A stretch of DNA of 60,331 nucleotides, counting the filler, from Sphacelaria rigidula (lineage: Eukaryota), in NCBI GenBank assembly GCA_964200075.2. It is 9 parts of 9 records of this genome, joined end to end, with 100 filler letters (N's around TTAATTAATTAA, not from the genome) between each part and the next. Parts side by side here need not be neighbours in the genome. Positions count along the whole stretch, not along the records: positions 1 to 6,615 come from CAXNAA020019047.1; 8 more parts are not named here. One strand, written 5' to 3'. The notes under the pieces were generated by a model. It was not told where the DNA came from. It did not search any database and worked only from the letters and a program-made list of their open reading frames with translations. The position numbers and the translations under genes were made by a program. Positions 1 through 60,331 of the stretch are shown here, piece after piece (within the stretch, counting starts at the first letter, position 1; the number at the start of each line of letters is the position of its first letter).

Positions 1-63
1 AGGGATGCGAGGTCAATGGTCTGATGACTATGGCAAGCATGATCATGAGTACACCCCCCCCCC
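1..63 (+). repeat. Structured poly(C)-bounded short repeat, subfamily A (5' part cut by window start)
   Basis: AGGGATGCGAGGTCAATGGTCTGATGACTATGGCAAGCATGATCATGAGTAC then a C-run; the same sequence recurs at 642-767, 5751-5872, 19545-19680, 20256-20325, 26683-26760. Confidence 0.85.
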
Positions 64-169
64 TGTTTATGTGTCGCACTTTAAACCCCTCCCCTTGCTC
101 GGGTCGAGTCCGTGGTCTCAAGGGATCAGCCCATATCTCCCAATCTTTCCCCGGTACACTCCTTGCCTT

Positions 170-385
170 TTGTCTCGTGGATTGGGTCAGCAATCTCGCA
201 CCGCGTCAATTTTCGTCGAAAAAACTCAGTCAACTACTTTTATTGTGTACTCACGTACTAACGCTTTCAACGATTGGAATCGGGTAAGTCAAAGAAAAAA
301 CTCAACGCGTCGGGATCCGAACCCTCGTTCTCCCCACCCTAATGGTGACAGTTGGATCATAGACAAATGGGGCTCGATGTACCTC
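170..385 (-). mobile_element. Degenerate tRNA-derived SINE
   Basis: Minus strand has a B-box-like GGTTCGGATCCC followed by a T-run; downstream body (GAAAATTGACGC...) resembles the SINE body at 39665-39730. Confidence 0.45.
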
Positions 386-641
386 ATCTGCAAGGTAAAT
401 AGAACCGTATCGGTATAGTGCGGGGCCCGCACAGTATGGTCATCCCTGACTGGCGATCGTAGATACAAGAGTCATGTCGTACGAACTACGATCGGGGAGA
501 TATGCCATCCCTTGCTCATGTTTCAAGTTTTTTTGTTGCGGTTTGTGGGAGAACGCGTGGTGATCAGAAGATCGGAGGTCCGTTCAGTCGAAAAGGTGAA
601 AATTGAAGACGGGAACAGGCATATACATCAGAGTCATGTAC

Positions 642-767
642 GCTAGGGAGGGGGGAGTTACTCGTGATCATGCATGCCGTAGTCATAAGACCATTGACCT
701 CGCATCCCTACAAAGCCGGGACGGAGCACGCCGGGTTTTCGCCGGACCAGGCGCTAGGGGGGGGAGG
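642..767 (-). repeat. Structured poly(C)-bounded short repeat, full-length subfamily A copy
   Basis: Reverse complement reads CTGGTCCGGCGAAAACCCGGCGTGCTCCGTCCCGGCTTTGTAGGGATGCGAGGTCAATGGTCTTATGACTACGGCATGCATGATCACGAGTA, flanked on both sides by C-run+CCTAGCG. Confidence 0.85.
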
Positions 768-1448
768 GTATCGGGCCGTTTTCTTCCACGAAATTAATAC
801 TTGAACCGTCGTTGAAAGCAGCAACAGTTGTTCGGACTCGCATGCTCCCGATAAATTACGCTCATTAACACTGCTTGATAGCACTTATACCCGAATACAA
901 GCGCACCACGATTGTGTTAGGTCGTTTGACGCACCTATGAGCCCATTTTTTCGTAAAATCAGACCTCCCCTTATCGTAGAATGACTCAGTGGGCGCTCCA
1001 ACGCGCGATCGTCTCTCACGCACCTCATATTCGTCGCTCGTCATGGCTATTCTTCTTTTCTTGCGGAGAGATCTGACTCTAGACACCGAAAGGTTCCACA
1101 CACCTCTAATAGTAAATGCATTGTCAGCGCTATATATTCGAGGGAATCTTGACAATAATCTAAGAAATAAGAACCAACACAATTCGGTCAACGATTGAAA
1201 CTACAGCAGCAGAAGCAGAAGCAGAAGCAAAATTTCCCACGGTGAACCCGCAAGTGCTGTGTGCATTAATACCGATTTTTACGGATGGATTTTGGCTCAA
1301 CCTACGTGTTGTGTGTTGTCATCCCACCTATCCCGGACGCCAGTTTTCATCTCTCGGTATTTGTTGGCGCATCAGCTGGGGTCACACAGGAAGGTTAACA
1401 GAGGATCCTTCAGTTTCTGTTTTGTTGTATAACAGTACTCTATACAAG

Positions 1449-1481
1449 CCGGTCGCCCCGATGGCTCGGTTGGTAGCCTCG
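1449..1481 (+). mobile_element. Truncated 5' head of tRNA-derived SINE (A-box only)
   Basis: GCCGGTCGCCCCGATGGCTCGGTTGGTAGCCTCG matches the head of the SINE at 3109-3198 (-), then stops abruptly. Confidence 0.55.
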
Positions 1482-2929
1482 TATGCATATCCCGAGCTAT
1501 AAACTAAGGCATTTCAGGTATGAACACAGGGGAAGTAAGGCATGCCTTAGCAGTTGCCTGAGGCCGACTATTTTGCCTGAGACGTGCCTTGAACGGTTTG
1601 CCTCAGACCCCCTTTCGGCATGCGTTATTGGTCAGGGCCTACGGGCGATCCTAGAGGCAGTTCTTCCCGAACCAGTTCGATCAGAACTCATCCTCCGCGA
1701 ACTGGTTGCCCGAGAACGGGCTCTGCTCAAACTCGTTCTCTCCGCGGTCTGGTTATCATGCTTACTTACCTCAAGCTCGCAATGCGCGATCAGATCGCCC
1801 GGCTGTCGATCCCAGTAGCCCCATGCGAGGGTCATGGATGCTGACCATAGTGCTCCGCTTAGTCCCTGGACGTGCAGCAAGGAAACATATACGAGACGAT
1901 TTTTCGCTTTTGTTCCTGTCGCGCAAGATGCCCTTAGGACGTCTCACCGACGACGCCGCGCGATAAGACGCAAAGAAAAAAACAAGGCATGTTCTCGTGC
2001 AGGGGAAGCTCTTACATGACAATCTTAAAAGTGGAACGGCGACGAGATATAAAGTACTGTATTTTGTCACCATTTTCGAACCAAGCACAAGTCTCACATG
2101 GCCGTATGTGAACCGGAGGGCTAAGATTTCATGTGACCATCTTTGCAATATTTTTCCCACCCCATTTTTTTTCCGTACTATTTTTTTTTTCGTTTTTTTT
2201 CGTATCGCGTCTGTGTGAAGTTTTCAGACTCCAATTTTCTTTCTGATTTTTGCTCCCCCTGTTTGGGGATAGTTTGCCTGTGAACACGGAATGCGTTCAC
2301 ATTAGATTCCCAGTACAGAGTACTGAGCAGATATCGGAACGGTTTTGTATGTGAAGACAATAACAACAACAACAAGAACGAAAATCTTTAGACCGCGTAC
2401 AGGTCACACATGGTGATGTGTGGAGCGGGCGAAAGTTTGACATGATCATCCTTGAACTGGGCGGTAAGACGCATCACATGCCCATTTTCAAAGCGTTTCA
2501 CGAACGACGATTGCCACGGGGAAAATGACATGTGGGAAATTCTGGACATGTGAACAACTGCCGATCACGCGGACATTCGGTTTAAATTTCATACATGAAG
2601 TATATATTTTCGCCATTCGAGGCAATCGCATGTACCACACATGCTATGGGAGAATGCACGCAGTTGATGATCCGGTTACCGCGTGAGTGAAATATTTGAA
2701 GACCACGCGAGGAAAAGAAAGCTCGTTGTTGTGCACGAGTAGAACCACGCGTGTCGCGTACGTGCTTTACCTGCTGATGAGAACATACACTCTACCTCGC
2801 CTTCTACTTTTAGTGTGTTGTGCGTTGGCCATCCTCTCTAGTCTGGACGCCAGTCTGCACCTTTCAGTATAATATGTGGGCTCATCACTCGGGGTCACGG
2901 AAGAGGAAGACCAACACAGGAGATTTGTC

Positions 2930-3198
2930 TTTTTTTCTTTTTCTTTTCGTGCTCCGCCTTTCTTCTCCGGCGCTCACCATTCATTTTTATCGCGAGAGGG
3001 GTTCAGAGGTTCCTTTCCCTCGTTGATCGTGAAGTTGAATTTTGTGTACCCACGACATGGTCGCTCTCCAAGGTTGGGCATAATAATGTGAGAAAAAAAA
3101 TCATATCGTGTGGCTGCACACGGAGATTCGAATCCGCGACCCAAACGTCAGAAGGGATCGAGGTTACCAACTGAGCCACCGGGTCGACCGGCTCACCA
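2930..3198 (-). mobile_element. tRNA(Arg-like)-derived SINE
   Basis: Minus-strand head has A-box TGGCTCAGTTGG, anticodon-like loop CTTCTGA and B-box GGATTCGAATC. The body (GGAGAGCGACCATGTCGTGGGTACACAAAATTC...GAGGGAAAGG) is shared with 39379-39765. Confidence 0.75.
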
Positions 3199-4856
3199 CG
3201 AAAATATTTTCAGCTGAAGCTACTGTACTATACAAACATGGTCAAGTTTCCGCCTTCCGACAGTTGGGCTCGGACGCAGGTGTTCGAAAGACGAAGACAA
3301 AGCACTGCTAGCGTTATGTCTACCATCTACAACTAACTAGTCACTGTTCCCCAGTATTGACTTGTTGGCTACTTCCTTCGTGGACCCCTCTTTGTCGGAC
3401 ATGTTCCAGCTGTATCGAGGGAATAGATGATGCTGTCTTGTTGTGCCTGGGGCGGTAGGGTAACGTGCGTGGGTGGGCATGCTCTCAAATTCGACCCAAA
3501 ACACACGGGGTGACTTCCATGCACAATTGCTGCTCCGACGGCCACCGTCGGAGCAACATTTTACCGAGAGTGGTGTGCGGTACGTTCGGTCATTTGAAGG
3601 GAGTGAGGTTCCCAGCCCGCTCAGTTCAAGACATCGGCATTTCGGGTGCTTGGTCAGACGGAGTGAACGCTGTGGCTTCAGAACTGCCATGCTGCGACTG
3701 TGACTAACTTGATTTTATACTTTATAACTCCAGCGCCACGGATCGTTTTTTTCAAGGACGTTCGTGACAAGCAGGGCACAGGCGCTTTGAAAAAGCACCT
3801 TGACTCGCAAATACTGACTCGAAGCACGGAGTGATTTTGTGGAGCATGAGAGAGTGCTCTTTGGGTGTTGGTGTTGCGCAGATATTTCACTGTACTTAAA
3901 GATCGAAATAACGTATCTCACCCGATCCGCACGATCTGGGCCCGCATAGGAGTGGATCTGTAGGGTGCAAGCCCAGTCTCACCTCAATTTCGAGGGTTGA
4001 ACTTTCAAATTTGGTATGCGGCATACGAAACAAGTGAGCTTGGGTCACTGAGAATGTATTTGTCCATGCGTTGAGGGCAAAAACAACACCGAGTTTTCAC
4101 TAGAATGTCTTCAAGTAATGGAAAAAGAAAACTCTCAATGACCCCAGGTTACTGTTTTTTTTATGCCCTCATGATTCTCAACTACATTTGAAAACACGAC
4201 TCTCAAAGTTGAGGTGAGAATGGGCGATTCAGAGCCTGATGGGCCGGTCGAGATTCGGAACAGCAGTTTGCACGCTTTTCACCAGTGCGGGCTACGGTAC
4301 GTGTAATGTTGTGTGGAAAATCGATAGGACATAATTTAAAATATTGAAATATCGTACAGTGACTTTGCCATGATGAGGTCAGGGCGTTTGGATGTAATTA
4401 ATAAGACGAAATGAAAGCCCACCATTTCTATAGTTATCAGTACTTCCTTGCGGTTCTCCATACTCATTTTTATTTCACGTTTATTACCAAAGCCTGAGCT
4501 GAGAAGCTGGGTAAAGCGCCAACAACAACGCCCATCTTTCACAAAAACGTCCCTAACTCATGAACAATAAATGCCAAGACCCTGAAAGTTCTCTGTTTGA
4601 TTTACCCTTGTGATACTCCGTACCAATTTACAAGTACAACTCTCAAAGCTGAGAAACGAAACTCAGTCTTCGTTCATTCTAGTTTCCCTGTTCATAATAT
4701 ATTGAATTTACTATAACCCAAAATACCCCTGCCCCCGATCGTAGCATGGCTCAAATATGGACATGTGAAACAGGCGTGTGTAACATGGTCATGTCAAAAG
4801 ACCTGGGTACAGTAGCTACGTCGAGGATGACGCAGGGGGGAACCTAAGTGATCTCG

Positions 4857-5091
4857 GAGCAATGCTACGGTAGGAGTGCACGTTTTGCGCAAAATCTTGT
4901 CTGGTTCGGGGGTTCCAAACGATTCTAGATGTACAAGAATATGGGTGAGAGCATATCCCCGTTTGCAAATATATTCGGGTAGTCCTGGCGTACTCTCATA
5001 TGGTTAATAAGTCGTGTTTTGCATGAGATAAAGGGCTCCCAAGAATTCCAACCTCTGAAAAAAATGGTACGCCCCTACCGTAGCATTACTC
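4857..5091. mobile_element. MITE, Sola2-like (GAG..CTC termini, 4-bp TSD)
   Basis: TIR GAGCAATGCTACGGTAGG / CCTACCGTAGCATTACTC; TSD CTCG at 4853-4856 and 5092-5095. Confidence 0.8.
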
Positions 5092-5306
5092 CTCGCCCGT
5101 TCACCGGATGACCATCTTCGAGCAGGACGGCAAAACGTGAAGATCTCGTGAGACATGGTTGCACTGCGCGCACGTCTCAGGTTATGATCATCTTCGAACC
5201 AGACGGCAACATGTAAAACCTCACGCATCATGCATCGCTGCCCAAGGCAACACTGTTACATGACAATTGCCGAAGGGGATCAGGAGCATGGCTACGTAAA
5301 ACAGAC

Positions 5307-5561
5307 GAGGGATGCTACGGTAGGGGTGCACAAATAGATTCTGAGATTTGAACTGTTCGGAGCCTTTTATCTAATCCAGAACACCACTTATGAAATATGT
5401 GAGGGTACGCCATGATTACTACTCCAATGTGCTAGGGATGTCCCAAATGAATTTGCAAACGGGGTGCCCTGACCCATGTTCTTGTGCATCTAGAATCCTT
5501 AGGAGCTCCTGAACCAGACAAGATTTCGAGCAAAAAGTGCACCCCTACCGTAGCATTGCTC
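5307..5561. mobile_element. MITE, same Sola2-like family
   Basis: TIR GAGGGATGCTACGGTAGGGGTGCAC / GTGCACCCCTACCGTAGCATTGCTC; flanks AGAC/ACAC (one mismatch). Confidence 0.75.
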
Positions 5562-5750
5562 ACACATGTAATGCCAGGCATGTGAAACGCCATGCTAAAC
5601 CTGTCGCGAGTGGCGCAAGCAGGAGTTTATCTGATCAGAAGCAGCCAGTTGCCATATTCGCCGCAACAACGCCCTTGTTTGGAGGATGGCCTGATATGTG
5701 TGACAACTAATATATTGCATCCAAGAGGACCGATGAAATTTCCTCCAGGA

Positions 5751-5905
5751 GCCCCCCCCCCCCCCCTGGTCCGGCGAAAACCCGGCGTGCTCCGTCCCTA
5801 CTCTTTTTGTAGGGATGCGACATAAACGGTCATATGACTACGGGACACAACATCATGAGTACCCCCCCCCCCGCAAGGATGCGTCGTCAATGGTCAAACG
5901 ACCCC
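5751..5905 (+). repeat. Structured poly(C)-bounded repeat (subfamily A) followed by a partial subfamily-B copy
   Basis: C-run, CTGGTCCGGCGAAAACCCGGCGTGCTCCGTCCCTAC...GTAGGGATG...CATGAGTAC, C-run, then GGATGCGTCGTCAATGGTCAAACGAC. Confidence 0.8.
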
Positions 5906-6527
5906 CAGGGCCCGCTTTTTCGGGCAAAACGGGGATTTCTCACAGTTGGTTATTTTGTTATTCTAGCTCGAAGACGGATTTTCACAGTTGCTTACAGTCA
6001 GAAACATGATTCCTGGTAGGCCATACAGTACCCAGGCACCAAAATCCTTGTACATAAATATTCGAGGGTTGGGGGGTATACGTAACTCCCACAAATGTTT
6101 CCAAACTATAACAAGGGATTCCTCCAACGTCGTGCAATGCCCGAGCATGATGTTTCCCTTATTATGAATAAAAAGCCGTTTTGACTGCGATATACATAGT
6201 GAATATTAATTCAGCGGCATGCGTGCCCCTCCACCCATACAAGCTCAGGTTGCCGCAATCATGAGAGCCAGGGCACGGAGTGCGATCGAGGTTTTTTTAT
6301 CAGTTCGTTGATGTTTTTTCGCACCCCGGTGTGATGACTCCGATAGGTGCGTTGACTCGGAGGTTACTTCACCGCTTGGTAGGCGTAGAATTTTCTCTTA
6401 AAATCATTATTTCGAATAATTTCGGAGGCATACCAAGAACCCTTGGGCAAGGGCGGTATAAAAGTGTATATACCGCAGGAGTGGTAGTTTTACACCATGA
6501 TGTGAGAGGACGGTATACCGTTGCAGC

Positions 6528-6615
6528 TTAACCCTAAGACCGCGAGGTTAGTCTTCTGTTGAATCGGCATCAACTTCAAGTGAAAAAAGTATGCATGATC
6601 CAGAAAGACTAATCT
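6528..6615 (+). mobile_element. piggyBac-like non-autonomous element end, cut by contig end
   Basis: TTAA|CCCTAAGACCGCGAGG; homologous to the end at 24025-24110 (...CCTCGCGGCCAAAGGG|TTAA). Confidence 0.55.
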
Positions 6616-6715
6616 NNNNNNNNNNNNNNNNNNNNNNNNNNNNNNNNNNNNNNNNNNNNTTAATTAATTAANNNNNNNNNNNNNNNNNNNNNNNNNNNNN
6701 NNNNNNNNNNNNNNN
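6616..6715. other. Artificial contig linker (N44-TTAATTAATTAA-N44)
   Basis: Identical 100-bp spacers also at 13331-13430, 20046-20145, 26761-26860, 33476-33575, 40190-40289, 46904-47003, 53618-53717. Confidence 0.98.
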
Positions 6716-7042
6716 TTCAAGCCTAAAACAGTGCTTTCCCCACACTTTCAGCGATGGTGCCCAATGACGTTTTTGTCGGCCTATTGCCCCTTGATCGCGT
6801 GGACACTTCTTCAGCTCGATTCGCCGACTCCGTGAGTCTACAGCTCTGAGCGAAACCGTAATTTTCCCTGATATCACCCCCCTCAAAAAGGGGGGAAATG
6901 ACGGTCAGCGCTGTAAGCTCGCAGAGTCGGTGAATTGCGCTGAAGAAGTATCTACGCGATCGAGGGGAAAAAGGCCGACAAAAACGTCATTGGGCACCAT
7001 CGCTGAAAGTGTGGGGGAAGCACTGTTTTGGGCTTGAACCTC
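6716..7042. mobile_element. Foldback MITE with ~130-bp TIRs at the 5' end of the copia gag region
   Basis: TTCAAGCCTAAAACAGTGCTTTCCCCACACTTTCAGCGATGGTGCCCAATGACG... is inverted at ...CGTCATTGGGCACCATCGCTGAAAGTGTGGGGGAAGCACTGTTTTGGGCTTGAA. Confidence 0.85.
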
Positions 7043-7082
7043 ATCTCGAAGTTAAACCTCAATTCGCACAATTTGTTGTTCC

Positions 7083-10000
7083 GTGGAAATTTATGATGAC
7101 GTGGATGAAGTTCAAGATGTTAAACCAAGTACGATTCCACGACTCACGTCAAGATCAACTCAACTTCACACCCGCTCCAAAGGACTTCCACTACGTTCAT
7201 CTGAAGGGGAAGCGGATACAAGTGTACAAGATCAGGATCCTGCTGTTGGAGAGGCGGATCATTTCGGCGGTGAAGCGGATCCTACCGTTGGTGAGGAGGA
7301 TCCTGCTGATGACGTAGAGGATACCTCCCGTCACCTTACTCATGTAAGAAATGTGGTAAATGTTGAAAAAATCGAAAACTGGGACCGCTGTAACGAACAG
7401 TTGTTTAATATTTTATATTTGACAACTACAGGCCCAGCTAGTAGCTACCTCCTCCGGTACGGGCCGAAGGGTCTGCAAAACCCTAACGGCAAAATCGCAT
7501 GGGAAGCTCTGGTAGCGAAGAACGAGAATTCTTCCAAGCAGAGGCGGCGCATACTGATCCGCCAGCTAGATAACACCAAAATGTCTCCTGGACAAGACCC
7601 AGACGAGTTTTTGATCAAAATTATTAAACTTCGTGATCAGCTTGTCTACATGGGTGAACCTATCTCCGATGAAAGACTGACGGACATTGTGGTTGAGGGT
7701 CTGACTGATGATTACGACCGCATCAAATATGATGCTGAGCGTGACCTCTGATATTGAAGTCACGCTGCGGAACATATATGCAAATCGACTTGCACGCGGA
7801 ATTTTGGGAAACAAGGGGTTACGTGATCGTGAATCAGCCATGGTCGCGGCTTTGCCGTCTGACTCATCATTGACATCATCAAAGTTTACGGGAAAATGTC
7901 ACTCGTGTTGAAAATTAGGCCACCATATCAGAGACTGCCGATCCAGACAACAACCAAACAGCAGGAACAGATCGGTTAAGTGGTGCAGCCTTCATCGTAC
8001 TGATAAACATGACAATACCGAGTGCAAGAGCCGAATGAACAATGGAAATACGGCAAGGAGTCACAGCCATCATGGTAGAAACAGCGATCGTCGTCGACAA
8101 AACACCCGCCACAACAACAGCCGCAGCAGTAGCTCCAACAACCACTCTGGCTTCAGTGCGACCAACATCACCAATCAACAGAACCAGGCAAATGCTGTCA
8201 CCGTGAACCCTACGACAACCGACACGTCGACAGCTGTATCCTACAATCATCAGGCTCAAGAATTCAGCGGTAAATCAGCTTCGACGGTGACTGACGCGTG
8301 CCCATCACCAGGTGCTTTGGGCTTTTCGTTTCTTGCTGGTCCTGATCGTAAGGATAGTATTAAGGAGCCTGTGTCTATATCATTTAAGATGGCGTGTGTT
8401 CAGGCGAAACATTTCACTACCTGGACAACGAGCTCCTACCAGAACTCGAACACTATATGACCAGCCACGTTAAGTTGGATCCCCCAATGCAGATCCTCAC
8501 TGCTGGAGGTCATCAAATTTGCGGAACTGGGAAAGGAGTGCTCCTGTCCATAGTGAAAGATCAGCAGGGAAATGAGCATACCGTCCGGCTCCCAGCCATC
8601 GTCGTTCCGGGGTTGGGAAAGCATATATTTTCTCCTGTTTACGAATTACGAACAAAGGGGATCGGAACAACTTTTGGTGTCAATTCCTACTCTGTTGATC
8701 TTGGACAGTTTAGAGTACCACTTCGCCCTGATGACAACAGCTTGCTCCACTACATCGACATGAAGATCATCCGGAATTACAAACCCGTCGACTCAAGAAC
8801 CGGGTCAGTACCAGCGGCTGAGGTGGTGTCCGGAGAACATATGAGCATGGGGACAGCTTTAACTTCTATGACGGTTGCGGGAAACGCTTCAGCTTTTTCT
8901 ACCACTGTGACTGCAGGAGTTTGGCATCGGAGGCTGAGTCATCCCGCGGAGCCAGCGATGTGTCGGGTTATAAATATTCCCGAAACAGGTGTGAAATTTA
9001 CGGCGTCACTTTCCTTTTGTGACACCTGCATGACAAATACAAGCACCCAGAAGAATCATCCAAAACCTTCGACTCTTCGTCAGTGACAGAACGTCTGCAA
9101 CTGGTAACTACCGACCTCTCGGGTCCATTCTCACCGACTGTATCAGGTGGTTACAAGTACATGGCGAAGTTCACCGACCACTACAGTCGACTAAAAGTTG
9201 TATACTTCTTCAAGGCAAAAAGTGAGGCGCTCTCTACGTTTGTCCAGTACATCGAAGACGTGGCGATTCCCTTAGGACTTAGGGTACACCGCCTACGGTC
9301 AGATCGTGGGGGTGAATACATTGCAGACTACTTTCGTCGGTATTGCAAGACGACAGGTATCCTTCAGGAATTCAGTTCCCCACATTCACCTCAGCAAAAC
9401 GGCATGAGTGAGAGGGATGGGGGAACAATTTAGAATATTACTCGTTGCCTTCTGAACGAGGCAGGATTACCCAAATTTCTTTGGGGGGAAATAGCTGCCA
9501 CTTCCGTATTTTTGATGAATCGTTTACCACATCGGAGCATCAACGGAGAAACTCCGTACTACAGGATGTTTGGTAAACAGGCGAATCTAGCATTTCTACG
9601 CATCATAGGATCACGGGCGTCCGTGCACAAGGAGGGGCACATTAACAAGCTGGAGGATAAAGCTTGGGAAGGCGTTCTGATTAGATATGATGATGATAGT
9701 CCTACGTATCGGATTTACGATAGGTATTCCGGAAAAATCTACAGTTCCAGAAATGTTATCTTTATCGAACAAGCAGACGGGGCAACAAACCTGCGGACGG
9801 ACTCAACTCCAACTGCTTCGGGGGAAAATATTAACATGCAACACCTTCATCACGATCAACAAGTCGAAGACTAACTTCATCATGATCAAGACTACCTGCA
9901 ACAAGACAACATGGATTTCAACAACAACGTCTTTGATGGCATTTCACAGCTGGACCGCGGCGACAGCTCAACCACATCTACTCATCCTATGCGACTCCGC

Positions 10001-11745
10001 TCCGCCGGCACTGCGGCCAGCACTACTTCATCTCCTACCAACCAAGGTCAATCCCGAGAACTCCAAAAACTAGCTTTGGTGATCGAAGCTCCGCGGAATT
10101 CATCCATGGCATTGGAACCAGTTTCAAACTATATTGGGACAGTCGGGATCGACAGTGTTGTGCCCCCTGCATCCATCTCCGTCCCGAATAATTATAAACG
10201 GGCCTCTTCCTCACCATATGCCTCAAAGTGGAAAGCAGCCATGCTCGATGAGCTCCGCAGTATCAAAGACCATCGCGTGGCTGACATAATAATAATCAGC
10301 TGGAGCAGTCCCACCAAACAACAACATAATTGGCACGCGATGGGTATATAAAGTCAAGGCGGATGGACGCTTCAAGGCAAGACTCGTTGTTCAAGGCTGG
10401 GCACAACGACACGGCTGCGATTGCGGCAGCACTTTTGCACCGGTCTGCCGACTCGAACGTCAGCGAATTCTTCTCGCGATTGCCACTGCAAAAAACTGGC
10501 CAGTAAGTGCGCTTGATGTCCAGACAGCCTTTCTAAATGAAAACTGAAGGAAACAGTATTTTGCAAACAACCACCGGGCTTCGAGACTACGGACCCTGCT
10601 ACCGGACAACCTCATGTAATGCGCCTGTCTAGAGCGATTTATGGTCTCAGGCAATCTCCTAACGTCTGGAACTTCACCATCGACTCCGAATTGAGGAAAC
10701 TGGGATTTACTGCGACAGCGAGCGACCCTTGCGTCCACACGAGAGAACAAAATGACAAGTATGTCATGCTCACGTTATCCGTCGATGACATTCTCCTAAC
10801 CGGACCCTTTATCAAGCTTCTACAAGAATTTCAAGACACGCTCAACAATAAATTTGCTATTTCGGATCCGGGACCCGTTTCCCTCATCCTGGGTATGGAA
10901 GTCTCGAGGGATACAGAGCGTGGAACGTTGAAACTGTCACAGCATAACTACGTCATCTCCTTACTTCAAAAGTTCAATATGGAATCCTGCAACTCGGTAC
11001 ACACGCCTGGGGTCACCAATAATATCTTACCAGACTCGGAGGAACATCTCCTAGATCAGCAAGGTATAAAGAAGTACCAAGCTATGGTGGGTAGTTTGAT
11101 TTTCCTGCCTCAGTGTACGAGATTCGACATCGCCTTCAGCGTTACCCAGGTTTCCCGCTACATTAGTAAGCCTACGACACAGCATTTAGCGGCTGTGAAA
11201 CGCATTTTCCGCTATCTATAAGGAACTCCGGACCTGCCCATCGTCTACCGCTCTTCCGGCAACAATTTGGATCAGCGAGGCTTTTGCGATAGCTCCTACG
11301 GCAACAGTGGCATCGGAGGAAAAATGAAATCTTCAACTGGAACCATGTTTTTCTATCTAACGGAATAGTGCATTTTTCTTCAAGCCTACAACGGATAACA
11401 GCTACTTCTACTACAGAGGCCGAACTCATAGCCCTGGCGAGAGGAGGAAAGTTCGGTACCTACCTGTTTAATCTTCTGCGAGAGCTCGGGTGGTCGTCTA
11501 TTCGGCCTCCAATCACCTTCTCCGATTACCAGGGAGCTCTCCATTTTTCTTCAAATGCGAACTACCGAAACGGAAGTAAACATCTCGCGATTTGTTTTTT
11601 CAGCTTGAAGGACCTCATCACCAACGGCAAGATTACCATTAACTACATCAGAACTACCGCGCAACTGGCTGATGTACTCACCAAACATTGCAAGAGGACA
11701 ACCCATCACCGACTTCTGGACGCAGTCATGAGTTTTGGAAAGTAA
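7083..11745 (+). pseudogene. copia gag-pol polyprotein with several stops and frameshifts
   Basis: gag (AWEALVAK...QDPDEF); zinc knuckle CHSC*KLGHHIRDC; pre-integrase WHRRLSH...CDTC; integrase TDLSGP/LRSDRGGEY/PQQNGMSER; RT FKARLV/LDVQTAFLN/IYGLRQSP/SVDD; RNase H STTEAE/KHLAI/QLADVLTK. Confidence 0.95.
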
Positions 11746-11938
11746 TACGTACTTACGGAAGCGACTGCTGTACGTCATCGTCAAAAGTGACGTATCAACT
11801 TACATACGTCCTTTTCGTCAAGGAGCCAAAGCCGGGCGACCCATCGCCCCCACCACATCACAACTCGCCATCCACCTTCCGACAATACATCACTTCATCC
11901 CCATCTACAAACCGACCCTTCACAAACCACTACCAAGC

Positions 11939-12577
11939 ATGAGTGGAAACCGCAACGCCCGCAACACACGTATTGCCCGCATTAACAACAACACTGGTGA
12001 CTCCCGCACAGGCGCAAACCGTCATTCGCGCAGGAACGCATGCCGTAATAACACTCAATCCACCGGCGTTACTCCTCGCGCCAGAGCGCGCCTCGGAAAT
12101 ACACCCGGACAATAAGCTACCGGTGTTACTCCACGCGCTAGTGATCGCCTCGGGAACCAACCAGCTCAGCTACCATACATCGTACAAGGATCCACTATCG
12201 ACTGGGGTTGCCGAAGAAGATACTTACAACACGTCGGAGTACCAGGACAAAGCTGGACGACGAGGAGGACAATGGCAGCAGATCTAAGACGCTTTGGGTT
12301 TTTCGACGAAAGTGAATATCCTATCATATTCGACTTTTCACGTTCCCTCAAGCAGCTCTACTTTACAGCAGACATTTGTTTTTTCTTGGATTTAGGAGTA
12401 CTAAATTTTTTCATAAAAGGTTGGATTAGTGAGACACCGGACGATTTTGATGTCCTCCTTACGAAGAGGGTTCATGACCTTCTAACCTTTCGACTAGCCA
12501 AGGTAGGGGTGTCGTCATCAGTACCTACGAGACCCTCCAAATACGGAAGAGACTTGGATGTATCGATCGAAATTTGA
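11939..12577 (+). pseudogene. Additional ORF (~212 aa, one internal TAA) between copia pol and the 3' LTR
   Basis: ATG at 11939; the frame continues past TAA 12113-12115 into ORF 12272-12577; contains an 18-aa tandem duplication TGVTPRA..RLGN.P.Q. Confidence 0.55.
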
Positions 12578-13177
12578 ACTAACATACGAGTGCTGTTGGG
12601 TCAGGAGTTGATTCATGTGAGATTCACGTTTTTTCTTGTGTACAGGATGGTACCTCGTTCAATAAGATTGGTAGCATAAGTGCCGTACGTACTTTGGCAT
12701 GTGTACAGTACTTGCATAGGGTACGGAATTGATTCTCCCATGCAACGTATCAATTCAAAGAATGATCTTTGTGGAACGGAAGTTTCCATGTTTGTTGTGC
12801 GCAGTATATCTCGTGAGCTTCACCGTACCGTATTTGTTTCTTTATACTGGTGGATAAACTCTTCCACACTGACTCCTGTTCTCCCTATTTGTTTATGTCT
12901 CTACGAATAAGCCGAGACGTATCACAAGAGATCGTTCCTTAGGTTACTGCAGGCTCAAAAGGGCTGATGCCTGTGCAGTGAACAAACATGTGTATGTTTC
13001 GAGACGAAACTGAATGTGTAGCGAGTTTTATACTGGCGTCTGTTTACGATGTAAATATGCAGTTTTGCATGCAGACTGATGCCTATACATCAGTAAGATG
13101 TACCTTGCCATTTCTCCTGTTTGTGTACCTGATTTTCAGTTTGATTGAAAGTAGATTTTCCACGACGTTGAACTCAT

Positions 13178-13330
13178 GAGGGGATGTTGGAATTCTACGC
13201 AGCCTGTACCTCAGCTGCTTGTTGTATCTATGAGTTCAAACTCTGCAGCAAATAGCGGCGTAATTAGTTACGGTTGAACCCACTCACGCCAAACGGCGTA
13301 TTTACAGTTTATTGCCGTTACAGTAGATAG
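13178..13330 (+). repeat. Polypurine tract and start of 3' LTR
   Basis: GAGGGGA (13178-13184) directly followed by TGTTGG; runs into the assembly linker. Confidence 0.7.
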
Positions 13331-15042
13331 NNNNNNNNNNNNNNNNNNNNNNNNNNNNNNNNNNNNNNNNNNNNTTAATTAATTAANNNNNNNNNNNNNN
13401 NNNNNNNNNNNNNNNNNNNNNNNNNNNNNNGATCATGAGTCCCCCCCTCCCCCCCCCCCGCAAATACGTGATCACGCGGGTGGAGAGTCTCTAAACACAC
13501 GAACGCACCGATTTAATATATGAGCATCAAAGCTTTTTGTCTCAGACCCCTCGTTTCTCCCCACCCGGGGATGAAATCATTATATCCTCTCCCCAAACAC
13601 GATGACGGGTATTGTCTATCGTTGTGGCAAGTTACATGGGCATTTTCACATGTATGGCGATCTCCCATAACATACGGGAGGCATCGTTAAAGCGTATCCA
13701 CGCTATCCCACCACTTCACGACCTGTTCTTTTCCCCACTCCCATCCCCGAGGACACAATCAATGCATCTCCTTCCCGAACAATCTCAGCGGGAAGGGGGT
13801 GTTATCCGACGTTTTTGAGCCATTTTGCGGCCGAACAATTAATCTCAACACGTGAGAGGTAAATTTACCGATAGAAAGCTGTGTAGTGTCATCTTCCTTT
13901 TTTATTCACGGGACCACAGACACCCCGGGGAAGATATTGTTTCATCCCTCCCGAAGATCGATACCAATCCGAAACCTACAGTTTGATACACCTTTTCCAT
14001 ATCACAAGACTATGGACACCGGGGGACTGGTATTGCTCCATCCTCTCCATAGCGAGCGAGTTCCATGGTCTTGAGACTACGGTATGCACCCCCTTCTCCC
14101 CCCTCCTCCTCCTCCTCCTCCTCCTCCCAAGTACGCGCTGGGGTTATAATCTACCGTCAGGGCCTGTAGAATACAAATGCCGATACCCCTGAACACGCGA
14201 GTGATCACTAGAACGTATTCATCGTACTTGCTGATTTGAGTTCATCCTTGCCCCTTTCCCCGACGATGAGATGAGCGTATCTCTTCCGCAAACACCGTCA
14301 CCCGGGGGTTTCATTTGCCGTATTAGTCGTTTGCGATCGGGCTACATGATGGTTCCGAGCGCATGAGAGGTATCATGAAAACATCGGCACCCTCACTATG
14401 TGCCCCCTAGGATAGTCAGGAGCATCACCGTCCGTTTGCCACCGGACAAAACGGTAGATACCACCCCCGGGGACGATTGTTTTCCCATTGTTGGAAACGT
14501 CCATGGGCCCAACCTCCACATGAGACATCACCAATGCCTTGAGAATGTTTTTCTACGCAGTCGTGCGTGCCATGCACTCCATTTTCGACTCTCAAGGTTT
14601 TAAATGTACTGAAACTGCTGAAGAAAAGCTAGGCAACGTGAGCCGGCAAGTGGTCTGAATTGGAGTGACTTGGTCAGAACCCGTCGGTCCAAGTGCTGAA
14701 ACTTCATATGGCGTTTGCGAAGTCAAGCTTCACCCGATTCGGCCGCAACTGTTTTTTAAGCCGTCGCTACTTCGATAGCGTGGATGCGACTTCCAGGTTG
14801 CCTATTTCCACAACGTGTCTTGGAAACCCCGAATTGGTAATCTCGAGTGTAAAATGGTGTTTTCCACTGACGAAAGAGTTACTATCGCAAAAGGCACCTC
14901 GACTCTGGCGTCTCCACACAATTCCCAGTTGCTCGATGTAGTTTTTCTCGATTTTCGTCAGGATCGGTCACGCGAAACTTTGGTTATGTCCCAAAGTGGC
15001 ATACTATCACAAACAAAGTTGTCTTGCGGACCGGTTGGATTT

Positions 15043-15195
15043 GGGGGAGGAGGAGGGTGTACTCGATGATCTTGCATGCCGTAGTCATGTGACCGTTGAA
15101 TGGGGGAGGGGAGGGGGGGGGGGTGTACTCATTTGTTGCTTGCCTTGATCGTTTGACCATTGACCACGCATCCCTTTCGAGACGGAGCATCCAAG
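15043..15195 (-). repeat. Tandem pair of structured poly(C) repeats (partial subfamily A plus subfamily B)
   Basis: Subfamily B reads TGCTCCGTCTCGAAAGGGATGCGTGGTCAATGGTCAAACGATCAAGGCAAGCAACAAATGAGTACA+C-run on the minus strand. Confidence 0.8.
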
Positions 15196-15296
15196 CGAGG
15201 GAAAGAAGACGTCCACGTCCCCATCCGCAGTGTCCCGAAATTGCAGTTATCTGGTATCGAGATCTTTCGCTGAACGAGGTATTTTATTGACAGTTA

Positions 15297-17886
15297 CGGG
15301 TGCGCCTGACCGCCCAAAATGGGCGAAACAAAAGTGTCACGGACCAGAAACACGAAGAAACTGCAGATCTTGTTCATCCCCTGATGATGCACGCCGTAAT
15401 TCACTCAAAGTAATCGTGATTTGAGTTGGGTTTCTACTTGACACGTTTTCCTTTTTTTCTCGTCCCAGACTACGAACCACGGCGTGCCTCGGCTACTTAC
15501 ATTTGTCCAAACTACAATCTGGCAGAACTGTGTTACCGAAGAAGTTATGGTGATGGAGAAAGTTGCAAAAACCCTATGTTTGCCCCCACTTGATTCGTTT
15601 TAAAAAACTCGGATCTTGGTGAGATTGAAAGAAATCGTCCAGTCAAGTTTTTAGCTGTCGTTTCGGCGCAGATGATGCGAAAATTCGTATCCCAATCGAT
15701 GGCCTTGGCGATGAGTATTTGGGATACGGTTTGGGCTATGAGCGCAAACAAGCGCCTCCAATCCTCGTCGGTATCCACGATACGTGAAAACTTCACTCCT
15801 GTCCAACGGCCTCAGAATAGATTACACCCGTGAATAGTTCTTGAAAGTGCAGATGGTTGATCAATCGGATGTGTGAAATGTTCGACAGGTGTAAAATTTG
15901 AACCTTCGACCGACCCCCCATGGGCTGTGCCTGCGAGACATATATTCCCGTTTGTGCATCGCTCGTTGTCGGTAGCAAGAGTAGGGCTCGTTCTCCTGCA
16001 CCCAGTGCCTTCATCACGCCACCATCGATAGCGTAGCTTAGTATCTAATCTCACCTGGCGGCAAGTATGGGCAAACTGAAGGAGAGAAAAAAGCCACAGA
16101 GCAAGCTGGCGAGACGGCAAATCCGGAAGAGAAAAAACGAGCAGTATCTTGAACGCAATGGCAATACCTTCCAACAGCCGTCTAAATGAGTCGCACGAAA
16201 GGAAGCAAGCATCCTCGCGACCTTGTAGCCGCGAAGCGAAAAAACTACAAGCCCAACCTTAACCCGAACCCTAACCCCAACGAAGGCTCACCGAGAACCC
16301 TCGCGCTAGGGGTTTGCAAAGTGTTCCCTAGACGAAGTGTGCGTTGCCAGACCTCAAAAACGCGTCCTGCGCACGCTAGGGAGCACCGTAGGAGCACAGC
16401 CACCACTCAAGATCAGGATTTCGGTGTCCACACTAAAACCAAGTTGGACTCATTTACCCCCCTTACGGGGTGAACTATACTGCATCACGACGGCACAAAA
16501 TACAGCATCAAGTCGTGGACCCACTTTTGCTGAAGCCACATGGCACCGAAGCCCCATTCATGTCTTTCCGTGAACCCACCCGTTCTACGACACGCGTCTA
16601 TTGTAGTCGGCACTGGTGTGTTACTCACGTGACGATGACGGTTTGTTTCCATTCCCTCTCAGAACAGAAAATCTTCGGAGTCCGATTTAAGTATGATGTT
16701 TATGAAATAAAAAGCCGTGTCCACGGAATAACAAATACACTTTGACAAGGCGAGTCATTCATCGGCCAAAAATTTCGGAACAATGGCATCCGATGAATCA
16801 AGCTCCTCGAAACATGACGAGGTGGTCGACCAACATCCGCCCAGTCCACACCACACACCCGGCGACTGTTTGTACTCCGCTAGTCTGTGCAAGGAACATC
16901 CTCGTTGGTTCATCAGTACACATGGCTCTGTCGCATGTTGAGCACATCATGTTGGCCCAATTTCGATCCGCACCCCCCCCAAACAAATTGTTCGAATGCC
17001 GTCATTTCCAATTTTTACGCAAACAGCATAGACACCACAAACGATTGCATCGTCATACCCTTATAACCGGAAGAGCACGCCTTGGACCCTCATCCCTCGA
17101 CATCGTTTTGGGATGATGTCCCGTCTGATGAATCCGACTCGCTACAGTCTAAGCTCGTCCAAGCAAGGCAGAAATATACTAGTCGTCCCACTCATGCCAG
17201 GATTCCATGCCGCGCAGCCACATGAAAAAACCGCTCGTCAACTCGCTTGTGATGGAAATGTGCAGTATGTGTAAGACCACCCACACATACTACAAACATA
17301 TACTTCGTGGGTATCTGAGGGTTCGTCTGGAGCACTTGGTGCTGCTGATACTTCAGCGTTCTGGTTTCGCGGACCCCTTGGGAGCGACTGCGCAAAGGTA
17401 GCGGCGCTCCTAGCGGCGCTGTCGGACATGCTCTTAGTGTGACCAAAGCGATACACGTCATTCGCCAACACCTGAGTAGAGAATTTGGCGTGCTATGTGC
17501 GGAATTGCGATTACTGGGACGACGAGACGTAGGCTACGACGCAAGACGAGGGGCTCACGGCGTCTAGGTGTCTGCTGCCTTGAGTTTGCTTTTTGTTTTC
17601 ACGGCCCATTCAATTTTGTATTACACCATGATTTCCGTCGTCGTTCCCCATATATTGCGTACCACTGCATCGCTTTCCGTCTGCGCTTGCGATACGCTGG
17701 GGTTCTGATGTGAGAATGCAGTCCGCTTTTTCTCGATGTGAATTTTGGATTTATGTCGTTCTCTTCGATGACGTAAGGTGCATTCCCCCCTCCCCTCGAG
17801 CCCGGATAAGCCGCAAAAGTCGATCTGTTCGTGATTTTGGTCGGTGACACTTTTTTTGCCCATTTTGGGAGGTCAGGCGGCACCCA
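15297..17886 (-). mobile_element. TIR DNA transposon (~2.6 kb) carrying a decayed Cys-rich CxC4/KDZ-like transposase fragment
   Basis: ~60-bp imperfect TIRs (GGGTGCGCCTGACCGCCCAAAATGGGCGAAACAAAAGTGTCAC, inverted at 17821-17886), GTTA/TAAC flanks; minus-strand fragments FSCGC, CSTC, VCGVDW, CTNGNIC...EGSNF...FTH, IDWDTNF..IC. Confidence 0.6.
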
Positions 17887-18111
17887 TAACAGTGCAGGGC
17901 CTTGTCAATGTGGAGAAACGTTGAGTTATTATCCCTTTTCGCGCTGGGTGATGAATATATGCGCAGTGTATTTGAGCACGACGTGACCCCTAGCTGCTGA
18001 GCCCCGATGATCAAATTTGTATGCCAACGGTTAGGGTGGGCGAATATGGCAAGTTCGAACTCAGATATGTACGAGCTAGGCCAGCCGAGGAGCGAATTTG
18101 TAGTTTTTGCA

Positions 18112-18390
18112 GGCCCATTGTATGGCCAATATTTAGAGTTGGAGTTGGACCCTGAAATTTGGTATGGACAATGAATAGGGCATAATAAAAACAAATACCA
18201 GTGCACACAAGTTTTCTTTTTGTCGTGAGTCAGGGGCATTTTACTGATACCTGAAAACTGATTATTGCCCCTCAACTCATGGAAGAGAAAAAAAACCTTG
18301 TGTGCACCGGTACTTGTTTGTATTATGCCCTATTCATCGTCCACACCAAGTTTCAGGGTCCAACTCTTGATATTGGCCGTACTATGGGCC
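18112..18390. mobile_element. Foldback MITE with ~100-bp arms
   Basis: GGCCCATTGTATGGCCAATAT...GAGTTGGACCCTGAAATTTGGTATGGAC inverted at GTCCACACCAAGTTTCAGGGTCCAACTC...ATATTGGCCGTACTATGGGCC. Confidence 0.8.
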
Positions 18391-19544
18391 GTTTAGTGAT
18401 GGGGTCAGAAATTTTTTGGAACAGTATTTTGCAGACCACATACCGGCCCACCTTTGGTGTTTGTGTGTTAAAACTTTATGTGGGCCGTAGCTAGGGCACT
18501 ACTGACGAAAAAAAGTGGATCAGGTTCATTTTTTTCAATTTCTTTCACTGGTTTAGGGCGCTGTAGTATGGAAACAACCATTTTTTACGAGAACGCTCGA
18601 ACCTTCCCCTCCCCCCCCCCAAAAAAGTATATATATATATGAGGGCCCATCTTTTTCTTCATTCAGCATACCTCTGTGGTTACTTATCCTGAGTTTCAAA
18701 TCACAATTCTAAAAATTTAACTGAACAGTTGAAGAAAGAGCCCAAGAGCAGTGTTCATTTCTCGTCAAAGCTGCCCCAAAAGCCCGAAAAACAGTGAAAA
18801 AAATCGGAAAAAAATAAAAGAAGCTGTGTTTCTAGCTCTATCATGCACTAGCGGTTCTTCATACGAAATTTCATAGCACAACTCTAAAAAACTGAGACGC
18901 GATATCCAGATTCAGTTCATCTCGTGGCTCCGCTCGTAGTATACTAATTTTGGTATGAAAACGTATGTGCACCATATCTCGAGATAGATTACGAGTCAGG
19001 TGAAGGTGAGGGTATCTAGCGTCTCCCCGTACTCCAGGAAATGTTCACGCCCAAATTCGTCGTTATCCGCAGAATGCATCGATCGGGGGTTTCATAGAGA
19101 TTTTAGTGTAGACGCTATCTCCGTTAGGTATAGGAATTACTAGACATGGGGTTTAATCAACGAGAAAACATGGACTCATTTTTTTAAAAGTAAATGAGCA
19201 CCTTCCCCTTGATCGAAAGATCAAAACAGTATGCGGATCATGGCCCAACTCGTCCGTGTCGACGAGATATTGCTTTGAGAGCTTGAATCCGTGTCTAGGC
19301 TGATCCAGCTCGTACTTCTTACTGTCCTTTTGTACGGAAAATGATTATGTTGCCGGCATGGTGGAGACGTGGTGATGTGAGGCAAAATAAAGAGCTCGAG
19401 TAAAGTCAACGTACGGGCTGCGACAGTGCTAATCCGGATGCTCGAGAATAAGTAGGTCATCAAGCAGGAGGCGTATTATACCGCGGGAGTGATCGGTTCA
19501 TCTACCTTGCGGCTATGGAATCGTCCCCAGGAAGGGCGAAAAGT

Positions 19545-19680
19545 GGGGGGTGGGGGGTGTACTCATGATCTTGCGTGCCATAGGCATATGACCGTTGACC
19601 TCGCATCCCTACAAAGCCGGGAAGGAGCACGCTGGGTTCTCGCCGGACCGGGGTAGGGGGTGGGGGGTGGGTAGGGGGGA
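19545..19680 (-). repeat. Structured poly(C)-bounded repeat, full-length subfamily A
   Basis: Near match to 642-767, with G-runs on both sides on the + strand. Confidence 0.85.
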
Positions 19681-19824
19681 GATATGACGAAGATGGGAAT
19701 GAAGTGTGGTATACAAGCTCGTGTGTCATCTCCGTACTTGAATAGTGATCAGCTGCAGCTGAATGATTATGTTCTTTTGTTCGTTTGCCCTACTACTCCG
19801 ACGGCCCCGTTCCGCCTCGTACAG

Positions 19825-19934
19825 GTGCCGTTCTGCGCGTTCCAGAGAATGGACTACCCTAAGGGTGCGGGTAGGCCGGGCCACGCGGAGGACGAACGGG
19901 AGACATTGCTCGTGGCCTGCTCCTGGGGTGGCAT
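19825..19934 (+). CDS. Isolated internal exon, possibly ITFG2-like (FG-GAP repeat) protein
   Basis: CAG| ... |GTAAG boundaries, GC-rich; peptide VPFCAFQRMDY...ETLLVACSWGG resembles from memory the LFALEKLD...VVACAWDG segment of ITFG2. Confidence 0.35.
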
Positions 19935-20255
19935 GTAAGTTATTCTGGAGAAGGGGGAGGGGGGGGGGGGGGGGGGCAATTCTTTTTTTATTTCTTGGGG
20001 CTTTGGGCATGGGGCCCGCCCGCTCTTTTCGGGCGGCGCCCGCTCNNNNNNNNNNNNNNNNNNNNNNNNNNNNNNNNNNNNNNNNNNNNTTAATTAATTA
20101 ANNNNNNNNNNNNNNNNNNNNNNNNNNNNNNNNNNNNNNNNNNNNGGGGGAAAAATATTAGCAGGATGCAGCTCACCCCTCCTGCGACTTGCCGAACACA
20201 CCACGGCGCTTCGCGCTTGGTGATTGAGTGCGCGCCTGGTCTGATGAGTATGGCT

Positions 20256-20325
20256 CATCCCGGCTTTGTAGGGATGCGAGGTCAATGGTCTTATGACTAT
20301 GGCATGCATGATCTTGAGCATACCC
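20256..20325 (+). repeat. Structured repeat, subfamily A, in an SPT6 intron
   Basis: CATCCCGGCTTTGTAGGGATGCGAGGTCAATGGTCTTATGACTATGGCATGCATGATCTTGAGCAT. Confidence 0.8.
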
Positions 20326-20343
20326 TCATCCACCCCGGGATAC

Positions 20344-21631
20344 CTTGTTGCTCGCGAGGAGATCATCCACCAAGTCGTTACACGCCGCCACCCTTCTGGA
20401 GATAATTTCATCCAAATCCTCGTATTCCTCTCCTTTGATTTTAAGGCGAGGGGCGAGCATGGCCCCCTGCGGCTTATCCAGCTCCTGTTCTCCAAATGCA
20501 CCGAACACGCACACACACATGGAGGGACAGGGAGGAGTGCAGAATATCGTGAATACTCGAAAAGCCCCAATCAAACTCGAGAAAAAAAAAAAGCCAAGAA
20601 GCATGTATATATGAGGACTTTCTTCAATCTGAACTAGTACACAGTACGACACTCGACTACAGACGGAACAGAGAAGAAATAGTTATAAATCACAGTCATA
20701 CACAGTCAGGACAAATCATCACGACTCAAAATCACCGAATTCACGATTTCTTCGGCCTGATTACCCAAGAGGTAGAGAAAAGTTGATTGCTGGTGCAAGG
20801 GGTATCCGCGCAACTTTTGCGCCATTCCACGTGTCTGGACTGCGTGTGCCTGGGTTGCAACGCTGAAAACAAAGCCTAGGGATTTTTTCATCACGAGTCG
20901 ACTCATTACGCTAAAACCGAGTAATTTCCAGACGAATCATTATTTGTCCAACTCTTGCAATCATGCAAGTAATGAAAATTGAAGATATAAAAATATGATA
21001 GTATCAATACCTACGTGAACATGACTGGCACGGTAAGGTCAAGCGTGAAACCCGTTTTGCCGTCTGTTTTTTAGCAAGCCGTGCCTGTTTTTTTTGTAGA
21101 CAGAACTCAACCGAGCAACGACGTACCGGTACACCATCAACGATAAAGGTAACGGTACCCGAATTAAAATACACGCATGGATCCCATCGCTACGCTTGTC
21201 GAGAGCGACCACAAAAATGAGACAACAATCTACACACGTGCCACGACAAAAACACAGAAGGGGGGGAAGTACAAGTATATCATACCTGAATATCTGTGTG
21301 CATGAACTCCCCCTCCATCCACATCCACGTGAGGGACAAATGGTCAGACCCCTTGCTGGAAGGACGGATTAACGCCTCCCCTCGCCCATCACTAGTCTGA
21401 AAAGTATCAACACAACGGCAGACGGAGGAGGAATGTTGAGGGGGAAATGGAAAGGAAACAACGAGACAGAGAGAAAACAAAATAGGGGAGGGGGGGGCGT
21501 ACTCATTTGTTGCTTGCCTTAGTCGTTTGACTATTGACCACGCATCCCTTTCGAGACGGNNNNNNNNNNGGGGGGCGTGGAAGAGTTGAGTGGGGGGGCG
21601 GACCGGGTCGCGGAGGAGACAGGTGGGCAAA

Positions 21632-21666
<35 letters not shown>

Positions 21667-24600
21667 AAAGGAAACATTTCTCGTGGGAGGGAGTGCATCA
21701 CAAATTTACTAAACTTCATACATTGCACTCTTCCAACAAAACAAAACAATTTCTGTGTGTTGTTGATATTAGCTTTATTAGTAGGAGATGACATGTTCAT
21801 TTACACGGAGGGGGAGGGAGTTGAGTCACTCCTAGCACGAGGGAGCAGGGAACATCTCTCAAGTCTAACTCGATCGCATCTGATATGGAAAATAACATAC
21901 TATTTCAAACCGTTTGACAGCGTTTCCATCCACATGCGCGTCCGCAGCAAGGGTGGAGAAGGGGTCACTCGCTCACCTCCGTGAGATACTTTTCGGCCTC
22001 GACATGAGTGAAGTTCTTGTACTGTGGATGCATGATGGTTCTCGGGAACCGAACACTGTATGTTTGAGCGCTCGAGGATGCAGCCCCTCTCATCCGCTCG
22101 TTCGCCTGCGCGTCATCATCCAATTGTTTGTCCACAACCAAGAATTAAAAGAAACATCAAAAACCAAAACACAACATTGAACGACTCATATCATTGATGA
22201 AAATAATCGACATCTTGTCCTGTGTTGTCACGATCAAACAATAAAAAATACAGTCATCCGCGGATGTATGTTTTACCGCCAAACGTGAAGTGCACATATT
22301 CAAACGATAGAGTTTCGTGGCAGACACCAGGGTCAAGACAAACCAACAGAAACTTTGCTGAGCAAACATGTTCAAAACCACAGACAAGGAACCTGCAGTA
22401 CGATGAAACAGGAAGCAGCAGGATGAGATACAAAAAAGCCGCACACTGATTGACAACTGCCGGGAACTAGAACTAAACCTAGAACCAAAACAAAACCACA
22501 GTTCTAACTGGAACTGACACCAGAACTGAAACTAACAGGCGTGATGACCCAAGTGTTCACCTTTCTCTGAGCATTCTTAATGCGGTCGCGAGCATCCTGC
22601 TTGGCCTTAGCCACATCGAATTTGTTGTCTAATCGTGGCAGCGTGTGTGGCCGCACCCAACCCGTGGCTCCGAACACCCTCGCCGCGCCTTGAGGCTCGT
22701 CCCACTGAGGGGATGGCGAAAAAAATCCAACACAACAAGACGAGCAGGACCTGTTGTAAACTTGGCCGAAACATGACACATATGCTCATTATTACCTCGG
22801 GTACAGCCATCTCGTCATCGTGGTTAGATTCCTCGAGAATCAGTCAGGACATGCGCGACAATCAATCAATCAACCAACCAGCATGAAGGAGAAAACTCAT
22901 GTATTACAGGACTCAATGTGCAGAAAGGAGCTAGCTCGTTCGTACATATCTCAAAGACCCTTGACAACGGAGTACATCGCCAAGGAGTGTACAGCCTACA
23001 GAATGAAATTTACCGTCTATTGCATTAGACGCAATTGTCGATCCTGCACGGAGTACACTTTTTTTTTTTGACGATATAATATTTTGTCCAGGGTGGGACA
23101 TATCTGCAGGAGGAAACCCACCGCCGTCGCCAATCACAGTTAGGGATGATGAGCCTCCGACTTGTTTGTAAGTAGGCGTGTCAAGGTGTGAACGGACAAG
23201 AAGGTTTTGGGAGCCTTTGTCATTTCTTTCTAGAAAAGCTGGATAATACGTAAATTCATGACCAGCTTGACGTGTTTGCCACAACCTAGAGTTTTTCGAA
23301 TAATAAAATAGGGTGAATGTGCCAAGGTGATATTTCAGTGGAGATGCTGCCGTTGAAGGGTCAAACAATCGAACCATTACAAGGCACAACAACAATAGCA
23401 GCAACAGCAATAGGCACGGGACCCAAAATATGATGATCGAGAACAAACACTGCCGTGCCGCAACCTATTTACATAAATATATATTCCACGTCTGCGGTGT
23501 ACGTGACCCGTACCGTGCGGATCAACCCTCGGGCTTGTTTTCATCAATACACTCCAACTACACACGCGCACCCCAGGCGGCACGCAGAATAGCACGAAAT
23601 CTGGGTGGAGACATTTTTCGGGCCGCGGTCAATTTTCTTCATCTATTTCGAGCAATCAGGCCTCAGAAATGGTAGATTGGACACAAGCGATTTTGACCGC
23701 ACCATGGAAGAGACCCTACACTATACTCGCCTTACGAAAATCACTTGATATAAAGGGGATATTTTTCACCCTTCGGGGCGGGGGGAGACCGAACCCCACT
23801 AACCAGAGGGTCAGGACCTGGTCTACATATTGGGCTCATCTGTAAATCGGCGTAGTTTACAATCTTTTTCAAGCGAAAATGATGCCAGTTCACAAATGAC
23901 CCTCACCTCTGATGAGTCTATTCCGGTCCCAACCGGATGAACGGACCTTTTTTTTTGTTCTCAAAATCTCCGATTTCTTCTCCGGAAAGTGTGAAAGCAT
24001 ATATCTCGACCATTTGACCGTGGGCATGGGTCATCTGTTGAATCAGCATCAACTTCACTTGAAAAGTTACTGCTTGTCCAGATGACCTACCCTCGCGGCC
24101 AAAGGGTTAACCAAGTCAGAATATTAGACCGATTCAAGACTGACTATTGATTTCTCCGAAACTCCAGCGCCGGATTTCTTTCCAGCACTATTGCTGTGGA
24201 ACGAATCGGAAAAATCTTCTTCACTTATTCATCTTGAATCTGGAAAATAAATGCCCTGTACATGAGACTCCTTAATAGGTACAGCCGATCAGACTTGTGA
24301 CAAGTGATCGTGACTGCAATATGGCTGGGGCCCCAGAATGTGACGGCATAGAGCCAGTACTCTAATCGATATGAAATACAGCGCGGTCCGGACTTGCGAC
24401 ACGCGACTTTGACCGTACTGTAGTGGTACCCGCACTATATATTCAGAGGTCGATGTCGATCTAGGGTCGATCGATGTCACCCAGCACCCAAAGAGTGACT
24501 TCATCATGCTCATCATCAGATACTGATTGTCCTGGGCTGCATTGCGCTGCATTGTTCTCCCGCACAGCAAGAGCTCTCACCTTGTCGGGGTTGGGCAGAG

Positions 24601-25916
24601 TGTCGCTCTTTCTGAGCGACAGCTTGAGCTCGAACCTTGCCTTGTCTACCTTGATGATGGCGGCCTCCTTGAGTTGGTTCTTCTTCACCACAGTATTCAG
24701 GTTGGCCACCTGATGCACGCGGCGGCGGCGGGGAGGAAGGAATAATTCGCGAAGTCCACGAAAAGTATCTTGATGTCTGTATCGGATTGATTGATGCCAC
24801 AACATGCACGAACCATCGAGATGTATCCTGTCTCACGGCGAAGATCGTTGCGATAAGGGCGGGGAAAGACCGGACCTGAAAGGCCCAGTCCCGCATCTAT
24901 TTGTGAAAGCTCGTGACCCGCGATAGCCACGTGTGCCATCCTCCAGAACTCGAGACTACGGTAGAGGTCGGAGACATACACCGGATCACTGCTCCGTCTA
25001 CCCTACAGCGTGCCATCGTTCTGCACTCAACTCTCGGGGTAGACCTGGCACACTTCGAGCGTGTTTTCATCTCGCACGCATGTTATGAACTGTACTTCCG
25101 ACACTTTCTGCGATAGCCCCCTTCCGAAATGTAGCTGGTTTTGGGATATAACATTTTCACTTGAATCGAAGGAAGCAATGAAGGAAGCCGAGCACAACGA
25201 GCCCATGTGAAGTGTTGAACGCAGCCTGAAACCAAACATCAGGCGCGGTATGACAATTTTCTTCGTGACAGTTTTGGGCAATTTTTTTTTTGGGGGGGGN
25301 NNNNNNNNGACGTGGTATAACAAATATCTTTTGGAAGGTGTAGGGCGAGTTTGTTGGGGGGGGGGGGGGGGGAAAGCTATCGTAGAAAGTGTCTTCCTTT
25401 GAAGCTACCTCTGTACTGTTGCTCCTGTTGCTGCTGCTACAACGTACATACAATTCCATTGATCAGGAGGTTCCTGAAAACAACGACTTTCCCCTCCTTC
25501 AACTTTGAATCGACAACATTTGGAATTTGAACCGTCATAACTTTCGGATCGTTTCTCATCGAATGATGGGAACACATTTGTGCAAAGTCACATATAACGT
25601 GCTCAGCTGATGAGTAGCCACGCCTTTTTCTCCAAACAATGACACGTGCCACTACGTAACGCACACGACGGTCATCGTTTCTCATATTTGTTGCGTCATC
25701 AGTCCGCTCCGTGGCGGCGTAAGCCACCGAAACCCTTGTAATTAGATGCATGCAATTTTTCTTGCACTGTACCTGCCCTGTAATGGGGTCATTAGGAAGC
25801 ACATCGTCGGTGACGTAGTCGGTGGGGACGAACCCGAACAACCCCGGGCCGCCTTCCAGCTTCACCTTGACTCCGTGCTCGTTATGCCTCAACACGCGGA
25901 CGGGCACAAGCACACC
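20344..25916 (-). CDS. SPT6: Transcription elongation factor SPT6, partial (S1 domain and first SH2 domain). Exons 25773-25916, 24581-24709, 22561-22704, 21977-22105, 21286-21396, 20344-20484
   Basis: GT-AG exons splice in frame to give S1-like GVKVKLEGG..GFV, RTIMHPQYKNF..AEKYL, GEALIRPSSKGSDHLSLTW and LKIKGEEYEDLDEII. Confidence 0.92.
21484..21559 (-). repeat. Structured poly(C) repeat, subfamily B
   Basis: Minus strand CCGTCTCGAAAGGGATGCGTGGTCAATAGTCAAACGACTAAGGCAAGCAACAAATGAGTACG+C-run. Confidence 0.8.
23800..24110. mobile_element. piggyBac-like MITE (left boundary approximate)
   Basis: Ends in GGG|TTAA; internal inverted repeat 23865-23902 / 24027-24066; homologous to 6528-6615. Confidence 0.5.
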
Positions 25917-26682
25917 CTGGGGTAATCAGGGGTGGACGGGCAGGATCAATGAAAAGAGAGATGGAGGACAACAGACAACAGACAACAGACAGAAGACCGA
26001 CAAAAACGAAACAAGGAGACATAAACACAGACGACGGGCAAGACAGAAACGCAGATGACAAACGGGACGCAAAGATGAAAGAGGGCAAACAGGTATAAAA
26101 TAGACACACAGCAGATGGGCAGGCAGAGACAAAACAAACAGGTTCAAAACACACGCACACATAGAGGACGAATGGGGCCCACTAACAGCAGGTATAGAAG
26201 ACACGTGGAGGGCCCGGAGACGAACGCAGACACAAGAGACGAAACAGAGCCAACGACCGGGTACGACAGGCATTTCTTACACCTCCGTCGAAAAGTCGCA
26301 AAGCGCCTGAAATGAGCCGCACCACATAATTTCATCATCTGTCCACATAACCCGGTACACGGGGAAAATCACTTGAAAGTGCTCACCGAGGATTCATTAT
26401 TTCGCCACAAAATCCATCACTCTTACGACGAACAACCCAGACGCCACTGTTAAGGTTCAATCCTCTGCCCCTCAATTGGCTTGCCATCTGCCACAACCAC
26501 CGGAATCTGGGGCTTACCGAGCTTCAAACTGGGTCGAAGGGATCGAGCGATATACGTTGTAGTAGTAAGTGGATTGAGTCGTGTACAGGGAATGCGCAAC
26601 CTCGTGTCGTATTCGTAACCACACATAGGGACAAAAAAAATCTCAAGAGGGAGGCAACGGGTGTACCCATCTGGAATGCCGT

Positions 26683-26760
26683 GGGGAGGGAAGAGGGGGG
26701 GTGTACTCATGATCATGCATGCCATAGTCAGAACACAATTGACCTCGCATCCCTACAAAG
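26683..26760 (-). repeat. Structured poly(C) repeat, subfamily A, cut by contig end
   Basis: G-run GTACTCATGATCATGCATGCCATAGTC...TTGACCTCGCATCCCTACAAAG. Confidence 0.8.
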
Positions 26761-26962
26761 NNNNNNNNNNNNNNNNNNNNNNNNNNNNNNNNNNNNNNNN
26801 NNNNTTAATTAATTAANNNNNNNNNNNNNNNNNNNNNNNNNNNNNNNNNNNNNNNNNNNNTCCAGAGTGTGTGCACTGGGGTCCCTAGCAGTCAACTCCA
26901 AACATAGCCACCAGGCTATACCCCACCCTTTCTCTTTTTGGGCCAATTTTATATGATGGCAG

Positions 26963-29900
26963 GGAGCAGTCGCAGCGGTGTGTGCGTCTCGCTGGAATTC
27001 GACAAACCGGAACACGTGGTGTCAATGACTCCCGCAAAGCAGACAGAGTACTGGGAAAGAGGCGGGCGCTTGTCGGTCGGTAGGTGCTGAGCGCCTTATC
27101 ACAGTGGATATATATTGAAGTAATAGCTTTCATCGGATGTGCGAATCGATGTCGTCAGGTATTAGTAGATACCTGAATGTGCGAGTGATTTTACTCAACC
27201 AACTGTGCTCTTGGTCGCTGTAAGTGTGTGGGCTTACAGCATGCATGATGGCAGCATATATAATGCTTGGGGCGTGAAACCAGCAAAGGTGCGAGTGACG
27301 CTACAATAGGGGGGCGGGTGTTTGGTCCGACGGAAAACACAGGCTCACAAGTGTCGGAAGACGTAACTACTCGCGGTGCGCTTGTCTTGGGGCGAAAATG
27401 ATATCAGGGAGTATGAATTAGTGTGCCCTATTGGTAACAATCGCGTTCAAATAACTCTTGCTGCCTTAAACGACGATTTGAGGTAGAATTTCGTAGAATA
27501 AATGGCCCAAAGCAGCCTCCCCCCCATATTTGCGTGTCGATTCCCGGTAACTGCAAAAACAGCCCCACTTGATGGGATTCTCGAACAGTAGTGACACACT
27601 CCCCAGCGATACCGGGCGTCCATGTGTGTTTTTAAAATGACCTATAATGTCATCTCGATGAACCGCCCCCTGCAACGTTTACTTCTTTGAATGAATGTAT
27701 GTGATTCTAGCAAATATGGTGGTGATCTGCGAGGAAACGGTCGCGAAGAACACCGCCAACAGGGATGCGGAAGACGGCGCCGAGAGCAAAGACGCCGAGC
27801 AAAGTCAGGAACCACTGCTAGTTTTCGCAGTGATATCGGTGAGAATATCCTCCCCCGATAGGCCAGGCTTGTTGCGTTATTGTGTTACATACCCACCTTG
27901 GATATCAAATCTATAATCAACATTGATCTGGGATATCGATGATGGATATGGCTGCCACCCGCTTGTCCTGCTCGGCCGAATCGCCACTCTCGAAGGGTAC
28001 CGTCTTGCATATGTCGACACCTACGGAAAACTGAATACTGTCATGATGTCGAAACGTGCGTACCTTTTCCCCCGTCTCTGTTGCTGTCATCCGAAGGAGC
28101 GGAATGTCAAGAAGCTGTCGGGACACGCTCGACGCGCGACGATTGGCGTTTCGTTTGACAGCAGCGTTGAAACGACGGCAGGGATAGAGAGGATGCTGAC
28201 CCGGAGCGCGCTGCTGGGTGACGGTACGAATTTATCATGCCCGAGGTTACGTGTACTGAGCAATGCTCGGGTAGAGGTGTACTATTTGCGCAAAATCCTG
28301 TCGGGTTCAGGGGCTCCTAACGATTCCACATCCACAATTATATGGGTCAGGGCATTCCCGTTTGCAAATCCATCCGGGAAAATCCCTAGCACATTGAAAT
28401 AGTAATTCTGGTGTACTATCACATATTTCATACGTCGTGTTCTGGATGAGATCAAGGGCTCCCTCCTGACAATTCTAACCTGAGAAAATATTTGTGTACC
28501 CCTACCGTAGCATCGCTCTACTGTAAGCCTGTACACGTCGATCGATTGGGGCGCGGCGCAAGTACACCGCACATCAGGAAGAGCCGCGTTCGCAACCGGC
28601 ATGAACAGTCATTAGTGGTGGGAATTTCACCCCAAACATATTATTTACTCTCGGTTTTTGCGTGTAGTCCAACTGCCAACAGACCTCGTGGTTCGCAATA
28701 ATGACAAACGATACTTTACACTACCTGCGTCTATTGCCCCCCCTTGACTTCAACATCAGTAGGACTGCTGGCGCTACACCCTTCGAGCTCGTAATTGTGC
28801 GCTCGCGGGAATTTCACTACAAATTGTCTAATTTACTGTCAATTTTCACATGCAATCCTAGTGCCGACGGACCCGGTACTTCACAATATTGACAAATGAT
28901 GGTTGCGATGTCTCTATCCTCTTGACTCCAACACCAGGGGGGTTGCTGATGCTGCAACCCTCAAACTCCTACTTCGCATACAGGCCCATCCTCAACGTCC
29001 TCAAAAGCCCGGTGAGATATCCAGAAGGCTACTACAGCACGGTGGTGTCGGAATAAATCTCTGTATCGCCGTCGAACCAATGCGATGGCGTGCGCACCCG
29101 TCGTATTTTGTTGCAGCAGTGAGCACGGAAACACGGACCCGCGTGCGTATCGGGGATCTATCTGCGCTACTGCACGTGCTGCGTTGAATGCCTTGACGGG
29201 TTGACATCGTGAAAGTGTTTTATCGGCACATCGGAAGTGTAAGGGTACACAGCAAACAGGTGTCCCCTGTCTTGAAGCTTTTTTTTGTTACGACTCAGTC
29301 TGCTATGTCGTTCTGTACGATCCCTTTTTTTTTTTACTGTTCCTTCTTTTTCTCAGAGCGTGTTTCAGTTTCGTCTTTTTTGGGTACGTCCATCATGACA
29401 CCACGGCTGAACCCTTGGGGGGTCACTTAAAGTGCGACAATCAATGAATCGATCAATCAATACGTGCAGGGAATCTTGTACCACTGTCGCAAAATTACCT
29501 CTACGCCACCGCCGATTCGTCGTGCTCTGGAGGTTTGATTCTGAGACCACACCAGCGTGCATGTTCCCCACAGCTCACGTGTGCCATGAAAACCCTGGAT
29601 ATCTTCCTCTCGCATTTTCTACACCCTCTTGGGTACGGCAGGCTCGCGACGTCCTTCCTTTCGCTGACACCTTGATTCCATCGGGCCCGGGTACCCCCAT
29701 CGTTCACGAGAGACAGGCGCGGCCACCGAGGTATCTCATGCAACGTGAGTGACTTTTACCGCGACTGCTAGCAGTGTTGGTTGAAAATACACTTGTCTTT
29801 CTATCCCTGGGTGACCTTTCGATGTATGGCACGAGTCGGTGCACCTTATGTCAGTTCGACGGAATAAAGACCATGAAGAGGTTTCATCCTACTCTTTGGG

Positions 29901-32131
29901 GGGAGTGCACGAGATATTCCAGTCGTCAGGAGACGTGTTGCATCGGATCTCAAAGAAACAACGTACTTCCACGTTACATCTATGTCAATCAACTGCGAAG
30001 CGTATAGATGACCTAGGGTAGCAGCAGATAAAAGAGCAATATCAGCAGTATATATTTAGCTATACGATCATGCCTGATTTGACGTGTACGTGTCCCGAGT
30101 GACGTGAAGTGTATTTTGTTGCATGCGTGATCGCACCGTGGGCTCGACTGAACCGATCCCCCACCGCGTTTTCTCTCCTACGCTTGCTCTTCTTCAGTTC
30201 TCTGCGACCAGAAGTGACTGTGCTTTACACTCTTTTGGGCCAAGCGCTCTTGAAAATTCATCTGACTCTCGTCTTTGGCTGCAAGACGCAAGTGAGCTTA
30301 CGCCACTGTACGTCCCCTGCAAGTCCATCTACAGTAGCCTTCCAACAAGCAGTAGGTAAGCTTCCCGCCATACGATCATGTAGTCCATTCCCAACGTCTG
30401 CGTCACTGATGGACATCCGAACTGACTTTCCCCACACAGTATTCTTCGGCCTGAAAACAAAAACACATATCGTACGCCTTTGTGTCGGCATAACTTCCTA
30501 TTTCAGAGGACACCTACGACCTGTCGCACGTGCTAGTACCGGAGGCCTCTGCACCGCACGAGCACAACCCGGCGGCAGATGTTTCGTCAGTCAGCATGCT
30601 TGAGCCGGAGCGATTTCCCATCGCTGAGCTGTTGAAGCACACAACACTCGACAAGGTGATGTTGTTCCCCCCGTTCGTAAAAAACATATCTTTGTTGCAA
30701 TCGGTTGTGGGTCATATCAAATCTATCTTTTTCTGACACATCGTGGCAGGCCCTACTCGTAAAGGGGTATTTTGGCGGTGACCAAATCGATTAGAGGGCA
30801 CACGGGCGACAGGCGGCACTACTACCACCCGTCCGTTACGTGCCCTATATTGCTTTTGAGCTGGATCATGCTCACACTATTGTGATGATGTTCACAAGCC
30901 AAACTGAACGTCACGCCCCCTAGCTGATTCCGAGCGACTGCAAGCAATTCTCCTGCAGGCTGAGTTGCAGACTTTGAAGCCCTTGACAGCAACGGAAGTG
31001 CTTTGCGTGATCTACACCGCTCAGGTAGCCGTGGTAGATCCTCGCAGGTGCTTGAATTCGCCGCTCCGAGATTCGTGCCGAGAGGCGATGTGCTTCAATG
31101 TTGACAACCAAGAAAAGGAAAGCTATATCACGTGGTTGTCCCTCAAACAACGCACTGCAATACCCACCGACAGAAGAAAATATGCGACACCTTGCCGCTA
31201 TACGCTATCACGACAGGCTCAATTGGAGGCGTTGCTTGCGGCGCTGTCGCGAGAGGTTGCCCTTATTCAAGGACCACCGGGCACGGGCAAGGTACAGTCA
31301 GTACTGTGGTAATGTCGCTCACTTCACGGTAGTTCCACGAACGGAAACTTCAAGCTTTGAAGGAGAAGAAGGTACTTACCGTCAACGTCAGCGAATGGAA
31401 TCCGTCAACGGGTTGACATATCTAAGTATCATTGATCAACGACGTTGCCACTGCCTCGTGCGCATTCTCTGCAGACATATGTCGGGGCCAAGGTCGTTCG
31501 GCTTCTGCTGGCGAACAGGGATCGTCTGGGCCACTGGGAAGGGCCGATTATGTGCGTTTGCCTGACCAATCATGCGCTGGATCAGTTCCTCGGGGACCTG
31601 CTTGACGCCGGGGTGGAAGACATCGTAAGGTGACTGTATGGTGTGCTCGCCCTCTGAAAAGGCTGAGTGAATGGAATACTGTAGGTTTTCAGACGTCCTT
31701 CTTCACGGTCGCTTCGTCGTCATTTTGAAGTGCACACTTTTGGTGGGGAGTTGCTTGCCGCCACTCATATTTGCTTGGTATGTAGCTACAAGAGAGTTGT
31801 GTCACTCCATTGCAGTCGACACAGGAATCAAGCTTTACAAGAGCGATATGGACTTTAATGTGCCTGTTGCACCGTTCCCTGCGTGTAGGCAAGGTCTCAC
31901 GTGTCCGAAACGTTGTCCCGCCAACGAAAGGAGTGTTTGGGCAAAGATTCTGTTTTCGTCAACTTACCGGTGGAAAATCGACGCCTCTGCGGTATTTCAA
32001 AGGGATCCAACCTATTAGTTACGCGCACATATCACACCGTGGTTTCCGCCTGTCATTCAGGGTGGGAGGCAGCTGCAAGACCGACCGACTTCAACCGTTT
32101 CTTCTGAGGGAGCTTTCTAAGAACCTCAAAG
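26963..32131 (+). CDS. ZNFX1: ZNFX1-like (UPF1/DNA2-NAM7 family SF1) RNA helicase, partial. Exons 26963-27079, 27711-27838, 28097-28223, 28938-29011, 29642-29744, 30507-30655, 31217-31291, 31475-31629, 32061-32131
   Basis: Phase-compatible exons give EFDKP...YWERGGRL..NMVVIC, LVFAVISER, YFAYRPIL, LPF...PPRYL...YDL, LDKAQLEAL..ALSREVALIQGPPGTGKTYVG, PIMCVCLTNHALDQFL, IVRVGG. Confidence 0.85.
28258..28518. mobile_element. MITE, Sola2-like family, in a ZNFX1 intron
   Basis: TIR GAGCAATGCTCGGGTAG / CTACCGTAGCATCGCTC; TSD TACT at 28254-28257 and 28519-28522. Confidence 0.8.
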
Positions 32132-33405
32132 GCGAGTTATTTTTCGCGCCCATTCGATGAAATACTACAATTTATCGAATCACTTTGTTCATGTACAGTG
32201 TTATGAAGCTCCTCTCCCAAAATCTTTCTTGGCATTGCTGGGTGAGAGGTGCGCGGTAGTCTAGATGTCTTCAATAGGTATAGTGTTCTTCTCAAGGTGA
32301 GTACTTGCTGAGCTCTCTGCAGCTCCGATTTGTGCGGTACATCCGATATTGCAAACCAACCCCGGCGGTCGGCGGTCGTCTTAGCACTCCATAGATTCCG
32401 AGTCTCAAAAGACCCGACGGTGACAGAAAAAAACACACGGCACTAGCTGGTCCGGCCTAACGGCTCACACTTCTCTAGCACACGATAACCGTGTCAGTTT
32501 TCCCCGACTTGATCTGACGTAAGTTATCGCTGTCAAGTTCAGATCAACATGGCGAATACACACTCTACGGTGACGAAAAAGCAAAACCTTACTACATAGT
32601 CTATAACGTCAAACGACATAACCAGATGCTGCAAAGAAATCCATATGTCAGGATGAAAACTCATGACCCTCTCCTCAGCTCGACAACGTGGTGCAAAAAG
32701 TAGAATGCACAGCCCAGGTTTTGGAACTTTGAGCCGCAAAATTGCAAGTATGTTCTATACGTGAATACACAAAAAATAATTTGCTTTAGCCAAAATGTAG
32801 ACATCTATCTAGAGAGGGAGATTTCTTGGTTGAGTTATGACATTTCAAGTTTTGTCAGAATCTTGAAATGGCTCTAACGTGCTACCATATTTTCTTCCCT
32901 CCTATTTTCGTCAAGGCAATGCGTCCTAGCATCGTGATGATGCAAACCTTGTGCCAAATTTCAACTTCTAGCTCTTGGACACGGGCCGTGCAAAGCTGGT
33001 CAAGCGCCAAAACATGCTTCAAGCTGCCCCAGCTCGTATCCGATGAACGGTGACTCCATGATAATGCTAGGATTGACCATGGATCTGAGTCTGGCCCAAA
33101 CTATGCGCACTGTAGACTACCAACGGGCGCAACTGCGGCGCCCGTCAAGATCTCCACAGTATTGATGGTTACCCTGTAAACCTTCTTCTGCCGCGCGTAA
33201 ACACTTTCTAATTCACGTATGTTAAGGTGGGTGCGGCAAGGCAATGTGGGACTTGCGGAAGAGCATGGAGAAAGTTGACGAAGACATCCGCAAAGAGTGG
33301 GAGGTATGAATGACGTGTTGCACGCCGCAGACTTGATTGTACACATCGTTTGAGTAATCGCCAGGCACTTCATGGAGTGCATGCGAGCAGCATTCGCCCC
33401 CACAT

Positions 33406-33461
<56 letters not shown>

Positions 33462-33810
33462 ACGCGGTCCCGACCNNNNNNNNNNNNNNNNNNNNNNNNN
33501 NNNNNNNNNNNNNNNNNNNTTAATTAATTAANNNNNNNNNNNNNNNNNNNNNNNNNNNNNNNNNNNNNNNNNNNNGGAGTAGTTATCGCGGGGTTACCAA
33601 ATATCAACAGCCGGGGCAAACACCTCGCGGTATCAACGTGAGCACAAGAAAAAACAAGCGCCCCGAAAAACGTTCCGGAGAAGGTATCGAATCAAACGGA
33701 ACGACGCCAACGCCCCGGCGCGATCGGCAACATGCGTTATAGCTTTGGCGGGTCATACAGGTACGTGCCGCATACAAAGAACGGGTCTGTGAGCAGAAGT
33801 TGCACCTCAC

Positions 33811-35846
33811 CTCCATACACACGGCGATGACTCCAACGCACTCGCCGTCGGGGGTCATGAGCAAATCCGTGGCGAAGTACTCGATGAAGTACCTGCAACG
33901 GAAGCACACGCGCGCGCATCGTAACATAAGAACCTTCCTATGAATACGTGGATGCGTGAAACACTACATACACGAGAAGGAAGACCTCAGCGCCTCAGAA
34001 CCACCACGCTTGGAGCAACCGAGTTTTTTTTGTGGAATATTTTACAATGTCTTTGTATTGTCGTTTTCTGGCTTTTTACTCAAGAACACCAATGCAATAC
34101 AGCAATGCGGACGGCAAACCAGCATAGCTTCCAAAACATCTCCCCAACTCAATCTCACGTGGTGTCGAAAGCCAAAGATCGGCCGTAGAGGGTGTGGAGC
34201 ATGGCGTGACCAGTGCGATCGGCAGCCGCCGCGCAGCGATACGCTTGCCCTCCCTTCCCGTAGTGCAGAGACTGTCCGCCAAACGCTCGTTGGTAAATCT
34301 TGCCGTCCTCTGTTCGAGAGAACGGTAGACCATACGACTCAAGCTCGAGCACCTGTACAATATTTTCATATCCACAATCAAATGGGTACGTGTGTAGAGT
34401 GGTCGATATCGGCAATGCCCCGCGATATGCGGGGCGCTCCACAACGGCATGTGTGATCTTTCAGCATTATGTGACTCGGCTACTACACCTGCTCGATGAT
34501 ATACATCGAGCATACAGCGGGGGATGAAGGGGGGGGAGGGGGGGCAAGAAGGAAGCAAAAAGCAGGCTCTGGGTGGTACGCGTAGCCTCACCGCGCGCGG
34601 GGCCTCTCGACACATGTAGTGGATAGCATCTTGATCCCCGAGCCAGTCTGAACCTTTCACGGTATCGTACATGTGCCACCTATGGGGAAGAAAGAAAGAA
34701 TCGGTAGGGAGGCATAACAAAACATGCGGGACAAAATGTGCAATATTTCACAGCAAGGAAAGCGTGATGTTAATCGGGGCGGCAAGCGACCGATAGGCAG
34801 CGACCTCCATCCATCCCACCCCGGGTGAACACAAACGTAAATAAGTTTTTCAAGTGGCGCTCCAAAACAAAAGGCAATACAACCGTTCAAAGTCGAGCGG
34901 AGGGTGAATGTTGGGAATCGCATGTGACGACCCGCAGCAACGGCACATCATCTGACGCGTGTTATCGTCTCTGTTGAAACTCGCAAACTTTTCACACTGT
35001 GATCGACCGAGAGGAGACGTGCTTCGTTCATGATTGCAAGATACGATAGCCATGCGGACTACTCACGCTAGGGACCGTCGAAATAATAGTACCGCCAATT
35101 TGCGACGTGGGACAAATCACACCGCGTGGTCTTGAGAAAAAAAAAGTGCGGAAAAAGACAAAAATATTCCATCACAAGTGACCTGGTGGCAGTTGTGCGC
35201 GTAAAAAAGTGTAACTCTCCCCAACAACAACAACAACAACAGAGGAGCTGGCGGCAGTTGTGCGTGTGAATAAGAAAAAAAAACCAACTGGCGTCTCAAA
35301 GAATGCGTTGCGTGCATTAGATGCGGCTAAGTCACGTCGTCTTTCACAACCCTACGTGAGGGCTGCGGGAAAGAGAGAGACAACCCCCCCAGGAAATACA
35401 TTGCAGTGAAAAAAAAAAAAAGCAGCCGCAACCCGCTTCGGAGGAATAGATGGGGACAGCAGCTATTGATAGAACACATCATTCTTAAACGTAGCCTGGA
35501 CCAGAAAGAGCTGGTTAATATCGCCCCGTCCCGCGATCGTAGTAAACATTCGAGAATACTGGCCGAAAAGACGTGAATACGACCCCTGCCCTCCCCCCCC
35601 TCTCCTTCCCTCCCCTGCCCCACTGAAACACGCATTACCCCCCCTCCCAAGAAACCCACCGCCAGTCATCCTCCGTCATGTTCCCCAAGGCTGCGTTGAT
35701 GCCTCCCTGCGCTGCTACAGTATGCGAGCGCGTGGGGAAGAGCTTCGTGATGCACGCGGTTTTCAGTCCCGCCTCCGCGCACCCCATTGCCGCGCGAAGG
35801 CCGGCCCCTCCAGCTCCGACGACAACGGCATCGTATTCGTGATCCA
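33811..35846 (-). CDS. SDHA: Succinate dehydrogenase flavoprotein subunit, mitochondrial, partial. Exons 35660-35846, 34592-34679, 34159-34352, 33811-33892
   Basis: [32 protein letters not shown] (covalent FAD histidine), [46 protein letters not shown]. Confidence 0.97.
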
Positions 35847-36033
35847 CTGGGGCGAAAAATACACGGAAACGCAGAGACAATTTACAGGTTGTACGTGGCA
35901 TGGTTAGCTGTTGCCATGCGAAAAAGGTCCGCCTGAGGCACACGGCCACGCATGCTTGAGAGGACATGTTGTGGAACTGTTTTACAACCCAACAACGGGT
36001 GTGGGGCCGCGGACATCCATCCGCCTAGCGCTT

Positions 36034-36035
<2 letters not shown>

Positions 36036-36094
<59 letters not shown>
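36036..36094. repeat. (CA)n microsatellite
   Basis: About 29 perfect AC units. Confidence 0.95.
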
Positions 36095-36098
<4 letters not shown>

Positions 36099-37290
36099 CG
36101 CTCTGACGTAGTTGCTTCCAAGTCTCAAAGGCATGTGCACTTTTTCCCCAACGTCGACGGGCATGCCATCTGATGCGTCGTCACCTTCCCCCAGGAAAGT
36201 TGCTGACTCATTTGGAAATGCATGTTCGTACTCGAGGAGCAATTGAGCTGCTCTTGTACCTTCTGCTGATGAGAGGATCTTGAGGATATTTGGATGGCGG
36301 TGAAGCCTGTGTGCAGCAACTGCGGCCTCGTGACTTCCGATTGTGCTTACAGTGGAACAAAGTCTCGATGGCTAAGCAACAATCTCACGGTCACTATTCT
36401 GTGCCACATCGTTCACCCAGAGGAGTACAAGAGCCGTGCATCCTGTAAACTGGATGTAAACAGTAGCCGGTCGCCCCCGCAATTCGGTTTCCGAAGTCTC
36501 CGACGGTATCTGATGGATGGATTGATTAATTAATGACAGTCGCACATTCCCTGACCTCCGAGAGATCCTAAAAACTGTTTTTACATTCTCGTCAAATGAA
36601 TGTCCACAAAAATCCAAAACAGCGAAGAAACCCATCCCAACAAATCCAACCCAATAACGTTTGTATCTCTCCATTATTGATATCAAATGTGTTTTTTTTT
36701 CCGCTCCCCCAATGTATTACACTGCATTGTATGCGTCAGGAACCCGTTACTTGACAACATTCAAGTCGTAGTTCTCGGCTTCCAATCGATCGACCGCCGC
36801 GCGCACGACCACCCTGAAGATGGTTCAGGGCTCGATTTGGAGCAGAGGTCGAATATAATGCACAAACGTCAAAGAATCGTGCCTTCGGCGGCATTTCCAG
36901 TACCTCACCCCCCCCAACCCGATCGGCTTCAACTATTGATAGGACTATCATAATAAAAGTCGCCGCTAGTCTCGCTCGCTTGAAATCTAAGCCAAACTCT
37001 GGACACAGCATCGTAGTACAAGCCGCTGCCTGTGGCTACCCTCACCTATTTGGTACTTCGATGTAACATCGCCGGCACTACCGGCGCCCTGTGCACTCCC
37101 AACAATCATTCTTGACACAGGCGTGCCATGGTAATTGCGCCCGGCGGTCTGGTACGGACAGCACACGAAAAACGGTCAGGTGGTGTTGAGGCCTTAACGC
37201 GTATAGCCGCATGTCGGCGTGGAAGGAGGGTACACGATGCCGCGTGTCAAGTTGTCTCAGTGCGCAGGTATTGAAAGCTGTCCTTTGCAG

Positions 37291-39100
37291 GTGTTCAATG
37301 ATGGTGCTGCCCACGAGGGTAGAGCTCTATGCATCACCTCTGGTTCGGTACTTAGTAAGTTCTAGTTACTAGGGGTAACTGTTCAAGTGGGAGCACCACC
37401 ATCGAATCACATCGTGTGTACTTCGGTTGGTCAGATACTCCACGTCCTTGATCGGTGAACAGGTCGACTGGGATACAGCCAAGCCTATTTAGAACTGGAG
37501 GGTAGTACAGTCAGTGCTGCCTGTTGTACAATCGATGGTACCACGCAGTATACGCACAGCCGTGCTTACTGCAACACTACTAGAGTGTTGTTTGATGGTC
37601 GGCATGAACCCGAAGATTCCTACTGCAGTGCATTTGCTGTAGATTACCTTACGGCTTATCCCCTACTGCAAACGAACTGCCGATTGACTGCTTCCGTTAC
37701 GAGTACTGTTACTCAGAACGAGGTCAAGATCAAGGCAGCCAAACGACGGGCGTCGGGAGGTATCGGTAGAACAACACGGATGAAGCAAGATGATTTGTAC
37801 GAAGCACATCCGGGATTTCGGGACAACATGTCTTCACCTTTTTGGAAGCAGCAGAAGCTGCGCCTGTGAGCGATCGCCCCAGCCTCGCGGGTGCTGACCG
37901 CAGCATGCTGCTACTTGTAGATCAACAGCTCGTGTTGAGTCACACCCAGGCAGCGAAATGTCGCTCTCTAAGGTGCAATAGAGCACAGTTTTTGGATCTG
38001 CGTCTTGAGGGACAGCAAATCGCTGTTTGCTTATGCACAAAAGCGGGGTATCCGAGGCTAGCACAGCAGAACTTTCTCCACTTTTCTCAAATTCCTCCCT
38101 TGTTCTACTCGTGTTGTCCTGCCTTTCTGTCTCTGCCTCAGTACGTCCCCGAGCAACCGCGCGGTATGTCTACGAATACGCAGTTTGCGTTGCGGAGTAG
38201 CCGGGGTAGACGGTCGACTAACATTATGTTATTATCTATGGATGTCATGATCCGATTTCACGCTGCCTTGACCCTAGCTCAATATTGTGTTTGAGTATTT
38301 TTTCCTATAGGGGCCACCATGTTGAAATCCATACTTAATATTGAAATATCTAAATACATATCCATCTATTTTATCCTTTGCTGCCAGAAAGGCAATCAAA
38401 ATGCCGTATCCGTAGCTTGTTTAGATGGTCTCCATTTCGTGATCGCGGGCTTGAACGAGAGGATCGAATGTGGTGAATTGAAGGACGGAAATAGAGCCCA
38501 GTTCCACCTCGGCAGTCCGATACAGTTGCACGCATTTTACCCGTACGGAACTAGAGGACAACACTATGCAGCACACCTCCTTTTTCAGTGCGGTGAGGAG
38601 GGTGGCTGTTTCACCAAGCAGCCGTGGAAGCTTGGTGCAGCTGCGGAATGGGTAAGCTGCATTGTTGTGTTTTAGGTGAACTGTCTCTATTTCCGGCCGC
38701 CTGTATCCACAAGACTGCATGTTGAGTCTCGGCGCTTGCTCGCTGCACATACCGCCAGCGGCTTGTCCTACAGGCATGTATTTGGGTTCCCGGTGCAATT
38801 TGTCCGTGTCTTATAATGGGAGAGATCATGCCGTCGACAGTGCCTTGGAACGACGTACTTGTTAACCGTGCACCTTCTTCACTATGTGGGTGCTTCGTCA
38901 ACCAGAGCTGATTCGAGAACTCTAGTTTTCAGGACGTGAAATATGGTGCTGTTCCTGTTCGATCGGAAAATGGAAGATAGAAATGGCGAGGGAATGTTTG
39001 CACAATTCAGACAGAATTTGTAATATGCGGACACATTCCCTGCAAGTTCCATTGTAGTGTCTCGAGGCATACATGGTCTGCACCCGGCACATGCCCTGTT
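37291..39100 (+). pseudogene. Decayed, apparently spliced Plavaka/CACTA-like transposase
   Basis: Ordered fragments VFNDG, GFRDNMSSPFW, ACLDGLHFVIAGL, PCKFHC, some with GT/AG-like boundaries; stops present. Confidence 0.35.
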
Positions 39101-39378
39101 CGTAATATGTGAGCATTTAGTAGTCATCCTTTCGCGCCATCATCTCCCTATATGTTGCAGCTGCCTCCTGCGGCACGTATTTCGTTCCAATCACGTTTTT
39201 CGCTTGCTTCTACATACTGTATACTTACGGCGGGTAGCACAACTGCAACAACAGTAGAACAGTAGCACAACTCGTTCGGTTGTACAGGCTGGTTCAAGCT
39301 TATCACCCACATTTGTCTCATCAGCAAATGCCTTTCGCAATACCTACCCAATAGTCGCATATAAGATATCACACTTAC

Positions 39379-39765
39379 ACCGTCCTGGTGGCTCAGTTGG
39401 TAACCTAGAAACCTTATGACCGTTGGGTAGTGGGTTCAATTCTCGGAGTGATGGGGGATTTTTTCTCACACCATGCCCAACAGTGGAGAGCGACTATGTC
39501 GTGGGTACACAAAATTCGACATAACGGTCGACGAGGGAAAGGGACTGCTGGACCCCTCTCGCGATGAAATAAAAAGACAAGCACCGCAGAAGGGTGGGAT
39601 ACTGGAAACAAAAACGAGCTGGGCCAGCTGTGAGGATAACGTAACAGCGGAAAGGACCGACGGGCGGTAATTCGAAAAGTTGGGCGCTGAAAATTTGACG
39701 CAACATTTTTATCACCAGTCAGGACAGGACTAGTGTCTGTACAGTTGGAAAATAAATAAATAAAG
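39379..39765 (+). mobile_element. tRNA-derived SINE, near full length
   Basis: A-box TGGCTCAGTTGG, B-box GGTTCAATTC, body shared with 2930-3198, (AAAT)n tail at 39750-39764. Confidence 0.75.
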
Positions 39766-39956
39766 AAGTTAGAGCGACTTAAAGTTTATACGAAAACAGG
39801 AAAATCGCCATAACTCCGGTTAAATTGAAAGTAACGAATGTACGTACAACCAGGTGGTGAGCAATCGCGTCCCGGGCACTCCTGTAAAATTTCAGCCCAT
39901 AACTCGTCGAATTAGGTCTCGACGAGCAGCTCTCGTGTGAGAGCTGCGCTCTCGTA

Positions 39957-40189
39957 CCCCAGTGGTCAAACTGGTAAATTTTCGATTTCAATTGCAGAGG
40001 TCACGAGTTCGAAGCCCGACATGACCACATGATTTTTTTTTGGTGTAAATCATCGGGGATGTTTCTAATAATGATTCGGTATTTTTCTTGTTGTGCACAA
40101 TTCGACATCTTTGTCCCCTCGTCGTATGGCGTATTTCCGCGATTGACTTTATTTTTACACCGAACAACCTCTCGAAAAACGGAACAAAC
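39957..40189 (+). mobile_element. Related tRNA-derived SINE, cut by contig end
   Basis: GTGGTCAAACTGGTAA...GAGTTCGAAGCCC, T-run, then CACAATTCGACAT similar to the SINE body. Confidence 0.55.
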
Positions 40190-43100
40190 NNNNNNNNNNN
40201 NNNNNNNNNNNNNNNNNNNNNNNNNNNNNNNNNTTAATTAATTAANNNNNNNNNNNNNNNNNNNNNNNNNNNNNNNNNNNNNNNNNNNNGGACACAATCC
40301 CGGGAAACGGTTGATTCTCATTTCAAAATACGTTCTCATTTTTCTGGCAACCCTGTTTTCTGCTGCATATACGTGTAGGAACAGCAGACGCAGGAATCGA
40401 CATGTCGCAGGCAGCAAGAACCATCTCGTGATAGACCTATTGATATAGAAAAAGATCCCAGGTTCAAGGAACTGAGGAAATAGCCTCATCACCGAAGCAT
40501 CAACTGAATTGGCTCAACATCAACGTCAAATGAATTGATAACCCTATTATTAGCTTGGTGTAACTAGCCAGAGCTGATCCAAGTTAGAAACTCATATATT
40601 TTTGCCCTAGAAGCGGGAAATTCGTGATATAGAGGAAATAGTTGAACACTAAGGCCACGAAGAACTTAGAACACTCCTGATCCCCCCCAATCTTGGCCCC
40701 CAAAAAGCACCGGAAAGAAGTTGATTTGATCACATTACCGTACACAAGTCCACACAAACGCTGAAAAAACGGAGCCCAAGAAGAGAAGAAACGGAACCCC
40801 TCAAACGTCACAGATGCTGGCGGAGGCTGACATGTGTGATGTCGGACGTGACGAAGTCCGTCACGTTCCGAGTGTAGGCATCTCGGTTTTGAACGCATCA
40901 CGGTAGAAAAAAGGTGGGCAAGGGGCAAAGTAAAGGAACAAAGAGGCGTGAACAAGCGTGCAGGCTGGAGATTCCAGTGAGGCACGTTGAAAGCAAAATA
41001 AAAGGCTGCCACCGATGAAAGCAAGCATTGAAGATGTGAGGGGGCAGGATGTAAATGAGACTAAACATGGTGAAGAGGGGGTTGAACGGGGGAAATGAAT
41101 GCATAGTTGTGGTACTCACCGTAATCGGTGGTCCGGTTCCCGGCTCCGCTCCTGGTAGCCGTGGGTCGGGTACCCTGTCTGGTAGGGCTAGGTTTCTTCT
41201 TTTCGAAGGAAGGGTCGGTTTTGCTCGGTGGCGTCACGGGGTCACCTCCGGGAGGGGAGAGGGAATAAGTATTGACCCGCGGTACTTTCCGAGGTGTCGA
41301 GTTGTCGTTTCTGGACGCAAACGCCTCTTTCTCATGCAACAAGTGCCGCTGAAAATCCGACAGGAGCTTGGCACGGGTGTCGTAAATTCAGGAATCACAC
41401 CTAATAAATGCTGGTTCATTATCCCCCGCCGACAGGTCGAACAGGGTTTTTGGCGGAGGTGGCTCTACATCCCTCGCAAGGGTGATGACTGTTCTCGTCC
41501 GATTTGACGAGGCAAGCGAGGCCGTTTGTGTGGGGGTATACCCTCTCTTTACCGCCGTTGGGGTCGGGCATGCGGTGGTATGGGGTGCTGACCCCGATGT
41601 CGCTGCCACACGCAGGGCAGCGGACGGGAACCTGTTTTCTGGAGGCCTTGTGGACTGGCTTTGTCTCCTGAAATACCGACAAGTGGGTGTTGCAGGCAGA
41701 GCACCTATCGATGCCGAACGAAGCGGGAGAAGGACGAAGGGACGATTGCAGAAAGTTTAGCGAGGAAAGTACGGAAGGAAACATAGTCGTACTGTGAGCG
41801 AATGCGTGACGAACGCGTGTTGAAACCACAATGTCGAGGAGGTGAAAAAGGAAGGAAGTAGGAGAAAAAGTTGCCTTCGGTAATCAGGTTATTTCTCGAT
41901 GAACATACACTGAGAAAACCACGGTCTTTAAGTAACTGTGGCATTTTATTCAGGCAAGTACAGCGAGTAGGAGTGTGTTATCACAAAGGAGGTGGGAAAT
42001 CCCTTTCTTGTGTCCCGCTCCCCATATGTGTCGAATCGTGGTCTGAAAATGGGTGGTGTCAACTCCTACGGGAGTGCACCGAAGACATGCAACAAATGGG
42101 CTGGGCACTGAGGCAGTTAAATCTGTATATCTTTATTGTTACTGGAGTTACACCAGAAATGGCAACGAGAGCGCCAGTTGTTCAGTCCATCTGGAGGTGC
42201 TGTGCCGTTTGTCTATACCGCGTATTTTTATAGTAGCTTTATTATGGCTAGCTTCAAACAAAGAAACACGATATATACTTAGACTGTACGATAGAAAATC
42301 GTGTATGTGCAGAGACAATACACACCTCGTCGGTTGGGTCGCTGCTGATCCAGTCAAGTTTGTAGCGATGTCCCGGACGGTGGACTGTCGATCCCTGCCA
42401 TGTGTCGAAAAGGTGGGGGGGCACGGTATATGCGCGCGCGCGTAAGTGCTACATCGGTTCTTGGTTGCTCTCTCCTCTGTCCTTTCCCTACAACAAGCTT
42501 GTCGAGTAAATAAATAAAGCACAGGATTGGGGGCAGCTCGGAACACATCCTCAAGTCGAAAGTGGATCACGTACCACGTAGTTTCATATCCTCTCCACCT
42601 CAGCGAAGAACAGCGTCGGCACGCACAAGCGAAGGCAACGCAGTAAACAGAAAAATAGCTTGACCTTGTTGAGGGTAAGCAAACTGACGCGAAGAGCCTC
42701 CGAATGTAACCTCCGAATGTAACCTCCAAAGGTGACTCGAGGAAAGTTGCGACAAACAACTCTGGGGAGTTCAGTCGAGGCTCGCGCTCCTCGTACTGAA
42801 ATTGGTCGAGTTGGGGTGCTGTGGAGAACACCCAGAGACAGGAGTGAAACACAACGCCATGAGCACCAGTGAAGCTGAAACTTGTTGGGGGCGTCTCGAT
42901 TGGTTTAAGAAGAGCGGTGGGATGTTTTTTTCGCGCCGCGTGACTTTAAATCAATTTTGGGAAAAAGCGTGCGTAGTTCGGAGCTTCATAATGAGGCCCG
43001 GACGGACAGACGGACGGACACTTTTGATATTTCGGTTCAGTAGAAAGCTTTTCAGCCCTGAGAGCCTCAAAGGAAAGCTGTCCGTGTTGCAGCAACAACG

Positions 43101-43549
43101 TGCGTTTGCCCGAGGTGGCGCACGCAGGAGTGAAAGGCCGCCTCCGCCGCTGTAATGGCTGCCTGTATCTTGGGCGAAGCCGTTTGGTAACGCAGCCACG
43201 GCTGGTGCGCCCACAAATACCGAAAGGTGGAGACGTGCGTCCAGAAACGATTGGACAGCAACACACAACACACTGTGTGCACTACACTTCAAACATCGTG
43301 TTCGTACTGACTGCAGAATTTTTTTGTTCACGGTGGGGTACATTTCCATATATAACGCAGGGTCTAGTTTATTTCCACCTGTACATATATGTAATAGATC
43401 GCTCTGCTTCGCATCACACTTCCAATTTTCCTATCCTTTCTCACATTGGAATGGAATGGAAAAGGGACAGAAGAGACAGCCGCCCTCAATAACAAAAGCA
43501 AGAACGGCATACAAGCAGAAGAAGGGACGGAAAGAAAGTAGGGGCCATA

Positions 43550-44650
43550 GATTGACGATGACAATTCTTTCGCGCATCGCACCACGCAAATTCCAGACAC
43601 TATCGTTCTCGTCCGAGTGTCGTCCTTCCACGTGCGCAAGGGTGCGCAGGAAGGCGGAGCTGAGACCGGAGTCGTCGCTCGGCAAATTCCCGCTAGGTTC
43701 TCTTAATCTATCCCTGGCCACTACTTGTAGATCCATCTTGACTTACACGTACAACACGTGCCTCCCGGAATGGCAGTGGGCACCGAACGAGGCAAACGCG
43801 GTAGTGCCACCTCCAGTAGTGCAACCGTACTTGAGCCATTTCCACTGCAAACGGAACTGCGTGACGTAGTGGGTGCCCACCCAGATGAGTTACACAACTG
43901 AGGTCAAGGAGTACTCTACGCCGAAAGAGAGAGTCTCGGACGCGTCGGGCGGAACGCCAACGACTGCGTCGACGGCAGCAGCACCCGACGAAATAAATAG
44001 GCGGTCGGGGGCATTGATAGCCGAGAAAGGCAGGAAAATCCGAAAACATATGTCCGATGGGATGATCCCGCATGAAGAACACACTCCTGTCCCGAGGTAA
44101 GAAAAGTCAAGACAAGTACCTCCCAATAATAAATCAATCACGGCGGCCTGCAGAGTCCCACTATTCCCGTGAGGAACCATGAAGATAGCTGGGTCACGCA
44201 ACGCCGCAGATTGCTCGGGCGTTATCGTCCGCAGGCTGTGGTCGTCTACGAAGCAAGTAACGTGGCGCCTCCACGAGATCCCTACAGATTCTCGCGTAAG
44301 CAAAACCAGTTGAGGTTGCTGGCGCGTGTCCGGCGAGTTTGCTGGCACGTGAGCCTTGCGTCCTTGGCAAATGGCTTCGAACACGCTCGCCGTGTCGCCT
44401 ATTTGATCACTGCTTCCGGGTAAACCGCCGTTTGACACGACGAAGTCGCGCGCTTCCGCCAGCTTCACCTGATGAAGGTTAGTCGGCATTTGGGAGAGTT
44501 TGACGATGTAAGAGAGCTACGTAGCCGAATCAATCCCAGGGTGGTTGGACTCAGGAAGTGCGATTTAGTGAAAACTCTACCCGACCAGTCAGAAACGAAG
44601 ATGTCGTCCGGTCGGTCAGAATAGAACCGCAGGATTGCAGAAGGCCATCT
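43550..44650 (-). pseudogene. Decayed ubiquitin-specific-protease (USP/C19)-like ORF
   Basis: Reading through stops gives His-box-like VEYSLTSVV*LIWVGTHYVTQFRLQWKWLKYG...HVLYV*VK; internal CSSCG; Cys-box-like LQSCG upstream in another frame. Confidence 0.45.
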
Positions 44651-44734
44651 GCAGAGGGCCTCCGGTGCACCCTTTCTAGCTCTGCTGTTTTTTTAGGGCC
44701 AAGCACCTTTGATCCATCGACTCTTTGGGGCTCT

Positions 44735-44952
44735 GAGGACGTGTCTTAGCACTTTTGTTTTCGATCGAAAAATTGCGGTCGAATTTGTTTTTGCCGATCT
44801 CATAGGCCCACCGCATTCACGTTCCTTGAAGGCTTCAACTCAAAATGATAACTAGCGGCGCGCGGAGAAGAATGCGACGAGATATAAAACAATCATTTGA
44901 GATTGAAAACATGCGGTCGAAAGGCGCGAAGCGGCACTTGACTCCTATCTTA
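44735..44952 (+). mobile_element. MITE (Tourist/Harbinger-like), same family as 53853-54059
   Basis: Shares GTTCCTTGAAGGCTTCA.CTCAAAAT.ATAACTAGCGGCGC.CGGAGAAGAATGC and the end GAAGCGGCACTTGACTCCT.TCTTA. Confidence 0.7.
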
Positions 44953-45392
44953 TGAATAGGCTTCTACTTGTGATGCTAGGAAGGTCTTTTTTTTATGCTA
45001 GTCATAGAGAGTTTCGGAAAACCCTTTCTTTCATTTCAGAGTGCAAATATCTCAAGGGAGCTGAATCATCGGAAACAACTCATTGAAAAGAAGTGAAGGG
45101 GATACCACATTTGACGGAGGGGGAACTAAGTTTTCGTTACTCTCTGATCCTGAGGTATTTGCACTCTGAAATGACAAAAACGGGTGCTCCAAAAATCTCC
45201 AACATCACCAAATATAATGCTCGCAAAGTGGAATTTATGCTCGATTTATACTCGCATGTTCAAACAAATTATGCTCGATTTATGCTCCCAACGTGGAATT
45301 CATGCTCGATTATGCTCGTAATATCCAACGAGGATGGCATTCTCGACCGGATACAGACCCACCGATCACTATATATATGCATGTTATATATA

Positions 45393-46200
45393 CAGGGGGG
45401 GATTCTCAGTAGTGCAGGTATGTGCCCACCACGGACACCGGCACTACTCAGAGAGCCCGGCACTACTCTGAAAAGTGCCAAAACAGGTGCAATTGAGAGC
45501 TCTGAATACCTCAGTAGTGCCGGTTCTGGCACTACTGACGACCGTCCGTTGGTACAGCACTACGCTTGCCCTTCGTGGGACCAACGGAAGCACAAAACGG
45601 ACGAGGACCTTTGTTTCAAGGGTTTTCGATAGGATACGTCACGTAAGGTTTCGGGGTAGCAGAACTAAACCTGTTTTTTTGTTGTCTTTCACATTCAACT
45701 AGATTGATCCCGTTCACAGGTTGATCATTTCCTTCCCTCCTAGCACAACAGCAACAGTACGGTCACAAAAGTTGCTCACGGCGAAAGACCTTTCCGACAA
45801 GAAAAACAAGGACTCATCTGCACCCAACGCAACTAAGAAGGTGCGGCTTCTGGTGTGGAAAAAAACTGACGAAAGAGTACGCCAACCAAAAGGAGTAAGC
45901 GAAAAAGAATGAACCACACCCCTTTTCACGTCCTACCGGCTACCGAGACAAGGAGAGAGAGAAACAAACGACCTCGAAAACAAAACACACCGATGCAGCA
46001 GACTAGACACGACTTCTCCCGTGGCTGTGCTCGGGCGTAGATGCTACGGGCTACCCGATAACGGTGATAACCGGCCCTGTGGAAGGTAATTCGAATCGGC
46101 ACTACTGAGGGTCATCGGTCAGTAGTGCCGCCCGGCACTACTGCGAGCTCTGGCTTTGCCCGGAGATTTTACCGGCATTATATAGGTGCCTCCCCCGCGT
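45393..46200. mobile_element. Non-autonomous DNA element with GGCACTACTG/CAGTAGTGCC subterminal repeats
   Basis: Motif clusters at both ends (45406-45540, 46097-46145), G-rich and C-rich termini. Confidence 0.55.
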
Positions 46201-46221
46201 GCATTTTTTTCTTCAATTTAC

Positions 46222-46720
46222 CGGAATGGGCCTTGACTTTTTGTGCGCATGTTATTTTTCTTTTCTCTTACTGGCCGTTGTTCGCGTGGGCCTTACGGTT
46301 CATCCAAGCTACCGTTTGTTGAATTTGACGTCGACACGCCGTAGATATGGCATGCCATATCTCAATCCTTCATCCATAATCGGAGGGAAACCAACAGGAA
46401 CATTTCAGAACACTTTAACGGAATGGGCCTAAACGTTTTGTGTTCTTGCTCTTTTTCTTTTCTGTTACTGGCTATTGTTCGCGTGGACCTCGCGCTTCAT
46501 CTGAGTTATCGTGTGTTGAATTCGACGTCGACACGCCGTAGATACGGCATGCCATATCTGAACCCTTCATCCGTGATCGGATGGAAACCAACAGGAAAAT
46601 TTCACGGAATGGGCCTTAACGTTTTGTGTTCTTGCTCTTTTTTCATTTTCTTTGCTGGCCATTGTTTGCGTGGACCTTGCGGTTCATCCAAGCTATCGTT
46701 CGTTGAAATTGATCCAAAAA
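46222..46720. repeat. Tandem repeat, ~190-bp unit, about 2.5 copies
   Basis: Units begin CGGAATGGGCC at 46222, 46419 and 46605. Confidence 0.85.
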
Positions 46721-47003
46721 TGCTCGAGTTACGTCTTTTCATACATCCATCCCTGCTAACAATGTTCCCACGTAATACAGTTGTCAGCGTCAGAAGTATG
46801 CAAAATCCGTAATTTCTTAGTTTCTCAAAGGTTGTCCATATTTGTTTTGCTTGCCACCGCTCATCACAGTTATAGTTGAACGCCAAAAAAGGGCAAGAAC
46901 ACANNNNNNNNNNNNNNNNNNNNNNNNNNNNNNNNNNNNNNNNNNNNTTAATTAATTAANNNNNNNNNNNNNNNNNNNNNNNNNNNNNNNNNNNNNNNNN
47001 NNN

Positions 47004-47600
47004 ACACCACAGCAGCTGCATTACACTCACACACTCCGTAGCTACCGTCCAAGCCATCATGGGGTTCAACCGGCCTCGTAGCGCAGGAGAAATGCGCCTG
47101 CTACACACAGGGACAAAAAATACATATATCCGCACCGGACTGGACTTGGACATAGCTTTTGTCAAAAACGCGACTTAAGCAAGTTGGACATAAGCTATGT
47201 CGGCTGGAGGAATGGGAGCACGTAGTCATGTGCTGCTGCACAGTACCAAAAAGTACCGCCAACCGACTGGAGGTGGACATAAGCTATGTCCAAGTCACGA
47301 GTTGGACATAGCTTATGTCTACTTCCAGGGATTGGAATACTTGTCCGCGCTCGTCCCATGTGCCTTGCATCGACACCACAGCAGCTGCATTACACTCACA
47401 CACTCCGTAGCTACCGTCCAAGCCATCATGGGGTTCAACCGGCCTCGTAGCGCAGGAGAAATGCGCCTGCTACACACAGGGACAAAAAATACATATATCT
47501 GCACCGGACTGGACTTGGACATAGCTTTTGTCAAAAACGCGACTTAAGCAAGTTGGACATAAGCTATGTCGGCTGGAGGAATGGGAGCACGTAATCATGT
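47004..47600. repeat. Near-perfect direct repeat, 369-bp period
   Basis: 47004-47225 repeated at 47373-47594; multiple GGACATAAGCTATGTC quasi-palindromes. Confidence 0.9.
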
Positions 47601-48330
47601 ACTTGCGATTGACAGCGGTCGCGTTGCAGACAAGAATAACAACAGGTGATTGCCGCTAGTACGTTTTCCCCGCAGTGTTCCGCGATGCAGTGAGGGTTTA
47701 GACAGCGTGATTAGTACGTATCAAATGTACAGTATTCAATAAACTAGAAATGTGCTGCGATTGGCACGTATCATGTGCCTTGCATCGACACCCAACAAGG
47801 AAAAGAAGCAATAGCACTAGTATCAGCAGCATCGTTCCTGCCAGTAGATGTACGCGGCTGGGGGTGGGTCTGAAGCAGCCGGTGTCGATACTGCTGCTGC
47901 TGCTGCTGCCGTTTTTTCTCATGGGGGAGACGGTGCGCGTTTCGATCGTGCTACAACACCCACGCACCTTGGGCGTGATACCCACCGTGCTGGAAGGTGC
48001 TAGTCCGTACTACCCGCTGATGAGTCGATGCTTCCCCAATAGGCTAAGTGTTGGGAGATATGGCTGTGGGCATATCTCTGTGCGAGCTGTGCACGTCGGG
48101 TGTGTCTCGCACGCGTGGCTACTGCTGGTGACGGGAACTAAAGTCAGCCTCCAGTACAGGGGAAACAAGTGATATGTACTCGTACTGAAATGCTATGGGG
48201 GTAACAACACGGAAACACATCAGTCAATTTCAAATAGGGGGAGGCAGTAACGCGATAGGTGCATGGGTATTGCCGCACGTCGAAGCGCGAACCGCCTCCC
48301 GCATGAGAAGCAGCAGCAGCAGCAGCAGTA

Positions 48331-48773
48331 AACACGGGATCTTACAAATTGGGGATGGATCATTTATTGGGGATGAGAAACCCGGAGGATTAAAATCTTC
48401 GTACCCACACGACATTTTCGAAATATGGTTCTACTTTTTCACCTTCTGATAGCTATTGACAACTGCTACACGCTGTCCAAATTCGGATTTCCATCACCGA
48501 AATGTTGAGGTCTAGGTGAAAACCCAATTTTGGGGAATTTCGGGTGTTCGAACGGACGCCAAAATGGTTCCGAAATTAGTTTTCCCCCCAGGACCCCAAC
48601 ATTTCGGTGATGGAAATCCAAATTTCCGTAGCGTGTAGCAGTTGCCAATAGCTATCAGTACGTGAAGAAATGGAACCATTTTTCGAAGATGTTGCGTGGA
48701 TACGAATATTTTTATCCTCCGGGTTTCTCATCCCCAACAAATGATCCATCCCCAATTTGTAAGATCCCGTGTT
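48331..48773. mobile_element. Foldback MITE with ~145-bp TIRs
   Basis: AACACGGGATCTTACAAATTGGGGATGGATCATTT... inverted at ...AAATGATCCATCCCAATTTGTAAGATCCCGTGTT. Confidence 0.9.
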
Positions 48774-49649
48774 AGCAGCAGTATCAGCAGTATATTTATT
48801 GCCAGTTAATGTACGCGGCTGGGGATGCGTCTGAATCAGCCGGTGTCGATGCTGTTGCTACTAGTCTTTATCGTAGACGGTCTACCGGGCGTGGCCCTTA
48901 ATCCGTAACAGGTCCGCATTTCGACCGTACGACAACACCCCCGCACCTTGCGAGTGATAGCCACCGTGTTCGATGGCGCTGGTACGTACTACCCGCCGAT
49001 GGGTCCATGCTTGCTTACTCGGCGAAGTTCTGGGAGATATAGCTGTGCGCATCTACTCTGTACTGCTATGTATACTGTAGGACTCCAGTTTTGCAGTAAT
49101 AGGGAATAAAGTATAGGTTGCTCTGCTTTGCATCGCGCTTCCAATTTCCTTTTTTCTTCTCCTTCGATATGATGGAAAAGGAGCATAATGAGAAATCATG
49201 CGCCTTTTTAATCTAGCAAGCTAGAGTGAGAACCAAGTGATACCGAGACGGTAAAACAGCACGCGAACAGACCAGCGACTTCAAGGAGGGCGGCAGCCAC
49301 GCGCAAGGGTGTACACGGTATAAGAGAGCTCAGTTTAAGTGCCGTTTTAAGAGAGGTAAAAAAGCTTGGCACACCACTCTCTTCAACCAAATACCCCTGG
49401 TTTCTCTCAAACCGATCTCTCTTTTCTCTTAATCCGGATCCGCCCCCAACCCCCCCGCTCTTCTACAGCACAGTACTGTAGCCCGAAAAACAACATCTTG
49501 CTACGTTCGGCAGTCGAAACACACAAACAGCTTCAAGCTGCACTGACTGCAAGCACAATGCCTTGCGCGGCGGGTATTACAAAAGTGTTTGTACGGCAGT
49601 ATTAGAGCAGAGAGGTGCAACATGGCGGAAGTGTCGTACCATCTTCATA

Positions 49650-50950
49650 AGGCCAAGCTAGCCTGGATGAACGAGTTAGGGTCAAGAGGAACAAAACAAA
49701 CTTGCATGGCAGACTTCATGTAGCGTTGCAGAAGCTGCCGATGAGCGCATGTAATTTGTCTGTTGCTGGGTACGACGAGTGTATAGGTACTCGGGTTTCA
49801 GTAGTGGTGAGATAATCACTTGTACAGCAGTACAGAGTACAGTACAGTATGTGTGGTTTTCTGCCTTCAGGTCAGCAGAGCCACGATGTTTCAGCTGACT
49901 GCCTGTACATACTAAAAAGGCTATGTAAACCATGCGATGTACACAAACTTGCATCTTTGACCAAATGCTATTTTTTGGAACCAATGTCACGTCATTTGCT
50001 TTGGTGGAATCCGCCATGTGCTGCTCTGCTCTGTGGGGATATGTACAAATGACAATCTCACGTATCATGAGGGAATGCCCTTTCACCCCGGCTTGTATAG
50101 GACGAGTTCACCGATGAAACACGGCCGTCTTGTGACAGACGTTTTCGAGACAGAACCCAAGGCATGCCCGACGCTGCTGGTCCTGGTATCCAATTTTCCG
50201 TACTCTCGTTCTAGCACGATGTCAGGTACGCCTTTCACTGCAGATGCGTTGGTATGTGGCGGCCACAGCTGCTGTTGTTGGTGTCCTCGTGTTGTTGTCT
50301 TCGTAATGGTGGTAAACGTGGGGTGGCAGCTCGGGGGCGTTCGCTTCCCCAGTAGTACAGCAGCTGAACACTAGTGCACCAACAGTTTCCACCCACTGAT
50401 TTGGAGCGAGTTATCCGGGGGGGAAATATCATCTCAATACCGAGCACTCACAGGCTTCAAGATATGTACCATGTTAATATAGTACATTTCATATGAACCA
50501 GGTCGTTGTTTTTAGGTGACGCGTGTAGTTTTGGCTCACCTACCACAGGTAGGGGTCACTCAATGTGACATGAAATATCTTCGCGATTTTGATTGGCAGC
50601 TGCACAGTCGTCATGTGCTCGTTTCAACTCTGTGTACAGTACTTTGATCTCATCCCACTTCTGTGCAGGCCGGAACACAGCATTCAGCACTACAACTGTT
50701 CACGCACACTCCAGCAAACATTCCACTGTGATCGTCGTAGAGTGTGTAGATGCACAACAGCACAGCGATGACTACAGCGAGGAAATGATGGGTGTGGGAA
50801 GCGCCTTGTTCGTTTGACTGGAGTGTCCATAGACCGCTGCGTGCCGACAGCATTATTTTTCGAAGCGAACGCCATGATAGAAGTAAAGTAACTAAGGCAG
50901 TCAGTCCCGGCGGAGACCAAGCCGTCTTCGAAACGGTTTGGATGCACCAC
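49650..50950 (-). pseudogene. Possible second decayed spliced Plavaka-like transposase
   Basis: Ordered fragments PPGLTALVTLLLS, VHILKP|GT, QDQQRRACLGFCLENVC, NSIWSK, DKLHALIG. Confidence 0.25.
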
Positions 50951-53852
50951 AGCGCAGCGACAGCTACAGCGCAAGAAACAGCGCATGAGTGCGTTTGTGC
51001 TGCGACACAGTGATACAGAACATGTCCCATGCGAGAGTTCTTTCCCTGATTTCGGATGGGCTCGATTTTGGCAGAGAGGCGGTTTTCAAACGCTGGGCCA
51101 ATTTATTTCACCTTGAGCTATCTCCCTGCTTGCTGCGGCCTTGCCTGTTGCGGGATCGGATGATCAGCGTTACGGTAGCTCCCTTGCGGGATTGGATGAT
51201 ACACCATCGTTGTACTACAACTTGTCTGCTGTCTGCTGTGCGGTATCTGTATGTGCAGTAGATTTTACGAGTTGTCTGCTGTCTGCTGTGCGGTATCTAT
51301 GTGTACAGTAGGTCGACAAGATTTGGGCCGTTCTCCGGCAAGGTAAACTGGTCAGGATCAGCGGGGCTGACAGCGAAAACGCACGGCGGGTGATCCGCGT
51401 CACTGTAGCCGGTAAACTTCCAACTCCCCGCATTGATGAAATCTTCGACTCCTTAGGGTGTCTGCTGTGTGGTATCTGAGTGTACAATAGGTGATATAAA
51501 GCACGACACTGTAGGCGTGTTCAGGTTCTAAAAAGTAACACTGCAAAAACTGCAGAACTGTGCTGTGTTCAGTGTACTACCCTGTACTCCATATAATGGA
51601 GTCACGTTTTGGGCAGTTTTTGAAAAGTTCTGCTTGTTTTTCTGTCACAGAAATCCAATGCCGAATCTGGGATGGCCTGGGACAACAACCAACTTGAAAA
51701 TTGGAATGTGGGAGGAGTCACGTTTTGGGCATTTGTTTTTCAAGTTCTGCTTGTTTTTTTTAAAGTTCTGAATGGTTCTTAGAATATATTCTAAAGAAAA
51801 CGAGGCAGGTTTCTGTCACATCCAATGCCGAATCTGAAATGGCCTGAGACAACAACCAATTGGAAATCTGGGAAATCGCCCCAACAAATATACCAATGCA
51901 TCAACAATGAGAGTATTGGCCCCGTGATCGCGCGGACCCGGGGGGCGGGGAAGCAAGAGAAAAAGGATTTTGGGCTTTATCGCTCTCAAATAACTCTGAT
52001 CCCAGTTTTGATCATCCAAAGGCAGTGTTTATCGAGCACCAAGTTCGATTCTACCCAAAACGTGCAGTAACTGACATGATATTGGCCTCCCCATGACCGC
52101 ACGGTGCTGTCGCTTTGGGTATGCAGCAGCAGATCCCATCGTCATGGTACAGAAGAGGAGAGCAATTCGCATTCAAGACTTAAGGTGGAATACTGGCAGA
52201 TGTATTTTCAGTGGTTAATCGTATCATTAACAAAAACAAAACAAAACAAGAGCAAAAGCAAAAGCAAAAACAAAAGAATAATAATAATATTATAAATACC
52301 ATTTCATGGGGAGAAACTGATACCGACCATTGTGTTTGTATACATGTCCCATAACTTGTCCACGATACATACTTTGCACAAAATCGCGAGTGGGGCCTGC
52401 ACGAAATTATCATATTTCCATGCATATATTTTCAAGTCATCGCTCATTTCGCCGACGATCAGGGCCTGATTTAGCGGGTATGGAGCAGACAGTTGCCCTG
52501 TGATGAGCCGCTGCGGAACCCCCCGTCCCCCCCCCCGCGCCCCCGAATACGTTTTTTTCGTTCACGTATTTCTCTGTATCGGAAGTTGTTTGGTGAAGTT
52601 CTCATGGATTTCAAGAAAACCTCTTTGCACTTGAGGAAAACATGTTGCTCGTATGGGAAAATCACGCAGGGGTCACGGGGTAACACACGTTGAGATCTGA
52701 CGCAGAGCTTCGGGACGATCATGCATAGAATTTTGAGTCTCATCGCCCTCGAAGACGCAACTTCATAGCTCCAGTCGTGTCAAGCATCCTCACGTGATCC
52801 AAGTGTATCTGTTTCGACCCTTTAAGCACGCACCTCGGCAGCTCCGCGTCCAATATTCGAAGAATTCTCATGAAAAGAAGACAGTTTGTAGGTGAGCAAT
52901 AGCGGGCGTTAGATCTACTGTGCTTCCGCTGCGAATGTTCGTACGTGTTCGCTTGGACCCTGTTGAGAATGGATGCTTTGGAGAGGGTAAACGCGACCAT
53001 CACAAACTCCGCCTTGACGGTTGAAGGATCACGTCGAAAGTGGGAGGTTCAGGTCGAAGATAGAAACGTATACTTGAATGCTGAGCCTTCAACTTGAAGA
53101 CCTGACGCACGAAATGAAGAATCGACGAACTTGGAGTTGAACGTAAGAGTTTCAAACCTGACCTTCAACTCGAACGTTCGATATTAACTCGACTTATACA
53201 CACGTTGAAGATTCAAGTTCATAGCTCTTGTCCCCAACGTGAAGCCTCAGCTTCGAAACACCTTTGACTTGAAGGTGACGTTCAAGGTGATGCTTCGATT
53301 TCAACGCTTCACCTCAAGTCATAATAATGACGATTAGGGTTCAGATAGTCCTTGACCAGTGGTGGAACACTTGATTTAGGTTTCGGTGCCACAAGTATAA
53401 CCCCTGCTAATATATTACATATGAACAGAATGTGCCTCAAACTCTAATTAATTACCACCACTGTATCGAGGGAGGTTAGACACCCATGAGGCAGTGTATA
53501 AGCCGTGGCTGCCTCTGGAAGTGGCGATACCGGACAATAAAGCAACTCATTGTAGGTTGTCATCCAAATGCCAGATACTCAGTAGGCTCTGGGCTGAACA
53601 ATTTTAGCAGCATGCAGNNNNNNNNNNNNNNNNNNNNNNNNNNNNNNNNNNNNNNNNNNNNTTAATTAATTAANNNNNNNNNNNNNNNNNNNNNNNNNNN
53701 NNNNNNNNNNNNNNNNNGGTCTCAACGAGTAGAGCAAGCCATTCCAAGGCGTCACCATCCGCCTAGCCCTCTTTTCGGGCGTAAATAGACAGAGAAGGGC
53801 CCAAAAGACACGTTTCGACAGGAATTTTGAACGGCTCCCATTAGAGTTGGCC

Positions 53853-54059
53853 TAAGACAGGGCCTTAGCACTTTTTCCTCGATCAGTCGATTTTTTTTCG
53901 CCGATCTAATAGATCCACCGCATTTGTGTTCCTTGAAGGCTTCAGCTCAAAATCATAACTAGCGGCGCACGGAGAAGAATGCAACGAGGTAAAAAACAAT
54001 CGTTGTCGATCGAAAACATGCGGTCTAAAGGCACGAAGCGGCACTTGACTCCTGTCTTA
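53853..54059 (+). mobile_element. MITE (Tourist/Harbinger-like)
   Basis: Termini TAAGACAGG / CCTGTCTTA; homologous to 44735-44952. Confidence 0.75.
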
Positions 54060-55349
54060 CAGACTACCACGCCAAATAACACCTGTTCACAGGACCATGC
54101 AAACTCCATCGAACTCATTCTCAGCTACCACCGCAACCCTGCAGCATAGAGCACGAGTTGAGCACAGGGATATGTACACTGCAGTAGTCGGGTATGCTTT
54201 GTTAATTTTTTGTTGGCAACAACTTGCGCATCTTGGTGGGCATCAGCGACGGAACTGCGTGGTACGGTGGGCAGCCGAGTTGCGTGCACGCTCATGGACA
54301 GTGCAGGCAGTACAAAGCTGCACGTTGCTGACGTCCATTTCACGTCGCACTGTAAGCAGAGAGAACTGATAGTCCTGGGCTATCTGCACTGCACGTTGCC
54401 CGCTTCTCCTATATATCCTCCTGCACGAAACACGCACACATACATTGGAGACGCCCTGCTTGTAAGCAAGTGTAGACAGTTACAGAATGTCTGTACTGTA
54501 CACGAGTGACCATATACCGTTTCACGAATTTCACCTTCCTCGATCGAAAGCTTGAAAATCCATCTGGACCCAACTGCATCAAAACGAGAAATTTTCGCTC
54601 AAATCGATTCCACCGCCGCATTTTTTCGATCGAAAAGAAAAGTGCTAAGGCACGCCCTCAGCTCTCAACCAATCGGAAGGACAAGCAACAACAACAAAAA
54701 ATCACCGAAACCGCCAGAATCACTCTCACTCTTACTCTCACGTCGCGCTCTCACCCTTCACCTTCCTTGTCTCGGTAAAACGGGCCCCTACGACGTACCT
54801 CATGCGCGTCCCGTACCTGCCGCAACTTGAGCCACGCTTGTTTGGCGAATGATCGTCTCAACTAGCTGTACTCGCACGTGGATCTGTATGCCAGACGTAT
54901 CACAGTACAGTTCCTCCGATGAACAACACCTTTCAGATGTTTGGGACGCTCTTGTGTCGTTGGCACTGTCTACTCGACAGGTCTGGAAAGTCACTACAAT
55001 ATTGCGAGTGCTACCCCTCGTTCGACGACGGCAGGGAGAGGTGTTTTTATCAAGCACAGATGACAAAGACTTGTGCATATACACCAGAGCGTAGAATTGA
55101 GATGCATGATTGATGATGGACGTCAGTGGTCGGTACTACCGTTCGCCGCTAATCAACCAGCTGTTCGCTGTATCGCTACAATCGTAGAAAAATCTTGAAA
55201 ACGCACATACTGTTATGTACTGACTTTCGATAATCACGCAGGGATCGATTTTGTGATACATTCCCGACAACGGTTATGCCCGTGAATGGGTCCCGATTTT
55301 GGGGTACTATACAAGCTGGGCCGCCCAAGATGCGACCAGGAATGTTGAA

Positions 55350-55632
55350 ACGCGAGTCGTGCGCTCAATTTTGGATCGTTTACCGATGAAATTTTGACAC
55401 GATGTACAGGATGCATGTGCGAGTACCCGACCTCTCCCCCCCCCCCCCCCCTTTTTTTTTCGTGAGTTATTGGCAATTTTGTTCCGAGAAATGTTCTGAA
55501 ATGTTCCGTCCCCAATAATTTTTGTAGGAAAGAAAAAACACAGGGGGAAAGGTTGGGTCTTCGCACATTCGTCCTGTACATCGTGTCAAAATTCAATCGA
55601 AAACGATCCAAAATTGAGCGCACGACTTGCGT
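55350..55632. mobile_element. Foldback MITE, with a diverged second copy at about 55725-55990
   Basis: ACGCGAGTCGTGCGCTCAATTTTGGATCG...ATTTTGACACGATGTACAGGA inverted at TCCTGTACATCGTGTCAAAAT...CGATCCAAAATTGAGCGCACGACTTGCGT. Confidence 0.8.
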
Positions 55633-57509
55633 CATTCTGTCGACAACCGGTTCAGTTAGTATATGGAGATGGACCAGCCACGAATCATTCAAACGTAATT
55701 ATGCTGCTCAACTTCAAGTTATTTCAATGAAATTTTGACATGATGTACAGGATGTATAGTGCAAAGACCCCTTGTCACCCTCCTTGTTCGTCTCTTCTTT
55801 CTTCGTGAGTTATTGGCAATTTCGTTCCGAAAACCTGTTCTGAAATGTTCCGTCGCCAATAACTCACGGAGAAAACAAAAACAAGAACAAAAACGCGGCA
55901 GGAACGAAAGGATGTTCGCACATACGTTCTGTTCATCATGTCGAAATTTACTCGAAAACAACTGAAAATGAGCTCGGGAATCGTGTCGTTCTCTCGAAAT
56001 CCGGTTCCTATGTTGAGATGGAACCTCAGCCGGAAGTTCGCCTTTGACTTTTCTTCTACTTTCGTCTCGGAGGTCTTCACAAACTGCTCGTTGGTTCGGA
56101 TACTTAAACCAGACGCCTCGGCGCGCTGGGGACCTCATCTGCGTGCCATCTTGGATACTGCGCGCCTAGCGCGATATGTGTTGTTGTACGACCGCAGCTT
56201 GTGCGGCACCACGCGGCACAACCGACTGTAACCGAACGTCCAATTTCAGCCGTTTTCTTTTGGCTAATTCCGACGCACATGGTGGCCTCAACTTTCTACA
56301 CTTTCGCCACTTGACTACAGTTTGTTATTTCGTCTGATGATACCTTGTCGGATCGCAGTGCTACATGGATTTGACGACGCACGCTGATTTGCCGATTACC
56401 ACGATGTGTCGTAGTAGGCACAACTCGCGATATATCGTCAGTTAGAACAGGCTCAAGGAAAATGAGCTTCCAAGGCGGCCGGGCCCAGCTTGTATATCGG
56501 GCACATGGGCACCGACCAACTACAGTCAGTTGTATCCGGAAGAGATGAAACCTACAAGGGTCAATCAGTATCATCACAAGTACACGCGTCACCTCGAAAT
56601 GACGACCACGCTCATACAAATTGTATACTATTATTAGGTTTTTGCTTTTTATGCGGATTTTTTTTTGTATGCGTTTCATTTAATCATTTTTGTACAGGCT
56701 GATTCACGGAAGAAACCCCAAATTCTGCCATCAGCAAATGCCTTCTGCAATACGCATCCAATAGTCGCATACGTGGTATCATACTGACCGCAATGAACAG
56801 ACGAAGAGGGTGGCATAGCCGGATTTTTGTTTAAGGCTATAGCGGTGGCGCTATGGATAAAAATGTGTCTCGACCGATCAGCGCCTTTCAAACTGTTCCG
56901 GAACTGAAAATACGAATTCCAAGCCCAATTTCCACCGAATCTCCCCACGCTTCAAATCGTAGTGACCGTCATCACCTCAAGAATCTAACGGGAGAAACGG
57001 ATTAAAAAACGTTGCCAATGGGGTCGAATTATACCCGTAACCGTAATGTTTCGGTGATGTGGAGGTTGGCGTAGTCTAATTTACACTCATGCTAGTACGA
57101 AAGACCCACAGAGCCTCGTGACGATTTCCCTTATATCTGTTGTAGGGAAGCGTAGATCATCCTCAAACTTGGCAGTTCCGTAGGTATTGATGCTCCAAAT
57201 GGAAAAATTGTGTTCTTGGCAAGGGTTCAAAGTTTCTCCGTTCTCTACCGGCTCCCGGGGGTCCCAGTACAAAGACCCCCGGAAGGCGGTACAGAATGAC
57301 TCGAAATTAAAAAAAACATGGTGGGCCCCGGAATGGTCCAAGAAACACATGTACGAATTTTGGTGGAGAAATTCGAAAATCTCATAAACTTTTTCGTGCC
57401 TTGACGTAAAATTCACCCTAAAAGATGTTTTCATACTCAAGCCAAGTAGTTAGGAGTTTGCACGTTTTAAGCTCACATCCTCGCACAAACGCGCAAATAT
57501 TCACGCATT

Positions 57510-58170
57510 TATTAGGAGTTAGACCCTGAAACTTTGCACAATTATGCTATGAATCATTACACAAGTTTCAATCAACGAGGTTTTTCTAATTCTTGAAGTG
57601 TCTACCGTTTTTCGGGGGTCCGACGGGATCCCAGTCGTTTTTTCGAAGTCATCCATTCTGGGACCCCGGAAAACCAACACTACGGTCTTTTTTTCATTTT
57701 TCTCGCGAACGCTCTGTCGCCGCAAAACCCAAAGAAGAAACCCACAAAATTTCGTGGCCAAACTCGATTAACTGGTGCTTGAATTTTCATGTTCACGTCA
57801 ACGAACGCCCCAAAACGCCATATTTTTACTAAAATCTAGTGGTTTGCCGTTTCACCGTGGCACGGCAAGGTTCATCACACAAACGCGAAAAACTTCACGC
57901 CGTGTTAAGGAGTTAGACCCTGAAATTTTGCACAACTGTGCTGTGGGTCTTTACGCAACTTTGTATGGACGAGGTTTTTATTTTTATTTTTTTACCGTTT
58001 CACGGGGGTCTGACTGGATCAAAGTTTCCCCGAAAAAACTGGGACCCCGGAAAAACAGTGAAAAAAGTCCGAAAGTAGAAAGAAAACTCGACCTTGGAAA
58101 GTTGCGTAATGATCCATAGAATACCTGCGCAAAATTTCAGGGTCTAACTCCTTGAAACGGCGTGAAGTTT
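57510..58170. repeat. Duplicated and inverted repeat of the GGAGTTAGACCCTGAAA family
   Basis: AGGAGTTAGACCCTGAAA at ~57513 and ~57908, inverted copy at ~58130-58152; related to the MITE at 18112-18390. Confidence 0.7.
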
Positions 58171-59199
58171 TGCCGATGAGTGTTTTTGGGGATTGTCCGC
58201 GAACCGACCTGTGTGCTCAAAGGTGAAAATTATGTGCCGATTTATGCGTATTTTGGTTAAATATGCGCGACTCACGCGCCTTTTTCGCGCCCTTTCTGAG
58301 GCGGTTCCTGGCGGCACCCCTCATGGAACGTATCTTCCAGCATGAAAAAGAAATGCGCATAAAAAGCAAAAGCCTACGTCTGATGTGATGAAATATGATG
58401 CATGTATTTTTTTTTTATCAGTTTCACACGAATATAAAGTATTTTACATATAGCACAATAACCGATATCAGACCCGCAACAAAGTAAATAAAAAAATCAC
58501 CACAAATGCCACGACTCGACGAGCCACGCCACAAGGAGCACCCGTGGGCAGCTACTAGCTGCTGGGCATAGGGTGCACAATCCCGTTGGAGTACTATATG
58601 CGCCAAGCTATGCGTGAAACTTATTATAGCTTTTATGCCCTCGTTGTGCTGAAATCTCGAAAAAGGTGTTCAAGAAAAGAACATAAGGTTATGCGCAAAA
58701 CCCCGTTTTATGCGAAATTATATGCGAGCATAGGAAACCAAGACCTAATTATTATTGCACATTCTACAACACACCTGTGATTGACGTTGCTGTACACCTG
58801 TACACAGGGTTACAACAACAGGAGGATAAAAACTGCTGCTTGTGTTGTTGTGCCCCTCATAGTGCAGTATGTTGTCGTGTCGATCCTTCAACGCGGTTTT
58901 GTCGGCAACCAAGCAGAGGATTGGACTGCGGTTTGATACGTGCGCTTGCCACACACCAGAACTAGTCAATGTTGCGGCGGGTTTTCGTAACGCGTGCCGC
59001 AGAGGCCGCAGCACTCCGTAGACCGCCGAAATGTACTTGAAAACGTGTTTCCTTGAACGTTCTGGGGCCTTTCGGGTCCGCCATGGCGAATGGAGCAAAT
59101 CCGTCCTAACACTGATTAGGTCTTGAGTGTGTGCGGGGGGCTGTGAAGTGCCATAGGCCGGTTTGCTTGCTGTCTCGAGAAAGACGCGAAGAAAAAAGT

Positions 59200-59570
59200 T
59201 GTAGCTGTCACATACTAAACCTAAGTAGTTTGGAATGGAGCGTGTGTTCTGTTCGGCAGAGATTCGGCGCAGGTCCGACCAGTCTATGACGTCTTCATCA
59301 TCCCTCCGCGTTTTTTTTTTCTCTTTTGCCCACCGATTTTTGGTCGCTAGGACCCCCATTGACGGGCATAACTGTCGTCTCGTAGGAAATCCAATTGTAT
59401 GGTCACTGCCCAAAGAGCTCATCGATTTCGCCACTTTGTTGTTACTTGAGTTATGAAGCGCAAACTCCTTGTAGCGTAATGAGCAGGGGGCTCGCGACAT
59501 TAGGGAGCAAGGTCGTGTCTTGGGTGCGTGGTTGCAGTTTGGAGGTGTTTCATTGTGTCTACAACCGTCC
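59200..59570 (-). pseudogene. Possible hAT transposase relic
   Basis: Fragments DTMKHLQTA...LRFITQVTTKW and DWSDLRRI in different frames resemble the hAT V.TRW and EW..L motifs. Confidence 0.25.
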
Positions 59571-59792
59571 CTTGCCAGCATCTGGCGTGAGATAGTGATT
59601 TCTGCCTATCAGGTGTCGTACTCGAGGGAATAAGGATCATTTGGTGGTTCGAGTATCTTCGGGCTTTCTCTAGAAGGCGCTGTTGCTTAATTTTGAGGCA
59701 CATGAACAGCGTGCAGCCGCGCGCACACACACAACTGTTCCGCGTTTGACCCCGCAGTGATTGTGTCTGCTGCATCGCGCCGGACGCTTCCC

Positions 59793-59794
<2 letters not shown>

Positions 59795-59829
<35 letters not shown>
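59795..59829. repeat. (TG)n microsatellite
   Basis: About 17 TG units. Confidence 0.95.
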
Positions 59830-59830
<1 letters not shown>

Positions 59831-60331
59831 GACTCAAATTCACAGCCCCAAGTACTTCAAAAAGGTCAAGATTTCCCCTTCAGCTGCCATGAAAATGGTG
59901 AGCATCAAGTCGGCAGATGAGCGATCTTGTTTACGTGAAATGTTGTCGTTCTCGACGCTGGGACATTCGGTGCCGGCCCGACTAGATCTGGTACTAGGTG
60001 GTTGGTAGAGCGATAATTCTGAATTTTGTCTGGAGGGGGTGCTGATATCGGATGGCAAATAAGTCGAGCTGTCGATTCTGGTGATGATATTGAGGTCATC
60101 AGCGGCCCAAGTGTGTGCACATTATGGCTCTGCATACTCTAGTATGCGCAAGTTTTACGTACTTGACTTTTGACGCGGCCGAGAACTAGCCGTGGACGAG
60201 CGTGGCATGTAACAACAATTACTACGATAACCAGCATGACTGCATTCTTCCCTCCCCTTCTTACCCCCCCCCCCCCCCCACAAAAGAACCTGGGCAAGGG
60301 GGGCACCATGGTGATGGTGGGGGTTTTCATG

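What the first reader, a model, noticed from the sequence alone, without database searches (positions are those of the whole stretch)
642..767. Abundant poly(C)-bounded ~100-nt repeat with a conserved multibranch fold: candidate structured-RNA mobile element
Seen: about ten copies or fragments (1-63, 642-767, 5751-5905, 13431-13460, 15043-15195 x2, 19545-19680, 20256-20325, 21484-21559, 26683-26760) on three unrelated contigs, in two subfamilies. On the C-tailed strand the same helices recur: closing stem (G)TGCTC/GAGTA(C), hairpin CGTCCC/GGGATG and hairpin TGGTC-N4-GACTA. The loops differ freely (GGCTTTGTA, GAAA, extended TAC..GTA) while the stems are mostly kept by pairing-preserving changes: CGTCTC/GGGATG, CATCCC/GGGATG, TGGTC/GATCA, TAGTC/GACTA, GCTC/GAGC. 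The consensus non-Watson-Crick pairs are G-U on this strand and would be A-C on the other; the 19545 copy has some true mismatches. There is no TIR, no clear B-box and no poly(A); C-runs bound the element instead. Inference: a SINE-like or ribozyme-like element derived from a structured RNA, which either has a poly(C) tail or targets C-runs. I cannot match it to a family I know.
Basis: partly seen in the sequence, partly recalled or inferred. Interest (0 to 1): 0.75.

Follow-up and report, generated by a model that had tools for sequence, protein, structure and literature searches.

The report
Brown-algal LINE tails with poly(C) ends
The repeat is real, but it is the 3' end of a poly(C)-tailed retrotransposon (an RTE-X-type LINE) and of short parasitic copies that borrow that end, a kind of element already catalogued in the brown alga Ectocarpus, so it is ordinary and not a new structured-RNA element.

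Summary
The repeat is real. There are 11-12 copies or fragments in 3 of the window's 9 joined pieces, in two subfamilies, each ending in ...GAGTAC(A/G) followed by a C-run.

Subfamily 2 is the last 21 codons, the stop codon and 4-5 nt of a 1,328-1,360-aa endonuclease + reverse-transcriptase ORF. That ORF was found in six contigs from elsewhere, and its named relatives come from Ectocarpus and Sphacelaria. Subfamily 1 keeps the same ~75-nt tail, but a longer loop breaks the reading frame and the upstream sequence is unrelated. It is therefore a non-autonomous, SINE-like rider.

Four features fit target-primed reverse transcription into C-runs:
- a 5'-truncation series;
- a 14-16-nt C-rich target-site duplication at 642-767;
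- insertion of copies into older tails;
- very high abundance.

The 2025 Ectocarpus TE catalogue (PMC12477816, supplement) lists exactly this kind: RTE-X LINEs with "(C)n 3'" and "C-rich" TSDs, plus non-autonomous RTEX-N1/N2.

The proposed three-helix fold is possible, and the stems are conserved. However, it shows no covariation (0 of 17 pairs) and no unusual stability. No Rfam family, ribozyme or tRNA-like head was found.

Verdict: a new member of a known kind, of low interest.

The parts
641..765 (-). Subfamily-1 (non-autonomous) copy, the finding itself. The body is about 657-752. It is flanked by a C-rich target-site duplication of 14-16 nt, T-C run-TAGCG, at 641-656 and 752-765. It is 5'-truncated relative to most genomic copies.
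   Evidence: Read directly; nhmmer self hit; cmsearch 651-730, E 1.4e-11; loose ends at 750-752.
1..63 (+). Subfamily-1 3' part, cut by the start of the piece, with a C10 tail at 54-63.
5752..5872 (+). Subfamily-1 copy (body 5767-5866) between a C15 run (5752-5766) and its C11 tail (5862-5872). Hairpin 1 is extended.
5874..5904 (+). Short fragment of the LINE-type tail, inserted right behind the tail of the previous copy.
   Evidence: E 1.1; E 0.65. A weak match, read by eye.
13431..13459 (+). Last ~10 nt of a copy plus its C-run, at the start of a piece.
   Evidence: By eye only.
14021..14106 (+). Degenerate copy ending in a C/CT-rich run.
   Evidence: nhmmer E 0.0013; cmsearch E 0.96.
15113..15209 (-). 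Subfamily 2: a heavily 5'-truncated LINE 3' end. It holds the last 22-26 codons of the EN-RT ORF (15132-15209), the stop, GTACA, and a C11 tail (15113-15123).
   Evidence: tblastn with P0003/P0011; cmsearch E 1e-24.
15043..15099 (-). 5'-truncated subfamily-1 copy sitting in the C-rich tail of the 15113-15209 copy (tandem arrangement).
19545..19680 (-). Subfamily-1 copy (body about 19555-19650) between C-rich runs. Several stem mismatches.
20205..20327 (+). Subfamily-1 variant that keeps the longer 5' region seen in most genomic copies. The start of the piece at 20146 hides its true 5' end.
   Evidence: agreement with the loose-end consensus.
21488..21559 (-). Subfamily 2: LINE 3' end cut by the scaffold gap at 21560-21569, with a C8 tail.
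26683..26760 (-). Subfamily-1 3' part, cut by the end of the piece.

Best explanation
The repeat is the 3'-terminal ~75-nt module plus poly(C) tail of an APE-type non-LTR retrotransposon of brown algae, most likely of the RTE-X group.

Subfamily 2 copies are dead-on-arrival, heavily 5'-truncated copies of the LINE itself. Their module is the last 21 codons of the single endonuclease-reverse-transcriptase ORF, then the stop codon, GTAC(A/G) and (C)n.

Subfamily 1 is a very abundant non-autonomous (SINE-like, RTEX-N-type) element. It carries the same module, no longer in frame, behind an unrelated 5' body.

Inferred mechanism. The element RNA, read through into its genomic C-run, is bound at the 3' module by the LINE protein. 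The endonuclease nicks at a C/G-run. The G-run of the nicked strand pairs with the poly(C) tail and primes reverse transcription (TPRT). This gives C-rich target-site duplications, frequent 5' truncation, and new insertions into older tails.

Shown here: the module-ORF identity, the tails, the truncation series, one TSD, the nesting, the abundance, and extra conservation of the module.

Inferred only: binding of the module by the RT, any role for the fold, priming on the G-run, and the clade name.
For: 1. A pattern scan of metagenome contigs gave 5 loci, 3 of which carry the module. A protein-guided scan of genome contigs gave 3 more. In all 6 the module ends a conserved ORF and is followed by a C-rich run, with at least 7 consecutive C in 5 of 6.
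2. The 148-aa ORF end (P0001) has a Cys-His knuckle. It matched 20 longer proteins at E <= 0.001, of which I fetched seven. Six of them (P0002, P0003, P0009, P0011, P0012, P0014) end in ...NGAPS..(13 residues)..ASNK, and P0017 stops about 35 residues earlier. P0003 (1,360 aa) and P0011 (1,328 aa) carry Exo_endo_phos + RVT_1. Named hits are Ectocarpus sp. and Sphacelaria rigidula.
3. tblastn of P0003/P0011 against the window hits only the last 18-26 residues, at the two subfamily-2 copies.
4. Truncated copies keep the tail end and lose the other end. A 14-16-nt C-rich TSD flanks 642-767. Fragments sit in older tails at 5874 and 15043.
5. Between the two subfamily consensuses, 1 of 34 stem columns differs against 9 of 29 unpaired columns (Fisher p 0.004), or 20 of 41 with loop 1 included (p 5e-6).
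6. In 15 of 15 locus pairs the 68-nt module is less diverged than the ~350-376 nt of ORF upstream.
7. Summed contig depth over the element is 4.18 million in X3, against about 46 in single-copy bins. 138 contigs show the canonical end followed by a long homopolymer run.
8. PMC12477816, supplementary file 1, lists RTEX-1_Ec32 'single EN-RT ORF; (C)n 3'', TSD 'C-rich'; RTEX-2 '(C)n termini/TSD'; RTEX-N1 (607 bp, 'can be present in tandem'); and RTEX-N2 (188 bp, 'could be SINE'), which share the 3' 60-100 bp. In that table the RTE and CRE LINEs have (CAA)n and (CA)n tails.
Against: - The clade name rests on the catalogue's description and on Ectocarpus protein relatives. I could not compare sequence with the RTEX_Ec32 consensuses, which are not held, and I built no RT tree.
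- No autonomous LINE and no full-length non-autonomous copy lies in the window. The 5' head, promoter and true length of subfamily 1 are therefore unknown.
- Only one clean TSD was read.
- The fold has no covariation and no thermodynamic excess. Recognition could be by sequence, not by structure.
- Stem conservation in the LINE copies is confounded by coding constraint.
- The six outside loci come from MAG or metagenome contigs whose organism I infer, not know.
- Summed contig depth is not a copy number.
Confidence: 0.85

Rival explanations
1. Subfamily 1 is not a short non-autonomous element. It would be the 3' UTR end of a second, autonomous LINE family related to the first, seen here only as 5'-truncated copies.
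For: Most genomic copies run on 5' of the ~100-nt unit. The window never shows a 5' end of the long form. Ectocarpus has several RTE-X families with similar tails.
Against: tblastn with two full-length ORFs finds nothing upstream of any subfamily-1 copy, including ~110 nt at 20146-20260. Abundance far above that of the LINE-type tail fits a short rider. The Ectocarpus counterpart of highest copy number is non-autonomous.
Confidence: 0.12
2. One reading: this is a mobile element derived from a cellular structured RNA or carrying a ribozyme. Its multibranch fold would be the functional core.
For: The same three helices can be drawn in both subfamilies. 91.5% of pair cells are standard pairs, against 28-62% when partners are slid. 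The stems are more conserved than the loops. The G-U pairs are strand-specific.
Against: The module is the coding end of a LINE ORF. No Rfam family was found at gathering over the whole window, nor at E <= 10 in 1-6615, 20146-20400 and three loci. ARAGORN found 0 tRNAs. 0 of 17 pairs covary and the score equals the shuffle mean. z-scores run from -1.84 to +1.31.
Confidence: 0.03
3. A DNA-level element (MITE or Helitron end), or a satellite seeded by slippage at C-runs.
For: C-runs on both sides; some tandem arrangement.
Against: No terminal inverted repeats. Truncation is one-sided, always keeping the tail end. The element is continuous with an EN-RT ORF. The copies are dispersed on separate contigs.
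Confidence: 0.02

Closest known systems
RTE-X LINEs of Ectocarpus (RTEX-1_Ec32, RTEX-2_Ec32), listed in PMC12477816, supplementary file 1
   Same: Single EN-RT ORF, (C)n 3' tail and C-rich TSDs in a brown-algal host. Ectocarpus proteins share the same ORF end.
   Different: Another species. Sequence identity to the curated consensuses was not measured. The catalogue does not mention that the ORF runs to within ~5 nt of the tail, nor any 3' fold, in the rows and passages I read.
RTEX-N1_Ec32 (607 bp) and RTEX-N2_Ec32 (188 bp), non-autonomous elements from the same source
   Same: Head of unknown origin, 60-100 bp of 3' end shared with the autonomous RTE-X, C-rich TSD, tandem occurrence, and the highest copy number in the genome.
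   Different: The full length and head of the window's subfamily 1 are unknown. The copies seen are ~100-130 nt and mostly 5'-truncated.
Stringent-type LINE/SINE pairs, in which the LINE protein recognises a 3' stem-loop shared with its SINE (zebrafish LINEs, PMC4176376; only the start of the abstract was seen, in the listing)
   Same: A LINE and a short rider share a conserved 3' module next to a simple-repeat tail. The stems are better conserved than the loops.
   Different: Recognition is untested here. The module overlaps coding sequence instead of lying in a 3' UTR. The tail is a C homopolymer.
L1/Alu-type priming on a homopolymer tail (recalled textbook knowledge, not from a call)
   Same: A homopolymer tail that can pair with the nicked target, so targets and TSDs are rich in the tail's base, and old tails attract new insertions.
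   Different: C instead of A. The tail must be templated from the genome or made by slippage, not by polyadenylation.

Membership tests
APE-type non-LTR retrotransposon (LINE) and its truncated copies | ORF with an N-terminal AP-like endonuclease and a reverse transcriptase | tested here: met
   P0003 and P0011: Exo_endo_phos E 3e-12 / 8e-15, RVT_1 E 1e-30 / 2e-32. Their C-termini equal the module's translation.
APE-type non-LTR retrotransposon (LINE) and its truncated copies | 3' ends kept, variable 5' truncation, simple-repeat tail, target-site duplication | tested here: met
   Truncation series and tails. One 14-16-nt TSD read at 641-656 / 752-765. Other TSDs are blurred by the C-runs.
RTE-X clade | RT phylogeny grouping with the Repbase RTEX references | not testable with these tools
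   No Repbase/Dfam protein set is held. The name is inferred from PMC12477816.
RTE-X clade | As curated in Ectocarpus: single EN-RT ORF, (C)n 3' tail, C-rich TSD | tested here: met
   compared with the supplement rows.
RTE-X clade | Nucleotide similarity of the tail to the RTEX-1/2/N1/N2_Ec32 consensuses | not testable with these tools
   The consensus sequences are not in the held supplements (0 of 5 files hold the motifs).
SINE in the strict sense | Head derived from tRNA, 5S, 7SL or snRNA, with an internal pol III promoter | tested here: inconclusive
   ARAGORN found 0 genes. No Rfam match in the window or at 20146-20400. However, the true 5' head is not in the window.
SINE in the strict sense | 3' tail shared with a partner LINE | tested here: met
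   Subfamily 1 versus the LINE tail: 33 of 34 stem columns identical; cmsearch E 1e-11 to 4e-9.
Small self-cleaving ribozymes or other Rfam structured RNAs | Match to a curated covariance model | tested here: not met
   0 matches at gathering. Nothing on the element at E <= 10.
Conserved structured RNA element | Compensatory base changes above background | tested here: not met
   11 copies (10 distinct rows counted): 0 of 17 pairs changed on both sides; covariation score 0.082 against a shuffle mean of 0.081.

The most novel reading that the evidence does not exclude
The last 21 codons of the brown-algal RTE-X ORF would double as the cis-acting 3' recognition signal, a small three-way junction next to a poly(C) primer-pairing tail. 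The hyper-abundant rider family would have captured exactly this coding segment, keeping the stems while losing the reading frame. That would make it a case of overlapping protein code and RNA signal at the very end of a LINE that has no 3' UTR.
Probability: 0.4. Interest if true: 0.4.

Novelty: new member of a known kind. Interest (0 to 1): 0.2.

Why it matters
The main use is annotation. This repeat, and probably many of the long C/G runs that break the assembly at piece ends and gaps, can be masked as RTE-X and RTEX-N-type elements. It does not need to be treated as an unknown RNA.

Two modest points may interest transposon specialists. The LINE has essentially no 3' UTR, so its presumed recognition module lies inside the ORF end. 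The C-homopolymer tail gives a natural test of tail-to-target priming with a base other than A.

Tried and rejected
- Whole genome: not held, so no genome-wide copy set, no full-length consensus and no empty sites.
- Records behind L002, L003 and L005: not held, so the rest of those LINE copies could not be read.
- Viral contigs: 344 pattern matches, none confirmed.
- Rfam: nothing. tRNA scan: nothing.
- Literature by sequence strings: one unrelated paper. The search 'poly c tail' + SINE + non-LTR listed no paper holding the phrase among the 20 shown.
- MAFFT alignment A3 misplaced the 5' stems because the loops differ in length, so I used a model-guided alignment instead.
- First pair count, on all 17 model hits (A5): 4 pairs with changes on both sides, and 0 of 500 shuffles as high. 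I set this aside because 6 of the 17 rows are truncated or degenerate copies that the model force-aligned (window 20252-20328, 4-59, 26696-26764, 15052-15109, 5882-5904, 14021-14106). I repeated the count on the 11 hits with E <= 1e-8.
- Expression: no RNA holder is listed. Runs X8 and X9 are only guessed to be RNA. They hold the element inside longer contigs, and a 99-nt stretch (1768-1866) inside ~2-kb contigs. I draw no conclusion on transcription, strand or RNA ends.
- Bins without cover in X8/X9: not interpreted.
- Hammerhead idea: rejected. The CTGATGAG in the 20232 copy has no GAAA or helix III partner by eye, and there is no Rfam hit.
- Earlier findings of this scan: none returned.

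Full report
**What the window is.** The 60,331 bases are nine pieces of about 6,615 nt taken from different contigs. They are joined by N runs around a short ttaattaattaa marker, and the fourth piece holds two further scaffold gaps. The DNA is eukaryotic:
- Copia gag, pre-integrase and RT fragments lie at 7083-11221.
- A short succinate-dehydrogenase exon has its best named hits in Ectocarpus.
- Public runs that hold piece 1 are labelled with one coded organism or as 'algae metagenome'.

No whole genome is held for the window.

**The observation.** I searched with the copy at 636-790. nhmmer found 10 hits at E <= 0.0013, itself included, and two weaker ones. A covariance model built later found 11 window hits at E <= 1. 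All lie in pieces 1, 3 and 4.

Read on the C-tailed strand, the copies end in GAGTAC(A/G) followed by a C-run. There are two subfamilies. Subfamily 1 has a 9-nt or longer first loop (642-767, 19545-19680, 5752-5872, 20232-20327, 26683-26760, 1-63, 15043-15099). Subfamily 2 has a GAAA loop (15113-15209, 21488-21559, fragment 5874-5904).

Copies that are incomplete keep the tail end and lack the other end. Two fragments sit directly in the C-rich tail of an upstream copy (5874 behind 5767-5872; 15043-15099 behind 15113-15209). The copy of the finding is flanked by a near-perfect duplication of 14-16 nt, T-C run-TAGCG, at 641-656 and 752-765.

**Abundance and true length.** I laid the contigs of four public runs on piece 1. 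In DNA run X3 the summed depth in the bin that holds the element was 4,183,382, against 45-50 in single-copy bins (3316-3757, 5968-6409). In X4 it was 2,059,398 against about 13. This sum is not a copy number, but it marks a very high-copy repeat; 72,358 contigs of X3 were laid on the piece.

At positions 750-752, 97 + 107 + 719 contigs of X3 run on into sequence unlike the window's flank. That sequence agrees with the longer 5' region kept by the copy at 20232. The ~100-nt units are therefore mostly 5'-truncated forms of a longer element. At the other end, 138 contigs of X3 show the canonical end followed by a long homopolymer run.

**What the module is.** An exact-pattern scan of metagenome contigs with a 21-nt core gave five loci, and three of them (L002, L003, L005) carry the whole subfamily-2 module. 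In these three the sequence upstream is conserved (93% mean column identity) and open. In L002 a frame of 148 codons contains a Cys-His knuckle and ends at the TGA that sits five bases before the C-run.

This protein end (P0001) matched 20 longer proteins at E <= 0.001. I fetched seven. Six of them (P0002, P0003, P0009, P0011, P0012, P0014) end in ...NGAPS..(13 residues)..ASNK, and P0017 stops about 35 residues earlier. Two are full-length, at 1,360 and 1,328 residues, with an AP-type endonuclease domain followed by a reverse transcriptase. Named members are from Ectocarpus sp. CCAP 1310/34 and Sphacelaria rigidula.

A protein-guided scan of the prokaryote genome collection found three more copies on MAG contigs (L006-L008). 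They have the same ORF end and C-rich runs. In all, a C-rich run follows the module in 6 of 6 loci, with at least 7 consecutive C in 5 of 6.

tblastn of the two full-length proteins against the window hits only their last 18-26 residues, at the two subfamily-2 copies. So subfamily 2 is simply the extreme 3' end of 5'-truncated LINE copies. The 'structured module' is the last 21 codons, the stop and 4-5 nt.

Subfamily 1 has the same module with a longer loop that shifts the frame, and the sequence upstream is unrelated to the LINE ORF. It is a non-autonomous element that carries the LINE's tail.

**Comparison with what is in print.** For the Ectocarpus TE catalogue (PMC12477816) I read passages of the main text, part 1 of supplementary file 1, and term searches of the five held supplements. 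It lists:
- RTEX-1_Ec32: 'single EN-RT ORF; (C)n 3'', 5,867 bp, TSD 'C-rich'.
- RTEX-2_Ec32: '(C)n termini/TSD'.
- RTEX-N1_Ec32, non-autonomous: 607 bp, head unknown, 'can be present in tandem', 60 bp of 3' end 83% identical to RTEX-1/2.
- RTEX-N2_Ec32, non-autonomous: 188 bp, 'could be SINE'.

The main text calls RTEX-N1 the most abundant family of that genome and gives RTE-X 16,418 copies. The other LINE groups in the table have (CAA)n or (CA)n tails.

The window's elements fit this description point for point, and Ectocarpus proteins share the ORF end. I could not align the nucleotide sequences, because the consensus library is not among the held supplements. I built no RT tree, so the clade name is inferred. 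Supplements that I could not see (the library itself) would settle it.

**The fold.** The three helices can be drawn in both subfamilies, and the minimum-energy fold of the LINE-type copies reproduces them. Their stability is ordinary: z-scores of the seven C-strand folds range from -1.84 to +1.31, and for the LINE-type copies 36 of 200 shuffles fold as well.

The count on all 17 hits looked positive. It was driven by six truncated or degenerate rows that the model had force-aligned, so I dropped them by asking for E <= 1e-8. On the remaining 11 copies, 10 of them distinct:
- 91.5% of 165 cells pair.
- No pair changes on both sides.
- 8 cells show a one-sided change that keeps pairing, against 14 unpaired cells.
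- The covariation score (0.082) equals the shuffle mean (0.081; 411 of 500 shuffles at least as high).

This is what decaying copies of a few masters would give, so it neither proves nor excludes a fold.

Two other results do point to constraint on the module itself:
- Between the consensuses of the two subfamilies, 1 of 34 stem columns differs, against 9 of 29 unpaired columns outside loop 1 (p 0.004), or 20 of 41 with loop 1.
- Among the six outside LINE copies, the 68-nt module is less diverged than the ORF upstream in 15 of 15 pairs, for example 0.029 against 0.10 and 0.088 against 0.21. These pairs are not independent.

**Mechanism.** *Shown:* continuity of the module with an EN-RT ORF, the C tail, one-sided truncation, a C-rich TSD, insertion into older tails, very high abundance, and extra conservation of the module.

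*Inferred, from the established model of target-primed reverse transcription and of LINE/SINE pairs that share a 3' tail (PMC4176376; only the start of the abstract was seen):*
- The LINE protein binds the terminal module of its own RNA and of the rider's.
- It nicks at a C/G run.
- The G-run of the nicked strand pairs with the poly(C) tail and primes cDNA synthesis.

Each new tail is a new target, which explains the tandem and nested copies and the C-runs on both sides. How the tail is kept long is open; it could be read-through of the genomic run or slippage.

**Verdict.** The element is a new member, in another brown alga, of a kind already catalogued in Ectocarpus. The structured-RNA or ribozyme reading finds no support.

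What may be new is small. The recognition module appears to lie inside the end of the ORF, with no 3' UTR, and the rider has kept its stems while losing the frame.

Noticed in passing
window 6616-6715, 13331-13430, 20046-20145, 26761-26860, 33476-33575, 40190-40289, 46904-47003, 53618-53717: 100-nt spacers (N runs around ttaattaattaa) join nine unrelated ~6.6-kb pieces. The repeat finder reports them as 100%-identical direct and inverted repeats (families D1, I3-I25), which are artefacts of the joining.
   Followed up: yes
window 4856-5092, 5307-5561, 28258-28518: MITE-like elements of ~235-260 bp with 25-31-nt terminal inverted repeats (GAGCAATGCTACGGTAGG...). Summed contig depth there is 1e5-2.7e5 in run X3, so this is another high-copy family.
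   Followed up: partly
window 33407-33459, 21633-21660, 19959-19976, 25356-25372, 55436-55451, 60264-60279: Long C or G homopolymers (53, 28, 18, 17, 16 and 16 nt) with no recognisable element end upstream. They may be tails of other RTE-X families, tail-only insertions, or expanded target runs. Several copies and C/G runs abut piece ends or scaffold gaps, which suggests they break the assembly.
   Followed up: partly
window 7083-11221 (+): Copia-type LTR retrotransposon fragments: gag (Retrotran_gag_2), gag-pre-integrase, and RVT_2 at E 1e-27.
   Followed up: no
window 2874-3315 and 6410-6615: Further very high-copy repeats, with summed depth of 2.7e5-5.4e5 in X3 against ~46 for single copy. 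Not identified.
   Followed up: no
window 1768-1866: A 99-nt stretch matches, with 0 differences, the middle of ~2.0-2.3-kb contigs in runs X8 and X9, which are only guessed to be RNA. It looks like an exon of a spliced transcript.
   Followed up: no
window 34076-34720 (-): Contains a short exon of the succinate dehydrogenase flavoprotein subunit. The best named hits are Ectocarpus SDH1.
   Followed up: partly
window 46209-46752, 47004-47603, 48331-48773, 6716-7038: Local tandem repeats (period ~190-200 nt; a 231-nt pair 369 nt apart) and long inverted repeats (204-nt arms at 85%; 137-nt arms at 88%) of unknown nature.
   Followed up: no
L006, L007, L008 (MAG contigs) and protein P0005: Brown-algal LINE copies sit on contigs filed as bacterial MAGs (uncultured bacterium, Sulfitobacter, Verrucomicrobiales, Parasphingorhabdus). 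These are probably eukaryotic contigs binned by mistake.
   Followed up: no
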